Shown one piece after another: positions 1-64,000 of a stretch of DNA of 64,000 nucleotides. Both the position numbers and the translations under genes were made by a program. The stretch comes from Pseudobdellovibrionaceae bacterium. GTDB lineage: Bacteria; Bdellovibrionota; Bdellovibrionia; Bdellovibrionales; Bdellovibrionaceae. Every line of letters starts with the position of its first letter. The first letter of the stretch is position 1. The DNA lies in the NCBI GenBank assembly GCA_039810425.1, contig JBDHWW010000017.1:1-64000 (forward strand), given 5' to 3'. The notes under the pieces are model-generated. The model was given only the letters and a program-made list of their open reading frames with translations, searched no databases and had not been told where the DNA came from.

Positions 1-124
1 TGGAAACTTAGGAATGATCAAAAACTCAGTGTGGAATCAGGTCCTTTGTCTAGCAAACTTGTGGGTAATAGTAAGAGTATTCCTCAGGGGGGTGTTTTTT
101 ATTTAATTTTTTAAGGAGTTTTAT

Positions 125-367
125 ATGACCCGAATAGATAAAGAAAGATGGTCAAGAATTGATAGGCTTATGGGAATAGTGCTTGGAGATAAGCACGAAT
201 TAACAGACGGAGAAATTTTTTTTCTAAGTGGCAAGTTATACTCTGCTTTGAGTGATGAGCCTAACATCACAGATGAAAAGTTGTGGAAAGAAGGAATTAA
301 GCTCGCCATAGAGGGAGAAATTAAATGTGTTCGACGAAAATATAACGCCTACAAGTTCAGGCGGTAG
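125..367 (+). CDS. Hypothetical protein, 80 aa
   Basis: AAGGAG RBS upstream; followed by a GC-rich hairpin at 359-388. Confidence 0.55.
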   Translation: MTRIDKERWSRIDRLMGIVLGDKHELTDGEIFFLSGKLYSALSDEPNITDEKLWKEGIKLAIEGEIKCVRRKYNAYKFRR

Positions 368-391
368 GCCCCGAAGGGCCTCCGCCTTTTC

Positions 392-652
392 TCAAGACGC
401 TTTGAAAATATCATCGTCGTCGTCATCTACGTTCTTGTAGATGTTTATAACCTTCTCGGCATGGTCTTCATAGTTAGAATACGAAGCCGTTTTCCCGTTC
501 TTCGTGAACCGAATTTCACTTTTCTTAACCATCGTGATTTTATACAGAAAGTAATTTATCAAAAACACTTTCGTTAATCCCACGAAGGCAATCAAGAGGG
601 ACACCCTGAACGCTATATCCGAGACTTTTTCCAAGATATATTGATAGTCCAT
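392..652 (-). CDS. Small single-TM membrane protein with acidic tail, 86 aa (paralog of 7458-7718)
   Basis: Start set at MDYQ from the GAAGGAG RBS and alignment with the unit-2 copy; hydrophobic segment VSLLIAFVGLTKVFLINYFLY; C-terminus DDDDDDIFKAS. Confidence 0.7.
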   Translation of the reverse strand: MDYQYILEKVSDIAFRVSLLIAFVGLTKVFLINYFLYKITMVKKSEIRFTKNGKTASYSNYEDHAEKVINIYKNVDDDDDDIFKAS

Positions 653-656
653 AATC

Positions 657-767
657 TTACGCTCCTTCCCAGATATACTCACCGTTAGTAAAAATGGTGA
701 GGACACTGATTTTTAGTTGTTTCCTAACCTTGCGGTAAAAGAAAAACTGCGATTTTACTGTTCTCAT
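657..767 (-). CDS. Small ORF, 36 aa (MRTVKSQFFFYRKVRKQLKISVLTIFTNGEYIWEGA), not in the ORF track
   Basis: Translated by hand; GGAGGT RBS 4 nt before ATG; stop lies just before the next gene's start; absent from unit 2. Confidence 0.5.
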   Translation of the reverse strand: MRTVKSQFFFYRKVRKQLKISVLTIFTNGEYIWEGA

Positions 768-797
768 AACCACCTCCAAAAAAGGGCGGGGGCCCTT

Positions 798-992
798 TTA
801 GGCCCCCCGTTTTTGGTATTTGCGACTGATGACGGCATCTAAGAATTTCTTAGAAAAGAACATCACCGTTTTATGGTTCAGGAAAACCATCACGGTATTC
901 CCTTTCTTCGAGAGACGCACTTTCATCGGTTCTACGATTGTAAGCTCGTCTTTGTATTGACCCGCTTTGGGTTGAGTAGCTTTTTTCTTCAT
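798..992 (-). CDS. Small basic hypothetical protein, 64 aa (paralog of 7748-7942)
   Basis: GGAGG RBS; near-identical protein in unit 2. Confidence 0.75.
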   Translation of the reverse strand: MKKKATQPKAGQYKDELTIVEPMKVRLSKKGNTVMVFLNHKTVMFFSKKFLDAVISRKYQKRGA

Positions 993-1235
993 AAAAACCT
1001 CCTCGGTTTCGTTGTTGAGCCACTACGTTCACAAGTTCTTTGTGTAGTGGCGACAGACAAACGCCCCACAAGTTTAGGGAAAATAAAAAAATCAAATGAA
1101 CTAAGGCGGACAAAACCGTGCCAAGTAATCTTGGTCATGAGTTTTCGTTGAAGCCGTAAGAACAAAACTTTTCAGGAACTTTGGTGGTATTCAGGAGGTT
1201 TTCAGAAAAAAGAGAATCAAATCCATTTAAGGGGA

Positions 1236-2285
1236 ATGAAAAAGACCAAGCGAAAATCAAGAATGGAAATGACTCATGTGGATTGGCTGACCGTGTATGG
1301 TGTGGGAAGCGGAAAACGAGGGGCAGAACTTCTAAAAATTCTCAGAGATAAAATCGGAGTAAAACCAAATGAAAAGACCTACGCAGGTTTTGGAGGTGGT
1401 TGGTTCTTTGAGCAGTTCATTGACCGAGGGTTTAGGCTTTCAACGAATGATGAGGGGTCGGCAAAAGTTGAGCTTCAAGGGCTATTCTGGACGGGAGCCG
1501 TGGCAAATCCCTTTGACGAGTTTTTGGATATAGCAGGAAAGATCCGAACGATTGAAGGCATGAAGTGGAAGCTAACGAGAGTGGATATTGCCACCGATAT
1601 TTTTGGCCTACCCTTGGCGGAGGCTTTTCCCAACCCAAAATCCAAGCGGTATGAGTGAGGCTTTGCGTTCAATTATCACGAACACCAAACGAAGACCCGA
1701 AGCGGTGAGATGCTATTCACAGGCTACACGATACACCGCCAACGGTGGAGCCTAACGGTCTATGATAAACGAGTGGAAATCACGGACGGAAACCCTCACC
1801 CGATTAAGCAATCTTATTTTGAGACACTGGCAGAAAAGGACGAACCGATTACCCGTGTTGAATTGCGGGTCAAGAGTGCTGAGGCTCTGGTCGCCGTTCA
1901 GGGAGCCTTACAGACCGTCTGTAAGGAATCTGCCTTCTGTGAGGCCATTCTCAAGCATTGGGGCGATTATCACCGTATAAAGACCAAGGGAGGCCAAGAC
2001 GAGGCCCGTTTCCGTGGTCTGTTCCGTGAGTTTGAACCCACGACCTTTGAACGTCCCAAGAAGGAAAAACTGAACCGTCTTTTTGACGATTTTAAGGAAG
2101 TGAAAATCAGGGACATGATTCGGGATTTTATCAGATACGGCATCAATGAAAACCAGACCGTCGAAGACCTCACCCGTATTTTTCAAGAACAAATAGAATG
2201 GCTCAAAGAAACGGGGGAAATTGTTGAGGCTCAAAACCAGCCCCAAGGACAGAAACCCGAGGGCGACCGTAAGGGAAGCCCGTAG
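1236..2285 (+). pseudogene. Rolling-circle replication initiator (Rep_trans-like) interrupted by one in-frame TGA
   Basis: ORFs 1236-1658 and 1710-2285 are in one frame; TGA at 1656-1658 replaces TGG (Trp) of the intact paralog 8185-9234; both span 1050 nt. Confidence 0.85.
1907..1925. repeat. Element palindrome variant CTTACAGAC-C-GTCTGTAAG inside rep
   Basis: Read directly; one extra central base relative to the 18-mer. Confidence 0.85.
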
Positions 2286-2347
2286 GGTTTATGGCCTGTG
2301 GTCGCACTGTTCTATCAGGTGCGAGAGCCGTAGGCTCGGGGGGCCAT
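2253..2347. other. Conserved hairpin cluster at the end of rep; candidate double-strand origin or nick site
   Basis: TCGCACTG-TTCTAT-CAGGTGCGA followed by GAGCC-GTA-GGCTC; equivalent at 9203-9294 with compensatory changes. Confidence 0.5.
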
Positions 2348-2445
2348 TTTAATTATCTTTTTTTTCGTCGATGCCCTTTCCATTTATTTTTTAAGAACCC
2401 ACGAGGTCGTGAGTTCAAAAACAATAAATGCCGAAGGAGGCCGTT

Positions 2446-2736
2446 ATGAAAATGTTTATGTTAGTTGAGGTGATTCTCTCTAAAAAATCAGTGAATCCAG
2501 AGACAGGTAAAGTCGTTTACCAATCCTTTTTTAACAACGCTAAAAAAGTGATGGGTGAAGATGGGAAAGAGGGATTTTTGCCAGACACAGGCAAGGTGAA
2601 ATTCGACCAACCGCTTGCGAAAGGTTGGCACCTGTTGATGGTGAAGATTTCCACCTATCAAGGTCAGGTTTTTTATACGGGTCTAAAAGAAATTAAAGAC
2701 CCAAAAATCATTCAAGCATTGAACGAGGGGGAATAA
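2446..2736 (+). CDS. 96-aa protein downstream of rep; putative ssDNA-binding (OB-fold-like) protein
   Basis: AAGGAGG RBS; nearly identical to 9382-9672. Size, beta-strand-like pattern and position after an RCR rep fit gene-V/HelP-like proteins (inference). Confidence 0.6.
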   Translation: MKMFMLVEVILSKKSVNPETGKVVYQSFFNNAKKVMGEDGKEGFLPDTGKVKFDQPLAKGWHLLMVKISTYQGQVFYTGLKEIKDPKIIQALNEGE

Positions 2737-3138
2737 ATGAAACGTCTTCGCCCAATGTTCAAAAAGTTGGAAGGGATTTTCTTAAAGAAAATCCCAGCCG
2801 ATGAAATCCAAGAAATCAGATACATGACCGAGTATCAGGTGAATTACTACGAGATGGTTGTGATTGAAAGACGGTGGCCTCTTTCAGTGAGAGAGGCCCT
2901 TGATTGTGTTGATTTTGTTGTTCTTCACGAGAGAGACCCCCGTTGTTATGAGTATTGGCCCCGTATGGCCGAGCTGTGTAAGCAAGCAATGGACTATCTC
3001 AAAGCCAATACTGGAATATGGGAAGATCCGATTTACGGTCAGGGATATTATGAAAGAGAAAAAGTAAAACCCCGCTATGAATTCAAACGTCAAATCCTTC
3101 GAGGCCATGCCGAGAGTTTAGGATTCGTGATTGTTTAA
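2737..3138 (+). CDS. Conserved element protein, 133 aa, function unknown
   Basis: Abuts the 96-aa gene (TAA ATG); paralog at 9673-10074. Confidence 0.75.
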   Translation: MKRLRPMFKKLEGIFLKKIPADEIQEIRYMTEYQVNYYEMVVIERRWPLSVREALDCVDFVVLHERDPRCYEYWPRMAELCKQAMDYLKANTGIWEDPIYGQGYYEREKVKPRYEFKRQILRGHAESLGFVIV

Positions 3139-3207
3139 CTTTATCAGCCGAGGTTTAAGCCAGTGGCCCGTTGATTATCTTAGGATACTCACGGGCCTTG
3201 GTTTTTT

Positions 3208-3225
3208 CTTACAGACGTCTGTAAG
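3208..3225. repeat. Element palindrome CTTACAGACGTCTGTAAG
   Basis: Perfect 18-bp palindrome, 2 nt beyond the VOC gene stop. Confidence 0.95.
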
Positions 3226-3227
3226 CT

Positions 3228-3608
3228 CTATTTCATTGAACTGAGGCCAAACATATTTCCCTCAGTGTCTTGGCATAAAGTTATCCAGCCAAATTTCCCG
3301 ATTGAGAATTTTGGTCTAATGACCTTCCCTCCAGCAGGAGCAATACGAGTTTCTTCTACGGAGCAATCTTCTACACTGAAATAGACCAAAGTGCCGCCAA
3401 CTCCAGCCCGAGCGTGGGAGGACTTCACAAGAGCACCACCAGCACCATAAGTCGCCATATCCGTAGGAAATGCCATCATTTGTGTCTCGCCTGTTGGGTC
3501 GCTGATATTTTCAAGCTTTTGTTTTAGAACGGTTTCATAGAATGAAACGGCTCGTCCCATATCATTTACATAAATGTCAAACCACCCAATCGCATTTGTT
3601 TTTGCCAT
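3228..3608 (-). CDS. VOC/glyoxalase-like family protein
   Basis: WFDIYVND...RAVSFY and GGKVIRPK.SIG..G....CQDTEGN.FGL patterns. Confidence 0.9.
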   Translation of the reverse strand: MAKTNAIGWFDIYVNDMGRAVSFYETVLKQKLENISDPTGETQMMAFPTDMATYGAGGALVKSSHARAGVGGTLVYFSVEDCSVEETRIAPAGGKVIRPKFSIGKFGWITLCQDTEGNMFGLSSMK

Positions 3609-3676
3609 AATGGACTCCTCTTTCTTGCTTCAAGAAATTCAGAGTAGCTTATGAGGTGCTTGGAGTATTGTATAAA

Positions 3677-4432
3677 TCAGACATCAAATTTTTTGGCGTA
3701 TTTTGTCGGTGTGTAGCCCATCATGTTGCGGAATGAATGAATAAAATGGGATTGGTCGGCGTAGTAAGCGAGATAGTCCTGTTTGAATGACTGTTGTATT
3801 CTTAGAACTTTGAGAAAGTCATGAGGGGAAAAGCCAGTTGTCTTCTTGAGTGTCCTTTGTAGTTGTCGGGATGACATCTTTGTAAGTGCCGCCATATCAG
3901 ATACGGCGTGGATATCATCGAGGTTTGTAAGAATTTGAGCAGTTATGGGATTGGGTACCACTAATTTTTTGGTGATTAAGTTTTCTATGAGTTTTGATAA
4001 GACAACTTGTTTGGAGACAAATGTATCCAAGTTAGAAAGCTCGCTATTCGTTTGAATGAGGGGTAATTTTCCAGAGTAGGATTTATCTACTAAACCTTTG
4101 ATGATTTCGTCGGGGTTTCCTCGCCATACTCCAGGGAGCAGTTGAATCCCCACATAGTGAAATACTTTGCCCAGATTGAGTTCTTTGGCCGTTGTGTTTA
4201 AGGCTGTGATTGCCGCTACCATTGGGTCAAGTTGATTGAACAAGATATTGACGCAAGCATCAGGCAGAACATGATAGCGAAAATCATCAGAGAGTGGAGT
4301 TTTAGTTTTAAGTTCCCAGAAGCAATGAACCAAATCGTGTAAATGGCTTGGTGGTTTTGTTTCTGTGTATGATACAGAGCGAGCCGATTTTTCTATACCG
4401 TCTTTGACTGGGTTGTATGTTATCTTTTTCAT
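3677..4432 (-). CDS. AraC-family transcriptional regulator
   Basis: N-terminal VLPDAC; C-terminal SSRQLQR...TGFSP and YADQSHFIHSFRNMMGYTP HTH motifs. Confidence 0.9.
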   Translation of the reverse strand: MKKITYNPVKDGIEKSARSVSYTETKPPSHLHDLVHCFWELKTKTPLSDDFRYHVLPDACVNILFNQLDPMVAAITALNTTAKELNLGKVFHYVGIQLLPGVWRGNPDEIIKGLVDKSYSGKLPLIQTNSELSNLDTFVSKQVVLSKLIENLITKKLVVPNPITAQILTNLDDIHAVSDMAALTKMSSRQLQRTLKKTTGFSPHDFLKVLRIQQSFKQDYLAYYADQSHFIHSFRNMMGYTPTKYAKKFDV

Positions 4433-4449
4433 AAAACGGTCGGCCTTCC

Positions 4450-4467
4450 CTTATAGACGTCTGTAAG
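4450..4467. repeat. Element palindrome (1 mismatch) CTTATAGACGTCTGTAAG
   Basis: Lies between the HEPN stop (4471) and the AraC start (4432). Confidence 0.9.
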
Positions 4468-4470
4468 GAT

Positions 4471-4881
4471 TTAGGCTGATGTGTGGGTCTTGGCCCAATT
4501 CGCAATGTTCTGGGCCACTTTCAAAGAGGCTTCAATTTCTTCTTTGGTGAGAGGAGTGTCCCCCTCGTGGTAACGACGGACCGAAGCGAAGGGATTTAAT
4601 TCCATAAGTCCAAAACCCTCGGCAGGCATTTTTTCGTCTGGCAAGAGGGCAACCAGAACACCCAAGTCGTGAAGTAGTGGGAACGCAATTTCAAGGTGAA
4701 CCAGCACAGACTTGATGTATTTCTCAACGGCCTGTTGAGCGAGAAAAACAATGTTTTCAGGTCGTCCGCCATCACTGACTTTGGAAAGCGTTTTCGCAGA
4801 GGCCAAATCACCATCCGCAATTCTTAAAAGTTCTTTGGCGTATTTTTTTTGAAAAAGTTGTTTTTTTAGATTTCTCGTCAT
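4471..4881 (-). CDS. HEPN domain protein (PF05168-type), partner of MNT
   Basis: FLAQQAVEKYIKS..., HDLGVL and RRY motifs; ATGA overlap with the MNT stop. Confidence 0.85.
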   Translation of the reverse strand: MTRNLKKQLFQKKYAKELLRIADGDLASAKTLSKVSDGGRPENIVFLAQQAVEKYIKSVLVHLEIAFPLLHDLGVLVALLPDEKMPAEGFGLMELNPFASVRRYHEGDTPLTKEEIEASLKVAQNIANWAKTHTSA

Positions 4882-5228
4882 CGCAATTTCATTCCATTGT
4901 GAAAAGCGACGAAGCAAACGCCGCCAAAGTTTTTCCGTTCGTCAAAGGACTCTTTAGTTTTGAAAATCCAATCAATGGCAATATCGGTAAAGCGACGAGT
5001 GTAAACTTCTTTTTGAAGTTGTTTGATAGAGGCTTGGTCTTTGACGACGACAACAAAATCCAAGTCCGAGTCAGCCGTAAAGTTTCCGTAAACAGCGGAG
5101 CCAAAAAGATAGGCTTCCAAAATCAAATCTTGAGAAGGAATGGAGTTCAAAACCTCAACGGCTTTTTGTTGAGCCCATTTATTCATTTCTGGGTCGTGGA
5201 TCATTTTTAATAAACCCATTTTGGCCAC
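4878..5228 (-). CDS. Minimal nucleotidyltransferase (MNT), putative antitoxin
   Basis: YLFGSAVYGNFTADSDLDFVVV (GS-x10-DxD motif). Confidence 0.9.
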   Translation of the reverse strand: MAKMGLLKMIHDPEMNKWAQQKAVEVLNSIPSQDLILEAYLFGSAVYGNFTADSDLDFVVVVKDQASIKQLQKEVYTRRFTDIAIDWIFKTKESFDERKNFGGVCFVAFHNGMKLR

Positions 5229-5237
5229 CTCTCTTTT

Positions 5238-5255
5238 CTTACAGACGTCTGTAAG
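5238..5255. repeat. Element palindrome (extends to a 26-bp perfect palindrome, 5234-5259)
   Basis: TTTTCTTACAGACGTCTGTAAGAAAA between the tRNA fragment and the MNT start. Confidence 0.95.
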
Positions 5256-5262
5256 AAAAAAA

Positions 5263-5308
5263 TGGTGACTCCACCAAGAATCGAACTTGGAACCCCGTCC
5301 TTAGAAGG
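5263..5308 (-). pseudogene. 3' half of an element-type tRNA-Arg(TCT); att junction
   Basis: Matches 13665-13710 except at 2 nt in the anticodon stem (GGACG vs GGTAG); homology ends at the core CTTAGAAGG. Confidence 0.9.
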
Positions 5309-5448
5309 TCTCGGGCTTATCCACCGGGACTAATTTCTATTGTGATTTCGAGGGGTTGTCAAATGGCGACGGAGCCCAGACGTAGGGCGGTAATAAGATT
5401 TTGAATTATGACTTTGAGCTAATTTCCGAATGGTGAGAGTTGGCGGGA

Positions 5449-6549
5449 ATGACCAAACTCTCGCAGTTGGATAGAATGGTGGGGATGTCTTGTACGATTA
5501 GAGTCACCGCACATGAGGAAATGGAAATCACCCTGAACCGTTGGGCTCAGGTTTTGGATGTTCTTGATAAAGAACGAAAACTGGCTGGCGAACGCCGCCA
5601 CTTGAAGGGCTACCAAGTCCGACAAAAAGAATTGCTCAAAGCAGAAATGAAAAACGCCCGGGGTGGTGAATCCGAGGCAATTAAATCTGTCCGCAAAAAA
5701 CTCTACACTCCACTCGATTACTTCGTCGTTTACCTGAATGAAAAATGGGACATGGCTTTTGAGACGTATCAAGTTTTGGAATTTATATTTCGGGCCTCGC
5801 TAGAAAGCCACGAGCGGGACTTGTTTGACTACGGCCAAAAACGCTACGCCTCTGCGTTGAAGACTGTAAAAGGAACGGCCAAGCAAAAATATGAACAGAT
5901 TTTATTTTTGACTCAGAAATTTTCACAGGAAAGTTTCTTTGGTCTCGATGACCTTTTCCCGACGAAAACAGAGTATGTGAACGACTTGAACAAAGAACTG
6001 CGGGGACATATTGCCCGCATTCAGACGCTCCAACAGCAGTTGGAAAAAGAAGAAGACAAAAATTCTCCGCTCCATGCCGTCGTCCAAGAGTTAAGGAAAA
6101 CCGCACGGGGTTTGGAGTCTTGGGCTTTCGGTCGTGTCTTGGGGCAAGAGCAAAACAGAGGCTTTCTTTCGTTTCGTGATGGTCAGATTGTGATGGACCA
6201 TAAGAACTTTCTTTATTTTAAAATTTATATTCTGGTTTTCATGGGAACGTATGGGGAATTCGCTCATCGAGTTTTTCCCGACAGAAATAATTTAGTCTGC
6301 CAACTGGCGGAGAAAAAATTGAAGTTTGAATCAGGACGGCATTTCGACGACTTCATCACGCCTCGTTTTTTGAGCGGTCGTGAACGGTTTGCCGACCAAG
6401 ATAGAGATGTCGAAAATATCCCGCAGGAGCGTGGATTTTTAGACGATGAGCTTTTGACTTATATTGTTGAGCAAAACAGCGAGCTTTTAATGAAAGGTGA
6501 ACTTCCATTTCACCTTGTAAAACGAATTAAAGGCAAACGACCGGCTTAA
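5449..6549 (+). CDS. Hypothetical protein, ~366 aa, helical/coiled-coil rich
   Basis: Long ORF; no family recognised. Confidence 0.7.
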   Translation: MTKLSQLDRMVGMSCTIRVTAHEEMEITLNRWAQVLDVLDKERKLAGERRHLKGYQVRQKELLKAEMKNARGGESEAIKSVRKKLYTPLDYFVVYLNEKWDMAFETYQVLEFIFRASLESHERDLFDYGQKRYASALKTVKGTAKQKYEQILFLTQKFSQESFFGLDDLFPTKTEYVNDLNKELRGHIARIQTLQQQLEKEEDKNSPLHAVVQELRKTARGLESWAFGRVLGQEQNRGFLSFRDGQIVMDHKNFLYFKIYILVFMGTYGEFAHRVFPDRNNLVCQLAEKKLKFESGRHFDDFITPRFLSGRERFADQDRDVENIPQERGFLDDELLTYIVEQNSELLMKGELPFHLVKRIKGKRPA

Positions 6550-6725
6550 GAAGCCCTTCCGATTTTCTCACTTCTTTAAATAATTCATTTACTTACAGAC
6601 CGCCTGCGAGAGTTGGCGAGTCATGTCTAATTCTCACCGATTTTAAGTTCCTCCCGTCGGCTCCTTTATTCTGGGGGAGATTTAACAGCACGACGAGCAA
6701 CATAACAACCCCCATAGGAGGAACC

Positions 6726-7409
6726 ATGGGTAAACAAGTAAAGGCTAGCGGGTCCTTAAAACCCGCACAGGCAAAAGTGGCCCTGTCCAAAACCACTTAT
6801 CACCCTCTTATCAATCAAGCGGTGTTGAAAGCTGTTTCCAAAACAGTCACCGCCATTGATAAGGTTTTGATTGGGGAAAGAAAATTGTCCGTCAATCTTG
6901 GCAGTCTGCTTGCCAAATTGAAAGGCGAGTTCTCAACTCACTTGAAAAAAACCGGCAAATCTCCAAGTGATTTTCAAGTCAAAACCGCATTCCATAATTT
7001 TGTCCAAATTAGGTTCAAGATTGGAGAGAGCCGGACCAATGAGTATATGAAATTGGCGGAGCGGGAGGACTTACACCGCTTGGGCCTGCCAACCTCGGTG
7101 CTCATTGAGCTTGCCCGCCTTGAACCGGACGCTCTTAAAGAGTTCAAGAAAAAGCACCCCACGGCGGAACTTAAAAAGTTATCGTTCAAAACGGTGCGGA
7201 AACTTATCCGTGGTGACAATGAAAACAAACGGAATAAGACCATCAAGAGTGAGGACCGAAAAGAAACCCCACAGTTGATTGCGGAAAAGCTGAAATCCAC
7301 TTTTGAAATTGTTCGGGACAAGTTTGAGGACGAACCGGAGATTGATAAAGAGATTTATTCCGTGATTGGTGAAATGTCCAAATGGCTCATTGATAAAAAG
7401 GCGGCTTAA
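6726..7409 (+). CDS. Basic DNA-binding protein, DUF3102-like HTH
   Basis: AGGAGG RBS; LGSLLAKLK...FHNFVQIRFKIGESRTNEYMKLA resembles the DUF3102 pattern (by eye). Confidence 0.55.
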   Translation: MGKQVKASGSLKPAQAKVALSKTTYHPLINQAVLKAVSKTVTAIDKVLIGERKLSVNLGSLLAKLKGEFSTHLKKTGKSPSDFQVKTAFHNFVQIRFKIGESRTNEYMKLAEREDLHRLGLPTSVLIELARLEPDALKEFKKKHPTAELKKLSFKTVRKLIRGDNENKRNKTIKSEDRKETPQLIAEKLKSTFEIVRDKFEDEPEIDKEIYSVIGEMSKWLIDKKAA

Positions 7410-7421
7410 CTGCTCCTTTGG

Positions 7422-7456
7422 AACCCCCTGAGTATTCCTCAGGGGGTTTATTTTTT
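7422..7456. terminator. Intrinsic terminator between convergent genes
   Basis: AACCCCCTGAG-TATTC-CTCAGGGGGTT followed by a T-rich tract. Confidence 0.75.
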
Positions 7457-7457
7457 C

Positions 7458-7718
7458 TTAGGACGCTTTGAAAACATCATCGTCGTCAGCATCCACATTC
7501 CGATAAATGTTAATCACTTTTTCGGCGTTGTCTTCGTAGTTAGAATACGACGCTGATTTTCCGTTTTTGGAAAAACGGATTTCTGATTTTTTCGCCACAG
7601 TGATTTTATAGAGAAAATACTGAGTTAAAAAAATCTTTAAAACACCAACGACCGAGACCAAGATGGCTGAGTGCCAGATAACCGTCGATAAGTTTTCAAC
7701 GACAAATTTATAGTCCAT
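7458..7718 (-). CDS. Small single-TM membrane protein, 86 aa
   Basis: GGAGGT RBS; paralog of 392-652. Confidence 0.75.
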   Translation of the reverse strand: MDYKFVVENLSTVIWHSAILVSVVGVLKIFLTQYFLYKITVAKKSEIRFSKNGKSASYSNYEDNAEKVINIYRNVDADDDDVFKAS

Positions 7719-7747
7719 ACCTACCTCCAAAAAAAGGGCGGGAGCCC

Positions 7748-7942
7748 TTATGCCCCCCGCTGTTGATACTTACGAGTGATAACGGCATCCAAGAATTTCT
7801 TAGAAAACATCATCACGGTTTTTTGATTCAGGAAAACCATGACGGTATTTCCTTTTTTCGAGAGACGAACTTTCATCGGTTCGATGATTGTCAGTGCGTC
7901 TTTGAATTGACCCTCTTGTGGTTGAGTCGCCTTTTTCTTCAT
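7748..7942 (-). CDS. Small basic hypothetical protein, 64 aa
   Basis: Start at MKKKATQ with GGAGG RBS; paralog of 798-992. Confidence 0.75.
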   Translation of the reverse strand: MKKKATQPQEGQFKDALTIIEPMKVRLSKKGNTVMVFLNQKTVMMFSKKFLDAVITRKYQQRGA

Positions 7943-8184
7943 AAAAACCTCCCTAGGTTTCGTTGTTGAGCCACTACGTTCACAAGTCCCTTGTGTAGTG
8001 GCGATATACAAACGCCCCATGATTCAGGAAAATAAAAAATCAAATGAACTCAGGCGGACAAAACCATGCCGAGTAATCTTGGCCATGAGTTTTCGTAGAG
8101 CCGTAAGAACGACGCTTTTCAGGAAGGCTGGGGGCATTTGAGGAGGTTTTTTAGAAAAAATGAGCTCAATTCCATTTAAGTTGG

Positions 8185-9234
8185 ATGGAAAAGAAAAAGA
8201 CAAAATCAAGAATGGAGATGACTCACGTTGATTGGATTACCGTCTATGGAATGGGAAGCGAAAAACGTGGTGCTGAACTTCTAAAAATTCTGCGGGATAA
8301 AATCGGAGTAAAGCCAAACGAAAAGACCTACGCTGGCTTTGGAGGTGGTTGGTTTTTTGAACAATTCATTGACCGAGGATTTAGGCTTTCAACGAATGAC
8401 GAAGGCTCTGCCAAAGTTGAACTCCAAGGACTTTACTGGACGGGGGCTGTGGCAAATCCCTTTGAAGAGTTTTTGAAAACGGTGGGAAAGATTAGAACGA
8501 TTGAGCACATGAATTGGAAGCTCACTCGTGTGGACGTGGCGACTGATATCTTTGGATTCGGTTTAGCCGAAGCATTTCCAAATCCAAAATCCAAGCGGTA
8601 TAAATGGGGCTTTGCCTTTAACTATCACGAACACCAAACCAAGACCCGAACAGGTGAATTGCTTTTCACAGGGTTCACTATTCAAAAGCAAAGGTGGAGC
8701 CTTACCGTTTACGACAAACGGGTTGAAATCACTGAGGGGAACCCGCACCCGATTAAGCAGTCTTATTTTGAAACGTTGGCTGAAAAAGATGAACCGATTA
8801 CGAGGGTGGAGCTAAGGGTCAAGAGTGCGGAAGCCCTTGTCGCCGTTCAGGGAGCCCTTACAGGCGTCTGTAAGGAGTCAGAGTTCTGCGGGGCCATCCT
8901 TAAACAGTGGGGCGATTACCACCGTATAAAGACAAAGGGCGACCATGACGAGGCCCGTTTTCTACGACTATTCAGGAAGATAGAATCCACGACCTTTGAA
9001 CGGGTCAAAAAAGAAAAGATCGAGCGTCTTTATGATGATTTTAAGGAAATAAAAATCAGGGACATGGCCCGTGATTTTATCAGATACGGCATTCACGAAA
9101 ATCAAACCGCCGACGATGTGGCTCGTATTTTCCAAGAGCAAATGGATTGGCTCAAAGAAAATGGGGAATTGACCAAGGCAAATGAACCGCCCCCGAGCCA
9201 GAAGCCGAAGGGCGACCGTTCAGGGAGTCCATAG
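8185..9234 (+). CDS. Rolling-circle replication initiator/relaxase, Rep_trans (pT181/MOBT-like) superfamily
   Basis: Motifs LTRVDVATD, SLTVYDKRVE (putative catalytic Tyr) and ITRVELRVK. Confidence 0.8.
   Translation: MEKKKTKSRMEMTHVDWITVYGMGSEKRGAELLKILRDKIGVKPNEKTYAGFGGGWFFEQFIDRGFRLSTNDEGSAKVELQGLYWTGAVANPFEEFLKTVGKIRTIEHMNWKLTRVDVATDIFGFGLAEAFPNPKSKRYKWGFAFNYHEHQTKTRTGELLFTGFTIQKQRWSLTVYDKRVEITEGNPHPIKQSYFETLAEKDEPITRVELRVKSAEALVAVQGALTGVCKESEFCGAILKQWGDYHRIKTKGDHDEARFLRLFRKIESTTFERVKKEKIERLYDDFKEIKIRDMARDFIRYGIHENQTADDVARIFQEQMDWLKENGELTKANEPPPSQKPKGDRSGSP
8857..8874. repeat. Element palindrome variant CTTACAGGCGTCTGTAAG inside rep
   Basis: 1 mismatch; same position in rep as 1907-1925. 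Confidence 0.85.
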
Positions 9235-9294
9235 GCTGATGGCGACGGTCGCACCTGTTCTATCAGGTGCGAGTGCCGAAGGCACTTGGGCATC
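9203..9294. other. Conserved hairpin cluster at the end of rep; candidate double-strand origin
   Basis: Perfect stem TCGCACCTG-TTCTAT-CAGGTGCGA (9249-9272) plus AGTGCC-GAA-GGCACT. Confidence 0.5.
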
Positions 9295-9381
9295 TTTTTT
9301 TAGAGAAACCTCCATTCCATTTACTTTTTTAAGAACCCACATGATGTGAGTTCAAAAAAATAAAATGCCAAGGAGGCAGTT

Positions 9382-9672
9382 ATGAAAATGTTCATGTTAG
9401 TTGAGGTGATTCTCTCTAAAAAATCAGTGAATCCAGAAACAGGTAAAGTTGTTTACCAGTCCTTTTTTAACAACGCTAAAAAAGTGTTGGGTGAAGATGG
9501 GAAAGAGGGATTTTTGCCAGATACGGGCAAGGTAAAATTCGACCAACCGCTCGCAAAAGGTTGGCACTTACTGATGGTGAAGATTTCCACCTATCAGGGG
9601 CAAGTGTTCTACACGGGTTTAAAAGAAATCAAAGACCCAAAAATCATTCAAGCATTGAGCGAGGGGGAATAA
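9382..9672 (+). CDS. 96-aa putative ssDNA-binding protein
   Basis: Paralog of 2446-2736; AAGGAGG RBS. Confidence 0.6.
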   Translation: MKMFMLVEVILSKKSVNPETGKVVYQSFFNNAKKVLGEDGKEGFLPDTGKVKFDQPLAKGWHLLMVKISTYQGQVFYTGLKEIKDPKIIQALSEGE

Positions 9673-10074
9673 ATGAAACGCTTACGCCCAATGTTCAAAA
9701 AGTTGGAAGGGATTTTCTTAAAGGAAATTCCTGTCGATGACGTTCACGAAATCAAATATATGACCGAGTATCAGGTGAACTATTATGAGTCCGTCGTGAT
9801 TCACCGACGTTGGCCCCTCTCAGTCAGGGAAGCCCTTGATTGTGTGGACTTCGTGATTCTGCACGAGCGAGACCCACGCTGTTATGAATACTGGCACCGC
9901 ATGGCAGCCATATTCAAAGGTGCGATGGATTACTTGAAAGCTAATACTGGAATTTGGGAGGACCCGATTTTTGGTCAAGGAATGTATGAGATGAAAGAAA
10001 TAAAACCCCGCTATGAATTCAAGCAGCGAGTCCTGCGAGGCCATGCCGAGCGATTAGGATTTGTAGTCGTTTAA
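9673..10074 (+). CDS. Conserved element protein, 133 aa
   Basis: Paralog of 2737-3138. Confidence 0.75.
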   Translation: MKRLRPMFKKLEGIFLKEIPVDDVHEIKYMTEYQVNYYESVVIHRRWPLSVREALDCVDFVILHERDPRCYEYWHRMAAIFKGAMDYLKANTGIWEDPIFGQGMYEMKEIKPRYEFKQRVLRGHAERLGFVVV

Positions 10075-10148
10075 CTTTATCAGCCGAGGTTTGAAGCCAA
10101 TAGCCCGTTGACTATCTTATGATATTCACGGGCTTTGGTGTTTAGAAC

Positions 10149-10403
10149 TTAGTCTGTCCCAACCCTCACAGGAATATCGAGAGCTTTACAGATATAGAAA
10201 AGGACCGGCAAGCTTGGATACCGTTGCTGCTGTTCGATAAATTGAATTGTCATTACCGCCAAATCCAGACTTTCAGCCAGTTGCTCCTGAGTCAGCCCCA
10301 TCTCTTTTCTTCGGGACTGAATGACGACCGAGATATTTTTTAACTGAGCTTCCACGGCTTTTCTGTACTTTGGTGGAACTTTTTCTAATCTTGTTCCCAC
10401 CAA
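10149..10403 (-). CDS. XRE-family HTH regulator
   Basis: RRKEMGLTQEQLAESLDL....IQFIEQ..RYPSL. Confidence 0.9.
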   Translation of the reverse strand: MVGTRLEKVPPKYRKAVEAQLKNISVVIQSRRKEMGLTQEQLAESLDLAVMTIQFIEQQQRYPSLPVLFYICKALDIPVRVGTD

Positions 10404-10419
10404 GACATTATCGAAATTC

Positions 10420-10450
10420 CTTACTTATAGTAACACCTACTCTAAGTAAG
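10420..10450. promoter_or_regulatory. Inverted-repeat operator candidate between the divergent XRE and peptidase genes
   Basis: CTTACTTATAGT-N7-ACTCTAAGTAAG (11 of 12 complementary). Confidence 0.5.
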
Positions 10451-10515
10451 CATTTAGGTCTGGTCATGGATGTATTTAATTGCTGTGGCTAGATTTTTAT
10501 AAGAACATCTATAGT

Positions 10516-12429
10516 ATGGCATATAGAAAAATTATCATTTTATCGACTCTGATTTTATTTGCTCCATTATCGGGAAATTCACAAGGTAAGTCGTGTCTCG
10601 CTTGCGGATTCAATATGTCGACCGAATCGGCGAAAGCGGGACAAGCCAATCCTTGTGATGATTTGTTCGGGGCTTCTTGTGTAGGGACCGATGGTAAATC
10701 CAAGTATAGCGGGGCGTCTAAGAACCTGACCGCTGAATTGTCCAAGCCCATTAGAAAAGCTCGCAATAAGACTGTCCAGGCGATGGGATACAAGGACATT
10801 GACGATGCTGTGAAAGCAAAGTTGAAAGAAGCAGGAATTATTGTAAAGGAACCGCCTGACCAGGATACTTGGAAAAATCTTATCGGTGAAGGCGATGGGT
10901 CTTGGACAAGTGGTGTTGGTTCTAAGCTTTATGCATCCGCAGACCAGTGCGACAAAGATGTTAAAGAGCTTCAAGTAATACAATATTACAGTATGACTGA
11001 CGCATCGGCTTTGAACGAGGTGGCTACAAAATATGAGTCCTTCATTTCCAGATACCGAGAACAGTCAGTAAAATTTTACGCCAAAGATATTCCTAACTTC
11101 GTTAGTAATCATATTGGTCAAAAATGCAGTCAGCTAAAATCAAACTCATCAAATTATAAGCCGGAAGAAAATCAAGAAATCGTAAAAGCTTGCGAAAATT
11201 CAGGGGTTTTGAAAAGAAAAGGAGTTGAGCTTTTTAGGGCTGAGGGAACGGCAGATTATGAGAGATTGGCTGAGCAGTTTGTAAGGGAGAACCTCCTCCC
11301 AGAATTGAAATATAGCTACCAAACGTCGTCTTCGCCAACAACGCCACCCCCTGAAAAGTCAGATGCGGACAAAGCCAGAGAGCGAATCCAGAGATTAAGC
11401 AGTTCCGTCAGCAATTATTGCGATAACTATTCGTCAACGATTGAAAATGCGGGTAAAAAAGTTGTTGAGGATTTTATGAAGACCGTTTCAAAATCCAAAA
11501 CGACGGTGGATGCCGTAATTGATTCTGTTTACAGCGAGGAAAAAGAAAAGCTCGCAAACGAAATATTCCAAACCGCTCGCTCCGATATTCAGGACCTTAC
11601 TAAGTCCTTTGTTAAAGACCCGAAAAAAAGAGGCGAAATTCTTGATGGCTATGATGGCCTGAAACTTTTTTGGATGAAAAAGCCGGACGACACGGCTTAC
11701 ATAAAAGATAAAAATGGAACACTTGTTCTAGATGAAAGCAAAGCTGTGGTGAATCCAGCAGACCAAACGAGTTCGATATTTTTTGACCCGAATCTATCTT
11801 TTTTCAAGACGATGAACGCATTCTATACCCCGTCTGCTTCATACGGGAAAATGAAGACCGATGAGCAAGTGAATATGATGCCTGCTTTTGTATCGATGCT
11901 GGATAAAAACCCTTATGCCTATATGGCGGTTGTCGCTCATGAAGCCGGTCATAAAATCGGTCCGATGGTCAGCAATATCAATGGATACGATTTATCATCT
12001 GAATATAGGGAGTTGCTGGCCTGTTACAAGGACAATAGGTCCATCAAGTTGGAGGATAATCAAGGAGACGAAACGATGTCTGATTATTTTTCCTCGGAGG
12101 TATTAGCTCGCCAAATTCAAAAGCTTCCTGAGGAGAAGAGGAAACAAGCGGTGATGTCTGCAATGCAGGGATACTGCATGTTTGATGAGTCACAAGAACA
12201 TTCTTTTTCTTGCAAGGGAAATCATCCAGAAAACTCTCTGCGGGTAAGTGGTATCTTTGGGTCAAATCCCAGTATTCGAAAAATTTTGGGATGCTCCAAG
12301 GACTCCCCAAAATTCAGAACTTGTGGTTTGAAGACGTCAATTCTTGATTTGGCAGAAGAATCAAAGACCACCGTCGGAACTTCTAGCGACCGAGCAAACG
12401 ATACGAAAGCGACACGAGGTGTTCGATGA
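10516..12429 (+). CDS. Secreted zinc metallopeptidase, M13 (neprilysin)-like C-terminal domain
   Basis: Signal peptide; NAFY, AHEAGH (HExxH), DETMSD and HPENSLRV motifs in M13 order. Confidence 0.7.
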   Translation: MAYRKIIILSTLILFAPLSGNSQGKSCLACGFNMSTESAKAGQANPCDDLFGASCVGTDGKSKYSGASKNLTAELSKPIRKARNKTVQAMGYKDIDDAVKAKLKEAGIIVKEPPDQDTWKNLIGEGDGSWTSGVGSKLYASADQCDKDVKELQVIQYYSMTDASALNEVATKYESFISRYREQSVKFYAKDIPNFVSNHIGQKCSQLKSNSSNYKPEENQEIVKACENSGVLKRKGVELFRAEGTADYERLAEQFVRENLLPELKYSYQTSSSPTTPPPEKSDADKARERIQRLSSSVSNYCDNYSSTIENAGKKVVEDFMKTVSKSKTTVDAVIDSVYSEEKEKLANEIFQTARSDIQDLTKSFVKDPKKRGEILDGYDGLKLFWMKKPDDTAYIKDKNGTLVLDESKAVVNPADQTSSIFFDPNLSFFKTMNAFYTPSASYGKMKTDEQVNMMPAFVSMLDKNPYAYMAVVAHEAGHKIGPMVSNINGYDLSSEYRELLACYKDNRSIKLEDNQGDETMSDYFSSEVLARQIQKLPEEKRKQAVMSAMQGYCMFDESQEHSFSCKGNHPENSLRVSGIFGSNPSIRKILGCSKDSPKFRTCGLKTSILDLAEESKTTVGTSSDRANDTKATRGVR

Positions 12430-12833
12430 GAATGGCAATATTCTTTGCAGTCATAATATGTTCCTTCGGAGCTTTTGCTAAAACCAAGCAGACAGCTATT
12501 TTAGAGGTGAGTTTTGAAAGAGCAAAAAAATCTCATGTATATAAGATCGTGAAATCTGCTTCTAAGAAATCCGAATACAACTTGTTATTTACTGATGAAA
12601 AAAGAAAAACGAAATCTCACAGACTATCGCAAAGGCAAGCAGAGCAGATAAAGAACGAGGCAACCAGAATCATCTGGGAAAATCAGTATAGAAAACCAGC
12701 CTCAACCGATAGTTGTCGTGAATATATGACCATTAAAACTGACTTAGAAAAATCAAAAATCTGCTATGAGAATAGAGCTTCTGTTGGCAGGGCTTTCGGT
12801 TTTATTAATTCATTGGACAAGACTATAAATTGA
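12426..12833 (+). CDS. Secreted hypothetical protein, 135 aa
   Basis: Signal peptide ending AFA; ATGA overlap with the peptidase gene. Confidence 0.7.
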   Translation: MRMAIFFAVIICSFGAFAKTKQTAILEVSFERAKKSHVYKIVKSASKKSEYNLLFTDEKRKTKSHRLSQRQAEQIKNEATRIIWENQYRKPASTDSCREYMTIKTDLEKSKICYENRASVGRAFGFINSLDKTIN

Positions 12834-12847
12834 AATTTGGAAAATCC

Positions 12848-12865
12848 CTTACAGACGTCTGTAAG
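12848..12865. repeat. Element palindrome (26-bp perfect, 12844-12869)
   Basis: ATCCCTTACAGACGTCTGTAAGGGAT just beyond the HEPN stop. Confidence 0.95.
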
Positions 12866-12874
12866 GGATAGCGA

Positions 12875-13285
12875 TTATTCTCGGGTATTGGCCTTAGCCC
12901 AATCAGCAACTTTTTGAGCGGTAGATAAAGAGGTTTCAATCTCCTCGGTCGTCAGAGGGATTTGACCTTCTTCGTAGCGACGAACCGTCGCAAAAGGATT
13001 CAACTCAGTCAATCCAAAGCCCTCTGGAGGCATCTTGTCGTCAGGCAAGAGAGCCACCAAAATTCCCAAATCATGAACGACGGGAAAGCCAATCTGCAAG
13101 TGAACAAGCACGGCCTTGATGTATTTCTCGACAGACTGTTGAGCCAAAAAAATAATGTTCTCGGGTCGGCCAGACTTCGCTTTGGAAAGGGCTACCGCAG
13201 AATCTAAATCTCCCGCTGCAATTTTCAAAAGCTCTTTGGAATATTCTTTTTTGTAGAGACGTTTTTTTAGATTCGGAGGTGTCAT
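12875..13285 (-). CDS. HEPN domain protein
   Basis: FLAQQSVEKYIKA, HDLGIL, RRY; paralog of 4471-4881. Confidence 0.85.
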   Translation of the reverse strand: MTPPNLKKRLYKKEYSKELLKIAAGDLDSAVALSKAKSGRPENIIFLAQQSVEKYIKAVLVHLQIGFPVVHDLGILVALLPDDKMPPEGFGLTELNPFATVRRYEEGQIPLTTEEIETSLSTAQKVADWAKANTRE

Positions 13286-13629
13286 CGCAGTTTCTTCCCG
13301 TGATGAAAGGCATCAAAGCATGCACCGCCAAAATCTTTTCGCTCATCAAAAGATTTTTTAGTTTTGAAAATCCAGTCAATCGCAATATCGGCAAAGCGAG
13401 GGGCGTAAACTTCTTTTTGCAGTTGTTTAACGGATGCTTCATCTTTCACAACGATGACAAAATCCAAATCAGAGTCATCAGTGAAAACGCCTTCCACTGC
13501 GGAACCAAAAAGATAAGCTTCTAAAATTAAATCTTGTGAAGGAATGGCGTTCAGAACTTCCACGGCTTTTTGTTGAGCCCACTGGTTCATTGCTGGATTT
13601 GGAATCATTTTTAGCAAGCCCACTGTCAT
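13282..13629 (-). CDS. Minimal nucleotidyltransferase (MNT)
   Basis: YLFGSAVEGVFTDDSDLDFVIV. Confidence 0.9.
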   Translation of the reverse strand: MTVGLLKMIPNPAMNQWAQQKAVEVLNAIPSQDLILEAYLFGSAVEGVFTDDSDLDFVIVVKDEASVKQLQKEVYAPRFADIAIDWIFKTKKSFDERKDFGGACFDAFHHGKKLR

Positions 13630-13639
13630 CCCTTCTTCC

Positions 13640-13657
13640 CTTACAGACGTCTGTAAG
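13640..13657. repeat. Element palindrome (26-bp perfect, 13636-13661)
   Basis: TTCCCTTACAGACGTCTGTAAGGGAA, 3 nt beyond the tRNA CCA end. Confidence 0.95.
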
Positions 13658-13664
13658 GGAAAAC

Positions 13665-13741
13665 TGGTGACTCCACCAAGAATCGAACTTGGAACCCCTA
13701 CCTTAGAAGGGTAGTGCTCTATCCAATTGAGCTATGGAGCC
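13665..13741 (-). tRNA. tRNA-Arg(TCT), complete, element-borne
   Basis: GGCTCCA-TA-GCTC(AATTGGATA)GAGC-A-CTACC(CTTCTAA)GGTAG-GGGTT-CCAAG(TTCGATT)CTTGG-TGGAGTC-A-CCA folds into a full cloverleaf. Confidence 0.97.
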
Positions 13742-13754
13742 ACATCTGCCAAAA

Positions 13755-13783
13755 ATTATAATGAATTCTTATCTTTATAGCAA
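13755..13783 (-). promoter_or_regulatory. Sigma70-type promoter of the element tRNA
   Basis: TTGCTA-17 bp-TATAAT on the minus strand. Confidence 0.7.
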
Positions 13784-13841
13784 GGAAGAGGGCTTCCAAA
13801 GTAAGCCAAAAGCATCCTCGTGTCATCCATTTTTTTGAAAA

Positions 13842-15056
13842 TTAATCTCCGAGGTCTGCCAATTCCGTAGAAAACTGCCTGTCGTCTTGGTCATATTTCA
13901 TCGTCATCTGATGCGTCGTGTGACCAGCCGCCCGTTGAACGTCTTTCCAGTGGTGCTTGCGGTGGGCGTCAGTGATGAACGTCCGTCTGAAATCGTGGGA
14001 AGAGTGCCCGAATTTTCCAAGGATTTTGTTTACCCGTTTATTAAGGGTGCTTGGGTGTAATGGGACAATTTTTTGAATCAGCTCCCAAGCCTCTTTTGCG
14101 TCCATATTCCAATAAGGAACTTTGCGGACATTGGTTTTCACTTTGCGGGTGAGGATTTTTCCGTCTTTCACTCCGGCCCCTTGCTCGTCCACCAAAAGAC
14201 TTTCTTTCAACAGTTTCAATCGGGAAAAACCGAGCGATTCGTTTATCCGCAGGCCAAAGGCGTAGCAAAGCTTGATGTTCGGGAGCAGACTTGCGTCTTC
14301 TTCCTCCACCGCTTTTAGTATTTTTTTGTAAGTGGCATCAGGGACATATTTCGATTCGTCGCCTTCGCCCTTTTTCTTTTTGAGGTAATTGATTTCACTG
14401 AACTTGGCTCGACCGATGGGCTCCAATTTTCGAGGAGCCGGCATTTCGGGATAGACTTTTTGGGTGAGAAATCTGAGGAAACGATTCGTCGTGGAAACAA
14501 TTCTTTTCAAAAGAGCGACAGATAAATCTTGGTCCAAAAGCCACTCGCCCCAGTCATCTTCTCTGAGGTGCCACTTGCTCGGGTCAGCTAAATCATTTTT
14601 GATAATGAAAAACTCAAAGACATATTTTTGCAGAATGGTTACGGGATAGCTTGCCGAACCCTTTGTGGTGGTTTGTTTTTTGAGATGTTTCTCAAAAGCA
14701 GAGAGTGATGTGATGTTGATAAACGCATGGTGGAAGTTGTAGCGTTCTTCGGCCAGTTTTTTCTCAGTGGCAAATGAGGCATTAAGACGTCGGAGAAGAC
14801 CACCGAGTTCCGTCTCGTTCATGTCTTTGTAATGTTTGGCGGGATAACGGTTCCACGTTATTTTGCCGTTCACTTTGCGATAACGCTTGATGCAGTTTCG
14901 CTCAATACCGCTTCTGTTTTTCTCACGGACGAGATACCACTTTGACCACTCAGTGGTCGTCTCTTGAATGTTGGTTGCGAGTTTCAATTCTCCCACCTTT
15001 TCATTGTGTAGCCACGGCGGAAAAACGGTGAGACCAGTTGGATATTCACTATCCAA
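13842..15056 (-). CDS. Tyrosine recombinase/integrase
   Basis: Catalytic set GLRINE (R), HDFRRT (HxxR), AGH and KYD (Y); lies next to the att core. Confidence 0.9.
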   Translation of the reverse strand: MDSEYPTGLTVFPPWLHNEKVGELKLATNIQETTTEWSKWYLVREKNRSGIERNCIKRYRKVNGKITWNRYPAKHYKDMNETELGGLLRRLNASFATEKKLAEERYNFHHAFINITSLSAFEKHLKKQTTTKGSASYPVTILQKYVFEFFIIKNDLADPSKWHLREDDWGEWLLDQDLSVALLKRIVSTTNRFLRFLTQKVYPEMPAPRKLEPIGRAKFSEINYLKKKKGEGDESKYVPDATYKKILKAVEEEDASLLPNIKLCYAFGLRINESLGFSRLKLLKESLLVDEQGAGVKDGKILTRKVKTNVRKVPYWNMDAKEAWELIQKIVPLHPSTLNKRVNKILGKFGHSSHDFRRTFITDAHRKHHWKDVQRAAGHTTHQMTMKYDQDDRQFSTELADLGD

Positions 15057-15142
15057 CTTTGGACCTAAGTTTTATCCAGCACAAAAGGCTAACAGATTGA
15101 TTTTTCGGTGGAATTAGACTTTGAACTTGCTAACTTTTGGGA

Positions 15143-15182
15143 CTTAGAAGGCAATTGCTCTATCCAGCTGAGCTACAGCACC
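15143..15182 (-). pseudogene. 5' half of a different tRNA-Arg(TCT), presumed original host gene, truncated at the anticodon loop (att junction)
   Basis: GGTGCTG-TA-GCTC(AGCTGGATA)GAGC-A-ATTGC-CTTCTAA-G, then non-tRNA sequence; the expected GCAAT and T-arm are absent. Confidence 0.88.
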
Positions 15183-15202
15183 ATGGTATGAATAGCCCAT
15201 TG

Positions 15203-15231
15203 GTTTTAAGAATTGGGACGCTCTAAGTCAA
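15203..15231 (-). promoter_or_regulatory. Sigma70-type promoter of the disrupted host tRNA
   Basis: TTGACT-17 bp-TAAAAC. Confidence 0.55.
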
Positions 15232-15253
15232 GGGGAAAACCCGGTGTCGCGGG

Positions 15254-16108
15254 CTACAATACCCCCGTGTTTTCCGCCTCATCTTCCAGTAACTGCCGCC
15301 TTTGGGTTGAGGCACAGATGGCAACACCCCCTAAAATCACGTACCACACGGTCAAAACCCAAATGAGAAAAATTGGTACGGCTGCGAAACTTCCGTAGAT
15401 GCTGCTGATACGGAAAAATTTCACTGTCACCCAGGTAAATGTGTTTTGAACCACCCAAAGGCCCAAGGCCGCGAGCAAAGCCGAAAAGAACGCGGACTTG
15501 GCCTTCACCTTCAAATCCGGCACGTACTTATAGACCAAATACAGCACCAGAATCAGGGTGCTGACTCCCGTTGCCGTGCCCGGCAGGAACTGCTTGCCGA
15601 ACTCCATGCGCACCAGGGTGGTAAAGCCCACATAAATTGCCAAGAAAACAGGCAGGATGATGACCAGGAAAAAGTAAATAAAGAAGCGCTTCAAAAGTGA
15701 CCTGGAGTTGCGCTGATTCCACACGCGGTGAATCCCGAACTCCATATCATGCATCAGACGAAAGCTCGTGAGCACCAAGAATGCCGCCCCAACGACGCCC
15801 AGGCCGCCGGCGTGGATGTTGCGAATCGCGGTCTTAATCACGTGTGTGAAATCAGCCCCGGCTGCTTCTTTGAAATAAAGCAGTAACAAATTTTCCACGC
15901 GCGTATACAAAATGTCATCGCCGCCGAGGAATTTAAAGGTCGCGAGGATGACTGAAAGAAACGGGACCACTGATAACATGGTTGAGAATGACAAACTCGC
16001 GGCCACCAGTTGGATTTCTCCATCGCGCAGTTGATACACCAAATCCTTCCCCATGTATAACAGGCGGCGGAAGTACATGCGCGAAAGTGTGCGAAATTTC
16101 ATCATCAT
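15254..16108 (-). CDS. YihY/BrkB family membrane protein
   Basis: AASLSFSTMLSVVPFL and IYGSFAAVPIFLIW motifs; start codon uncertain. Confidence 0.9.
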   Translation of the reverse strand: MMMKFRTLSRMYFRRLLYMGKDLVYQLRDGEIQLVAASLSFSTMLSVVPFLSVILATFKFLGGDDILYTRVENLLLLYFKEAAGADFTHVIKTAIRNIHAGGLGVVGAAFLVLTSFRLMHDMEFGIHRVWNQRNSRSLLKRFFIYFFLVIILPVFLAIYVGFTTLVRMEFGKQFLPGTATGVSTLILVLYLVYKYVPDLKVKAKSAFFSALLAALGLWVVQNTFTWVTVKFFRISSIYGSFAAVPIFLIWVLTVWYVILGGVAICASTQRRQLLEDEAENTGVL

Positions 16109-16109
16109 T

Positions 16110-17000
16110 CTATAACCAATAGCGCTCCCTGACTGCGAAGTCAGGACCCTTTTTTTCAATCAGTGCGGAATCACAGTACGGATCGTGTTCGAAGAACAAG
16201 TACCAGCTGTGGTCCGCGGCCTCGGACAGGTACTTTTGTTTTTCTTCCATCAGCACCAGCGGATGTAGATCATAACCCATAAGCCACGGTATTTTCACAT
16301 GCGTGCTGGTTGGGACAACGTCGCCGCAATATAATAATGTGGTTTTACCGTCGCTCACTTTCACCATCTGCTGGCCTTGCGTGTGGCCATTCGAGATTAA
16401 GGTTGAAATTCCCGGGAGAAGATTTTCCACCGGGCCTTCCAGCGCCACGAGTTGGTTGCTGTCAATCAATGGTTGAAAGTTCGCCGGGTAGTAACTCGCG
16501 CGTTCTCTCAAGTTGGGCGTGCTGGCGGTCTCAAGGTTCGCCTTTTGAACGTAGTACTTGGCCTTCGGAAAAGCCGGCACGAGTTTATGATCACGCTCTA
16601 TGGTTGCGCCACCGGCATGGTCAAAGTGCAAGTGAGTCAGAATCACATGATCGACGTCCTCGGGACTAAGACCATGTGCCTTGAGTGATTTCAGCAAACT
16701 AGGGCCATGGTCATCTATGTTATACATTTCTGCGAATTTGGGCCCGAGCTTATCACCGTACTTGGTAACAAAGTCGCCGCCGTTACCGGTATCAATCAGA
16801 ATATTGCAGCCACGGGATTTTAAAAGCAAACCGCGGGCTTCCATCTGAATACGGTTTTTGTCATCAGGCGGGTTGGTTTTTTCCCAGAGAACTTTCGGGA
16901 CTGTCCCGAACATGGCGCCACCATCGAGTCCGAAGATTCCAGTTGGAATCGGGCAGACTTCATAGGCGCCGATTTTAAGCTTCAAATGTTGGGTCGTCAT
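16110..17000 (-). CDS. MBL-fold metallo-hydrolase
   Basis: LDGGAMFG, THLHFDHAG, GHT and FEHD motifs. Confidence 0.9.
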   Translation of the reverse strand: MTTQHLKLKIGAYEVCPIPTGIFGLDGGAMFGTVPKVLWEKTNPPDDKNRIQMEARGLLLKSRGCNILIDTGNGGDFVTKYGDKLGPKFAEMYNIDDHGPSLLKSLKAHGLSPEDVDHVILTHLHFDHAGGATIERDHKLVPAFPKAKYYVQKANLETASTPNLRERASYYPANFQPLIDSNQLVALEGPVENLLPGISTLISNGHTQGQQMVKVSDGKTTLLYCGDVVPTSTHVKIPWLMGYDLHPLVLMEEKQKYLSEAADHSWYLFFEHDPYCDSALIEKKGPDFAVRERYWL

Positions 17001-17757
17001 GGCTTTCCTCCCCCGGAGCTGGCTCATCGCTCGCCGCCGGAAATGCATCAGGATTGATCGTTATCACCCAGGCTTTGTAAGCCGCAAACACGGTCTTGAT
17101 GTCCGCCGGAGGATGAACGGGTCCTACATGGATCACTAGCTTACCAGGCTTTGGCAGCAAATTCCCCTTCGGCCACAAATCCGCATTGCCTTCGAGGTAC
17201 AAAAACAAAATGGGCGTCTTCGTGCGCTCGGCAAAGATGCTGATGCCGCGTTTAAACTCCTGTATCTTGCCCGTTTTTGATCTTGTGCCTTCAGGGAAGA
17301 TGATCAGCCACATGCGCGGAAGCTCGTTCAGGAGCTTGATAATGAGGTTAATGGCCTCGCCACGGCGGTCTTTGCGGTCAATCGGAATGGCGCCTAAACA
17401 GTGCTTCGAGAAAAACGTGAAAAGAGGGTTCGTGAAAAAGTAATCCTTCGCCGCTGCGATGTACAGGTCCAGCCAATAGCGGCGTGGGATGGAGGCCGCA
17501 ACCGAAACCGCATCCAAATGACTCGCGTGATTTGAAATCACAATGAGGCGGGGATTGTCTTTGTAGATCTGCGCGAAGTTGCCACCGGTGACTTTGAGCC
17601 GGATGTAAAACTTAAACGCGACATCTTTCAGGAAAATACTCCAAACATAACGCCAGAAAGCGCTAAATAAATCGATATGTCTGGTGAAAAGCGGCAAGTG
17701 CTTTAAGTAAGTCGGCAGCTTCGTCCACTGTTCGTTTTCGTACTTCCAATCCTTCAT
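16975..17757 (-). CDS. Lysophospholipid acyltransferase (PlsC family)
   Basis: NHASHLD and FPEGTRS motifs. Confidence 0.92.
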   Translation of the reverse strand: MKDWKYENEQWTKLPTYLKHLPLFTRHIDLFSAFWRYVWSIFLKDVAFKFYIRLKVTGGNFAQIYKDNPRLIVISNHASHLDAVSVAASIPRRYWLDLYIAAAKDYFFTNPLFTFFSKHCLGAIPIDRKDRRGEAINLIIKLLNELPRMWLIIFPEGTRSKTGKIQEFKRGISIFAERTKTPILFLYLEGNADLWPKGNLLPKPGKLVIHVGPVHPPADIKTVFAAYKAWVITINPDAFPAASDEPAPGEESHDDPTFEA

Positions 17758-18674
17758 AGTGAAATATCCGGCAATGCAAGCATCACGTAGAAGTAAATCG
17801 GCGCCACAAAGATCAATCTATCCATACGTGACAAGAAGTCGCCCCGGCCGATAATGAATGGCCCAACGATTTTCACTCCCGCATCCTTTCTGATCACATT
17901 CATCACGAGGTCGCCGATAAAGCCACCTAAGCTGGCAATCAAACCCGCCGTCAGCCAGTACTTGTCGGAACGGTCTGGGAGCAAGAATCTCATGGCGCCC
18001 GCCAAGAATAGCGTTAGTAGAATGGAAATCCCCAAGCCCCCCATGGTGCGGCGCGGATTGAGTTTCGGAAAGAGTTTGAATTTTCCAAAGTAGCGGCCCA
18101 GTGCCAAGTTTGTGTTATCGCAAAACTCAGTCAGGATGATCAGATAAATCACCTGATAGATGCCGTTCTCAAGATGCATGATCAAACCCAAGTGCATAAA
18201 CGACCAGCCAAGGAAGATAAACCCCAAAAGCGTGAGTGAAATGTATTGAATCATACGCTTATAGTTATTTCTAAACATCGGCACTAGGCACGAAATCCCA
18301 AGCACCGCCATTGGCACAACGTTATAAATATCCACGCGATTAAAGTACGCGCATGCGCCAAGGGCCACGATCCCCCCGTAGCAAATTAGCACGAAATAGC
18401 TGCGGTGGAACATTCCCATGAGCTGAAAGAAAACTTTCGCGCCCATAATCGCGATGGTTGTGAGTACGAGCAATGGCAAAGGGTCCGGAAGGCCCATGAG
18501 TATGAACAACACCGGAGCGACGATGAGCCAACTCTTGATGCTCGCCCAACTGGAAGTGAAGTAGTAGTTCTGCTGTCTTAGGAAGTACACGATCAGGCCC
18601 GAGCCGAAGATGATACTCAAGACGATGATCACTGTTTGCTGATAGACGGGGCTGGACCAAGAGGTTCCGATCAT
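17754..18674 (-). CDS. Phosphatidate cytidylyltransferase family protein
   Basis: Multi-TM; GDLVMNVIRKDAGVK...GRGDFLSRMD; coupled to the acyltransferase gene. Confidence 0.85.
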   Translation of the reverse strand: MIGTSWSSPVYQQTVIIVLSIIFGSGLIVYFLRQQNYYFTSSWASIKSWLIVAPVLFILMGLPDPLPLLVLTTIAIMGAKVFFQLMGMFHRSYFVLICYGGIVALGACAYFNRVDIYNVVPMAVLGISCLVPMFRNNYKRMIQYISLTLLGFIFLGWSFMHLGLIMHLENGIYQVIYLIILTEFCDNTNLALGRYFGKFKLFPKLNPRRTMGGLGISILLTLFLAGAMRFLLPDRSDKYWLTAGLIASLGGFIGDLVMNVIRKDAGVKIVGPFIIGRGDFLSRMDRLIFVAPIYFYVMLALPDISL

Positions 18675-20035
18675 AATGCGTCCTCATCAATGCTGTAGTC
18701 TTTGATTTTTTTATAGAGGTTTGAACGTGAAACTTTGAAGACCTTCGAAGCCTCTTCGACATCTTTGTGTGCTTTCAAGCAGGCGCGGATAAGATTGGCT
18801 TCAAATTCTTCAACCAGGAGGTTCAACCCTTTAGAGAAGTCGATGTCTTTAAAGGCGGGGTTGAGGTATCCCGTTTTGGTTTTCGCCGCGCTTGGGTTCA
18901 ACAGATTCTCGACGTCTTCTTCACGGATAAATGGCAATGGCGAAACCAGGCTGATCTGCTCACACACGCGCTTGAGTTCGCGCACGTTGCCCGGCCAGTT
19001 GTAATTTTCAAGCGCTTTCAAGCCGTCAGCAGTGAATTGCTTGTTGCGCTTCGGGCGCTCCATATCAAGGAAGTTTCTGGCAAGTTCCGCGATATCTTCT
19101 TTGCGCTCTCTTAGGGGCGGTAGCTCAATACGCTGGCTTGAAAGGCGGAAGTAAAGGTCTTCGCGGAATTTACCTTCAGCCACCAATTTTTTGAGCGGCT
19201 GATTGCTTGCAACGATCACGCGGGCTTGCACGTGAGTCACGTCTTTGGCGCCAACTTTGCGTACTTCGCCGGACTCTAGGAAGCGAAGCAGCTTCACTTG
19301 TTGATTCAGCGGCAGCGCTTCGATCTCATCCAGAAACAGATCACCACCGTGAGCGGCTTCCGCAAGACCGACTTTGTTTTGATCCGCGCCGGTGAAAGCG
19401 CCTTTCACGTGACCGAAGACCTCTGATTCAAAAAGATTTTCTGGAATACTTGAAATATTGACGGCGATGAACGGACGCTCGTCTTCTTGCTGATTGAGCA
19501 GCCGGGCCGCGACTTCTTTGCCGCAACCGGTTTCGCCTTCAATCAAAATTGTGTTGGTTTCGCCTTTAAGGCCGGCGATGCGCTTTCTAATTTTTTGCGC
19601 CTCGGCGCTGACGCCAACCCACACGATGTTCTTACCTGCGGTATCGAGATTGCGGATGCTCCAGTAAGCTTCGATTTTATCCAGCACTAGCTTGACCTCC
19701 TCAGTAAGAAGAGGCTTTGCAAGGAACCTCTGCGCGCCCGCTTTCAGGCATTGCTCCATGGTCTCGCGGTTGAGGTCTCCGGACATCGCCACGATTTCGA
19801 GCTGGGCATTGTGCTTCATCAGCTTTTCGATGACTTGAATACCTTCAGGTTTGTTGCTTCCCGGGGTCAGATGCATGTCGACCATGGCCGCGTGGAAGAA
19901 GTTTGTGTACGGAACGAGTTCTTTTTTCGACACGGAAGTAATCTTCCACGGCACGGGAACGCACAGTTTCAGAGCCTGGTGAATTAAGGAATCATCATCA
20001 ACGACCAATAGATGAAATACTCTAGTGCTTTTCAT
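18671..20035 (-). CDS. Sigma-54-dependent response regulator (NtrC family)
   Basis: Receiver domain, GETGCGKE, GAFTGA, WPGNVREL, C-terminal HTH. Confidence 0.95.
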   Translation of the reverse strand: MKSTRVFHLLVVDDDSLIHQALKLCVPVPWKITSVSKKELVPYTNFFHAAMVDMHLTPGSNKPEGIQVIEKLMKHNAQLEIVAMSGDLNRETMEQCLKAGAQRFLAKPLLTEEVKLVLDKIEAYWSIRNLDTAGKNIVWVGVSAEAQKIRKRIAGLKGETNTILIEGETGCGKEVAARLLNQQEDERPFIAVNISSIPENLFESEVFGHVKGAFTGADQNKVGLAEAAHGGDLFLDEIEALPLNQQVKLLRFLESGEVRKVGAKDVTHVQARVIVASNQPLKKLVAEGKFREDLYFRLSSQRIELPPLRERKEDIAELARNFLDMERPKRNKQFTADGLKALENYNWPGNVRELKRVCEQISLVSPLPFIREEDVENLLNPSAAKTKTGYLNPAFKDIDFSKGLNLLVEEFEANLIRACLKAHKDVEEASKVFKVSRSNLYKKIKDYSIDEDAL

Positions 20036-20104
20036 TCTGAAAGCATCTCTTTCAAACAGAGATTTGGCTACCTTTTTTGCAAGACGTTATGGTAGGACCC
20101 TCGT

Positions 20105-21106
20105 ATGAAAACAATTTACCTTCTGATCAGTCTTCTTTTTTGTTCTGTGACTAGTTTGGCGACGTCCGCGAAGGAGCGCCAAAGCACCTTCGTTAAGCTC
20201 GATGACGGTATCGAGAGATATATTGAGTACGTAGAACCTCAAAAGGGAAAGCCTTGGATTGTTTTCACAAACGGTCTAGTGTACGAAATCGAGCGTTGGG
20301 GCGATCTTGATAAGAAACTCATCGCTCAAGGCTATGGCATCTTCCACTACTATTTCCGCGGACAAGATTTGACTCTGGCCCGAGAGGTCGAGCACTCTTC
20401 TCAGCCGCCGGCATTTTTTAAAACAGGTCTTGGGCGCAACGACTTTGCCGAGGAGTTGCACAGACTGCTCGGCAAAATGGGGATCAACGACAAGGTGATC
20501 GTCGTAGGTCTCTCCTATGGCGCGCACATCGCGGCGACCTTCGCTGAGCAGTATCCGGCAAGTGTTGAAGAAGTCGTTTTTATGGCGCCGCTGGTGGTGC
20601 CGCTCGAGAAATACCAGCCACAAGGGCAGTGGCTTGATTGGAATCTGATGTGGGTGAAGATGATGTGGGGGCCATATTTTTATGAGTATGCCTATCGCCA
20701 AATCTATGGCACCTACTTGCGTGATCGCGTGACTGAAGACCGCGTGCCTGAGCATTTGGCGGCGATTCCTGATACCTACCGCGAGAGTTTGTACTTCCTC
20801 GTCCGGGCGGTTCGTGACTTTGATTTGAAGGCCTATAAATTTAGCAAGCTTGCGCCGAATTCAGTTCATTACTTCGTGGCCAAAGAGGACGATAAAAGGG
20901 TGTTTGCGGATCAAATTGCGGCCTTTGACGGGACCGATTCCCGCTCTCGAGGCAGCCTTATTTGGCTCCCGGATTCCGCTCACGCAATCCCGGACAGTGC
21001 GCCGAGCGAAGCGGCTTCCTATTTGCGCTTTTTGATTGAGCGTGATCCTCGACTTGAGCAGGGGAAGAAATATAAAAACACTTCCGGAGGCCTTAAGGCC
21101 TGGTAA
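20105..21106 (+). CDS. Secreted alpha/beta hydrolase
   Basis: Signal peptide; GLSYG nucleophile elbow; C-terminal His. Confidence 0.85.
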   Translation: MKTIYLLISLLFCSVTSLATSAKERQSTFVKLDDGIERYIEYVEPQKGKPWIVFTNGLVYEIERWGDLDKKLIAQGYGIFHYYFRGQDLTLAREVEHSSQPPAFFKTGLGRNDFAEELHRLLGKMGINDKVIVVGLSYGAHIAATFAEQYPASVEEVVFMAPLVVPLEKYQPQGQWLDWNLMWVKMMWGPYFYEYAYRQIYGTYLRDRVTEDRVPEHLAAIPDTYRESLYFLVRAVRDFDLKAYKFSKLAPNSVHYFVAKEDDKRVFADQIAAFDGTDSRSRGSLIWLPDSAHAIPDSAPSEAASYLRFLIERDPRLEQGKKYKNTSGGLKAW

Positions 21107-21149
21107 AACCCCGGAAATCGAGTAGACTTTTTAGCTAGGAGTCTACTCT

Positions 21150-22361
21150 ATGAGCTCAAATTCTTTGAAAATCCTGTTAGTCGAAAATATTCATCAAGTC
21201 GCCAAAGAACGATTGGAAGAAGAGGGCTTCAAAGTAGATTTGATCTCCTATGCCCCTTCGGAAGAAGAGCTGCTGAAGGTCTTGCCCGGTTACCAAGTTC
21301 TGGGCATTCGCTCAAAGACGGAGCTCACCGCCAAAGTTTTAGAAAAGAGCCCGCATCTTTTCACGATCGGGGCCTTTTGCATCGGGACCAACCAAGTAGA
21401 CCTGAAAGCCGCTCGCAAAGAGGGCATTCCTGTTTTCAACGCGCCTCACTCCAACACGCGAAGCGTGGCCGAGCTTGTGATTGCGGAAATGATCGCGCTG
21501 TCTCGTCAGCTTGGCGATCGAAACACGCTCGCACATCGCGGGGAGTGGATGAAGAGTGCCGAAGGCTCGCGCGAAGTGCGTGGTAAAACTTTGGGCATTG
21601 TTGGATACGGCCACATCGGAAGCCAAGTCAGTATCCTGGCGGAGGACTTGGGGATGCGAGTTTTTTTCTACGATGTCGTAAAGAAGCTTCCGCTCGGAAA
21701 TGCACAGGCGAAATCTTCCTTGGATGAACTTTTAAAAGTTTCTGATTTTGTCAGCCTGCATGTTCCTGAGACTCCGCAAACCAAAGACATGATGGGGGCA
21801 AAACAATTCAAGCACATGAAAAAGGGTGCGCACTTCATCAACGCCAGCCGTGGAACTGTGGTTGTGATCGAGGATCTTGTTGAGGCTCTGAAATCAAAAC
21901 ACATCGCAGGTTGCGCGATTGACGTCTTCCCTGAGGAACCGGCGTCAAACAAAGTGAAATTCGTGACACCATTGCAGAACTTACCGAATGTGATCCTCAC
22001 TCCCCATATCGGAGGGAGCACGGAGGAAGCACAGTTTGCGATTGGCATCGAGGTGGCTGAAAGCTTTCGGCGTTATTTAAAGATCGGTTCAAGCTCGGGT
22101 GCCGTGAATTTCCCGAACGTGGATTTACCGGTAAAACAAGGAACGTCGAGAATTTTAAACGTGCATCGCAACGAACCCGGTGTTCTCGGAGAAATCAACG
22201 GCATCATTTCGCGCGAAGGCGCGAACATTGAAGCCCAGTACCTTTCCACCGATGACAAGATCGGTTACATGGTCATGGATCTAAGTTCGCCACACGCTCA
22301 ACAACTCGCGGACGATATTCAGAAATTGAGCCGCAGCATCCGCACGCGCGTCGTTTACTGA
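21150..22361 (+). CDS. serA: D-3-phosphoglycerate dehydrogenase
   Basis: FCIGTNQVDL, NTRSVAE, GYGHIG, TPHIGGSTEEAQ, C-terminal ACT domain. Confidence 0.95.
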   Translation: MSSNSLKILLVENIHQVAKERLEEEGFKVDLISYAPSEEELLKVLPGYQVLGIRSKTELTAKVLEKSPHLFTIGAFCIGTNQVDLKAARKEGIPVFNAPHSNTRSVAELVIAEMIALSRQLGDRNTLAHRGEWMKSAEGSREVRGKTLGIVGYGHIGSQVSILAEDLGMRVFFYDVVKKLPLGNAQAKSSLDELLKVSDFVSLHVPETPQTKDMMGAKQFKHMKKGAHFINASRGTVVVIEDLVEALKSKHIAGCAIDVFPEEPASNKVKFVTPLQNLPNVILTPHIGGSTEEAQFAIGIEVAESFRRYLKIGSSSGAVNFPNVDLPVKQGTSRILNVHRNEPGVLGEINGIISREGANIEAQYLSTDDKIGYMVMDLSSPHAQQLADDIQKLSRSIRTRVVY

Positions 22362-22468
22362 TTTTCGACATATTTGGTGTTTCTCACGAGTTATTCATGC
22401 AACCTTCAAAAAGCACTTTTAACATGGTGTCAGAATCCAACTGTGAGATTTGATTGGGAGGTTTCACC

Positions 22469-23047
22469 ATGGCAAAAAAACTCAGCGGCAAGAAAATCGC
22501 GATTCTTTCGACGGACGGTTTTGACCAATCAGAGCTTTTTGAACCAAGAAAAGCGCTAATGGAAGCGGGAGCAGAGGTCATGGTCGTCAGTCCGCACAGT
22601 GGTGAAATCAAGGGCTGGCACGAGGGCAACTGGGGAAAGGCCCTCACGGCTGATGCCCTTGTGAGCGAATCCGACGGTGACCAGTTTGATGCCCTGCTGA
22701 TTCCAGGCGGGCTCATGAATGCTGACAAACTTCGCTGCAACGAAAATGCCATTGAATTCATCGAGGGCTTTTTTCATAACGCCAAGCCCGTCGCGGCCAT
22801 CTGTCATGCACCGGCCGTATTGATTGAAACAGGGCTTGTTGCCGGTAAAACCCTGACCTCGTGTCGCGCCATTAAGACGGATCTTTTGAATGCGGGAGCC
22901 ACATGGGTCGATAAAGAAGTCGTCTCAGATCAGGGCTTGGTCACAAGCCGCAAACCCGCCGACCTTCCGGCTTTTAACCGCAAAATGATCGAGGTTTTCG
23001 CGGAAGGCATTCCGGATATTCACCCGCAGCGCCCACTGAGTCACTAG
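22469..23047 (+). CDS. PfpI/DJ-1 family protein
   Basis: DALLIPGG, AAICHAP, LVTSRKPADL. Confidence 0.92.
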   Translation: MAKKLSGKKIAILSTDGFDQSELFEPRKALMEAGAEVMVVSPHSGEIKGWHEGNWGKALTADALVSESDGDQFDALLIPGGLMNADKLRCNENAIEFIEGFFHNAKPVAAICHAPAVLIETGLVAGKTLTSCRAIKTDLLNAGATWVDKEVVSDQGLVTSRKPADLPAFNRKMIEVFAEGIPDIHPQRPLSH

Positions 23048-23736
23048 TAGTTATAGTCAATGAGAGTTTTAAAATACGCTGGAACCGGCGCGGTGAAGCG
23101 CATGCGTTTCTTGTTAAACGGATGGGTGAATTCTAAGACTGTCGAGTGTAGGCGCAGATCTTTGTGCTTGTCGGTAGCTTTGCCATACTTGGTATCGCCC
23201 ACGATGGGATGACCTTCGCCGGCAAGGTGAACACGGATCTGGTTTTTCTTTCCAGTAAGCAGATTGATTTTTAAAAGACTGAATTGTTCGCTCTCTTTGA
23301 GAACTTCGTATTCTGTGATAGCCAGCTGACCCTTGTCGCTGTCTTTGCTGGAGTGAACCACATAGTTTTCGTCTTCTGCGAGATAGCTTTCAATCGTGCC
23401 ACTCCGTTTTGGCATTTTACCGTGAACGATGGCGTAGTAGTTCTTAATCGTCGATTTCCAGTTATCTTTCAGAAAGTGCATGACCTCTTCGGTCTTTGCA
23501 AACACCAACACACCCGACGTTGCTTGATCCAAGCGGTGAACCACGTATACGGACTTCGTCGCTCGGGGGTTGCCCTTGCGCACGTACTGGTTCAGCGCGC
23601 TGTGAATGGTCTCATCGCGATTCCATTTCGCAGCCACGGTCAAGGCTCCTGGAGCCTTGTTTCCCACGATCAGATCGATATCTTCGTGGATAATATTGAA
23701 CCCGCGCGGTTGGTATTTTTTAGGAACTTTCTTCAT
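23044..23736 (-). CDS. RluA-family pseudouridine synthase
   Basis: VHRLDQATSG, TGKKNQIRVH, HPIVGD. Confidence 0.93.
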   Translation of the reverse strand: MKKVPKKYQPRGFNIIHEDIDLIVGNKAPGALTVAAKWNRDETIHSALNQYVRKGNPRATKSVYVVHRLDQATSGVLVFAKTEEVMHFLKDNWKSTIKNYYAIVHGKMPKRSGTIESYLAEDENYVVHSSKDSDKGQLAITEYEVLKESEQFSLLKINLLTGKKNQIRVHLAGEGHPIVGDTKYGKATDKHKDLRLHSTVLEFTHPFNKKRMRFTAPVPAYFKTLIDYNY

Positions 23737-23794
23737 TCAAGGTTTTTCCGTCCTTTGCGAGCCTGCGGGCTTCTTTAAAAAGCGAGACGACCGT

Positions 23795-25243
23795 TTAGAG
23801 ATCGATCACTTTTCCAGGGTTCATGATGTTGTCCGGATCAAAGACCTTCTTGATCCCCTTCATCATTTCGATTTCAGCCTGTGAGCGGGTAAAGCGCAAG
23901 AACGGCTTCTTCGTCAAGCCCACGCCGTGTTCCGCCGAGACCGAACCTTTGTGCTTCATGATGGCTTCAAACACAAGGATGTCCACTTTGCGACACTCTT
24001 TAACGAAGTCTTCCTTAGTTAAACCTTCAGGGCGCAGGATATTGATATGCAAATTGCCGTCTCCGATGTGGCCGAACCAAACGACTTCCCAGGTTGGGTA
24101 AGACTTCGACAAAATACCATCAAGCTCGTTCATGAAAGCAGGAACTTGTGAAATCGCCACGGAAATATCGTTCTTATAAGGAGAGAATTTCGCGAGCGAC
24201 TCACTGATGTCTTCACGGAGCCGCCAGAAATTTGCCGCCTGAGTTTCAGACTGGCTAATGACACCGTCAGCAACCCAACCTTCAAGCAAGCACTTCTCGA
24301 AAACGTCGAGAGCTTGTGCTTCGTCTTGTTCAGCGCGGGCCTCGGCTTCCACCAAAACATAAAACGGAGTCTCCGTCTCAAACGGGCGCGGGAGGCCGGT
24401 GTTTTCCATCACGCGCTTCAACGCTTTATCCGAGAACATTTCAAAAGCCACAACTGTGGTCTTTGTTTTAAACTGTGCAAAGATCTTCATCACGGCATCG
24501 AGGCTTGGCACACCGAGCACCATCACTTTAAGTGGAGGCGGCGGAGGAGCGAAACGGATCGTACACTCCGTCACAAAACCCAGCATCCCTTCGCTGCCAA
24601 TGAACAGATGGCGAAGATCCAAGCCTGTCGCATTTTTTACCAGGCCGTTATTAAGCTCCAAAATATCCCCGGTGCCGGTTACAACTTTCAAGCCTGCGAT
24701 CCATTCACGGGTCAGGCCATAGCGCAGAACTTTAATCCCGCCGGCATTGGTTGCGATGTTACCGCCGATCTGAGAAGACCCTGCCGCTGCGAAGTCGACC
24801 GGATAGTAAAGATTTTTAGAAACTGCAAACTGTTGCAAGGCCTCCGTCACCACGCCAGCTTGACAGACCACGGTTTGGTCCGCGGCATTGAAGCCTTTGA
24901 TCTGATTCATTTGCTCGAAAGAAACCACCACTTCGCCTTTGGTCGCAACGGCCGCGCCGCTAAGACCCGTGCGGCCGCCGGAAGGAACGAGAGCGATTTT
25001 GTGCTTGCGGGCCCACCGCACGATTTTAGCCACCTCGTCAGTCGCGCGAGGAAACAGAATCGCGGAAGCGTTGATATCGAAGTACGTTGTCCAGTCCTTG
25101 CCGTAGTATTTGAGAGAGTCGGAATCCGTTTTAATCTGATCTGCGGGTAAAAGAGTCGAAAGCTCTGGAAGCAGGCTCGCTGGTTGATTCATCTTAGGGA
25201 AATCCTTTCCGCGTGGATGGGGTCTTTTATGATTGTTCCTCAA
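23795..25243 (-). CDS. FAD-linked oxidase, D-2-hydroxyacid dehydrogenase (D2HGDH/GlcD-like)
   Basis: PSGGRTGLSG, GHIGDGNLH, SAEHGVG, DPDNIMNPGK; true start may be near 25192. Confidence 0.9.
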   Translation of the reverse strand: MRNNHKRPHPRGKDFPKMNQPASLLPELSTLLPADQIKTDSDSLKYYGKDWTTYFDINASAILFPRATDEVAKIVRWARKHKIALVPSGGRTGLSGAAVATKGEVVVSFEQMNQIKGFNAADQTVVCQAGVVTEALQQFAVSKNLYYPVDFAAAGSSQIGGNIATNAGGIKVLRYGLTREWIAGLKVVTGTGDILELNNGLVKNATGLDLRHLFIGSEGMLGFVTECTIRFAPPPPPLKVMVLGVPSLDAVMKIFAQFKTKTTVVAFEMFSDKALKRVMENTGLPRPFETETPFYVLVEAEARAEQDEAQALDVFEKCLLEGWVADGVISQSETQAANFWRLREDISESLAKFSPYKNDISVAISQVPAFMNELDGILSKSYPTWEVVWFGHIGDGNLHINILRPEGLTKEDFVKECRKVDILVFEAIMKHKGSVSAEHGVGLTKKPFLRFTRSQAEIEMMKGIKKVFDPDNIMNPGKVIDL

Positions 25244-25451
25244 AAGGATTGATTCGGGGAGCTCTTTTTTCTTCGCGCAGGGTGCGAATTTTCAGAGTCG
25301 CGTAGAGCGGGCAGAAGCCCCAGGCAGCGGCGAAGATAAAATACACGCCGCCGAACGCCCAAATAGGACCGCCCGCAATGGCGTAGGTGAAAAGCACCAC
25401 ACCAATAAAAAAGCGGATAATGCGGTCCCAAAGGGCGACATTACATCTCAT
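25227..25451 (-). CDS. DUF2892/YgaP-like small membrane protein
   Basis: NV..WDRIIR...GFCPLY pattern. Confidence 0.8.
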   Translation of the reverse strand: MRCNVALWDRIIRFFIGVVLFTYAIAGGPIWAFGGVYFIFAAAWGFCPLYATLKIRTLREEKRAPRINPFEEQS

Positions 25452-25759
25452 TAGTTTTTCAACATCTCTTGAAGTTCGCCGTTTTGATACATTTCCATCA
25501 TGATATCGCTGCCACCCACCAGTTGCTTGTTGATATAAAGTTGCGGGATCGTCGGCCAGTTGCCGTAGTCTTTGATGCCTTGACGGATTTCTTCGTCTTC
25601 AAGCACGTTCACATCGTGGAATTGCACGCCGATGTCTTGCAAGATAGCGCATGCGCGAGAAGAGAAGCCGCACATCGGGAAGCTTTGAGTGCCTTTCATG
25701 AAAAGCACGATCTTGTTATCATTCAAAAGTTTTTCAATACGTTCATGAGTCGTAGACAT
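25451..25759 (-). CDS. grxD: Monothiol glutaredoxin (Grx4)
   Basis: LFMKG...PMCGFS and WPTIPQLY. Confidence 0.95.
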   Translation of the reverse strand: MSTTHERIEKLLNDNKIVLFMKGTQSFPMCGFSSRACAILQDIGVQFHDVNVLEDEEIRQGIKDYGNWPTIPQLYINKQLVGGSDIMMEMYQNGELQEMLKN

Positions 25760-25789
25760 TGAGGTTCCTCCGAGCTTTCAGCTCACTGA

Positions 25790-26020
25790 TTAAGATTTTA
25801 CTTTAGTTTTGATCGAAAGTGCATGGACTTCGCCGGTTTGAAGCTCCGGTCCAAAAACAGCCATAACATGTTGATGTTGTTGAATGCGGTTGAGTCCCGC
25901 GAACTTCACACTTTCAACGAACACTTCCCAGTGGTCTTCGGTGCCAGTCAAATCGACGACGTCAATGGTTCCATCAGGATAAGCGGTCGCTAAACGGTCT
26001 TTTATTTCTTGTGATGTCAT
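25790..26020 (-). CDS. BolA family protein
   Basis: DH...FAGLNRIQQHQ.V and VHALSIKT; adjacent to grxD. Confidence 0.9.
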   Translation of the reverse strand: MTSQEIKDRLATAYPDGTIDVVDLTGTEDHWEVFVESVKFAGLNRIQQHQHVMAVFGPELQTGEVHALSIKTKVKS

Positions 26021-26116
26021 AGGGGAAGGGATACCAGAGGCGCGGTTTTGGCGCAAGTGCTAACTGGGATTCCCGGGGCGGGTGACAGTGGGCCTCCAGA
26101 AGGGTAAGACCTGGGA

Positions 26117-28039
26117 ATGGGTGAATTTTTACGTCGTTTTGAGAAGCTTTTGGGTTTAGGGGCTCTCTCGTTGGGTTTTTACCTTTTTGCGAGGCTTGAG
26201 TTTCTCGCTTGGAACTGGGCCCATTACCGTTCGAAGGAATCCACTGACATTCTCTGGGCTTTTTTGCTGGGCTTACGCTTCGATATTTCAGCTATTTGCA
26301 TGAGTCTGACGCCGTTGATTCTTTGGAGCTTTTGGCCTTGGCCTGAAAAACGCCGCCGCCTGTGGGGGACCGTCGCGTTTTGGATGTGGGCTCCGTTCTT
26401 CTTGCTCTTCATGATGATGAACCTGGGGGACTCGGAGTTTATTAACTTCGTGGGCCGCCGTTTTTCCTATGACGCTTTGTTTGTCGTTGGGGAAATGGAC
26501 AGCAAAGTCGGAAATATTTTGGCCTCGTATTGGCACTTGGCGCTAATCAACTTCTCAGTGATGTTCTTGGTTCTATGGCTGGGGTGGAAAATCCTGCGCC
26601 GTCCGTCCCGGCGGGTTTATTTACCCTCAGGCAAGCGCGAAATCCTCTACTACCCCGCCGGCGTGTTCTTGGTGCTGGCGCTGGCCGTGATCGGGCTGCG
26701 CGGCGGCCTCCAGAAGAAGCCCATGAATATCGTGAATGCGCATGTTTTTGCGGCGCCGATTCTGAATAACCTTGTTTTGAATTCGACGTTCACATTCGTG
26801 AAAAGCTATGGAGCCGAGACTCTGTCGCATGAAGTGTATTTCTCAGACCGTAGCGAAATGCTCAGTCACTTAAACGGCGCGATCAAAAGGCCCTCATTGC
26901 TGGAGGGGCATCGCCTCAAGACCCCGCAAAATGTGGTGGTGATTATTCTTGAAAGCTTCAGCCTTGAGTACATGGGCGAAGTGAATGGCGGCAAAGGTTT
27001 TACGCCGTTCCTGGATTCCCTGGCTCACAAAGGGCTGTTTTTTAAGAACGGTTTTGCCAATGCCCGCAGATCTATCGAAGGTATTGCCGCAGTGACCGCC
27101 GGCATTCCGGCAATGATGAATGAGCCATTTATTTCTTCGCACTTTTCTTCGAACTATTTTGTAGGCCTTGGCAGTATATTGACCGCGCAAAAATATCCGA
27201 CGGCGTTTTTCCATGGCGGCAACAACGGCACGATGTACTTCGACGTCTTTGCCAAGAGTGCCGGCTTTGAAAAATACTACGGCGCCAACGAGTATCCAAA
27301 CCCGGGGGACAACGACGGAACATGGGGGATTTTCGACGAGCCGTTCCTGCAATTCATGAAGGAAAAACTTGATGAAATGAAGCCGCCGTTCTTTGCGACG
27401 GTGTTCACATTGAGTTCGCACAATCCGTACCGCATTCCGGATCAGTACAAGGGTAAATTCCCCAAGGGCCCGCACGAAATCCTCGAGAGTGTCGCGTATT
27501 CTGATTATGCTTTGCAGAGATTCTTTGAGGAAGCCGAGAAATCTCCGTGGTACAGGGATACTTTGTTCGTCATCACTGCGGATCACACGGGTTTCAACTA
27601 CCGTCCTGAAAACGAAAACGAAATTTCGCGTTTCCGTGTGCCCTTGATTTTCTTCCATCCGGGTTATGAGTGGCCCAAAGAAATAGATCGCGACCAAGTC
27701 GTGCAGCAAATCGACGTCTTACCATCGGTGATGGACTTTTTGGGAATCGAAAACACCAAAGAAGTGAACTACCTCGTGCGTTCCGTTTTCATTCCAGGAG
27801 AGCGTACAGCCACAATGTACTTGGATGGCCGCTATTTTATCGCGGACAAAGAATACTTTGTCGATTGGCTTGTGGGGGCCGGCATGAAAATGTATGCCGT
27901 GGGGGATTCTTTCGAAAAGCACCCGTTGGCGGAGCCCGCGGCGCGCAAGGTGAATCTTGAAAACCGGGTGAAGGCCGCCGCCCAGTACTTCAATGAAGGT
28001 ATGCGGGACAACCGCCTCTACTACCCAAGCGGCAAGTAA
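26117..28039 (+). CDS. LTA synthase/sulfatase family membrane protein
   Basis: N-terminal TMs; NVVVIILES, TLSSHNPY, ITADH. Confidence 0.9.
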   Translation: MGEFLRRFEKLLGLGALSLGFYLFARLEFLAWNWAHYRSKESTDILWAFLLGLRFDISAICMSLTPLILWSFWPWPEKRRRLWGTVAFWMWAPFFLLFMMMNLGDSEFINFVGRRFSYDALFVVGEMDSKVGNILASYWHLALINFSVMFLVLWLGWKILRRPSRRVYLPSGKREILYYPAGVFLVLALAVIGLRGGLQKKPMNIVNAHVFAAPILNNLVLNSTFTFVKSYGAETLSHEVYFSDRSEMLSHLNGAIKRPSLLEGHRLKTPQNVVVIILESFSLEYMGEVNGGKGFTPFLDSLAHKGLFFKNGFANARRSIEGIAAVTAGIPAMMNEPFISSHFSSNYFVGLGSILTAQKYPTAFFHGGNNGTMYFDVFAKSAGFEKYYGANEYPNPGDNDGTWGIFDEPFLQFMKEKLDEMKPPFFATVFTLSSHNPYRIPDQYKGKFPKGPHEILESVAYSDYALQRFFEEAEKSPWYRDTLFVITADHTGFNYRPENENEISRFRVPLIFFHPGYEWPKEIDRDQVVQQIDVLPSVMDFLGIENTKEVNYLVRSVFIPGERTATMYLDGRYFIADKEYFVDWLVGAGMKMYAVGDSFEKHPLAEPAARKVNLENRVKAAAQYFNEGMRDNRLYYPSGK

Positions 28040-28246
28040 CCGTCTTGCCCCTCATTGCTTTAGGGGTTCGAATAACGGTCCCGGCTATGGAGGGCACTCC
28101 TTACTCGGGCAGTGGGCTGCTTTGTGCCTATGGCGCCAATGGAACTCTTGCTCAGTATGGCCTTAGGGCTCAGCAAGCCGTCGCCTTAATCAAGGCCCGG
28201 ACAACATTATGGCAGCCTACGAATCCAGATGGCTTGAGTATCGAGA

Positions 28247-28771
28247 CTAGAGGTCGGGGGAGTGCTCGACCTCTTTCTTTTTCTGATCGCGAAATTGTGC
28301 AAGCTTTTCTTCAAGCTCCAATTCTTGTTTTTTATCCAGAGACGAGTGAAAAATCTGGCCGCCGTAAGAGGCGAGGTCCTGCACGACGGCTTCAGCGGAC
28401 GTCGTTCTTAGGAGCAAAAACAGCGCGGAGCTATTCGGCTTCATCTCTTTTCCGACATCTTTCATATAGTGGTCGCTGATCCCTCGGTCACTCACACTTC
28501 CGGCCACCGCGCCGAGGATTGCCCCCGGAATACCGAGATAAGGGAGCCACACAAACCATCCCAGGAAAGTGCCCAGGGCCAAGCCGCCGATTGCGCCGAA
28601 CAACGGGAGGTTATTTTCTTGGTGGAGGGAGATCTTGCCTTTTCGGTCTTTAATCACGGCGCAAGCGTCTTCTAAGTCGATGCGGCCCTCTCGAGAGAGG
28701 GTTTCCACCGCTTCTAAAACGTCGTCCGCGATTTTTTCTTCAGGGTAGAGGATAGCAAGCAGGACCGCCAT
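28247..28771 (-). CDS. DUF1269 family membrane protein
   Basis: LEDACAVIKDRKGKI, Gly-zipper TM, SSALFLL. Confidence 0.8.
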   Translation of the reverse strand: MAVLLAILYPEEKIADDVLEAVETLSREGRIDLEDACAVIKDRKGKISLHQENNLPLFGAIGGLALGTFLGWFVWLPYLGIPGAILGAVAGSVSDRGISDHYMKDVGKEMKPNSSALFLLLRTTSAEAVVQDLASYGGQIFHSSLDKKQELELEEKLAQFRDQKKKEVEHSPDL

Positions 28772-28937
28772 AGGTGCCTCCTAAGGATGATGTGCCATCA
28801 TCAAGTATTCTCTTTACGCGCTTTTCCGGAGCCATTGAAAACGCAAACCCAGGAATGGCTTTGGTTTAACTGTCCTGAAATCATATCAAACCCGGCCCGC
28901 TCATGGGTGGATGTTTTCTTCCAAAACCGGGAGGTCG

Positions 28938-29438
28938 CTAAAACTCGATATTGCGCTCGAAATGGCAAGTGTAGCCGTTGGGATGTTTTTCTAAATAGTC
29001 CTGATGGTCATCCTCGGCGCACCAGAATTTTTCAAACGGCTCGATTTCGGTCGCCAGCGGATGCTGCCAAACGTGCGATGTTTCAATGCGCTCAATGACT
29101 TTTTCCGCGATCTCGCGCTGGCTTTCGGTGTGATAGAAAATGGCGGAGCGGTATTGGCTGCCGATATCATTGCCTTGCTGATCTTCCGTGGTAGGGTTGT
29201 GGATTCTAAAGAAGTACAGCAAGAGCTTTTCGTAACTGAGGGTGTCGGGATCAAACTCGATTTGAATGGCCTCAGCGTGGCCGGTTTTACCGGTCTTTAC
29301 TTGTTCGTAGGTTGCGTTGGAGGTGGTTCCACCCGTGTATCCGACATCGGTGTTTAGGACCCCGGGAAGTTTTCTCAGTAAATCTTCCATGCCCCAAAAG
29401 CAGCCGCCCGCGAGTGTTGCAACTTCTATTTTGGCCAT
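28938..29438 (-). CDS. msrA: Peptide methionine sulfoxide reductase A
   Basis: AGGCFWGME, GHAEA, QYRSAIF, HQDYL; start set at MAKIEV (GGAG RBS). Confidence 0.95.
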   Translation of the reverse strand: MAKIEVATLAGGCFWGMEDLLRKLPGVLNTDVGYTGGTTSNATYEQVKTGKTGHAEAIQIEFDPDTLSYEKLLLYFFRIHNPTTEDQQGNDIGSQYRSAIFYHTESQREIAEKVIERIETSHVWQHPLATEIEPFEKFWCAEDDHQDYLEKHPNGYTCHFERNIEF

Positions 29439-29471
29439 TGGATCTCCTTGTGGTATAAGACCTCCACCAAT

Positions 29472-29792
29472 ATGAACATTTTCTTTCAGGCCGCAAGCGC
29501 GGAACATCAAAAACGTGAAAAAGCAAAGGCTCGAGAGTTGCGCCAATCTCAGTGGTGGCGTCAGCAAGTAGGGCCGGGGATTTGCTATCACTGCCAGGGT
29601 CAGTTTAAGTCCTCGGAGCTGACGATGGATCATTTGATTCCGATGGCCCGGGGTGGAAAGTCCAACAAGAAGAACTGCGTGCCTTCTTGTAAGGAGTGTA
29701 ACTCTAAAAAAGGGTCCAAAATGTCGGTTGAACTCACCATGGAAAACATCGCTGAAGAGGCCAAAAAGCGTTCGGGCGACGACGTCGATTAG
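29472..29792 (+). CDS. HNH endonuclease family protein
   Basis: CYHC, LTMDHLIPMARGG, CKECNSKK. Confidence 0.9.
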   Translation: MNIFFQAASAEHQKREKAKARELRQSQWWRQQVGPGICYHCQGQFKSSELTMDHLIPMARGGKSNKKNCVPSCKECNSKKGSKMSVELTMENIAEEAKKRSGDDVD

Positions 29793-29938
29793 GACGCGGT
29801 GCATATTAAAAAAACCAACCAACCCTTCAAAAGTCTTGCTTTAACACCCCGCAATGGGACTAACCTAGGAACATATCGTCTCGAGATCGGCTGGTGATCT
29901 TAGATATAAACTATTGAAATCAAAGGAATATAGTTGCT

Positions 29939-31705
29939 GTGAGTAAAATTACCAAAAGCAGTACAGCGGAATACTTTGCAAAAAACCTGCAGCAGGTGGG
30001 TTTTTCGTCCCCTTTGAAAGCCGTTTTAACGACTTTGAAAGAGGCCGTCGATAACTCCTTAGATGCCTGTGAATCTTCAGGAATTTTACCAGATCTTCTG
30101 GTTGAGGTTACAAAAGTAGGATCTGGCTCAACCAAGAACACAGACTTAATTAAAATCGTTGTCGAAGATAACGGTCCCGGGATTGAAGCCGACGACCTGG
30201 CAAAGGTCTACGGCGAGTACCTTGCTTCTTCTAAGTTCGGCCGTGGGCAATGTTCTCGCGGTCAACAGGGGATCGGTATCTCTGCGGCGACGACGTGGGC
30301 GCAGATGACGAATGCACGGGGTGTGCAAGTAGTGTCAAAAACAAAATCCATGCGTAAAGCCGTGTCGGCGCAAGTGGATGTGGACATCAAATCCAACACC
30401 GGTGTCCTGAAGAATAAAGAAACCATGGATTGGGATCGCCCCCACGGAACTCGCGTTGAGTTCCTGCTCGATGGCCGTATTCAAATGAATGGGGATGGTG
30501 GTCTCGTAACTTATATTGAAGGAACGGTGCTCGTAAATCCGCACATGACCATCACTTATAAGTTGCAAGAAAACGACTTCGTGACGGTGGCCCGCGTGAG
30601 CAATGAGGTCCCTCAGTTGCCTGAAGCGACATTGCCGCATCCTCACACGTTTAAACTGGGCGAGTTCATCACTCACGCGACTTTGTTCGGCAAAGTTTCT
30701 GTATCAAAATTCCTGAAAACGGGTTTTTCCCGTATCTCTGATCAGTCGATCAAAGACTTTGTGAAAAACGGTCTGCCAAAAGCGTTGGTTGAAAAGCCGC
30801 TCACTTCACTCAGCGAAGAGGACTTCAAAAAAGTTTTCCAGGCGGTGCAAGCAACGGAATTGATGGCTCCCTCGACGAAGTCGGTTTTAACCGTCGGGGA
30901 AGAGTCTTTGTCTAAATCCATTTTGCGCCTGGGTGAAATCGACTTCTTCGCGGTTGTGACGCGGAAGCCGACCATTTGTGACTTTAAGCCCGTGGTGGTC
31001 GAAGTGGCATTGGCCCGCTTCAAAACCCGCCAAACAGAGGCCGACTCCGCGGTGCAATTGCTTCGTTTCGCCAACCGCGTTCCGCTGCAATTCGATAAGT
31101 CAGGTTGTGCGATCACCTGGGCGATTGAGTCCGTGAACTGGAAAGCGTACGGCCTCGGCCAGCCGAAAGACAGCTTGCCGTTGGGACCATACATCTTCGC
31201 GGTTTCCGTCGTTTCGCCGTTCATTAAGTTTAAGAATGCTTCTAAGGAAACCATTGATGCGTCTGAAGAGCTTGTGGCGGAAATCCGCTTGGCATTGATC
31301 CAAGCCGGCCAAAAGCTTTCTCGCCACATCAAAAAAGAGTTCAAAGAGGCAGATCTCGAGCGAAAGCTTGCGCATATCGAACAATTCGGGCCTATCCTGG
31401 TTGAGCACTTAGCTCGTATGGTTGGCGCGAATGACGCCCGTAAGAAAAGAGCCGAAGAGGGGCTGAAAAAGCTCCTCGGCCGGGATTCTGAGGCGGCGAT
31501 GGCGGATCTTGAAGAGGCCGAGAGCAAATTGCTCGCACAGAAGAAAAAAGAGCGCCAAAAAGGCATCGCTCACGATGATGAAAAAGAAGCAGAGGTCGAT
31601 GTGATTTCGTCTGACGACCTCAGCGACGAGGCCGAAGGAAAACCGCAAGGCACGACTAAAAAAGCTACTACCAAAAAAGCGGGTACAAAGAAGGGTGGTA
31701 AATAA
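29939..31705 (+). CDS. top6B: DNA topoisomerase VI subunit B
   Basis: AEYFAKN..VGF, KEAVDNSLDA, EDNGPGI, SRGQQGIGIS, RFANRVPL. Confidence 0.93.
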   Translation: MSKITKSSTAEYFAKNLQQVGFSSPLKAVLTTLKEAVDNSLDACESSGILPDLLVEVTKVGSGSTKNTDLIKIVVEDNGPGIEADDLAKVYGEYLASSKFGRGQCSRGQQGIGISAATTWAQMTNARGVQVVSKTKSMRKAVSAQVDVDIKSNTGVLKNKETMDWDRPHGTRVEFLLDGRIQMNGDGGLVTYIEGTVLVNPHMTITYKLQENDFVTVARVSNEVPQLPEATLPHPHTFKLGEFITHATLFGKVSVSKFLKTGFSRISDQSIKDFVKNGLPKALVEKPLTSLSEEDFKKVFQAVQATELMAPSTKSVLTVGEESLSKSILRLGEIDFFAVVTRKPTICDFKPVVVEVALARFKTRQTEADSAVQLLRFANRVPLQFDKSGCAITWAIESVNWKAYGLGQPKDSLPLGPYIFAVSVVSPFIKFKNASKETIDASEELVAEIRLALIQAGQKLSRHIKKEFKEADLERKLAHIEQFGPILVEHLARMVGANDARKKRAEEGLKKLLGRDSEAAMADLEEAESKLLAQKKKERQKGIAHDDEKEAEVDVISSDDLSDEAEGKPQGTTKKATTKKAGTKKGGK

Positions 31706-32868
31706 TGGCTAAACTCATGGCCGTTCGTGAACTGAAAATTGATATTCCTAAAGAAGCGGCGCTTCTCGCGGAAAAAATGCTGAAAGATTTAGAAAATTCT
31801 AAGCGCCCGGTATTGGAAGCGGTGAAAACTTCCTTGGATAACTCGCTCTACAATCCGAAAGTGGGCTACCTCACCCCGGGTGATAAAGTGGTCCGTACTG
31901 AGTTGAACGTTTCTTCCGTGCAGAAACTGGCGCGGGTGGTTTTCATCTTGGAGATTCTTTTGAACAACTTGAAAATCGAGGCAGTGAATACGAAGCGTGA
32001 GCTCTATTACATGGCAAAAGGTTTGATCAAAGGGAACTCGAGATTGAAACCGCTTGATTTCGAAGACCAGCCGGAATCTGATGCGATCATCGATTTCATC
32101 GGTGATATGCTTGAGGTCTATCGTGAGGAATTAAACTGCTTTGCCAATGACCGTGGTGGGCAGACTTACTCACAGCAGTTGGTTGTGACTGAGACTTTGG
32201 CAGATGGGGATAAGGCCGTGATCGATCTTTCGACTCTGGGGACGTCGCCATTCCAACCAAAGAACAAGCCGCAGTCTTTGAAATTAAAAGCTAAGAAGAA
32301 AATCGATTTCTGCCTGGTGATCGAGTCCGAAGGTACGGCGAATACGCTGGCAACCATGGGCTTTACGAAGCGCAATAACTGTATCTTGATGGGTGCCCAA
32401 GGGGTTCCGTCAAACGGTGTTCGTGGCTGGTGCAAATTGATTCAAGAACAGCTCGATGTTCCGATGTACTTCTTCGGCGATCTCGATGCGTACACGATGC
32501 AAAATATCTATCGTACGCTGAAAGCCGGTTCGGCAGCGTCTTTGATTCGTAATGCGGATTTCTCCGCACCGAATGTGAGATTCCTAGGAGTCTTGCCGGA
32601 GGATATCAAAAAGTATGATTTGCCTCACTACAAAGTGAAGGAATCTGACCCTGCGGAGGCGCGCGCTTTGAAGAAAGCGAAAGACGTTTTGGAAAACGAT
32701 CCGTTCTTCTTGGATAAAAAGAACAAAGACCTGGCGGATATCCTGCGCTTCTTGATCAAAGAGAAAATTCGTTGCGAGCAACAAAGCTACTTCTCGGTGG
32801 ATCCCAAGGATCCGATCAAAACCGAGAAGATTATTCTTGAAAAGATCAAACGCGGTTCTTACGTATAG
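31705..32868 (+). CDS. top6A: DNA topoisomerase VI subunit A (Spo11-like)
   Basis: TKRELYY (catalytic Tyr region); Toprim motifs VIESE, GVP and GDLD; coupled to top6B. Confidence 0.92.
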   Translation: MAKLMAVRELKIDIPKEAALLAEKMLKDLENSKRPVLEAVKTSLDNSLYNPKVGYLTPGDKVVRTELNVSSVQKLARVVFILEILLNNLKIEAVNTKRELYYMAKGLIKGNSRLKPLDFEDQPESDAIIDFIGDMLEVYREELNCFANDRGGQTYSQQLVVTETLADGDKAVIDLSTLGTSPFQPKNKPQSLKLKAKKKIDFCLVIESEGTANTLATMGFTKRNNCILMGAQGVPSNGVRGWCKLIQEQLDVPMYFFGDLDAYTMQNIYRTLKAGSAASLIRNADFSAPNVRFLGVLPEDIKKYDLPHYKVKESDPAEARALKKAKDVLENDPFFLDKKNKDLADILRFLIKEKIRCEQQSYFSVDPKDPIKTEKIILEKIKRGSYV

Positions 32869-32895
32869 TCGGCGGTTCATCTGGCTTTTCAATTT

Positions 32896-33810
32896 TTATC
32901 CGCGCGGTTGTGGAATCAACGCGGGCTTAAAAGCCGGTGACTGCAGAGACTTCATGGAGTTGGCAATCCAGGTTAAGTAGGGCTGCACTTTCGTGTAAAC
33001 AGTGTCGCCGATACATTGTCCGAGAGGATCCGTTTTTCTATCCGCACGGCTGGTCGTGCCGGCAACGTAGCGCTGGCCATTGATTTGAACATAAGCAGGA
33101 CCGCCGGAATCCCCATGACAAGGACCTTTGCCGTTGCCTGAGTCGACAAGCATTTCGCTGCGGCTGTAGTTTGGATCCGCGATCGGGATATCGACGCGAA
33201 GAAGCTTGTCCGTTTCAGTATTGCGGACGCCATCAGTCAGACCGAAACCTGCAAGCGTCACGGTCTGCCGGGCCTTCAGCTCCTGTCCTTTAGGCAGAAG
33301 CCGCGCGAGTTGATATCCCTCTGGAAGTCCCCCTTCGAAACGTAAGAGAGCGATATCACCCCAGTCGGATTGCTGAGCTGCTTGGAGTTTCGGCCATGCG
33401 CTGCCGACCTTGCCGCCGACCACGCGGCGAAGGAGAGGATCTTTTAACGAAAGTGTTTTCAGATCCGCGGACTTCGCTGAGAAGTACAAGAAAATAAAAT
33501 TTGGATTTGCGGCGGTACAGTGGGCGGCCGTCAGAACGATGTTGTCAGCGAGCAATGAGCCGGTGCAACTTGCGACGCCGGCAACTTTGACCTGGCCGTT
33601 TTCATCGACCGTCGGTTGCACCGTAAAAATTTGCACGGTCATTTTTGCGATGTCTTCCGTGGCGGCAACGGCGGAGCCGCCGACGATGCCATTGATTTGT
33701 CCCGACTGATCACCACTGAAAACTTCGCCTCCAGTCGCATGCATCTTAGAACAAGCCGTGAGTGCCAGAACACTTGCTAGTAGCGTTGATGTTAAAAGTG
33801 AATTTGTCAT
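32896..33810 (-). CDS. Trypsin-like (S1) serine protease, lipoprotein
   Basis: LTAC lipobox, IVGG, LTAAHC, DIALL, GDSGGP. Confidence 0.93.
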   Translation of the reverse strand: MTNSLLTSTLLASVLALTACSKMHATGGEVFSGDQSGQINGIVGGSAVAATEDIAKMTVQIFTVQPTVDENGQVKVAGVASCTGSLLADNIVLTAAHCTAANPNFIFLYFSAKSADLKTLSLKDPLLRRVVGGKVGSAWPKLQAAQQSDWGDIALLRFEGGLPEGYQLARLLPKGQELKARQTVTLAGFGLTDGVRNTETDKLLRVDIPIADPNYSRSEMLVDSGNGKGPCHGDSGGPAYVQINGQRYVAGTTSRADRKTDPLGQCIGDTVYTKVQPYLTWIANSMKSLQSPAFKPALIPQPRG

Positions 33811-33930
33811 GAACCCCTCCCTCTCCCGTCTTCTGTTTCATCAAGAAAGCGGAATGAAGTGAAGATGAATGTTTGGATCGGCGCCATAAGAATTGCTTAT
33901 ACGGGGCCGTTCCGGGGTTCAGACTGTTTT

Positions 33931-34761
33931 TTATTTGCGATGGGCTTGGAAATCCTCTTCTTCGCCGGGCAAATCGATCGGTGGGAATGCAGAATTTTCA
34001 GGGGCGGGCGCGAATTGCTGGCGCGAAGAGCTTTCGCCGGCGATTTTTTCGAGGCCTGGATAGTAGTGATAAATCATAGAACCGTTGCCCAAGGCTTTAA
34101 TCAGCTTTGGCAGAACGCGTGGCTCAACCGCAGGGCAGCCCCAACTGAGACCTAAACGGCCGTTTTTTTCTATGAACCTGTCCGACACGTAGTCGGCCCC
34201 ATGCATGACGATGTCGCGCACGGCAGTGAGGTTGTTGGTTGGCTCAAGACCGTAAAGATTCATAGAGCGGCCGTGGCCGCCGACGTAGGTATCGCCACCC
34301 ACCATGATTCCCAGCGAGGTCATCTTTGACATGTTGATGTTTGCAAATTCCGTCGGCACCAGAGTGCCGGAGTTGCGGCCGTGGGCTACATAGAATTTTT
34401 CAACTTGTCCCGTCAAGAGGTCGATCAAGTACAAGCGCTTCGATGTCGACGGGAGGGAGTAGTCAATAATCGCGGCATATTTATTCTGGATGGTGGTTCG
34501 GCCACGGGCCATGTAGGCGGACCCGCTGCGCGGGCGGATTTTCATATCGACGAGGAGGCTCTTGCCGGCATTGACGTCCAGGAAGGCGAAACTGCGCGCG
34601 ATCGCCTCTTCAGGGACGCCCTGATTTTTCAGGCGGTCATACAGGGAGAGCGTCCCGACTTTACGGTTAAAGAAGGATTTGGTCTCAGGAACGGGAGGGC
34701 TCGCGAAGGCCTGGTTGAAAAGAAAAAAAGCTGAAAGGAGGCTCAAAAGCGCTGTTTTCAT
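33931..34761 (-). CDS. L,D-transpeptidase catalytic-domain (YkuD_2-type) protein
   Basis: IIDYSLPSTSKRLY, VAHGRNSG, IVMHGADYV, GLSWGCPAV. Confidence 0.88.
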   Translation of the reverse strand: MKTALLSLLSAFFLFNQAFASPPVPETKSFFNRKVGTLSLYDRLKNQGVPEEAIARSFAFLDVNAGKSLLVDMKIRPRSGSAYMARGRTTIQNKYAAIIDYSLPSTSKRLYLIDLLTGQVEKFYVAHGRNSGTLVPTEFANINMSKMTSLGIMVGGDTYVGGHGRSMNLYGLEPTNNLTAVRDIVMHGADYVSDRFIEKNGRLGLSWGCPAVEPRVLPKLIKALGNGSMIYHYYPGLEKIAGESSSRQQFAPAPENSAFPPIDLPGEEEDFQAHRK

Positions 34762-34979
34762 GCTTGGGTCCGTTTGCAATTTTATGGCCAAAAAGGGGTG
34801 TTCTCGGGAGGCTTATAAATTGCCAGGTGTTCCAGGATAGGTGAAACCAGGCATTTTTTCGTCACATGTTTCAAATTTAGACACCCTTTGGCCGCTGAAA
34901 AGGTATTTGCTTTATTTGGGCATAGCACCTAATTTGCTCCACACATCCGCGGAATCACGAGTTCGTTGTTGGAGGCCGT

Positions 34980-35438
34980 ATGAAAAAGCTGAAGGTTGGA
35001 ATGCTGCTTTCCGCGCTGACGTTTGTCGGAGCTGTGGCTCATGCGAAACTTTCAGACATCCAGTCGATGAAATGCATCGATGGCGACAGCCAAACGAGAT
35101 CTGCTTTTCAGGATATTCAAGCCGCTTATGAAATGAGGCTCGTGACTGCGAAGGACTTTTTCAAAGTGATGGAAAAACCTGACAATTGCCCACAACTCCG
35201 TAAAGATCTTAAAAAGCTTCACACCAGTGCGATCGCTTCTTTCCCGCGTGCGAAGGTGGCTCCTCGCATGGAGTCCGGCTTCAGCGGCCAGAACAGCGGT
35301 TTCGGACCTTCGCCGGCTCCAAGCCTCCATGGCGGTGGGATGCCACCGGCTCCGGATTTCGGTGACTTTCCACCACCACCTCCATCGCCGCCAATGCCAG
35401 ACTCTGACTTCAGTGACGATTTCAGTGATTTCCGCTAG
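34980..35438 (+). CDS. Secreted hypothetical protein with Pro-rich acidic tail
   Basis: GGAGG RBS; signal peptide ending AHA. Confidence 0.7.
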   Translation: MKKLKVGMLLSALTFVGAVAHAKLSDIQSMKCIDGDSQTRSAFQDIQAAYEMRLVTAKDFFKVMEKPDNCPQLRKDLKKLHTSAIASFPRAKVAPRMESGFSGQNSGFGPSPAPSLHGGGMPPAPDFGDFPPPPPSPPMPDSDFSDDFSDFR

Positions 35439-35489
35439 GATTTGGCACTCCTTCTTGACGAGTGCTTTGATTTCGCCGAGTTTGGTGGA

Positions 35490-36581
35490 ATGAAAGCAAC
35501 TCAGTGGTTAAAAAATGATGTTCTGCCTCTTTGGTTGGCAAGGGGCATTGATGCTTCCAACGGTGGCTTTATCGAAGCACTTTCTTTCGTGGACGGCTCG
35601 CCGCTTGATTTACCTCGGCGGGCCATGGTGCAAGCACGTCAGATTTACAGCCTCCGCACCGCTGGCGACCTGGGCCTCCTCGAGAAAAAACACACCCAAG
35701 ACATCATTGCGCGCGCCACGGAGTTTTTGCTGAATCACTACTCGTTGCCGTCGGGGGCTTTCATTCACTCGGTTTCGCCAAAGGGTCTTCCTGAAAATAG
35801 AACCCCGGATTTGTACGGTCAGGCATTTGCGTTGTTTGGCCTGGCGCATAGTTATGCGATGAATCCGGTGCCGGAACTTGAAGAGCGGGCAAAGGCTTTG
35901 GTGAATTATTTGAACACGGACCGATTGCTGCCACAAGGCGGATTCACAGAGCTGGGCTCCGCAGGCGTGCTGTACGAAGCCAATCCCCTGATGCACTTGT
36001 TTGAAGCAGCGATGGCGTGGATGACAGTCAGTCAGGATCCTGTGTGGAGAAATCTCGCGGAGCCGATTCTGGATTTATGCCTGACGAAATTCATCGATGC
36101 CAAGACGGGGGGGCTGAGCGAGCACTTTGACGCCCTCTGGTCGCCGGTGCGGCAAGAGCGCGGCTCGGTGCTCGAGCCCGGTCACCACTACGAGTGGTCG
36201 TGGCTTATGTCGAAATACGAAAAACTCACGGGGGTGGATCTCGGCCGCGTGCGGGGGAAGCTGTTTGAGTTGTCAGAAAAATTTGGTGTCTGTCCAGAGC
36301 GCAAGGTCGTGTATGATGAGCTCTGGAGTGACTTTAGCCCGAAGACCAAGTCATCGCGTTTTTGGACTCAATGTGAGCGCATCAAATGTGCGGCGGACCG
36401 TGGCGCTTTCCCGGAGGCCACCGAGGCTATGGAAGCATTGACGCTATTCTTCGAAACACCTGTGAAGGGTTTGTGGCTTGACCGTATGACCGAGGATAAA
36501 TCGTTTAAGGGCGAAAATGCCAAGGCAAGTTCGCTTTACCACATCATCGGTGCCATTGCTGAATACCAGAACTATGTCTAA
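35490..36581 (+). CDS. AGE-family epimerase/isomerase
   Basis: VQARQIY, NPLMHLFEA, EPGHHYEW, YHI motifs. Confidence 0.9.
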   Translation: MKATQWLKNDVLPLWLARGIDASNGGFIEALSFVDGSPLDLPRRAMVQARQIYSLRTAGDLGLLEKKHTQDIIARATEFLLNHYSLPSGAFIHSVSPKGLPENRTPDLYGQAFALFGLAHSYAMNPVPELEERAKALVNYLNTDRLLPQGGFTELGSAGVLYEANPLMHLFEAAMAWMTVSQDPVWRNLAEPILDLCLTKFIDAKTGGLSEHFDALWSPVRQERGSVLEPGHHYEWSWLMSKYEKLTGVDLGRVRGKLFELSEKFGVCPERKVVYDELWSDFSPKTKSSRFWTQCERIKCAADRGAFPEATEAMEALTLFFETPVKGLWLDRMTEDKSFKGENAKASSLYHIIGAIAEYQNYV

Positions 36582-36693
36582 GGTGGGGTTTTGCGCCTCG
36601 ACGGATTGCGTAAGTCCTGCTAAGGATTGAGCTTTCAGCTGATTTTCATTAAGATGAATTCGCAAAAAAAAATCACTGAAATGAGGCTCAACC

Positions 36694-38964
36694 ATGGCAG
36701 CAAGAATCGAGACCACACCTGAGATGGTCAAAAATGTGTATGCAAAATCTAAAGAACGTTTGGCGATCGTTCGCAAGCGTTTGAACCGACCTCTGACTTT
36801 GGCTGAAAAAATTGTTTTCGGTCACTTGGATGATCCGCAAAATCAAGAACTCGTTCGGGGTTCTTCTTTCTTGCAACTTCGTCCGGACCGCGTAGCGATG
36901 CAAGATGCGACGGCGCAAATGGCGATTCTGCAATTCATGCTCGCGGGTAAAGAAGAAGCCGCCGTTCCTTCAACAGTTCACTGCGATCACTTGATTCAAG
37001 CTTACCACGGTAAAGCAGAAGACATGGCTGCTTCCAACAAGGTCAACGCGGAAGTTTTTGACTTCCTTGCCACCGCGACGTCTCGCTATAACATCGGCTT
37101 CTGGAAACCAGGCGCGGGGATCATTCACCAAGTCATCCTTGAGAACTACGCGTTCCCAGGGGGCTTGATGATCGGGACGGACTCTCACACTCCGAACGCG
37201 GGGGGATTGGGTATGTGCGCCGTGGGTGTTGGTGGTTCCGATGCATCTGACGTGATGTCGGGTCTTGCCTGGGAAGTTAAAAATCCAAAACTCATTGGGG
37301 TTCATTTAAAAGGTAAAATGAACGGCTGGACTTCCGCAAAAGACGTTATTTTGAAGCTTTGCGGAATGCTGACGGTCAAAGGCGGCACTGACAAAATCGT
37401 TGAGTACTTTGGTGAAGGCACGAAATCAATCTCTTGCACAGGTAAAGCAACCATCACAAACATGGGTGCTGAGCTTGGAGCCACGTGCTCTGTCTTCCCG
37501 TATGATGAGCGCATGAAGACTTACTTGAACTCAACAGGCCGCGCGGAGTTGGCGGTGGTTGCGGACCAAAACATGGACGTCCTGACTGCCGACGCGGACG
37601 TGTTTGCGGATCCTAAGAAATTCTATGATGAAGTTTACGAAATCGATTTGGCCGCTTTGGAGCCGCACTTGGTGGGGCCTCACTCTCCAGATATTGCCCG
37701 TCCGATTTCGGCGATGGCAAAGGAAGCAAAAGAAAAAGGCTGGCCGACAAAATTGTCGTCGGCTCTTGTGGGTTCGTGCACGAACTCTTCTTACGAAGAC
37801 ATAGGTCGTGCGACTTTCGTGGCAAAGCAAGCGCTTGACAGCGGCACTAAGATGCAACAGCCATTTTTAGTCAGCCCAGGTTCTACGCAAATCCAAAACA
37901 CTATCGAGCGTGATGGCCAAATGGCCGTCCTGAACCAGGTAGGCGCGACCGTGTTGGCGAACGCTTGTGGCCCTTGCATTGGTCAATGGAAACGGGACGA
38001 CGTGAAAAGCGGCGAGAAGAACACCATCGTGACTTCTTTTAACCGCAACTTCCGCGGCCGCAATGACTCGAACGCGGAGACTTTGGCATTCATCGGCTCT
38101 CCGGAGTTGGTCATGGCGTTGGGTTTGGCTGGTCGGTTGGATTTCAATCCTATGACTGAAGAGCTTGAAACCCCAAAAGGCAAAATCAAATTGAAAGCAC
38201 CGGAGGCTCCGGAGCTTCCGGCAAAAGGTTTTGTACCGGACACGGAAGGCTACCAAAAACCGCAAGGCCGTGAAGCGAAAGTGGCTGTGAGTCCGACGTC
38301 GGATCGCTTGCAGTTGTTGCAACCATTCACCAAGTGGGATGGCAAAGACTTCGTAGATCAACTCGTGGTTGCAAAGGCAAAAGGCAAGTGTACGACAGAT
38401 CATATCAGCCCGGGCGGTCCTTGGCTGAAGTACCGTGGTCACTTGGACAATATCTCTAACAACATGCTTTTGGGGGCGGATAACGCGTTCACCGGTGAAA
38501 TCGGTAAGGGTAAAAACCAACTCACCGGCCAAACGGGTCAAGAGTTCGCAAAAATCGCCCGTGAATACCAGAAAGCACACAGGGGCTGGGTGATCATCGG
38601 TGATGAAAATTACGGTGAAGGTTCTTCTCGTGAGCATGCGGCGATGTCTCCAAGATTCTTGGGTTGTACTGCGGTTGTGACGAAATCTTTTGCCCGTATC
38701 CACGAGACGAACTTGAAAAAGCAAGGCGTGTTGGCGTTGACGTTTGCAAACCCTGCCGACTACGACAAGATCAAAGAAGACGATCATGTTTCATTGGTCG
38801 ACTTGGCGTCCATGGCTCCTGGCAAAAATATCAAAATGGAAATCAAGCATAAAGAGGGCGCTAAAGAGATGATCGAGTTGAAGCACAGCTATATCGCTGA
38901 GCAAATCAACTGGTTTAAAGCAGGTTCTGCATTGAACCTGATCCGCGCCGCTAATAAAGCGTAG
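36694..38964 (+). CDS. acnA: Aconitate hydratase (short, mitochondrial-like type)
   Basis: [54 protein letters not shown]. Confidence 0.95.
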
Positions 38965-38990
38965 CTTTGTTTGGGCAGTTGTGTCCTATT

Positions 38991-39027
38991 AAAGGCCCGT
39001 ACCGCGAAAGCTGTACGGGTTTTTTAT
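38991..39027 (+). terminator. Intrinsic terminator after aconitase
   Basis: GGCCCGTAC-CGC-GAAA-GC-T-GTACGGGTT plus T tract. Confidence 0.8.
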
Positions 39028-39134
39028 TGCGGACAGGACGGATCCCAGGAGCGTTGAGCCATGTGACCATATCTTCATCCCGAGGCGGCATTCCCGTGAC
39101 TTCTCATTTTTAAAATAAGCAAAGGGAGAAGTTT

Positions 39135-39638
39135 ATGTCCAAGGTCATTGCTTTAATATACGCAGACACCCAAATTCCGGCGGAGATTTACACTGAAGTC
39201 CATCGCTTGAAAAATGCCGGGTTCGTGGACTTGATCGACATCACCGAGGTCGAAGTCAAAGACAACGGCAAAATCAAATTCGAGCAAGCCATGACCGTGC
39301 CACTTGTCGGGAGCACGGGGGGGCTTTTTTTGCCGGCCCTCATCGGCATTATTTTTTTTCATCCGCGGCATCTGGTGAACGATACGGTGCAAAGGACTCT
39401 GCAAGAAATTTCACTCGATCAAAATTTTATTGGTACGATGACAACCGACATCTCACCGCGCAACTCAGTGCTCTTTCTGTATGTGAGAAATAGTAATACG
39501 GCACCGCTGATCAGAGCCATGACTGAGCATGGGGGCCGCGCCGTTGAGATGAGCATAAGCGCCGGACAAGAGGACAAGCTCCGCCATCTTTTCAAAGGCC
39601 AGGCCCTGCCGGATTCACAGTACACCATGCATATCTAG
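39135..39638 (+). CDS. DUF1269-like protein (diverged)
   Basis: Same architecture as 28247-28771. Confidence 0.6.
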   Translation: MSKVIALIYADTQIPAEIYTEVHRLKNAGFVDLIDITEVEVKDNGKIKFEQAMTVPLVGSTGGLFLPALIGIIFFHPRHLVNDTVQRTLQEISLDQNFIGTMTTDISPRNSVLFLYVRNSNTAPLIRAMTEHGGRAVEMSISAGQEDKLRHLFKGQALPDSQYTMHI

Positions 39639-39755
39639 TGAAGAAGATGACTTGAGAACCTGAGGCTATCCATAAGGTCATGATGCTAAAAAGAATGAAG
39701 AAGGGGATTGTCCAGTGCGGCCTCCGATGTTTACAATTGGGGCTTGGAGGTTTTC

Positions 39756-40457
39756 ATGAACAAATTGCTTCTTCTTTGTGCGCTTCTCGTGTCGGTCTCT
39801 TCCTACGCGGAGGATAAACTTATTGTGGTCTCAAGTTTTGCTGAAAAGGCAGTTGAGCCGAATATGGTGAATTTGAATGTTGAGGTCTGGAGTAAGGCAA
39901 GCTCCGCAAAGCAGGCGCAGGCTTTGAATGCGGGTGAATTTCAAAAAGTGAAAAAAAGCTTTGATTCTTTCAAAGTGAAAAAAGAAGACATCCAAACGGA
40001 CACTTATTCTCTGAATCCTGAATACGTGTACGACCAGAAAACTCAGCAGAATAAAATGGTCGGATTCCGTGCTTTGCAAATCATGAAAGTCACTTTGCAT
40101 AAGACTGAAGACCTCGGCGCCTTCTTGGATGCGGTGGTTTCTTCGGCATCTAAGGGCGAATCAGGTGTGAATGTGAACTCTATAAGCTGGGACACGGATA
40201 AACGTCAGCAAATCGAATTGTCGGCGTTAACGGATGCGGTGAAAAATGGCCGCGCGAAAGCTGATGAGCTTGCAAAGGCGGCTGGCGTGCGTATTAAGGG
40301 AGTGTCCATGCTCAGCCACGGGGTGAGTTTTTCTGCGCCGCCAATGCCAATGCGTGCAATGAAGTTGATGGAGTCTGACAGGGGAGCTGGCACCGAGGTC
40401 ATGGCTGGCCAAGTGAAAGTCCGCGTCGACGTAACGGCTCAGTACGAAATTCAATAG
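39756..40457 (+). CDS. SIMPL (DUF541) domain periplasmic protein
   Basis: Signal peptide; DIQT..YSLNPEY; AVKNGRAKADELAKAAGV. Confidence 0.88.
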   Translation: MNKLLLLCALLVSVSSYAEDKLIVVSSFAEKAVEPNMVNLNVEVWSKASSAKQAQALNAGEFQKVKKSFDSFKVKKEDIQTDTYSLNPEYVYDQKTQQNKMVGFRALQIMKVTLHKTEDLGAFLDAVVSSASKGESGVNVNSISWDTDKRQQIELSALTDAVKNGRAKADELAKAAGVRIKGVSMLSHGVSFSAPPMPMRAMKLMESDRGAGTEVMAGQVKVRVDVTAQYEIQ

Positions 40458-41018
40458 TTAGTTTGGTTTCGGTGGAATTGGAAGCGGTGGTTGGTTGCTG
40501 CTAGGAGCGTTATTCCAGCAGTAGCCATACACCCGAGGATACATCGGTGCCATCGGACCGTAGTAATCGCTCACCTCGACGTAAAACAATAACAACGGGT
40601 CGTTGGTTTCGTCGATGCGTCCGTATATATTCATTCTTCGCCAAGGTGGTCCATCGATGATTTGCTTAAGTTCCGTAGAGCCCTCTTGAACCACAGAGTG
40701 CTGAAAGAAAGATACGATATTATTATTCAAACTGTAGTCATTGAAAACATCGATGCGTTCATCGCCACCACCAGGAAGCAGCGGGCCGTTATTTCCGTTT
40801 GCCGTGTACTGTAAAGTGCGCACTTTCGTCTGACGGGTCACCATCGGGCTCGCAACATCTGAGAAAATACAATGGTCCCAGACGCCTTCGTCAAAATCTT
40901 GAATCTTCGCTGGTTCGCTGGCGTTGATAAAAGCCTCGCGGAGTGTGTCGAATGGTGATTTCATTTGTGCATGAGCCTGCGTGCTCAATAGTAAAAGCGT
41001 GATGATGATGGCCTTCAT
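40458..41018 (-). CDS. Secreted hypothetical protein
   Basis: AGGAGG RBS; signal peptide ending AHA. Confidence 0.7.
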   Translation of the reverse strand: MKAIIITLLLLSTQAHAQMKSPFDTLREAFINASEPAKIQDFDEGVWDHCIFSDVASPMVTRQTKVRTLQYTANGNNGPLLPGGGDERIDVFNDYSLNNNIVSFFQHSVVQEGSTELKQIIDGPPWRRMNIYGRIDETNDPLLLFYVEVSDYYGPMAPMYPRVYGYCWNNAPSSNQPPLPIPPKPN

Positions 41019-41306
41019 GGTCCCTCCTGGTTGCTTTACAAATTTTTAAACGTCCTTTTTGGGATTGCAAATAAAATGGGTTAGCTCGCGTTTTGGACAC
41101 GCAACGAAATCGTCACTTGTTATTCACCGTGGCGCCGCAACGGCGTTTCCTATGGCCATATGTCTTTTTATGTTGATTTTGAACGGCTTTGCGGCGAATG
41201 CGACACGCACCTGGCCGACCAGGAGAGGCGGTCAGCCCCGGTCCCTCAGTTACGGGGCGTAGAGGTTATCGGAGACGCCCTTGCCAAACATTTATAGGGG
41301 CCGGTT

Positions 41307-42839
41307 CTAAACATCTAAAACTTTGCGAACCTTTTCGAGAAGCGCCTCTTCGGAAAAAGGCTTTTGCAGATAATGGAAGCTTTCCAGTGGTCTCGTATGG
41401 GGGGCCAAGGGATCCCCGAAATAGCCTGACATGTAGATGAACTTGATGTCCTTGTCGAGCTGCGAGGCGCGGCGATAGAGTTCACGACCGCCGATTTTCG
41501 GCATCACCATGTCAGTGATCACGAGGTGAATATTCTTTGGATTTTTCTCTAAAACCTGCAATGCGGCGACCCCGTCTGAGGCCTCCACCACGTCGTAGCC
41601 CTTAGACTCGAGAACTTCGGCAAACAAAGAACGCAGTTCTAAATTGTCTTCGACAAGTAAGATTGTCTCATTGCCGCCGCCACTGGCTTCGGTCGTCACC
41701 GGCGTGCTGGGCGACGATTCACGCTCAAGGGTCTCTGGCAGATAAATTTTGAAAGTCGTACCGCGCCCCACTTCGCTAGACACCGCGATTTCTCCGTTAC
41801 TTTGTCGAACTATTCCGTAGATGATCGAGAGCCCCAGTCCCGTGCCGTCTTTCGCCAACTTGGTGGTGAAGAACGGCTCGAAGATGCGGGTCATGATTTC
41901 TTTAGTCATACCATGGCCTGTATCAGTGGCCTCAAGAACAACGTAGTTCCCAGTCAGAAATTCCGCTCCGACAAGTTGGGGTTCTGAAAAATGAACATTG
42001 GAAGCTGAAAAGCACATGCGTCCACCATCAGGCATCGCATCACGGGCATTCACGGCAAGGTTCATGATGACTTGTTCAATTTGTCCACGATCCGCTTTTA
42101 TATTGAACAGACTGTGAAAGGCATCAATCTCAAGTTCAACGGATTCGCCGACCAGTCTTTGCAGCATATCTTGTATGTCTTGCAGGACGTGACTGAGGTT
42201 CATAACGCTCGCAGTTCCGGATTGCTTGCGGCTAAAAACCAGCAACTGCTTTGTCAGGGACACTGAGCGGTTTTGCACGCTGAGGATTTTGTCGACGTAG
42301 TAGTTCACTTGCGGATTGCTGAACTCTTTCAGTTTGCGGCAGTAGATTTGCACAACAGAAAGCATATTGTTGAAATCGTGGGCAACTCCGCCGGCCAGTT
42401 GACCAACGGCCTCCATTTTCTGCATGTGGCGAAGCTGTTCCTCGGTGTCGTGCAGCCGCGCGCGTTTTTGCTTGGCTTGAAGTTCGCGGCGAATCGCGTG
42501 CATCAGACGGCTCGTTTTACTTTTCAAAACGTAGTCACTGGCGCCGGCCCGCATGAGGTCGACGGCCGCCTCTTCGCCGATTGTTCCTGATACAATAATC
42601 AACGGAATGTCGATGCCCGTCGACTTCAGGGTTTCCAGAGCCGCCATGCCCGAAAATTGCGGCATCGAAAAATCAGAAAGGACGATATCCCAGGGCTGTT
42701 TGAGGCATTCCAGCATCGCGTCGCGGGTCTCGACGCGACAATCCTCGACAGGAGAGAATTCTTTCTTCAACTCTCGCACGAGTAAATCGAAATCATCGAG
42801 TGAATCTTCAACTATCAATACTTTCAACGACTCTGGCAC
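41307..42839 (-). CDS. Hybrid histidine kinase (REC-HisKA-HATPase-REC)
   Basis: VAHDFNN, NLAVNARDAM, FEPFFTTK, GTGLGL, two receiver domains. Confidence 0.93.
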   Translation of the reverse strand: MPESLKVLIVEDSLDDFDLLVRELKKEFSPVEDCRVETRDAMLECLKQPWDIVLSDFSMPQFSGMAALETLKSTGIDIPLIIVSGTIGEEAAVDLMRAGASDYVLKSKTSRLMHAIRRELQAKQKRARLHDTEEQLRHMQKMEAVGQLAGGVAHDFNNMLSVVQIYCRKLKEFSNPQVNYYVDKILSVQNRSVSLTKQLLVFSRKQSGTASVMNLSHVLQDIQDMLQRLVGESVELEIDAFHSLFNIKADRGQIEQVIMNLAVNARDAMPDGGRMCFSASNVHFSEPQLVGAEFLTGNYVVLEATDTGHGMTKEIMTRIFEPFFTTKLAKDGTGLGLSIIYGIVRQSNGEIAVSSEVGRGTTFKIYLPETLERESSPSTPVTTEASGGGNETILLVEDNLELRSLFAEVLESKGYDVVEASDGVAALQVLEKNPKNIHLVITDMVMPKIGGRELYRRASQLDKDIKFIYMSGYFGDPLAPHTRPLESFHYLQKPFSEEALLEKVRKVLDV

Positions 42840-42906
42840 TTTTCACTCTTTTCAATTGAAACCTAAACACCAATAGTTTATACACAGCAGGATTGGAGAA
42901 TCAAGG

Positions 42907-44994
42907 TTGACTCAAAAAAATAGCAAAAATAATTTTCAAGACGAAACAGAGGCGACTCATCGTTCACCCTCGTCCTCGTTCCGTCGTCTTGCGGGATATT
43001 TTTTAGTTCTTGTATCAGGGCTCATATTTTTCGGCTGGTCGCTGCACATTCCAGCTCTCATTACGGTCAGAGAGACTTGGCCTCCTGTCGCGCCCTTGGC
43101 GGCGCTTAACTTTTTTTGCATTGGCATTTTGCTGGTGATAATGCCAGGCCCTCTCCAGCGGGCCGAGGTAGTTAAAGAAAAATTTATTCTCGGCCTTTCC
43201 GTCGCGGTGTTACTCACGAGCGCCATGATCTTAGGGCGCTATCTCTTGCGCTTGGAAACTCCCTCCATTGATATTTTAGTGTTTAAAGATTCAGCAAAGA
43301 AAATGGGTCTTGAATACAAAGGCCTCATGGCTCCGGCGACGGCGCTGAATTTTCTCTTGTCGTCTTTTTGGTTTATTGCGGATTTCGCGAAACCACGATT
43401 TGAAATCTTAAAATCGGTTGTTTCCTTGTTTGTGCTGGCGCTCGCAATGTTGATGCTTGGGGCTTATGCCTATGGAGCTTCGACGCTGTATGAACTGCCG
43501 GTTTTTCTAAAGATGTCTGCGGCGACAGCGACGATGTTCCTGGTGATGGGTTTGGGGCTTATCAGCGCCGATCCACCCTTTGGCTTTCATTGGCAATCGC
43601 CGATCCGGTTTTGGCAGGATAAGAACACGGTCCGAGAGCGTCCTCTATACGCCAGTCTTCTCGTGGTGTTCTCTGTGTTTATCATCGCGGGGATTGCGAC
43701 CAGCCAGAGCTTGAACCGTCTGATCGGCACCATTCAAGGCGTGACGGAAACACAGGCGCATATCCAAGAGCTAGATCGTCTGATGATGGGATTGTTGAAT
43801 GCGGAGTCCGGGCAGCGCGGATTTTTACTGACAGGAAAAGAGGAGTACCTCGATCCGTATTTTGAAGGGGTGCTGGAGTATCATCAGGCCCGCGAGGGGC
43901 TGATTGAATGGATTCATCAAAATCCGCAGTATCGGGAGCCCTTCAAAGCCATCGAGGATTCGGCCGCCGCCAAGTTGCACGAACTCAGTGAGACCGTCAG
44001 GCAGCGGAGGGCCCAGGGCCTTGCCGTTGCCAATAAAGCGGCGCACTCGGATGTCGGGCAGAGTGCCATGGTGAATATTCGTGAACGCATTCAATTTATT
44101 AAAAATGATCAGTTGCGATTGCTGTCAGAGCAGAAAGACGAAAACCGCCGTCAAACAGCGAATACCATCAGCTCTATCACCGTCGGCAGTTTACTGGCAA
44201 CGGTCTTGTTGCTGGCCTGCTTGAACTTGTATATGCGTAACAGTCTCAAGCGCAGCCGGGTTGAAGAAGAAGTTCGCCATTTGAATACGGCCCTTGAGGG
44301 TAAACTGCATGAAATTGAAGTTGTAAATAAAGAGCTCGAATCTTTCTCGTACTCGGTGTCGCACGACTTACGGGCACCTTTGCGAGCCATGGCGGGGTTT
44401 AGCAATATCCTCGTTGAAGACTACAAAGATAAAATCGACGAAGCCGGCCGTGGGTATCTGCTCCGGATTATCGCGGCGTCGGATCGCATGGCTCGCTTGA
44501 TTGATGGCATTTTGGATCTTTCGAGAATTTCGCGCCGCCAAGTGCGCCGCGAAGATGTCGATCTGTCAACCATAGCAGAACAAGTCGTGGCGGAGCTGAG
44601 GGCTATAGAGCCTGAGCGTCCAGCCGAGGTGCTGATACAGCCTCAGCTGAAAGTGCGCGGTGATGTCGATTTGATCGGTGCGCTGATGCAAAATCTTTTA
44701 GGGAACGCCTGGAAATTTACATCAAAAAAGAATTTCACGCGGATTCACTTTGGGGCGACCATCAAAGATGGCCTGACCGTTTTCTTTGTTCGCGACAACG
44801 GCGCAGGTTTTGATATGGCTTACGCTGAGAAACTTTTCGGGACATTCCAGCGCCTGCACACGGAGGTGGATTTTAAGGGCACCGGTGTCGGACTCGCGAC
44901 GGTCCGCCGGATTGCGCACCTTCATGGCGGCGAAGTCTGGGCGGAGGGCGCTGTCAATCAAGGTGCCACGTTTTATTTTACTTTAGGCTCATAG
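42907..44994 (+). CDS. Membrane sensor histidine kinase with CHASE3 domain
   Basis: AESGQRGFLLTG..EYLDPY (CHASE3); SVSHDLRAPLR; NLLGNAWKF. Confidence 0.93.
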   Translation: MTQKNSKNNFQDETEATHRSPSSSFRRLAGYFLVLVSGLIFFGWSLHIPALITVRETWPPVAPLAALNFFCIGILLVIMPGPLQRAEVVKEKFILGLSVAVLLTSAMILGRYLLRLETPSIDILVFKDSAKKMGLEYKGLMAPATALNFLLSSFWFIADFAKPRFEILKSVVSLFVLALAMLMLGAYAYGASTLYELPVFLKMSAATATMFLVMGLGLISADPPFGFHWQSPIRFWQDKNTVRERPLYASLLVVFSVFIIAGIATSQSLNRLIGTIQGVTETQAHIQELDRLMMGLLNAESGQRGFLLTGKEEYLDPYFEGVLEYHQAREGLIEWIHQNPQYREPFKAIEDSAAAKLHELSETVRQRRAQGLAVANKAAHSDVGQSAMVNIRERIQFIKNDQLRLLSEQKDENRRQTANTISSITVGSLLATVLLLACLNLYMRNSLKRSRVEEEVRHLNTALEGKLHEIEVVNKELESFSYSVSHDLRAPLRAMAGFSNILVEDYKDKIDEAGRGYLLRIIAASDRMARLIDGILDLSRISRRQVRREDVDLSTIAEQVVAELRAIEPERPAEVLIQPQLKVRGDVDLIGALMQNLLGNAWKFTSKKNFTRIHFGATIKDGLTVFFVRDNGAGFDMAYAEKLFGTFQRLHTEVDFKGTGVGLATVRRIAHLHGGEVWAEGAVNQGATFYFTLGS

Positions 44995-45005
44995 GGAGAT
45001 CACAC

Positions 45006-45455
45006 ATGCCAGAATCACTGAAGAAATCAAAATACATTTTGCTTGTTGAAGATAACAAAGATGACGAAGATCTCACGGTACGGGCCCTTCGTAAGGGCAA
45101 TATCAGCAATGACATCCAAGTTGTGCGCGATGGCGCCGAGGCTTTGGACTATCTCTTTGCCCAAGGTGCCTACGTCGGCCGCGATGTCACTCAGCGCCCG
45201 CAGGTGGTGTTGCTGGATTTGAAGCTACCGAAAATTAGCGGTATGGAGGTGCTTAAAAAGATCCGTGAAACGGAGTCTACCAAATCCTTGCCGGTCGTGA
45301 TTCTGACGTCTTCGCGTGAAGAGAGGGATTTGCTGAACGGCTACCAGCTTGGAGCCAACAGTTACATCTGTAAGCCCGTGGATATGAATCAGTTCACGGT
45401 CGCGATCCAGCAACTGGGCCTGTATTGGCTGGTTTTGAACGAGACGCTGACCTAA
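45006..45455 (+). CDS. Single-domain response regulator
   Basis: LLVEDN, LLDLKLP, GANSYICKP. Confidence 0.93.
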   Translation: MPESLKKSKYILLVEDNKDDEDLTVRALRKGNISNDIQVVRDGAEALDYLFAQGAYVGRDVTQRPQVVLLDLKLPKISGMEVLKKIRETESTKSLPVVILTSSREERDLLNGYQLGANSYICKPVDMNQFTVAIQQLGLYWLVLNETLT

Positions 45456-45651
45456 AACCAGACCTTAAAGAGTTAACCTTTTACGACGCCCCTGCTGTCT
45501 TTCTGAGAAGAGGGGGTTTTATGACGGTTACAGAGTCTATCGTCTTTCGAGTTTCACTGTTTTTACTGGCAGTCATGGTCGTGACAGCTTGTACGACCAC
45601 GGGGCCGACAACCGAAGGGCGCCGCCCGCAATCGACAGGATATAACCGGCC

Positions 45652-46212
45652 TTAGTGGGTTTCCGCCGCAGCGGGGGCCGCGTATGGAAACAAGTACGTG
45701 GTCGTCATCGTCTTTTCTGAATGAATCACATAGATTTCAATGACAGCGCCATCCAAGGCCCATTGGCGGTCTTTCAAATAGGTCTCGGCCTTCGGGTAGA
45801 CTTTAATCGGTCCGATCCCTGGCGAGCCTTCAAACACGGCTTGAACATATTTACGGCGTGGAATCTCACGGGATTTAAATCCTTCCGGAAGGTTTGCCGG
45901 AAGTTCTTTGACGATACAGCCACCGCGGCTTCTGAGGCGCTCCTCTTCAACCACATTCGCGTCGTCAATGTATTCGCCGAAAGATTCCGTGCAGTCGATG
46001 TTGTTGGACTTCGCCCACTTTTCAACTTCTTCGATGGTTGTCACGATTTTGTGATAAGAGCCCGTGTGGTCTTTGTAAATCATTTTCATCGGGCCCTGCT
46101 CGGTCTCCGTGATGTCAACGGATTTAAAAGCGCCGAGGTAGTAAAACAACCATATGGCGATAGTGACAACGACAAGAAGGACGGCGATTAAAAAGCTTCT
46201 TAATAATTTCAT
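45652..46212 (-). CDS. GyrI-like small-molecule-binding domain protein with N-terminal anchor
   Basis: HTGSYHKI, YIDD, IEIY patterns. Confidence 0.7.
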   Translation of the reverse strand: MKLLRSFLIAVLLVVVTIAIWLFYYLGAFKSVDITETEQGPMKMIYKDHTGSYHKIVTTIEEVEKWAKSNNIDCTESFGEYIDDANVVEEERLRSRGGCIVKELPANLPEGFKSREIPRRKYVQAVFEGSPGIGPIKVYPKAETYLKDRQWALDGAVIEIYVIHSEKTMTTTYLFPYAAPAAAETH

Positions 46213-46213
46213 A

Positions 46214-46762
46214 TTACAACCACTTTATTGAACAGCCCATTGAAGGGTTTTGTTGTTGTGGAGCCGATTGGCCCTCGGCGAGGAGTTTAACAGCTTCATA
46301 TAATTCACGTTTTTTTACTTTGCCGGCGTCTTTCCATGAATCATCCAAACGGCCGCGGTAGGCGAGTTGATGATTTTTATCATAGACGAAGAAATCCGGC
46401 GTGCACAAGGCGCCGAATTTTTTTGCCACCTCCTGCGTTTTATCGTGCAGGTATACGAACGGATATTTTTTCTCTTCGGCGCGCTTTCTGAGATTCGCGA
46501 GGTTATCCTCTGGATAGGTTTCCTCGTCGTTAGCGCAAATCGCAATCACCGGAACTTGGAGCGCCTTGAGGTCGATGCCCAGTTGAATGAGGCGGTCTTC
46601 CACCGCTTGCACATAGGGGCAGTGATTGCAGATGAACATCACCACCAGCGGAGTTCCTTGGCCGAAATCTTTGAGCGAGTAGCTGTTGCCCTGAACGGAA
46701 TTCAATGTGAAGTCAGGTATGCCGCGACCCATATCCGGAAGCGGAGTGATCGTTGTCGCCAT
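46214..46762 (-). CDS. Thioredoxin-like/AhpC-TSA family protein
   Basis: FICNHCPYV, ALCTPDFF, YRGRLDD, SMGCSIKW. Confidence 0.92.
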   Translation of the reverse strand: MATTITPLPDMGRGIPDFTLNSVQGNSYSLKDFGQGTPLVVMFICNHCPYVQAVEDRLIQLGIDLKALQVPVIAICANDEETYPEDNLANLRKRAEEKKYPFVYLHDKTQEVAKKFGALCTPDFFVYDKNHQLAYRGRLDDSWKDAGKVKKRELYEAVKLLAEGQSAPQQQNPSMGCSIKWL

Positions 46763-46763
46763 C

Positions 46764-47519
46764 TTAAAGCTCCCACCAGTTTATTTTTTTACCGCTCTCA
46801 GTGATGAGCGTCCCGCTGGGCTCCAGTCCCCCGTAACGTTCTTTGAGAAGCGGGTGCTCGTTGAGCGCCATCAAGAGTGAACACTGATCTGACGGAGAAA
46901 GGAAATCTTCACAACGAGAAATGGCATCAGTCATTTCAAACAGCAAACGATCCAAGCACGTCGTCCAATCCTGACCGAGCAGGGGAACTCCCGGAGGCAG
47001 GCTGCCCAGTATCGAACCTGCCGCCGCCACCTCTAGAGGGGAGGCCAAAACATTGACACCGAGGCCGACGATCACACGCACTTCGTCGCCTTGTATAACG
47101 GATTCAAGTAAAATCCCGGCGACTTTTTGATCGCCGATGTAGATGTCATTGGGGGCCTTGATATTCCAGGCCAGGAAAGGCCACGTCGTTGAAAGCGCGC
47201 GGAACACCGCCAAGCCCACCAGGCATGAGGTTGTCGGCTGGGGCTTTGCGTTTAGCAGGTAGCTCCAGGAACTCAGCAGCGCGCTGCCAGGTTTAGGGGC
47301 GACCCAGATATTCTTGCCGCGGCCCCGGCCGGTGGTTTGATGATCTGTCAGGAAAATGCAAAGAGCTTCTTCCATCAACGATTCGTCAAAGGCCTTGGCT
47401 TTGGCGAAATCGCTTGTGCTGTTCATCGCGGCTTCGTAGTGCGCGTAAATACGATTATTCGCCGCCCACTTTTGCGTGACCTCTCCGAGGCGGATATCTG
47501 TGACCGGAGAATCCTGCAT
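46764..47519 (-). CDS. birA: Biotin-protein ligase
   Basis: STSD, QTTGRGRG..W, KAPNDI, KVAGILLE, GLGVN. Confidence 0.88.
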   Translation of the reverse strand: MQDSPVTDIRLGEVTQKWAANNRIYAHYEAAMNSTSDFAKAKAFDESLMEEALCIFLTDHQTTGRGRGKNIWVAPKPGSALLSSWSYLLNAKPQPTTSCLVGLAVFRALSTTWPFLAWNIKAPNDIYIGDQKVAGILLESVIQGDEVRVIVGLGVNVLASPLEVAAAGSILGSLPPGVPLLGQDWTTCLDRLLFEMTDAISRCEDFLSPSDQCSLLMALNEHPLLKERYGGLEPSGTLITESGKKINWWEL

Positions 47520-48343
47520 TAGTCCTCCCAGTCAAAGACCAGGCTCACGTCGGCACAAGGTGCCGAATGAGTCAAAGCGCCAACAGATACGAAATCAATA
47601 CCGATATCCGCGACGGAGCGAACGCGGTCGAGAGTCATGTTGCCGCTGGCTTCTGTTTCGATTCCCGCGGGCACCAGTCCGCGGGCTTTTTTGAGCATTT
47701 CGTTGTCCATGTTGTCGAGAAGAATGCGGCGAACTTTTTGGTCCACGGCTTTTTTCACCTCATCCAACGTGCGGGCTTCTACTTCAATGGGCAATTGGCT
47801 GTGCTCGCGCACGCGGCCGACGGCTTCAGACAAACCACCCATGACGGAGATGTGGTTGTCCTTGATCAAGATCGCCGTCGAAAGATTCATACGGTGATTG
47901 ACGCCACCTCCGTGATGAACGGCCTTCTTTTCAAGTTCACGGAAGCTTGGTGTGGTCTTACGGGTGTCCAAAACCTTCGTGCGAGTGCCTTCAAGAGCTT
48001 TCACAAAACGGCGAGTGAAGGTCGCAATTCCCGAAAGGTGGCCGAGAAAGTTCAAAGCCACGCGTTCGGCCTTCAGGATCTGAACGAGGTCGCCCTCGAT
48101 CGTGCAGAGGATTTGGCCCTTTAGGATTTGTTCGCCTTCTTCAAAGTGCCATTTCACTTTCGCATTCGGCTCAAGATTCAACATTGTCTGTTCAAATACC
48201 ATGGCGCCGGAAAGCACGATGTCTTCCTTGGCTTTCAAACGAGCGCGGCCATGCCGGGGTTTTAAAGCCAAAGCTTCGGTAGTGACATCGCCAGAAGGCA
48301 TGTCTTCTTTGATCGCGGCGCGGATCAAATCAAGGAGTGTCAT
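47519..48343 (-). CDS. nadC: Nicotinate-nucleotide pyrophosphorylase
   Basis: ERVALNFL, DTRKTTP, IKDNH, LLDNM, EASG, GALTHS. Confidence 0.96.
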   Translation of the reverse strand: MTLLDLIRAAIKEDMPSGDVTTEALALKPRHGRARLKAKEDIVLSGAMVFEQTMLNLEPNAKVKWHFEEGEQILKGQILCTIEGDLVQILKAERVALNFLGHLSGIATFTRRFVKALEGTRTKVLDTRKTTPSFRELEKKAVHHGGGVNHRMNLSTAILIKDNHISVMGGLSEAVGRVREHSQLPIEVEARTLDEVKKAVDQKVRRILLDNMDNEMLKKARGLVPAGIETEASGNMTLDRVRSVADIGIDFVSVGALTHSAPCADVSLVFDWED

Positions 48344-48390
48344 ACAAACCTCTTTTTCACAGAATGGGAGCTATAGTTTCAAACTAAAAA

Positions 48391-49587
48391 CTAGTTTGAT
48401 TTTTCGACGTCGCGGAGGATTTTATTAATCTCTTCGCGGACGATTCTTTCAGCCATCTCTGGTATCACCTTCCAGCAGATACTTTCAATGACTTCTCGAG
48501 CTTCTTCACGAATGACTCGCTCAATCATCTCAGCATCGTTGGGGTTGCCTGGAGCGGCAGGGGGTGGGGTCTTCTTTGGAGAGGCCTTCGTGTGAACTTT
48601 TTCCATCGCCTCAGTGGAAAGGTTTTTAAGTTCATCGGCATATTTTGGCGGAAGTGAGGCTATCTTGGTCGCGGCCAAATCGTCGCCAAAGTGGATTTCT
48701 TCAAACTCCCCTTCAACTTCGACATAGGCATTGTCGATATCGTTCTGGGGAATGACGAATTTTTTAGAAAAATCTTCGTCGTCGGTGGAGTTCGGAGAGG
48801 CTGCGGTCTCAACCGGCAGGTCGATTTTAAACTTTTTAATGTCTTGGCGTTGCCAGCCGTCATCTTCGAGTTGGTCTTTTTGCTGAGAAGAGTTCAGCGG
48901 AACAGACGCAAACTCTTCGTTATCCGCCACCACTGCGAACTCTTCCCCTTCAGGATTCACATCTGGATTGTCGACCATGAGCAAGGCATGGCCTGTGCGG
49001 GTAATACCAGAGTTTGTTCCCTCTTCTGGGATGCTGAAAAATTCAGCATTTTCCGTGGCATTCGGGTCAAAATTGTCAAAGTTCATAGGGGAGGAGTCGG
49101 GCAGCTTGGCCTGAGGTTTTGTTGGAGGGGCTTTCGGCAGACCCGCCTGTGGAGGAGGGGTCTCTTTGAACTCTGGCATTTTGGGAAACTGCAAATACGA
49201 GCTGATCGGATTGCTTTGAGTTTTTGGGACTAAATCTTGAACCAATTGGCGTAGGGCTTCGGCATCGAAAGGCTTTTCGAGACGGGCATCCGGAGCCGCC
49301 TGATTGAGCTTGGCTTCATCAACTTCCATGAAACTGCTCCACATCAGAACAACAGGCACGGCTTGCGTCTCGGCATCGGTTTTTAAATCCGCACAAACTT
49401 CGTAGCCATTTCTTTTAACCAACAGCACATCCGCAAACACAATGTCAGGTTGAAAAGTTTTGGCGACCGGCAGAACATCGAGACCTACCGGGACGGCTTT
49501 CACCTCCACTCCAAAATCTTGGAGGGCCAACTGCATAACTCGTTTAATTGTAGAACTCTCATCCGCTAGTAAGACGCGTAAAGCCAT
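48391..49587 (-). CDS. romR: RomR-like response regulator (REC, Pro/acidic linker, Glu-rich C-terminus)
   Basis: N-terminal LLADESSTIKRV receiver; C-terminal EVIESICWKVIPEMAERIVREEI matches the RomR C-terminal pattern. Confidence 0.7.
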   Translation of the reverse strand: MALRVLLADESSTIKRVMQLALQDFGVEVKAVPVGLDVLPVAKTFQPDIVFADVLLVKRNGYEVCADLKTDAETQAVPVVLMWSSFMEVDEAKLNQAAPDARLEKPFDAEALRQLVQDLVPKTQSNPISSYLQFPKMPEFKETPPPQAGLPKAPPTKPQAKLPDSSPMNFDNFDPNATENAEFFSIPEEGTNSGITRTGHALLMVDNPDVNPEGEEFAVVADNEEFASVPLNSSQQKDQLEDDGWQRQDIKKFKIDLPVETAASPNSTDDEDFSKKFVIPQNDIDNAYVEVEGEFEEIHFGDDLAATKIASLPPKYADELKNLSTEAMEKVHTKASPKKTPPPAAPGNPNDAEMIERVIREEAREVIESICWKVIPEMAERIVREEINKILRDVEKSN

Positions 49588-49635
49588 AGTGAAAGTAAAG
49601 TAGGAATTTAGACTTGAGTCAACAATAATAGTTTT

Positions 49636-50715
49636 ATGAATCGAATCGACCGTTATGTCTCTGGCTTATTCTGGGTTTCTTTTATTGGTGGCAGCCTTGT
49701 CTTCGTGACTATTTTTTTGGCGGTCGATGCCATGAGCACCATGGTTAGCCACAAGGATCTGAGCCTGGCGGTTCTGGCAAACTATTATCTGTACTACGTT
49801 CCAGAGATCTTCAATAAACTGCTGCCGATCGCCTGCTTGCTGGGGGTGATCCTCGCGATCTCGGCGATGAACAAAGCCAACGAGCTTGTGGCGTTGTTTG
49901 CTGCGGGGATGAGTTTGTTCCGGATCACGTTGCCTTTGCTCATTTGGGTGTTGGTGATTTCAGGGGTGGCTTTTTTTTCGATGGACCGCTTGGGGCCGAC
50001 GATGAATCGGAAGAAGAACTACATTCTCTATAACGACATTGAAAAGAAGCCCTCGATGTACTCGGTCGTGAAAACCAACAGGATTTGGTACCGTTCGAAA
50101 AACGCGATTTTCAACATCAAAACTTTGAGTGCCCAAGGCGACAAAGCGCAAAGCCTGACCTTGTATTTTTTTAGCCCCGAGTGGGATTTGCTCCAGATGA
50201 TTACGGCGGACAAAGTGGAATTGGGGTCGCAGACGTGGACGCTGTTTGATGGTTCGGTGACCTTGTTCACCGGCAACTCGAGCTTCCCGCTGACGAGCCA
50301 GTTTAAGACCAAGAAAATCGCGATGGGGGAGGACGCCCAAGATCTGCAATCCACCGGGCAGACTTCAGATACCCTGAGCCAATCGGAATTGGCGAAATTC
50401 ATTGAGCGCAATAAAGAGGCGGGGCTCGATACGATTCGCTACGAAGTCGACTATCAATCGAAGTTTAGCTACGCGTTTGCCGGTCTCGTGATGTGTCTTT
50501 TGGGTATACCTTTTAGTGTTGGCAAAGCCCGGTCGGGCGGCACGATGGCAAACTTTGGTATCGTCATTCTGTTGGTGTTTGCCTATTGGATTTTGTTAAG
50601 CTCCAGTTTGACTCTCGGAACCCACGGTCATTTCAATCCCATCGTGGCGGCGTGGGCACCTAACCTATTGATGGCTGGTCTTGCTTATTTCTTTCTGTTG
50701 CGGCTTAAAAGATAA
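49636..50715 (+). CDS. lptG: LPS export ABC transporter permease (LptG/LptF family)
   Basis: RIDRY start, NELVALFAAGMSL, AAWAPN. Confidence 0.8.
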   Translation: MNRIDRYVSGLFWVSFIGGSLVFVTIFLAVDAMSTMVSHKDLSLAVLANYYLYYVPEIFNKLLPIACLLGVILAISAMNKANELVALFAAGMSLFRITLPLLIWVLVISGVAFFSMDRLGPTMNRKKNYILYNDIEKKPSMYSVVKTNRIWYRSKNAIFNIKTLSAQGDKAQSLTLYFFSPEWDLLQMITADKVELGSQTWTLFDGSVTLFTGNSSFPLTSQFKTKKIAMGEDAQDLQSTGQTSDTLSQSELAKFIERNKEAGLDTIRYEVDYQSKFSYAFAGLVMCLLGIPFSVGKARSGGTMANFGIVILLVFAYWILLSSSLTLGTHGHFNPIVAAWAPNLLMAGLAYFFLLRLKR

Positions 50716-50804
50716 TGAGGTATTACCGCTATTTAGCATTAAAGATGCGGTGCAAAAAGGCATCTGTTGGTGTACAATGTATCTGACTCTCGGAGGTCGT
50801 AATC

Positions 50805-51422
50805 ATGGTCCTCGAAATTTTGAAATTTCCTGATCCTCGTTTGCGCGAAGTTTGTAAGCCTGTCGACAAAGTCACTGAAAAGCACGCCCAGCTTGCGAAA
50901 GACATGTTGGAAACTATGTACCACGCGCGCGGTATAGGTTTGGCAGCTCCGCAGATCGGTGAGTTGATTCGCATGCTCGTGATTGATACGCGCCCTCGCG
51001 ACAAAGAAGGCCGCCGTTATAGTTACGACGAAATGACCGAGCTTGAAAAATCCGTGACTCAACCTTTGGTTCTGATCAATCCCGTGATCGTGAAGGGTGA
51101 AGGCAAAACAACTTTCGACGAAGGTTGCTTGAGCGTGCCGGGTTATTACGAAACCGTGGAGCGTTACAATTACGTTGAAATCAAAGCATTGAATGAAAAG
51201 GGTGAAGAGATCTTGGTGAAAGCCGATGGTCTTTTGGCAATTTGCATGCAGCATGAGATGGATCATTTGGAAGGGACTTTGTTCATTGATCATTTGAGCT
51301 TCATCAAGGGCAACAAGATTAAAAATCAAATTAAAAAACACGGTTACCCAACTCCGAAAGCTGATGAGGATCAGGAAGAGGACGTTGAAACCGAAGATGA
51401 AAAAGAAAGTGTTAAAGTGTGA
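50805..51422 (+). CDS. def: Peptide deformylase
   Basis: GIGLAAPQIG, EGCLSVP, QHEMDHL. Confidence 0.97.
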   Translation: MVLEILKFPDPRLREVCKPVDKVTEKHAQLAKDMLETMYHARGIGLAAPQIGELIRMLVIDTRPRDKEGRRYSYDEMTELEKSVTQPLVLINPVIVKGEGKTTFDEGCLSVPGYYETVERYNYVEIKALNEKGEEILVKADGLLAICMQHEMDHLEGTLFIDHLSFIKGNKIKNQIKKHGYPTPKADEDQEEDVETEDEKESVKV

Positions 51423-52369
51423 GCAAGGTCCGCATTTGCTTTTTAGGAACCCCGGAATTTGCCGTGACTTCCCTCAAGGCACTCATCGAAGACAGTCATT
51501 TTGAAGTCGTCGGCGTGGTGACACAGCCGGATCGTCCCGCCGGCCGCAAAATGCAGCTCACGCCTTCGCCGGTTAAAATGCTCGCCATGAATCATGGCCT
51601 GCATGTGATCACTCCGGAATCTTTGAAAAAAAATCCGCAACGTCTGGAAGAAATCCGCGCGTGGGGAGCCGAGGTCGCCGTGGTGGTGGCCTTCGGGCAA
51701 ATCTTGACCCAAGAGTTTTTGGATATGTTTCCGTATGGCGCCGTCAACGTGCATGGCAGTGTGTTGCCGCGCTGGCGGGGGGCGGCTCCGATCCAGAGGG
51801 GTATTGAAGCCGGCGACCCAGAGTCCGGCGTGACCCTGCAAAAGATGGTTAAAAAACTCGATGCCGGAGACCTCATCGGCATCCGCCGCGTGATTTTGGA
51901 TAGTGAAATTACGGCGCTGGAGTTGCATGATAAGCTCGCCGTGCTCGGCGCGGATCTTCTGCGTGTGGAGCTCATGGATTACGTTCGTGGCAACTTGGTG
52001 CCGCATCCGCAGGATGAGTCGCAAGTCACCTATGCCCATAAAATTGAAAAGGCCGAGAGCGAAGTCAAATGGATGCTGCCGGCGGTGGAAATCCATAACA
52101 AGATTCGCGCTTTGACCATGGGACCGGGCTCTTACACCTGGCTGGGTGGTAAAAAATTGAAAATCCATAGAACCCGTGTCAGTGAAAAAGCGGGTTCGCA
52201 TCCCGAGGCCGGCTTTATCCACGATGCGAACGACGAATACATTTCTGTGCAATGTGGCGGTGGAATCCTAAATATCTTTGAAGTTCAGCCGGAATCGCGC
52301 AATCGTATGCAAGTCAGTGATTTCTTAAAAGGTCATCCGCTCAAAAAGGGAGATTTCATCGGTGTCTAA
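51419..52369 (+). CDS. fmt: Methionyl-tRNA formyltransferase
   Basis: FLGTPEFA, VVTQPDRPAGR, NVHGSVLPRWRGAAPIQ. Confidence 0.97.
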   Translation: MSKVRICFLGTPEFAVTSLKALIEDSHFEVVGVVTQPDRPAGRKMQLTPSPVKMLAMNHGLHVITPESLKKNPQRLEEIRAWGAEVAVVVAFGQILTQEFLDMFPYGAVNVHGSVLPRWRGAAPIQRGIEAGDPESGVTLQKMVKKLDAGDLIGIRRVILDSEITALELHDKLAVLGADLLRVELMDYVRGNLVPHPQDESQVTYAHKIEKAESEVKWMLPAVEIHNKIRALTMGPGSYTWLGGKKLKIHRTRVSEKAGSHPEAGFIHDANDEYISVQCGGGILNIFEVQPESRNRMQVSDFLKGHPLKKGDFIGV

Positions 52370-53000
52370 GCTCGTTGCGCCCAGTATCCTTTCTGCTGAT
52401 TTTGCCAACCTCGAAAAAGAAATAAAAGCAATCTCAGCGGCCGGTGCGGATTGGGTGCATGTCGATGTGATGGATGGCCATTTCGTCCCGAATTTGACGA
52501 TCGGAATTCCCGTGGTGGAATCCCTCAAGAAGGTGAGCCGCCTGCCTTTGGATGTGCATTTGATGATTGAAAAGCCGGAACGCTATATCGAAGACTTCGT
52601 CAAAGCGGGCAGTGACTATCTCACAATCCACGTGGAGGCCACCGAGAAGCCGCACGAAGTTTTGCGTAAGATCCGCTTGCTCGGCGCGAAAGCGGGGATT
52701 ACTCTGCGCCCGGGCACCCCACTGAGCGAAATTACGCCATATCTGGGCGAAGTCGATCTCGTTTTGGTGATGACGGTGGAGCCGGGCTTCGGCGGGCAGA
52801 GCTTCATGATGGACCAAGTGGAAAAAATGAAAGCTTTGCGTGAAGAACGCGAGCGCCGTGGTTTGAAGTATCTGATCGAAGTCGATGGTGGTGTGAATGA
52901 AAAAACGCTGGCGTATTGCAAAGACGCCGACGTCTTGGTTGCCGGGAGCTATGTTTTCCGCAATGATTACAAAAACGCCATCGAGTCTTTAAAGGCATGA
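52362..53000 (+). CDS. rpe: Ribulose-phosphate 3-epimerase
   Basis: APSILSADF, HVDVMDGHFVPN, MTVEPGFGGQ, EVDGG. Confidence 0.97.
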   Translation: MSKLVAPSILSADFANLEKEIKAISAAGADWVHVDVMDGHFVPNLTIGIPVVESLKKVSRLPLDVHLMIEKPERYIEDFVKAGSDYLTIHVEATEKPHEVLRKIRLLGAKAGITLRPGTPLSEITPYLGEVDLVLVMTVEPGFGGQSFMMDQVEKMKALREERERRGLKYLIEVDGGVNEKTLAYCKDADVLVAGSYVFRNDYKNAIESLKA

Positions 53001-53009
53001 TTTGAGCAA

Positions 53010-53951
53010 ATGAAAATCGCAAATATCTTACTAGCACTTTTAGTTCTTTGCCTGGGGCTTTCCGCGCTCGGAGAGGGACAGTGGTTTTTAGATCTGTTCT
53101 CTCACTTCATGTTGCAGTACGCGGTTTTGGCTTTGCTGCTGGCACTTTTCTTTCGTGCTAAAGTGCAGAAAAATAGTTCCTATATTGCGCTGATTGCTTT
53201 TATCTACATCTGCGTGCAGCTTGCCAATGTGGTGGATCATCGCGCGCCCATGGTGAAGATCCCGAAAGAGCCCGAGCGTGTTCGCATTTTTGAATTCAAC
53301 GCTGGAGGCAATGCGGAAGTGTTGAAAAACTGGCTGCCGTTGCATTCGGGTGAATTTGATGTGGTGGTGTTGCTGGAAGCAGGTCTGCAGTTTGATCCGT
53401 TGCTCGAGCAACTCAAGTCCCAATACCCATATCAAGCCGTGCACTTGGAAAATTCTCCCTTTGGCCTCGCGGTCTTGAGTCGGTGGGAAATCACCGAAAA
53501 CAAAGCCTTTGAATCCGAAGGGGGAAGTTTTCAGCAGTACGAATTGAAAATCAAACGCCCTGCGGGGGATGAGTTTCTACTGTATGCTTTGCATGTCCCA
53601 CCGCCGGTTGCGCCTCAACTGGCGAATGCGCACGAGGCGATTTTTGGCGAGCTTGCCGAGAAGCTACACGACAAACAATTCCCGGCGGTTGTGGTGGGCG
53701 ACCTGAACACCACGGCGACGTCACAGCGGTTTTTGAAGCTCCTCAAGAGCACCGGGCTGCGTGATACCGGCGGGATTTCCCCTTGGGCGAATACCTGGCC
53801 CGCGCTGTCTGTGAATCTGTTTTCGCTCTTAGGCCTGCGTATCGACCATTGCCTGGTTTCTAACAGCTTCTCAATCGTTGAGCGCGAGCGCCTCACGGAT
53901 CTGGGCTCGGATCACCTGCCGTTTAAGTGTGTTCTTCAGGTGGAAAAGTAG
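53010..53951 (+). CDS. Endonuclease/exonuclease/phosphatase family membrane protein
   Basis: N-terminal TMs; VVGDLN, IDH, GSDH. Confidence 0.88.
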   Translation: MKIANILLALLVLCLGLSALGEGQWFLDLFSHFMLQYAVLALLLALFFRAKVQKNSSYIALIAFIYICVQLANVVDHRAPMVKIPKEPERVRIFEFNAGGNAEVLKNWLPLHSGEFDVVVLLEAGLQFDPLLEQLKSQYPYQAVHLENSPFGLAVLSRWEITENKAFESEGGSFQQYELKIKRPAGDEFLLYALHVPPPVAPQLANAHEAIFGELAEKLHDKQFPAVVVGDLNTTATSQRFLKLLKSTGLRDTGGISPWANTWPALSVNLFSLLGLRIDHCLVSNSFSIVERERLTDLGSDHLPFKCVLQVEK

Positions 53952-54026
53952 GAAAAATTCATCCGGGGCTTCAGCACGGGGGCTTTTCCTTGAAAGCCCG
54001 GCGGGGACTTGCTACAAGATTACACA

Positions 54027-55376
54027 ATGATTAAATTTACCGACCTTCCACTCGTGGCTCCGCTTCAATTCGCACTTAAAGACGCTGGGTATGAAACTCC
54101 CACTCCCATTCAATCCCAGGCGATTCCGCTCATCCTTGAGGGCCGTGACCTCTTGGGAGTGGCGCAAACGGGAACCGGAAAGACGGCGGCCTTCTGTTTG
54201 CCGATTCTGCAACTGTTGGCTAAAAATCACATCCGCCGTGAACCGAAATGTCCCCGGACTTTGATTCTGACGCCGACCCGTGAATTGGCGATTCAGATCC
54301 ACCAAAATCTAGAGACCTACAGCAAGCACTTAAAGCTTAAACACGCCGTGATTTTCGGCGGTGTCGGACAAGGCAACCAAGTCCGTGATCTTGCGGGTGG
54401 GGTGGATGTGCTTGTGGCGACTCCGGGGCGTTTGATGGATCTTTTTCAGCAAAAGCACTTGCGCCTCGATAAGGTGGAGATCTTCGTTTTGGATGAGGCG
54501 GACCGCATGTTGGATATGGGTTTCATTCAAGACATTAAACGCATTTTGCCGCTTCTTCCGAGTAAGCGTCATAACTTATTTTTCTCCGCCACCATGCCGA
54601 AGGAAGTGCAAGACCTTGCGACCCGTATTTTGCACGAACCACTGAAAGTCGAAGTGACTCCGCAGGCAACGACGGCTGAGAAGATTGATCAGTCTGTGAT
54701 GTTTGTTGAGAAGGCGAAGAAGTTTGATCTCTTGATGCATCTGCTTGAGGACAACAGTCTTTTCAAAGTCCTTGTGTTTATGCAGATGAAACACGGAGCA
54801 AATCGTATTGTCGATAAACTGACGAAGCAGGGAGTTCAGGCGGCGGGGATCCACGGGGATAAATCTCAAGGGGCCCGTCAGCGGGCTCTTGAGGATTTCC
54901 GGAGCGGCAAAGTTCGAGTGCTTGTGGCGACCGACATTGCGGCTCGGGGTTTGGATATTGATGGCATTACTCACGTGATTAATTTTGAGCTCCCGCATTT
55001 GCCGGACAGTTATGTCCACCGTATCGGCCGCACGGCGCGGGCTGGTGCTGAAGGAAAATCCATTGCCTTCTGCACGGCGGAAGAGAAATCATATCTCTAT
55101 GCGATTGAGAAAACGACACGGCAAAAAGTGACGGTCGTCGACGATCACCCCTTCCATTCCGATGCAAGTGCCTCGGCTTCTGTGATGAGCGTCGGTAAAG
55201 CCAAGGCGGCGATCGAAAAACAGGGGCAGCACCACGGCGGTGGCCGCGGCGGCGGACCTGGCGGACGAAGCAAAGCTGGCGGTCCGGGCGGGGATGGAAA
55301 ACCGCAAAAACGCCAAAGTTTTTTCAAGCGCAGGAAACTGGCTCAGCAGAACAAAAAACAAGGACCTAAGAAGTGA
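54027..55376 (+). CDS. rhlE: DEAD-box RNA helicase (RhlE-like)
   Basis: AQTGTGKT, PTRELA, DEAD, SAT, HRIGRTAR. Confidence 0.85.
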   Translation: MIKFTDLPLVAPLQFALKDAGYETPTPIQSQAIPLILEGRDLLGVAQTGTGKTAAFCLPILQLLAKNHIRREPKCPRTLILTPTRELAIQIHQNLETYSKHLKLKHAVIFGGVGQGNQVRDLAGGVDVLVATPGRLMDLFQQKHLRLDKVEIFVLDEADRMLDMGFIQDIKRILPLLPSKRHNLFFSATMPKEVQDLATRILHEPLKVEVTPQATTAEKIDQSVMFVEKAKKFDLLMHLLEDNSLFKVLVFMQMKHGANRIVDKLTKQGVQAAGIHGDKSQGARQRALEDFRSGKVRVLVATDIAARGLDIDGITHVINFELPHLPDSYVHRIGRTARAGAEGKSIAFCTAEEKSYLYAIEKTTRQKVTVVDDHPFHSDASASASVMSVGKAKAAIEKQGQHHGGGRGGGPGGRSKAGGPGGDGKPQKRQSFFKRRKLAQQNKKQGPKK

Positions 55377-56194
55377 CATTCGCCGGAACCGTTCAAGAGT
55401 TGAATATTTATCCTATCAAATCCTGCCAAGGGCAGCCTGTGAAAGAGATGAATATCACCTTGGAGGGGCCCGAAGGCGATCGTCAGTGGATGATCGTTGA
55501 TGACAACGGCGGTTTCCTGACTCAGCGAACTTTGCCGAAGCTTGCGACAGTGCAAGTACTGGTGAATGATTCAGGTTTAAGCATCGGGATCGGTAAGCAG
55601 TTCTTTGTTGTACCTAAGACCAACTCCTTGAAGCGCATGATCCGCGTGAAGGTCTGGAACGATGAAATCGAGGCCGCGCTGGAGCCGGATCTGTTCTCGC
55701 AAGCCTTGTCTCAACATCTCGGCGTGAATTGCCGTTTGGTGCGTTATGCGCCGACCTCAAAACGCCTAGTACCCTGGCGGCAGGAGCCAGGTGATTCGAC
55801 AGCCGACTGGCATCCGGAAGTGCGTTTTGCCGACGGCAGGCCTCTGTCATTGCTCAATACGAAATCGCTTCAAGATTTGAACTCTAAACTGGCCATTCCC
55901 GTGGGGATGGAGCGTTTCCGGGGAAACATCGTTTTCACGGGCCAGGCGGCTTTCGAAGAAGACCAATGGCAGCGCCTTCGCATTGGTGACGTGACCTTTA
56001 CCCAGCCTAAGAAATGCTCGCGCTGCAAGATCATTACGATGGACCAAAAGACCGGCGAGTCGCCGACTCCCGAGCCCTTGAAAACTCTGTCGGGCTATCG
56101 TCGCGACGGCAATAAAGTGAACTTCGGTGTTTTGTGGATTCCAGAAAACACCGGTCGCATTACGCTAGGAAGCCCCCTCGAAGTCCTCGCCTAA
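55373..56194 (+). CDS. MOSC domain protein (YcbX-like)
   Basis: IYPIKSC, DRQWM, FADG.P, RFRGNIV, CSRC. Confidence 0.9.
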   Translation: MTFAGTVQELNIYPIKSCQGQPVKEMNITLEGPEGDRQWMIVDDNGGFLTQRTLPKLATVQVLVNDSGLSIGIGKQFFVVPKTNSLKRMIRVKVWNDEIEAALEPDLFSQALSQHLGVNCRLVRYAPTSKRLVPWRQEPGDSTADWHPEVRFADGRPLSLLNTKSLQDLNSKLAIPVGMERFRGNIVFTGQAAFEEDQWQRLRIGDVTFTQPKKCSRCKIITMDQKTGESPTPEPLKTLSGYRRDGNKVNFGVLWIPENTGRITLGSPLEVLA

Positions 56195-56246
56195 CGCGAG
56201 GCATCCGAATTAGGTACGGCGTACCTTTTGTGCTAGGTTCCCTGGA

Positions 56247-57788
56247 ATGAAAACACTGGTTCTGACAGGTGAGTCGATCACCCTCGAAAATCTCTACGAA
56301 ATTGCCAATAACTCTGAAATCAAAGCCGAGCTTGGTGCCGGGGCCCGTGCGGCCATGCAAAAGAGCCGCGATTATATTGAAGGCCGTATTAAAAACGGCG
56401 AAGTGATGTACGGCGTGAACACCGGTTTCGGGGCTTTTTCTTCGGTGCGTATTTCTGACTCTGAAATAGAGCAGTTGCAAAGAAATTTGATCCGTTCCCA
56501 CTCTATGGGGATCGGCGAGCCGTTTACAAAAATTCAATCCCGCGCGATGATGGTTTTGCGGGCCAATGCCTTGGCTCGCGGTCACAGCGGGATCCGCCCG
56601 GCGGTGGTGGATAAAATTTTGGAGTTCTTAAATAACGACGTTGTGCCTGTGATTCCATCCCAAGGTTCTGTGGGGGCGAGCGGTGACTTGGCTCCGCTGT
56701 CCCATTTGGCGTTGGCGATCATCGGTGAAGGCGAAGTGTGGCAGAGCGGTCAAAGCATGCCGGTGCAAAAGGTTTTGGCCGAAAAGAAAATGCAGCCATT
56801 GGAGTTAAAAGCCAAAGAGGGTCTTTCGATGATCAACGGGTGTCAGGTGATGACGTCGGTGGGATTGTTGGCAGCTTGGGAAGCCCGCAGGCTTTTGTGG
56901 ATGGCGGACTTGGCTGGGGCGATGTCTTTGGAGGGCCTGCGGGGTTCGCGCAAGCCATTTGATCCGTTGATTAGTGCGACTCGTCCCCATCCGGGCGAAG
57001 CAAAGACCGCGCGCAATCTGTTGAAACTGGCCGGAGAGATGAGTGAAATCGGTCAGAGCCATCTTTCAGCAGATCACCGCGTTCAGGATGCCTACAGCCT
57101 GCGTTGCATGCCGGCGGTTCATGGCGCGGCTAAAGATGCTCTTCGCTACATAGTGAGAGTTCTGGAGACCGAAGCAAATTCCAGCACGGACAATCCGCTT
57201 GTGTTTGCCGATGACAACAAAGTTCTTTCTTGCGGCAATTTCCACGGGATGCCAGTGGCTCACGCGATGGATTTTGCGGGGATTGCGATCTCGTCGCAAG
57301 CAAGCATTAGTGAGTGCCGTATTTCTAAAATGATCTCCCATCAGATGAGTGAGCTGCCGGCGTTTTTGACGCCCAACGGAGGCTTGAACTCAGGCCACAT
57401 GATCGTGCAAGTGGCGGCGGCATCGCTCGTGAGCGAAAACAAGGTTTTGGCCCATCCGGCATCGGTGGACTCCATTCCGACCTCGGCGGAAAAAGAAGAT
57501 CACGTTTCCATGGGAACGATCGCGGCCCGCAAGTTTGAAAAGATCCTGCGCAATGCTGAAAATGTCGTGGCGATGGAAATGCTTTCGGCGTGCCAAGCCC
57601 TTGATTTGTTGGCGCCGTTAAAACCAAGTGCCGCGGTGAAAGCGGCTTACGATCAGATCCGCCAGACGGTGCCGTTTGCAAAAGAAGACCGGTACTTCGC
57701 CAAGGATGTTGAAGCCATTAAAGTTATGATCACCCGAAATGAAATCCTTGCCGCGGCAAAATCAGCGGTGGGCGAGCTCGAATGGTAG
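56247..57788 (+). CDS. hutH: Histidine ammonia-lyase
   Basis: YGVNTGFG, GASGDLAPL (MIO), VQDAYSLRC, EDHVSMG. Confidence 0.96.
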   Translation: MKTLVLTGESITLENLYEIANNSEIKAELGAGARAAMQKSRDYIEGRIKNGEVMYGVNTGFGAFSSVRISDSEIEQLQRNLIRSHSMGIGEPFTKIQSRAMMVLRANALARGHSGIRPAVVDKILEFLNNDVVPVIPSQGSVGASGDLAPLSHLALAIIGEGEVWQSGQSMPVQKVLAEKKMQPLELKAKEGLSMINGCQVMTSVGLLAAWEARRLLWMADLAGAMSLEGLRGSRKPFDPLISATRPHPGEAKTARNLLKLAGEMSEIGQSHLSADHRVQDAYSLRCMPAVHGAAKDALRYIVRVLETEANSSTDNPLVFADDNKVLSCGNFHGMPVAHAMDFAGIAISSQASISECRISKMISHQMSELPAFLTPNGGLNSGHMIVQVAAASLVSENKVLAHPASVDSIPTSAEKEDHVSMGTIAARKFEKILRNAENVVAMEMLSACQALDLLAPLKPSAAVKAAYDQIRQTVPFAKEDRYFAKDVEAIKVMITRNEILAAAKSAVGELEW

Positions 57789-57944
57789 GTGGATTCAAAC
57801 GCCCGGCACAGGTTTTGTGACGGGTGTTTTACGGCGCCTATCTTTTTAGGTCTCAACCCGCCATTTTGTCTTTATACATCTTGAACCCCTCTGCGTTTGT
57901 AAGAAAGTTGAATCACCCAACAAAATACGAGGAGGGGTTTTGCT

Positions 57945-59513
57945 ATGATTTTCAGATCGTCCTTATTGGTTTCATCATTCGTTTTAACCGCAACACTGGC
58001 GGCATGTTCCTCGGCTGAAAAGAGAAATGCAGAACAGCAAGAGAGGGCCGCCGTCGAGGAGCAGGCTCGCGAAGACGCCGCCGTGCAGGCTCATAAAGAC
58101 GCCGAGAAAAAACTCTTTACCCAGTTAAGGTCCGACGAGCTTCGGAATCTCGTACAAGAAGGGGTGGTTTACGGATACCCGCTCGTGGCGATGGATGCGA
58201 CGAAGCAGATTTTTATCAGCCCGGACAACCTGGGTCCCCGTAAAGGCGCCATCAATCAGTTCTCTCATCTTCGGCAGTTTCCGCGACCAGAATTCCCGGA
58301 GGAGGTCAGCCCAAACGTCGACACGCTTTACTCATCGGCCTGGGTGGATCTCAGTAAGGAACCTCTAGTGCTGACGGTGCCGGCGGTTGGCAATCGTTTT
58401 TATATGTTAGAAATTTTGGATGCGTGGACGAATGTGATTTCAACGCCCGGCGTGCGCACCACGGGGACTGGGGCTGAAGAATTCGCTCTGGTCGGTCCGG
58501 ACTGGGACGGTCAGCTTCCGGCGAACGTACGCCGTATTCAGGCGCCAACGAATATGGTTTGGATCATCGGCAGAACTTACGCGAAGGGTGCGAAGGACCT
58601 CGAAGTCGTGCACGTGATTCAGGATCGATATCGCCTGATTCCACTCAGTCAGTTTGATCGCAGCTATGGGGGGGCCGCGACGGCGCCAGAAAAAGATGCT
58701 GCAGTTGACACGGTCCAAATGAAACTACAAACCAGCGCTAATGCGACGGTCGAGATGTTGGATGCAAAGACGTTCTTCACGAAGCTCAGTCAGTTGATGA
58801 AGGACAATCCACCGGCGGCCACCGATGCGCCGATGGTGGCAAAACTGGGAAAGATCGGTGTCGGCCCCGGGCACACCGTTGACTACGACCGCTTGCCTGC
58901 GGATATTCGTAAATCTTTGGATGAAGCCGTGCGCGGTGGCTATCAGCGTGTTCAAGCCCTGGCACAGAATATTCCGGGCCGGATGGTGAATGGCTGGGTG
59001 ACGCATGAAGGAGTCGGCGAGTACGGAACGGATTATGAAAACCGCGCTGGTGTAGCTTACTATAATCTGGGCGCCAACCTGCCCGAGGATGTCCTGTCTC
59101 CAACGGCACATATAGATACTGCGGGCTCACGTCTGAATGGCGCGCATAAGTATGTTTTGACGTTCTCAAAAAAGAATATGCCGCCAGTGAATGGTTTTTG
59201 GTCTGTGACGATGTATGATGCTAAGCTGGGCTTGGTGTCCAATAGAATAAATCGCTATGCAATCCGCAGCCGCGATCAGCTTAAAAAGAATAAAGATGGT
59301 TCTGTCAGTCTTGTGATTCAAAACGCCAGCCCTGGAAAAGCGAAAACTGCGAATTGGTTGCCGGCCCCTAAAGGCGAGTTCAATTTGGTGATGCGACTTT
59401 ATTGGCCGAAGCAGGCAGCTCTTAGCGGAGGGTGGCGGCCTCCGGGTATTCACAAAGTGCGTCAACCGATGCGTTTGACGCAAAGAACGGCAAAGCGAAT
59501 CTCGAAGAGATAA
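57945..59513 (+). CDS. DUF1254/DUF1214 lipoprotein
   Basis: LAAC lipobox; PNVDTLYSSAWVDL; FWSVTMYD; NWLPAP...RLYWP. Confidence 0.9.
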   Translation: MIFRSSLLVSSFVLTATLAACSSAEKRNAEQQERAAVEEQAREDAAVQAHKDAEKKLFTQLRSDELRNLVQEGVVYGYPLVAMDATKQIFISPDNLGPRKGAINQFSHLRQFPRPEFPEEVSPNVDTLYSSAWVDLSKEPLVLTVPAVGNRFYMLEILDAWTNVISTPGVRTTGTGAEEFALVGPDWDGQLPANVRRIQAPTNMVWIIGRTYAKGAKDLEVVHVIQDRYRLIPLSQFDRSYGGAATAPEKDAAVDTVQMKLQTSANATVEMLDAKTFFTKLSQLMKDNPPAATDAPMVAKLGKIGVGPGHTVDYDRLPADIRKSLDEAVRGGYQRVQALAQNIPGRMVNGWVTHEGVGEYGTDYENRAGVAYYNLGANLPEDVLSPTAHIDTAGSRLNGAHKYVLTFSKKNMPPVNGFWSVTMYDAKLGLVSNRINRYAIRSRDQLKKNKDGSVSLVIQNASPGKAKTANWLPAPKGEFNLVMRLYWPKQAALSGGWRPPGIHKVRQPMRLTQRTAKRISKR

Positions 59514-59516
59514 AAC

Positions 59517-60113
59517 TTGCCAACGAGCAAAACTGACACTCACTATAGAAGAATGAGATTTATGGAGTTCTTTTTAGTACTGAGTTTGCTGGCGTCGCTC
59601 GTGTCGGCTTGTAACGTTGGCAAAGGCCGATACGCCCGGGGTAATGGGGCCGACGAAAAACCGAATAATCCGTCGCCCAAACCCTTGCCCGCAAAGGTCG
59701 TTGAAGGAATGCAAGATCTGATTTTCCAGCGCCCCACTCACGAGGAATCCGAGTTCAAAAACATTATGAACTTGGGAGTTTCCGAGGGAGAGCGTGCCTA
59801 CTTTAGTTTTAAATACGCACCTGACGAAGACGGCACATTTTACTTTACCTTGGATCAGGTGCGACTCACTCTCAAAGGTTGTAAAAACTCCGAGAATCGC
59901 AGCTATCAGATGGGAGTCTACTGGCAGCTCATCCAGGGGGATCAGCGGGTTGTGCTGAAGAAGTTTAGCCCGAACATCGATGACTTCGACTACGACCGGG
60001 GGAATAAGTATATTTTAACTTACGCCCTGATGGATCTGAAGGAGTTTGCGGATTGTCAGAGTGTGACTCTGAAATTTGCGAGCTTTCAAAAGAACTACAA
60101 AACTATAAAATAA
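59517..60113 (+). CDS. Hypothetical lipoprotein
   Basis: VSAC lipobox; true start is probably one of the downstream Met codons. Confidence 0.65.
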   Translation: MPTSKTDTHYRRMRFMEFFLVLSLLASLVSACNVGKGRYARGNGADEKPNNPSPKPLPAKVVEGMQDLIFQRPTHEESEFKNIMNLGVSEGERAYFSFKYAPDEDGTFYFTLDQVRLTLKGCKNSENRSYQMGVYWQLIQGDQRVVLKKFSPNIDDFDYDRGNKYILTYALMDLKEFADCQSVTLKFASFQKNYKTIK

Positions 60114-60140
60114 CAAAGGCCCCGGTGGGGGCCTTTGTTA
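60111..60140. terminator. Bidirectional intrinsic terminator
   Basis: TAACAAAGGCCCC-GGTG-GGGGCCTTTGTTA between convergent genes. Confidence 0.8.
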
Positions 60141-60160
60141 TTGATCTTGCTTTATCTTCT

Positions 60161-60988
60161 TTATTGGCAAGAGTTTGATTTAATCATTGAATTGATTTCA
60201 CTGAGTTTCTGCAAAATCGGCTGATTTTGCGGAGACTTCACGCTGAGCTTCACGTCCGCCTGAATGAGCAGCAAAGCAGCGGACAGAACTTTCTGGCTGA
60301 CTTTGTCACTGGCGCGCAATTTTTCAAACTCAACCACTTCTATAAGCAGTCTGAGGCGGTCCAAAGCGGCGGTCTTTGCCCGCACATAGGCACTAGCCGG
60401 AAGCGCGGCGATCATATTGTAAGTATCCTCAGCACTGTCGTGGCAGGTCGGAGCTGGCGGAGGCGGGGCAGTGGTGAAGGCCAGGTCATCAATGAAGAAC
60501 GTAGCACCCCCATCATGAATATCGACGCGAGCGATATCGGCACCAGATGAGGTTACTGATTGAAAGACGTTGTTCATTTGACTGCTTGAGATAGCGCTGC
60601 CGACAAGGTTGTTACCTGCATCGTAAGCATAGATGCCAACATTAGCCGGACCTGTGATATAGGCCGAGACGGTTTTGACATTCGCTATACTCACGTTGAA
60701 GGACATCAAGCCGTTGGGTGCGTAAGCGAAATTGGGGCTGGAGTGAGTGCTGGTGGTGCCGAGATTCAAAGCATTCAAAATAGTGACTCCGGAAGCGGTA
60801 ATTCCTTGAGAGCTATATTGAGTTGTGAGAGTGGTGCCATCGGCCAAGTCGTCGAAGTTTAGCAGAGTTGTTGTTTGCGCCAGAACTCCTTGGGCGAAGA
60901 TGCCCACCAGCGCGAAACTGATAATTCGGAAAGCCTTAGTCCAATGGCTCGTTGTTTCCAACGCGTTATTCACAGATGCTTCAGTCAT
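60161..60988 (-). CDS. Secreted hypothetical protein (beta-rich N-domain, Pro linker, helical C-domain)
   Basis: GGAGG RBS; signal peptide; TLLNFDDL...FFIDDLAF. Confidence 0.7.
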   Translation of the reverse strand: MTEASVNNALETTSHWTKAFRIISFALVGIFAQGVLAQTTTLLNFDDLADGTTLTTQYSSQGITASGVTILNALNLGTTSTHSSPNFAYAPNGLMSFNVSIANVKTVSAYITGPANVGIYAYDAGNNLVGSAISSSQMNNVFQSVTSSGADIARVDIHDGGATFFIDDLAFTTAPPPPAPTCHDSAEDTYNMIAALPASAYVRAKTAALDRLRLLIEVVEFEKLRASDKVSQKVLSAALLLIQADVKLSVKSPQNQPILQKLSEINSMIKSNSCQ

Positions 60989-61267
60989 TTACAGTCCTCC
61001 CAATTTTGAATCTAGTTGTGTTGCATTCGCTAAACTAATAATTATTTGCCTTAGTCAGGTTGAGTGCCTGATTGGATTGAGTTGTTATTAGAATACTCTA
61101 GGCTGATGAGGACTGCGAATAAGTTTTTATTTATGGATCTCTTAGATACACTGTCTGAATTTGGTTACGTGGATTCTTTCGACATCTTGCAAAGCTTTTG
61201 ATGGGTGTCTAAAGTATTGACACCTTATTGATTCATTCCGTTTTTGTGGGTTTTCTATGGATGCCTA

Positions 61268-64000
61268 TTACTCTATGCAGAAGTAGTTAAACTTCAAATT
61301 GGCGGTCGCTCCAGAAAGTCCAATATTCATCGTGTTGGCCGTCGTTGAAGATACCCAAAATCTAGCAGTGCCTGGATCTGAGGCGGGGCCGACAATACAC
61401 GTAGGACCGGTGGCATACGGGCGACTGAAATTTACGGTGCAGCTAGTAAGACCGGGTTGGTTGATTGTAATAGTTCCGCGAGTGTCTGTGCCGCTAAAGG
61501 TGGGGGGGGGGGACCCGCAGGGGGAAGCTGTTGGCGGGACACCATTTTCGATGGAGGAGATATGGCCTGTCATTACGAGGGCGTAGTTTTCTCCCGCTAA
61601 GAGTGTTTGGGTATTGGTTACACTATTTCTAAAAAAACCTGCGTAAGCATTGGAAGCAAGGTCTTTTACTGCACGCAAGCTAGGGCTAATGCTGCCCGAG
61701 GAAGAGATGTCGAGTTTTACAGTGGAGGGCTCAGTACCGATGCCAATGTTTCCTGAGTTTCCGCCGCCGATACTAAGATCCCCTTTAATTACATTGCCGA
61801 TATTAAGATATTTCGAAGTCGTTGGCGATGGAATTGTTGCACTGGTGCCGATCAGGATATTTAAGTCTCCGGTCGTCAATGTGCTGCCGGCATCTTTACC
61901 CATGATGACGTTGCTCGAGCCCGTGGTTAGCGCGTTGGCGGCGTTGTAACCCATGATGGTGTTGTAACTCGCGTTGTGAGCTCCAGTTGCTCCCGCAGCT
62001 ATATTGCTGCCAATGATGACATTTTGCATAGCGGATGAAGCTGCAGTATTATTACTAAATACATTCGCTCCAACCATGATGTTGTCGTTACCGTAGATGG
62101 CTTTTCCGGCGGCGTACCCCACAAAGATATTGTTAGAAGTGTTAGGCGAGTTGGCGCCGGCATAGATACCTATCCCAATATTCATGCTACTGCCGTTATT
62201 GCTCGAAAGTGCATATTGACCGATGGCCGTGTTGAGTTCGGCATCAGGAGAATCAAAAAGTGCTCTCATTCCTACTCCCGTATTGGAATGCTTTATACCA
62301 TTTGCGTTTCCGTACAATGCATGCGAGCCGACAGCGGTGTTATTGTCGCCCGTCGCCGAGTTAATGTTATTCAACGCAAAGTAACCAATGGCAGTGTTAT
62401 TATTTTGGCTACTTATTTGAGATCCTGCGGCAACGCCAAGTCCAGTGTTGTTGGTTCCGTTGGTTAGGCTATTTCCACTCAGGTTGCCCAAGAATAAACT
62501 ATCGCCGCTATTATATTTAACGTCACTCAGCTTATTGATGTTAAAATCCTCGCAGGCCCAGCCGGTCGCCGTCCAAATCGCCACCTGCTTAGTGCTGCAA
62601 GAAAGGGTCGTAAATTTGCCAGTGCCGTCTTTGATCACAAGGCTCGAAGCGGCGCTATTCGTTCCAGTGAAATTCATATCGGTCCCGACAATCGCACCAA
62701 GGCCCGGTTGTACTGGCGTATAACCCAGGGCCGTTGTCACATCCACCAGAGCCAGTGCCGAGCCCGAAATCACGCGTCCTTGGGTATCTGTGCTCACTTT
62801 GGTGTAAGTACCCGCAGTGCCCATAGGTTTCAGGGTTAGAAGCCCGGCATTTGAAATCGTCGCATCTCCTGACATCGTCTGCTCAACAGCGATGTTAGAG
62901 CCGTTACCGATCCACATTTTACCATCCGCCAAAGGCGCGGAATCAGAAACTTGGGCGAGGTACGTCACCCAAGAAAGGCTTCCCGTCGCATCGGATTTTA
63001 GGATCTGATTATTAGCCGGAGCAACAATGGGCAATTTCAAATCATAAGACGCCGTAGCAGGAGTTCCCGGCAAGAGACGGACAGTCCCGCTGTTGATAAG
63101 ACCAATACCCAAGGATTTAGCAACACCGCTGCTATCTAGTTGCTGTATTTTAAGCGCATTCCCGGTCTGAGTTTTATCAACCGTAACCAGTCCCGCATTT
63201 GAAATCGTCGCATCTCCAGAAAGCGCGTGAGCCTCAGCGCCATTAGCACTGTTACCGATCCATACATAGGAATCAGACAAAGCACTGCTTTGCTTACTAT
63301 TAAATGCCACATAATCAGCATTGCTGATAAGACCCGCCGTGACGGAGCCCGCAGAAGCCATTGGGATATTCAGTGTGTGAACACCTGAGCCGGTATTAGT
63401 AGACCAGTCCGGCGCGTTGCCCGAAGTGCCCGGTGTTGCAAAAGATTGAGAAGTCGCCGAAGAGCCATTGAGTGCAGTAATACCAGCACCACTGGCAGCC
63501 AGCGCGACAGCCGCTGATCCATTCCAGTATTTGATTTGATTAGAGCCACCGTCGTACCACATCTGACCCGCCGTAGTGCCGTTAGTGGCATTCGTGGACA
63601 GAGTGAAGTACTTACTGTTAGCCATGGTGATATTGCCGGAGTTGGTAATATCATTACCGCCGAAGTTCAAAGCTCCGGCCATGGTGTCGCCGGCTCGGTT
63701 TACCGGAGTGTAACCCAGAGCTGCGGCTACATCAGAACCAGCAAGGGCAGATCCGGAAGTCACGCGGCCTTGGGCATCGGTGACGACTTTAAAATATGTT
63801 CCAGCAGTGCCCACGGATTTCAAGGTCGCAAGACCCGTATTATCAATTGTAAAGTCCCCTGAAAGGGTGCGAGCCTCTGCGCCACCCAAAGCATTACCCA
63901 CCCACAGTTGGCCGGCAGGCAGAGAGCTTGATTGCTTCCCCATTAACGATACGTAATCCGCATTACTGATCAAGCCGGCATTGGCCCCGGCATTTGAGGC
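61268..64000 (-). CDS. Large tail-fibre-like adhesin, C-terminal part (5' end outside the window)
   Basis: Frame stays open to the window edge; repeats GTAGTY.KV.TD.QGRV and ALGYTPV, Asn/Gly-rich NTAIG repeats, GNIGIGT, distinct C-terminal tip. Confidence 0.8.
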   Translation of the reverse strand, partial: ASNAGANAGLISNADYVSLMGKQSSSLPAGQLWVGNALGGAEARTLSGDFTIDNTGLATLKSVGTAGTYFKVVTDAQGRVTSGSALAGSDVAAALGYTPVNRAGDTMAGALNFGGNDITNSGNITMANSKYFTLSTNATNGTTAGQMWYDGGSNQIKYWNGSAAVALAASGAGITALNGSSATSQSFATPGTSGNAPDWSTNTGSGVHTLNIPMASAGSVTAGLISNADYVAFNSKQSSALSDSYVWIGNSANGAEAHALSGDATISNAGLVTVDKTQTGNALKIQQLDSSGVAKSLGIGLINSGTVRLLPGTPATASYDLKLPIVAPANNQILKSDATGSLSWVTYLAQVSDSAPLADGKMWIGNGSNIAVEQTMSGDATISNAGLLTLKPMGTAGTYTKVSTDTQGRVISGSALALVDVTTALGYTPVQPGLGAIVGTDMNFTGTNSAASSLVIKDGTGKFTTLSCSTKQVAIWTATGWACEDFNINKLSDVKYNSGDSLFLGNLSGNSLTNGTNNTGLGVAAGSQISSQNNNTAIGYFALNNINSATGDNNTAVGSHALYGNANGIKHSNTGVGMRALFDSPDAELNTAIGQYALSSNNGSSMNIGIGIYAGANSPNTSNNIFVGYAAGKAIYGNDNIMVGANVFSNNTAASSAMQNVIIGSNIAAGATGAHNASYNTIMGYNAANALTTGSSNVIMGKDAGSTLTTGDLNILIGTSATIPSPTTSKYLNIGNVIKGDLSIGGGNSGNIGIGTEPSTVKLDISSSGSISPSLRAVKDLASNAYAGFFRNSVTNTQTLLAGENYALVMTGHISSIENGVPPTASPCGSPPPTFSGTDTRGTITINQPGLTSCTVNFSRPYATGPTCIVGPASDPGTARFWVSSTTANTMNIGLSGATANLKFNYFCIE

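Follow-up and report, generated by a model that had tools for sequence, protein, structure and literature searches.

A repeated palindrome in a mobile element of a Pseudobdellovibrionaceae bacterium as a candidate operator for a predicted ParB/KorB-like protein

What is the role of a short palindrome that is repeated along one mobile element, and which protein reads it? This question is raised by a 64,000-nt stretch of DNA (the window) from a Pseudobdellovibrionaceae bacterium (GCA_039810425.1 JBDHWW010000017.1:1-64000). Six copies of an 18-bp palindrome are found in the window where 0.01 are expected, and none of 100 shuffles gets to six. With two 19-bp forms (1907 and 6592) the total along the element is eight (Table 1), and the core can be written as TTACAGRC-N(0-2)-GYCTGTAA. 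The original prediction had listed exact copies at 3208, 5238, 12848 and 13640, and all four were recovered in the window scan. Its near-exact copies at 4450 and 8857 stand, with one mismatch each. Two entries need correcting: the copy at 1907 differs by an extra central base, which makes it 19 bp long, and not by a substitution, and what was taken for a half-site at 6592 is a full site of 19 bp, though degenerate, which is kept in G317. The three 26-bp perfect palindromes (5234, 12844 and 13636) were confirmed. So was the closeness to gene ends, with the VOC, HEPN1 and HEPN2 stops 2, 3 and 9 nt away and the CCA 7 nt away at both tRNA ends. No copy lies in the host backbone, as had been claimed, and the genome-wide count gives no further match with at most two mismatches in the 3.54-Mb genome and one at three mismatches. 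In the source genome, one more 17-bp core lies on contig C99, next to serine-recombinase genes and what remains of a tRNA 3' end, and a second element, on contig C28, has three variant sites.

Table 1. Palindromic sites and other parts of the element, with positions counted in the window
Feature	Position	Strand	Remark
rep, unit-1 copy	1236..2285	+	interrupted by in-frame TGA at 1656-1658
19-bp site, one central base	1907..1925		inside unit-1 rep, read L-Q-T-V-C-K
Exact 18-bp site	3208..3225		between rep-operon end and VOC stop (2 nt)
AraC-VOC cargo	3228..4432	-	
One-mismatch site	4450..4467		HEPN1 stop 3 nt before, AraC start codon 17 nt after
MNT-HEPN pair, unit 1	4471..5228	-	
Exact site, 26-bp palindrome 5234-5259	5238..5255		7 nt past CCA, displaced tRNA 3' half
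Element tRNA 3' half, from anticodon-loop heptamer TTCTAAG	5263..5306	-	unit 2/unit 1 junction
p369	5440..6549	+	small family, often directly upstream of HTH gene
Degenerate full 19-bp site	6592..6610		43 nt past p369 stop, about 115 nt before HTH gene
227-aa all-helical protein (HTH gene), candidate site reader	6726..7409	+	
Rep_trans-like rolling-circle initiator, unit 2	8185..9234	+	Pfam E 6e-4, below cut-off
One-mismatch site	8857..8874		inside unit-2 rep, another frame: L-T-G-V-C-K
Separate hairpin directly 3' of rep	9249..9272	+	kept in 6/6 elements
Exact site, 26-bp palindrome 12844-12869	12848..12865		between convergent p135 and HEPN2 stops
MNT-HEPN pair, unit 2	12875..13629	-	
Exact site, 26-bp palindrome 13636-13661	13640..13657		7 nt past tRNA-Arg CCA, before MNT2 start
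Complete element-borne tRNA-Arg(TCT)	13665..13741	-	near-consensus sigma70 promoter 13783-13755
Tyrosine integrase	13842..15056	-	no integron-integrase match
Host tRNA-Arg(TCT) 5' half	15143..15182	-	broken at TTCTAAG

The broken host tRNA-Arg(TCT) has its matching 3' half on contig C61, where a p369-family gene precedes it; p369 itself was given no identification by Pfam, PADLOC, Atlas or Foldseek. For unit 1, no HTH gene of its own was found in the assembly, and its copy of the post-rep hairpin (2302-2324) is one base short. The site at 5238..5255 precedes the ribosome-binding site of MNT1.

How strictly is the site kept? Among 53 sites the spacer is 0, 1 or 2 bp long in 28, 22 and 3 cases, often mixed within one element. 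The coexistence of these spacers speaks against a protein reader; to a hairpin stem the length of the spacer would make no difference. Half-site positions 1-6 are conserved in 97-105 of 106 half-sites, a figure inflated by the mismatch cut-off, and such conservation fits base readout. A strand bias of G-T against A-C pairs at position 7 was judged by eye and set aside, the cases being too few. The symmetry of the flanks had been read as a sign of selection, which is a weak argument: the symmetry is significant over all 53 sites (p=0.003) and is not in the 34 remaining when the orthologous tRNA-adjacent and post-HEPN classes are taken out (p=0.27), with a residual p=0.036 within the 16 tRNA-adjacent/post-HEPN sites. 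As a proof of hairpin selection it was dropped at that point. The exact 18-mer occurs six times in metagenome contigs, six times in species genomes and never in viral contigs. Six of these twelve are surrounded by G+C-rich DNA in which neither an element gene nor an HTH-family match occurs; collections as large as these could yield that many by chance. The degenerate pattern was met at 64 loci in viral contigs, none with an HTH-family gene, which were treated as chance, and a search of viral contigs for loci with HTH and Rep found nothing.

Is there any gene that travels with the palindrome? A site with at most two mismatches was counted when it lay within 5 kb of an HTH-family gene. Such a site is present at 17 of 21 HTH loci (14/17 among loci found by protein search alone), with 0.25 loci expected from an own-genome background of five sites in 3.50 Mb. 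For held-out loci the pattern was fixed beforehand, the consensus itself having been tuned on the first loci, and five of the eight new HTH loci have a site (0.10 expected). All these counts are inflated by kin (G057/G102a, G014:C75/G525, L242/G102b and L241/L244/G534). No site was found within 5 kb of the HTH gene in G045, G164, G008, L023, L240, L246 and L247; the sites of L023 lie more than 8 kb from its HTH gene, and L246, a held-out miss, has a repeated palindrome of its own, of CCGCAGRC type, with one copy within its HTH gene. No window gene but that at 6726-7409 was found throughout the intact site-bearing elements, and when 24 window proteins were compared with distant loci by tblastn, only the HTH protein gave matches near sites. 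Site-bearing elements have tyrosine integrases not matching the window's (tblastn) or serine recombinases, their initiators are Rep_trans or other, MNT-HEPN is present or absent, and the p369 family is missing from L023, G343, G057, G102, G089, C28, G003 and G049. The palindrome thus tracks one small gene across unrelated mobile elements, and is likely the docking site of its predicted DNA-binding protein. Variants of the site are also element-specific: half-site mismatches within elements are 0.80, against 1.90 when shuffled (41 sites, 15 elements), with three TTACGGGC-type copies in C28 and two TTACAGGT-type copies in G014:C75. A site lies upstream of the HTH gene or in its 5' part at 10 of 21 loci, and none precedes it in G048, G362, G343 and L023. 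Many sites persist in remnants with no HTH gene nearby.

What kind of protein would this be? Residues 30-163 of the 6726-7409 model align with the ParB DNA-binding domain (6s6h; Z 6.2, 103 aa, rmsd 3.3), and the model aligns with Spo0J (1vz0; Z 5.6, 102 aa, rmsd 3.5) and KorB (1r71; Z 4.9, 105 aa, rmsd 3.8). These alignments are the longest in the list, with Z middling and level with unrelated helical matches. Foldseek gave nothing at E<=0.001 for the model (E>1); its viral matches include one ParB-like protein and three DUF3102 proteins, all at E>0.04, the models of the latter lying among ranks 10-15 (E 0.35-0.55). There is no room for a CTPase domain, since the ParB-like match starts at residue 30 and residues 1-23 are of low confidence, and the LG-R/K-GL ParA-binding motif is absent from the sequence. 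A homodimer was predicted at 0.82, against 0.00 for the best control; the mark applied is reached by 20 of 30 homodimers of known structure and by one single chain in 23, and between runs at least 83% of contacts are the same, with pLDDT of at least 81. Two dimer surfaces are predicted, the N-terminal helices and a C-terminal hairpin, and as the interface includes helices adjoining the HTH it would fix the geometry of the reader. On these models the protein weakly resembles a ParB/KorB-type DNA-binding domain without the CTP clamp. The label 'DUF3102-like' in the original prediction is kept as a lead only. The window protein has no match to PF11300 (DUF3102) at the curated cut-off and one of 17 family members matches at E 0.049; its third Atlas match is at 0.95, and DUF3102 is on 13% of the members of that match. 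It belongs to no Pfam family and sits in a small, separate family of 62 clusters at 50% identity. A PDB sequence search with the HTH profile gave nothing useful, and a literature search on DUF3102 found no paper on its function, judged by title and opening of the abstract. Literature searches on clamp-less ParB-like proteins and Bdellovibrio rolling-circle integrative elements, and on Bdellovibrionota islands and LE1 partition, found nothing on the palindrome, with subscription journals and bioRxiv supplements outside their scope.

Where do the sites sit? By a crude ORF caller, 16 of 44 have a stop codon at most 25 nt away (2.6 expected) and 26 are outside ORFs (about 10 expected), the other 18 being inside. 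Most overlap no predicted promoter. Every intact rep examined at the DNA level has one copy (6/6), and the longest invariant run across six rep genes, 12 nt, is at the site. Two reading frames over the site account for 32 of 39 Rep homologues, 25 with the L-Q-T-V-C type and 7 with the L-T-G/D type, and the R/Y positions of the site are matched by several Rep substitutions (T to A, V to A). Judged from these alignments, it is the DNA and not the protein that is conserved in rep, and the Rep sequence bends to keep the site.

Of the two alternatives that had been proposed, a parS/KorB-like site for an element-encoded HTH protein is the one favoured by co-occurrence and by the predicted fold and dimer, with the 6726-7409 protein as a quite probable reader. 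The best reading is that the palindromes form a candidate array of KorB/stoperator-like operators, and we put a transcriptional role of this reader, as a multi-site repressor or roadblock damping the integrated element, at a probability of about 0.55. The dimer would dock on double-stranded palindromes by its ParB/KorB-like fold without a CTP clamp, each subunit presumably reading one TTACAGRC half-site. Dimers docked right after the tRNA and at operon ends may limit read-through from the strong tRNA promoter, those inside replication genes may limit rep expression, and those upstream of or inside the HTH gene may limit synthesis of the reader itself. The net effect would be that transcription across the integrated element is damped and the element is kept quiet.

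The closest known systems share parts of this picture. KorB of the IncP plasmid RK2 (PMC11790492) has a ParB-family DNA-binding domain (here predicted) and a 16-bp palindrome, OB, near or far from promoters, and silences replication genes of the mobile element. OB is a different site, and the spacer of our palindrome varies by 0-2 bp. KorB further has an N-terminal CTPase clamp and the partner KorA, whereas the window protein has about 30 residues before its DNA-binding-like region and so cannot slide as a clamp. Long-range repression by KorB needs the clamp that is absent here (PMC11790492), which is a point against a silencing role. To ParB-parS and Noc-NBS, with the domain layout given in bioRxiv 10.1101/2025.10.10.680097, the likeness is in a predicted HTH region, a flexible linker, a C-terminal helical region and an 8+8 bp palindrome. 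A palindrome of about 16 bp in several copies per replicon, as in ParB-parS and KorB-OB, is found here too. Unlike ParB-parS and Noc-NBS, there is no CTPase fold, no ParA-binding motif and no parA among 127 proteins Pfam-scanned (a chosen subset of ORFs, several contigs ending inside the element), and the palindromes are scattered along elements of 7-20 kb with a preference for gene ends. Cluster A mycobacteriophage stoperators also occupy many short intergenic spaces over an integrated element and are proposed to halt elongation (PMC9283540); they are 13-bp asymmetric, polar and monomer-read, in contrast to symmetric palindromes that would be dimer-read, and the element here is no recognisable phage.

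Would the same protein and sites have another job? They might bridge or organise element DNA or address a partner such as the neighbouring methyltransferase, with a clamp-less centromere for the excised circle or pairing of copies as variants. This we consider unlikely, though worth keeping in sight. The predicted ParB-type fold, the two predicted dimer surfaces and the sites in replication genes of both replicon types would suit it, and an N6/N4 methylase lies directly 3' of the HTH gene at several loci (G057, G102 (both), G093, C28, G659 and G014:C75). The window element has no methylase, its protein lacks the LG-R/K-GL motif, the scanned proteins include no ParA, and a centromere would not favour stop codons, though intergenic sites cost least.

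More doubtful is that the palindromes are recombination or capture points for cargo, as attC-like hairpins on the rolling-circle single strand or as protein-bridged hotspots. According to PMC2727003, attC sites are likewise palindromic, often just past a stop codon, and lie behind a strong promoter in a row of genes that have no promoters of their own; here sites are enriched at stop codons, intact copies all fold as hairpins, the spacer is tolerated and copies are homogenised within elements. Unit 1 and G362, whose Rep is 68% identical to the unit-2 Rep, share four site positions with differing cargo between the post-HEPN and rep-operon-end sites, and backbone homology ends exactly at 3207|3208, the backbone/cargo junction. 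However, this junction is used in five of seven aligned elements without a site there and is also the end of the terminator-like repeat of the rep operon; both AraC-VOC homologues (68% identical) lack a flush site, one having a site 500 bp away. Sites also mark elements with no Rep_trans match, and in contigs of four runs none of the nine listed joints coincides with a site; as contigs drop rare forms, this absence leaves room for rare circles. An attC site is 57-142 nt long, with R''-L''/L'-R' boxes and poor sequence conservation (same paper), whereas our site has 16-26 bp (at most about 32 bp), a conserved sequence, no R/L boxes and plain stems of 7-11 bp with loops of 3-4 nt and no extrahelical bases, and 18 of 44 are inside ORFs. 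No NCBIfam model, TIGR02249 among them, matches the window integrase at E<=0.01; for three related integrases the scores are 17-22 bits, where the cut-off is 265; and no IntI is present. The attC-like form of the claim therefore falls on length, conservation, integrase type and location inside ORFs. A looser role remains, at the same doubtful level: a clamp-less ParB-type dimer might pair two palindromes and make them points of cargo exchange with no need of an integron integrase, reader and site diversifying together from element to element.

Very unlikely is an operator of the MNT antitoxin. A site lies directly before MNT in 9 of 9 tRNA-adjacent loci, and Shewanella SO_3165 binds its own promoter region (PMC4621449), but the other 23 of 32 MNT loci, which are not tRNA-adjacent, have no upstream site (best 5-8 mismatches), eight of them being 57-79% identical, and many site-bearing elements lack MNT-HEPN; MNT autoregulation fails on these counts. 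We give an equally slim chance to an RNA hairpin after tRNA and HEPN, whether it serves for termination, processing or stabilisation. For it are the flanks, whose symmetry extends further in the tRNA-adjacent and post-HEPN classes (p=0.036), and the 3208 copy, which a simple terminator scan of the plus strand accepts. Against it, the stem is preceded by pyrimidine runs and followed by purines on both strands, where an intrinsic terminator would have the opposite order. The sequence is conserved rather than the pairing, copies are intragenic, and no Rfam match was found; such a hairpin may be a secondary use of some copies. Slimmer yet is the case for a Rep nick or termination site or an integrase arm site: each intact rep has its one copy, two copies are 45 bp from a TTCTAAG crossover and in several relatives sites are close to att or to the integrase gene, but the palindrome persists across unrelated integrases, serine recombinases and initiators, and the separate hairpin at 9249..9272, which we infer to be a candidate nick origin, is the better choice. 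A host-protein site (host parS or REP-like repeat), suggested by a central ACGT and 16-bp length that we take to recall parS, is scarcely credible, and as a chromosomal repeat contradicted, with the host backbone free of copies and 169 of 182 family genomes, several of them single-contig, having no exact degenerate match (a reversed control pattern matches 4/182).

What does the operator reading mean for these elements? An uncharacterised protein family gains a concrete, testable candidate DNA target, which hints at a ParB-type DNA-binding module without the CTP clamp on which current ParB/KorB models rest. One candidate reader-site pair would be common to elements with different replicons and recombinases, and C28, G014:C75 and L246 offer natural specificity variants of it. 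With this shared pair, its variants and an apparent spacer tolerance of 0-2 bp, the family would make a compact system for studying how operator and reader change together. Should cargo exchange also be steered by the sites, they would open a new gene-capture route, a gene-capture slot for small tRNA-targeting elements of predatory bacteria.

The palindrome system of the element is real. Four exact and two one-mismatch copies of the 18-mer lie in the window, where 0.01 would be expected, in agreement with the exact copies first claimed. The host region had been said to have none, and a genome-wide motif count indeed gives none further at up to two mismatches in the 3.54-Mb genome. The 18-mer is the most repeated among 89 perfect palindromes of at least 16 bp, and three copies do reach the claimed 26-bp perfect palindromes. 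Two other copies are now described differently: the near-exact copy at 1907 is present, but as a form with one extra central base, and at 6592, where a half-site was proposed, there is actually a degenerate full site of the longer form, kept in the single-unit relative G317. In total there are eight sites in the window.

The element consists of two tandem units, both of which contain MNT-HEPN, cargo that varies and a gene resembling Rep_trans. Its main features are listed in the table. The integrase cuts the host tRNA-Arg in two, and the element brings an entire replacement. The matching 3' half of the host tRNA-Arg is found on contig C61 of the same genome (about 14800-14847), and the replacement tRNA-Arg is in turn the junction between the units (window 5263-5306). 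Note that the hairpin following rep is a better candidate for the rolling-circle nick origin than the palindrome; Rep_trans proteins nick at a hairpin-exposed site (PMC5714925). A second hairpin of variable sequence adjoins it. The unit-1 rep has an in-frame TGA at 1656-1658 where the unit-2 equivalent is a Trp codon, and the rep of G048, another single-unit relative, likewise has an internal stop. Unit 1 probably depends on the unit-2 Rep. The first 75 bases of the window (1-76 region) also begin contigs C32, C53, C77 and C90, so that unit 1 is cut here by an unassembled repeat, which is perhaps an insertion sequence. At locus L081 a site and MNT-HEPN come after an intact tRNA-Arg and there is no integrase, as if the module of integrase plus 5' half were able to leave alone. 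Decayed remnants of the same family, with HTH fragments, lie in contig C68 of this genome (12000-13250) and in locus L013 (9800-11900); L013 has a HicB-like/PIN pair, and a near-identical ORF occurs in C68.

Coordinates of the main features of the element in the window
Feature	Position	Remark
Tyrosine integrase	13842-15056	after the 5' half of host tRNA-Arg(TCT)
Host tRNA-Arg(TCT), 5' half	15143-15182	broken at TTCTAAG, in the anticodon loop
Element-borne complete tRNA-Arg	13665-13741	near-consensus promoter of its own
Second TTCTAAG	5300-5306	joins the two tandem units
Hairpin directly 3' of rep	9249-9272 (other copy 2302-2324)	kept in 6/6 elements
Gene p369	5440-6549	
HTH gene (227 aa)	6726-7409 (+)	

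Which gene does the site travel with? It is retained beside the tRNA and within rep in G317 and G048, and G362 has the four site positions of unit 1, every one in the longer form. In genome G343 and locus L023 a different integrase is used at tRNA-Leu and no MNT-HEPN match is present, and sites are retained. An operator of MNT was rejected as a candidate, because the site, found before MNT in 9/9 tRNA-adjacent loci, is absent in the other 23 of the 32 MNT loci, those not tRNA-adjacent. A genome search with the 227-aa protein gave homologues of 20-35% identity in distant elements, which have serine recombinases or different tyrosine integrases, different initiators and usually an adjoining methylase gene, and which likewise bear TTACAGRC-N(0-2)-GYCTGTAA. 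A site with up to two mismatches lies within 5 kb of the HTH gene in 17 of 21 loci (0.25 expected). The 21 are the window, three loci found by the palindrome and 17 found by the protein, 14 of the last having the site. Since the consensus had been tuned on the first loci, it was fixed before eight new loci were taken as a held-out test. Five of the eight have the site (0.10 expected). Relatedness reduces these five to about two independent cases, as one nearly duplicates an earlier locus and a further two are closely related to a different one. The three misses are a gene fragment, the most distant homologue, and L246, which has its own repeated variant palindrome with outer bases changed on both arms, one copy being within its HTH gene. 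The p369 family is frequently upstream of the HTH gene and is missing from eight site-bearing genomes or loci. Only the HTH gene, among the window genes, is present in all intact site-bearing elements found; remnants with sites but with the HTH gene not in view do exist.

Several further loci should be noticed. The p369 gene represents an unnamed family that recurs at eleven further loci, in most of them immediately before the HTH gene, and fold and family comparison gave it no match. Contig C28 of the same genome (about 19500-34700) has a second, unrelated integrative element. Its HTH homologue is 34% identical, it includes a methylase gene, and a variant of the palindrome occurs in it three times. 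About 160-215 bp before distant HTH homologues, loci L049, L051, L057 and L061 have a second small palindrome of the TCTCA-N5-TGAGA type. In a second class of elements the host tRNA-Leu is split and a replacement tRNA-Leu is brought in (L014 1795-2097, L023 240-780, L082 10415-10965, L084 4615-5180); here the palindrome and a boxA-like stretch are situated just upstream. The L084 replacement is interrupted by an insert resembling a group I intron (Rfam RF00028, 35.8 bits, E 2e-7, under the gathering score), and L023 and L082 have similar inserts. The exact 18-mer is also present in G+C-rich DNA that lacks element genes (L020, L022, L025, L027), with TCA/TGA flanks common to three or four of these loci, possibly as an unrelated palindromic operator.

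In 53 sites with distinct flanks the spacer is 0, 1 or 2 bp in 28, 22 and 3 cases, half-site positions 1-6 are almost invariant, with A or G at position 7. Copies within one element are more alike than by chance, with 0.80 mismatches between them versus 1.90 and the same spacer in 0.59 versus 0.42 (p=0.034); a cognate reader or site-to-site copying would each account for this. Across six rep genes no invariant stretch is longer than that of the site. There the site is translated in two different frames, and 32 of 39 Rep homologues match one or the other of them, the remaining seven being 46-62% identical. The symmetric flanks, from which selection had been argued in the original prediction, are significant over all sites and within two orthologous classes (p=0.036), but the significance is lost outside these classes (p=0.27). 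Positions were counted for 44 sites in 17 representative loci, with near-identical elements removed and five looser variants kept: 18 lie within ORFs versus 34.3 expected, and 16 lie within 25 nt of a stop codon versus 2.6 expected.

The model of the candidate reader is all-helical (mean pLDDT 75), with a predicted layout of a low-confidence N-terminus, a core at residues 30-163, a low-confidence linker and a C-terminal hairpin. The core aligns with the DNA-binding domains of ParB, Spo0J and KorB at Z 4.9-6.2 over 102-105 residues, values equalled by unrelated helical hits, and Foldseek with the model gave no significant match. The protein leaves no space for a CTPase domain, the defining part of ParB and KorB. 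The prediction of a homodimer scores 0.82 (best control 0.00), with contact agreement of at least 83% and pLDDT of at least 81; 20 of 30 solved homodimers attain the mark used, as against 1 of 23 single chains. The family is small, with 62 clusters in 1.84 billion representatives, and a relation to DUF3102 is a weak lead.

Then what are the palindromes for? From the site, its position and its linkage, which are observed, and from a fold and dimer that are predicted, we infer binding and repression: the palindromes would be an array of docking sites for the 227-aa dimer on double-stranded DNA, damping transcription, with a probability of about 0.55. This reading is strained chiefly by the spacing, since a single protein would have to take two or three spacings although its predicted interface is beside the HTH. 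That the same protein instead bridges DNA or addresses a partner is rather unlikely. Cargo capture at the sites is more doubtful still, for although the cargo bounded by one shared pair of sites differs between two deeply diverged elements, and although the backbone stops at 3207/3208, this junction is used without a site in 5 of 7 aligned elements, homologues of the cargo do not abut sites, and among the contigs no joint falls on a site. The palindrome also lacks the testable features of integron attC (PMC2727003). KorB-OB would be closest in mode of working, and mycobacteriophage stoperators have a similar layout (PMC9283540), but the site system is a member of neither. A literature search found no description of the palindrome site or the reader family. 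As a docking array, the palindromes may act at several places. After the element tRNA, where a terminator scan predicts no terminator hairpin apart from the tRNA's own arm, the docked dimer would damp read-through into MNT-HEPN. At convergent operon ends and inside replication genes it would damp transcription, and before or within its own gene it would damp that of the reader itself.

Follow-up and report, generated by a model that had tools for sequence, protein, structure and literature searches.

A small integrative element without recognisable virion genes very probably splits the single tRNA-Arg(TCT) gene of a Bdellovibrionaceae-like host and supplies a diverged, itself re-targeted replacement

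Classical islands that target tRNA genes by lambda- or P4-type integrases carry the tRNA's 3′ half and restore the gene, and their attB is regarded as made up of core sites alone. The anticodon loop was reportedly named as a sublocation for such islands by Williams in 2002. The locus described here is similar to these islands in its anticodon-loop crossover, the position of the integrase beside attL, the arm-type repeats of attP and the occurrence of tandem arrays. It differs from them in that attP is devoid of a tRNA 3′ part and attL is not an intact gene.

The closest described system is tRNA-dependent lysogeny, which was experimentally shown for actinobacteriophages in 2024 and for which a wider use was predicted (PMC10865867, accessible part). 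The cases named there are Fionnbharth (K4), LeBron (L1), Cain (K6), Gaia (X) and OneUp (CQ2). As in these phages, an arm-domain tyrosine integrase appears to act on a host tRNA gene (the recombination is read here from the sequence), the core is short and lies in the anticodon region (8–17 bp there, 9 bp here), the tRNA is not rebuilt at attL or attR, and a tRNA of matching isotype is carried with its own promoter, here a consensus match. Close relatives that rebuild the gene occur in both groups (Boilgate among the phages, G330 here). In contrast to the phages, the element has a size of 9–10 kb, a Rep_trans-like initiator and no virion genes that could be found; its host is Bdellovibrionota-like, its target Arg-TCT is absent from Table 2 of that paper, and its tRNA is located about 100 bp past the integrase. 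In the accessible part of the paper, neither a re-targeted replacement nor a D-loop determinant nor fixation after integrase decay is described for the phages (PMC10865867). Since no phage genes were found, the element does not represent tRNA-dependent lysogeny in the strict sense.

A second parallel are the Lo5R7ANS-like prophages in two strains of Sinorhizobium meliloti, in which tRNA-Leu(UAG) is disrupted centrally and replaced by a diverged isoacceptor of the element (PMC11476347). They share with the present case a Gram-negative host, the central disruption of the tRNA, the diverged replacement and the fact that they are known from sequence alone. They differ in being prophages with another isotype, and nested use is not reported in the accessible text (PMC11476347). 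For phiLM21-like prophages the strategy was not found in the accessible part of the source (PMC12429752), and a preprint on mv4 gives, in its accessible part, a 21-bp attB with core sites only. In the literature covered, which consisted largely of papers outside subscription, no non-phage or nested cases and no D-loop or arm site in attB were found. The split-and-replace strategy itself is thus already known and is found here in a non-phage element; the additions are the re-targeted replacement, the stages of fixation and a D-loop rule, the last one in the form of a doubt about recognition of the loop only.

In the window, i.e., the whole stretch of 64,000 nucleotides that was analyzed, the part at 13665..15182 would be the left end of an integrative element of about 9.8 kb with a Rep_trans-like replicon and without recognisable virion genes in a Bdellovibrionaceae-like host. 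Overall, it is very probable that a non-phage element splits the single host tRNA-Arg(TCT) at the loop and supplies a whole diverged replacement, and that this replacement was re-targeted. The split gene, the 9-bp core, both arms, the replacement and the recurrence in other genomes are directly visible in the DNA analyzed.

At the island edge, the 5′ half of the host tRNA-Arg(TCT) was found on the minus strand (attL; 15182-15143). This half has a length of 40 nt and breaks off one base past the anticodon loop, where sequence unrelated to a tRNA takes over; ARAGORN called no tRNA at this position. The preliminary description had reported this cut half, and its host origin was confirmed by two genomes of the same genus, the element-free G005 and the closed genome G001. 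In both, an intact tRNA-Arg(TCT) of the host type with a 5′ half identical to that of the window lies beside a yihY/BrkB-family gene, which serves as flank marker in the window as well (15254..16123, minus strand). The G+C content was 40–47% left and 47–56% right of the attL junction. In addition, one 28-kb contig from a separate assembly of the probable source run, which is not an independent sample, bridges this junction.

The missing host 3′ half was located on another contig of the same assembly (G000:C61, minus strand, from ~14849); between it and its counterpart in G005 there is no difference. When the two halves were joined at the loop, 7/7 acceptor pairs and 5/5 anticodon-stem pairs were obtained. 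The 3′ half is preceded by an arm homologous to window 5309-5403 and by a gene that has 49% identity to the gene at the end of the element in G175. The C61 fragment was therefore assigned as attR of this element family; as the window contig (C17) and C61 are separate contigs, their link is a presumed one. Target and element have only a 9-bp core in common, which consists of the anticodon loop and its closing pair (15143..15151, minus strand) and is present in attL, in a second junction at 5308, in attR on C61 and in the replacement tRNA. Both halves match the intact gene of the relatives with the core between them, which bears out the earlier claim that the host gene was destroyed by integration. 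Because attP has no tRNA 3′ half, the host gene stays split.

On C61, the host 3′ half is abutted by a conjugative element (L001, 279-14900) with VirB4, VirD4/TraD, a MobC-like relaxase and a large serine recombinase. The ORF of this recombinase crosses the tRNA end in antisense orientation; the host tRNA locus thus appears to have been hit from both sides.

A complete tRNA-Arg(TCT), here termed type A, was identified inside the element past the integrase (13741-13665, minus strand). It was called by ARAGORN, scored 68 bits for Rfam RF00005 (cutoff 29) and has an encoded CCA end. With 54 of 77 positions in common with the host tRNA, it is the intact gene with different stems that had been described before. 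Since an intact Arg-TCT gene follows the integrase here and likewise in five other genomes, the proposal that the element carries a whole isoacceptor as replacement was upheld. Among the loci compared, its closest relative was the sole Arg-TCT gene of G025 (68/77). The host's tRNA-Arg(CCT) gene on G000 C68, which had been considered as a possible source of the replacement, was unlike it by eye. The promoter attributed to it earlier could be recovered as a σ70-like site (13783-13755, minus strand) that matches the consensus at 10 of 12 positions. However, three such sites were counted in the 1.9-kb region compared to 1.6 ± 1.4 in shuffled sequences; the promoter is by itself not significant, as the shuffles give similar numbers. 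We infer that the replacement is expressed, functional and needed: the cell would be kept viable by this whole diverged tRNA with its own promoter directly after the integrase.

The tRNA is followed by a 26-bp palindrome (13636..13661), and related copies flank both blocks of MNT-HEPN and cargo genes. The conserved palindrome is located at window positions 3209, 5239, 12849 and 13641 and follows the replacement tRNA also in the relatives. A further copy was observed at G000:C99 (~2068) after a tRNA-like 3′ end. The palindrome may be a terminator or a site of cargo exchange.

The element next to attL, unit A (~9.8 kb), comprises an arm-domain tyrosine integrase, the whole replacement tRNA, an MNT-HEPN pair and a Rep_trans-like initiator. 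The integrase (13842..15056, minus strand; Pfam PF00589, E 6.5e-9), whose true start is probably ~20 codons downstream of the ORF start, has a predicted N-terminal arm-binding-like domain. In the structure model, three strands and a helix were found at residues 41-105 together with a full-length match to lambda Int; the Tn1549 integrase was matched as well. The catalytic residues R270, K307, H354, R357, H379 and Y388 were invariant across 27 integrase sequences. With this N-terminal domain in the model and the R-K-H-R-H-Y residues, the protein fits the lambda-type heterobivalent class. Recombination by such a lambda-type integrase would have taken place between an attP of short core and the anticodon loop in the host's single tRNA-Arg(TCT).

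The nucleotidyltransferase (MNT) and HEPN genes form a toxin-antitoxin-like pair according to Pfam (12875..13629, minus strand). Next to them is variable cargo (10149..12833) with a 649-aa and a 135-aa protein without assignment and an XRE-type HTH protein; the cargo at the same place in G143, G175 and G291 is different. The 649-aa protein (10480-12429), for which no family match was found, begins in a signal-like manner and contains an HExxH-like motif around residue 500. The replication module (8185..10074, plus strand) consists of the initiator and two small conserved ORFs. The initiator matches PF02486 with an E value of 6e-4, which is below the Pfam cutoff, as is the Rep_trans match in the complete G143 element; its Atlas neighbours at 0.95–0.96 include Rep_trans clusters, a match of low recognition value. 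A comparison of the unit to integrative mobilizable elements, which have a Rep_trans relaxase or initiator and lack conjugation genes, yielded this sub-cutoff match and the Atlas lead. The conserved backbone ORFs (369, 227, 90 and 90 aa; 5440..8020) are 88–99% identical in G291. The unit ends in the P arm (5309..5403, minus strand), for which homologous arms are present on C61 as well as in the attR sites of G143, G175 and G291. No capsid, tail, terminase or Zot match was obtained for the proteins of unit A with Pfam and PHROGs, several ORFs being without assignment, or for the nine ORFs of the complete G143 element with Pfam. Backbone fragments (the end of a 133-aa ORF and part of the 227-aa gene region) were also seen far from att sites at G000:C68 (L036, 12087-13250).

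For the distribution of the family, an alignment of the 27 integrases was compared to 384 genomes of the order (E ≤ 1e-40), which resulted in 26 matches in 23 genomes. The complete split layout, in which the host 5′ half is accompanied by core, arm, integrase and a whole replacement, was found at six loci (G000, G009, G197, G175, G143 and G291). These belong to five genera and two families and have four different host anticodon stems, which supports the broad host range suggested before. The MNT-HEPN pair follows the replacement in all of them except G009, where the contig ends. In G143, G175 and G291 both element ends are on one contig at a distance of 8.5–9.1 kb with the same backbone and different cargo. 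The locus in G009, from another genus, has a 93% identical integrase, an identical replacement and a different host tRNA, and for the locus in G291, which belongs to another family, the identity is 91% over 4.9 kb.

A sibling integrase in G330 (54%) has the same tRNA target, which is rebuilt by a long duplication starting at the D-loop. Members of a separate integrase clade split and replace tRNA-Arg(CCT) (G259, G109 and G245), and in G495 tRNA-Thr(CGT) is split and replaced. The integrase tree suggests that split-and-replace arose more than once. When metagenomes were scanned with the integrase alignment, a single useful locus was obtained (L043), and viral sequences yielded none.

Some further loci were recorded. 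In G002, the same host 5′ half as in the window (L033, 1028-1238) is followed 134 bp on by a different whole Arg-TCT gene, and no integrase of this family was found nearby; a degraded 3′ half lies beside a restriction-modification-like gene on another contig (G002:C67, L143). These two are possibly another split-and-replace remnant. Partial 5′ copies of tRNA-Arg(TCT) were located 140–250 bp upstream of a whole gene in G289 (L100), G029 (L127), G347, G349 and G361 (L105-L107) and G094 (L126); the copies in G289 and G029 differ in sequence, and the breakpoints of these partial copies are 3′ of the loop. Downstream of the integrase in G545 (L156), a tRNA(CAT)-like 5′ half continues from the loop into intron-like sequence and is possibly an intron-bearing replacement. 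Upstream of the integrase in G666 (L159), the 5′ part of a tRNA-Leu(CAA) is directly followed by a whole, different tRNA-Leu(CAA).

Whether the host depends on the element for AGA decoding, as had been proposed, was addressed with a pattern for the 5′ part of Arg-TCT genes, which matched in 334 of the 384 genomes. A single match was present in 306 of these 334 and two or three in the other 28. Among the latter are copies that are split or partial, three hits that proved false and about nine genomes with at least two apparently whole copies, in some cases on short contigs or in tRNA clusters. In the closed genome G143, the two 5′ matches are the split half and the replacement, and the two 3′ matches are the replacement and the attR half; hence, this genome has no spare Arg-TCT gene and the disrupted gene was its only host copy. 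For the window's own assembly (G000), one intact Arg-TCT gene was counted among 27 tRNAs. As the tRNAs for Asn, Asp, Glu and Lys are absent from this incomplete set, a second Arg-TCT gene could be unassembled. By the wobble rules, tRNA-Arg(CCT) should not read AGA, and AGA accounts for 4720 of 947,728 codons in the mechanically called long ORFs of G000. A relaxed ARAGORN candidate for Arg-TCT on C135 was rejected, as it lies in GC-rich coding-like DNA and is not a tRNA; this contig is unlike the rest of the genome and probably a contamination of the bin.

The tRNA could alternatively be ordinary cargo, used for codon support or as a shield against a tRNA-cutting defence or the element's own HEPN protein, with another Arg-TCT gene in the host and nothing complemented. 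Some HEPN toxins cut tRNA, and the MNT-HEPN pair directly follows the tRNA; the incomplete tRNA set of G000 would leave room for a further gene, and in G165 a replacement beside a partial integrase coexists with an intact host gene on another contig, which also counts against dependence. Yet the carried isoacceptor is the split one at every split locus seen (Arg-TCT, Arg-CCT and Thr-CGT), the closed G143 has no spare gene, and the canonical sibling in G330 has no second whole copy within the 16 kb examined. Ordinary cargo is therefore considered very unlikely, and the tRNA is regarded as a replacement.

Dependence on this replacement is not absolute, since the host gene would be regained if the whole array were excised precisely; it would hold during integration or after decay of the integrase. 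The contigs of the probable source run contained no attP and no empty attB joint, which is no argument against excision because contigs drop rare forms. The proposed dependence is thus supported comparatively, by the prevalence of single-copy genomes and by G143, but it is not provable for G000. Decay of the integrase with retention of the replacement is apparent in G014 (99% complete) and G021 (72%), in which the host half has become joined to a piece of the integrase by a deletion; the only whole copy found was the replacement. In G113, an identical type-A tRNA is the sole match, next to an MNT remnant and without an integrase nearby.

A junction absent from the preliminary description was identified at the other end of unit A (5308-5263, minus strand). 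Here, the core marks the exact point at which the arm of unit A meets the 3′ half from a second replacement tRNA, termed type B. This half is identical to that of the whole replacement in G197, and the same whole tRNA is present in G014. Compared to type A, type B is changed at 4 of 77 positions, which together make up two compensated anticodon-stem pairs. Beyond the junction, the remnant of a second element was found (unit B, 387..5228) with MNT-HEPN genes, AraC and VOC cargo, a rep gene with an in-frame stop, backbone ORFs and no integrase. Unit B ends near the contig start at a 75-bp repeat (window 1-76) shared with the starts of C32, C53, C77 and C90. This repeat resembles the terminus of a multicopy insertion sequence, by which the assembly would have been interrupted within unit B.

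The junction could be an assembly chimera or a chance deletion between tandem elements instead of a product of the integrase. The type-A tRNA has at least 37 bases in common with the 3′ half, contigs break there and a single such junction was seen. On the other hand, the join falls exactly on the core, its arm side corresponds to attR of G291, its tRNA side has the type-B stem that is whole in G197 and G014, and a contig of the probable source run spans the join without mismatches at a depth like that of its neighbours. This origin was therefore regarded as improbable.

For a junction made by the integrase, the replacement would itself be the attB, as it holds the same loop. The replacement of the earlier unit B would have recombined with the arm of unit A, and the integrase of unit B would have been lost. 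Two routes are conceivable: unit A may have entered the tRNA of unit B, followed by deletion of the integrase between them, or it may have entered attL, after which an internal attP recombined with the tRNA of unit B. Both routes require the replacement to act as attB, and from this one junction we infer that replacements are themselves integration targets. In the resulting array, unit A alone could not excise to a good tRNA: the product of the host 5′ half and the type-B 3′ half has 2/5 anticodon-stem pairs and is not called as Arg. As judged from these halves, only excision of the entire array restores the host gene.

The preliminary description had assumed that the element recognises the anticodon-loop core alone. 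In the host gene, a D-loop hexamer is located 16 to 11 bp before the anticodon loop (15161..15166, minus strand) and is proposed here as a second recognition site. The P′ arm contains three copies of it (15039..15078, minus strand), which are putative arm-type sites. Their positions, +66 and +89 in direct and +100 in inverted orientation, are the same in 6/6 split-type elements of the integrase clade. In the P arms, the hexamer is found at exactly −16 in 5/5 cases (5323-5318 in unit A), while the 10 bp between hexamer and loop have diverged from the tRNA. Since attP has retained the hexamer at −16 and further copies occur in the other arm, recognition of the loop alone became doubtful.

Next, the arms (+40 to +135) of 25 of 32 integrase loci, collapsed to 16 groups, were searched for the D-loop hexamer of their own tRNA; G165, G021, G132, G328, G170, G545 and G014 were left out for want of an intact arm or upstream tRNA, as was L043. 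At least two exact copies were found in 7 of the 16 groups, with four different hexamers among them, compared to a mean of 1.5 in permutations (0 of 20000 reached 7), the arm window and the motif having been picked after the data were seen and the groups being related. None of the 25 arms has two copies of the hexamer of another locus.

These results are compatible with a tentative model, held at a little under an even chance, in which the tRNA is read in two parts: strand exchange would take place in the loop, and a putative arm-type contact would be made on the D-loop 16 bp upstream, with the repeats of attP copying it. The attB would then possess an arm site, one hexamer would switch the target, and, in a kind of arms race, replacements would lose the hexamer or stay invadable, as at 5308, until one is fixed as the sole gene of the host. 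Of nine replacement types, four are without the hexamer (G143, G291, G259 and G109); these losses are not independent, as G143 and G291 have sister integrases. The re-targeted type B keeps the hexamer, and a standard D-loop was present in 148 of the 150 Arg-TCT matches listed. A general self-immunity through the anticodon stem was rejected, as the G175 replacement shares 3/5 loop-adjacent stem pairs with the host and type B was targeted.

It is also conceivable, if on the doubtful side, that the 9-bp core suffices and that the hexamer at −16 of attP is a vestige of a longer tRNA duplication in an ancestor, as in G330. The use of four different host anticodon stems would fit this, as would the start of the G330 duplication at the D-loop. 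Furthermore, nine of the 16 groups have at most one exact copy of the hexamer from their own tRNA and fail the strict test, and on one contig of run X2 the core with the arm adjoins DNA that represents neither a tRNA half nor the P arm and, by eye, has no hexamer at −16. A vestige is harder to reconcile with the exact position in all five P arms despite the diverged 10-bp spacer, with the three copies in P′ and with a hexamer that changes with the target tRNA in the seven positive groups. Target choice is thus probably made by the loop together with the D-loop hexamer at −16, different anticodon stems being tolerated.

If the D-loop contact is true, it would provide a simple rule for the choice of tyrosine integrases among tRNA genes. 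As the att sites are compact, the target is near-universal and single-copy in the order and the replacement selects, the element is a possible integration tool for Bdellovibrio-like hosts. For the biology of the family, the locus would show that split-and-replace integration reaches beyond phages and includes small elements of predatory bacteria that are not phages. The later stages of this process may also be seen in natural genomes, in which the replacement was re-invaded, the array was locked and a core tRNA gene was permanently swapped for a foreign one.
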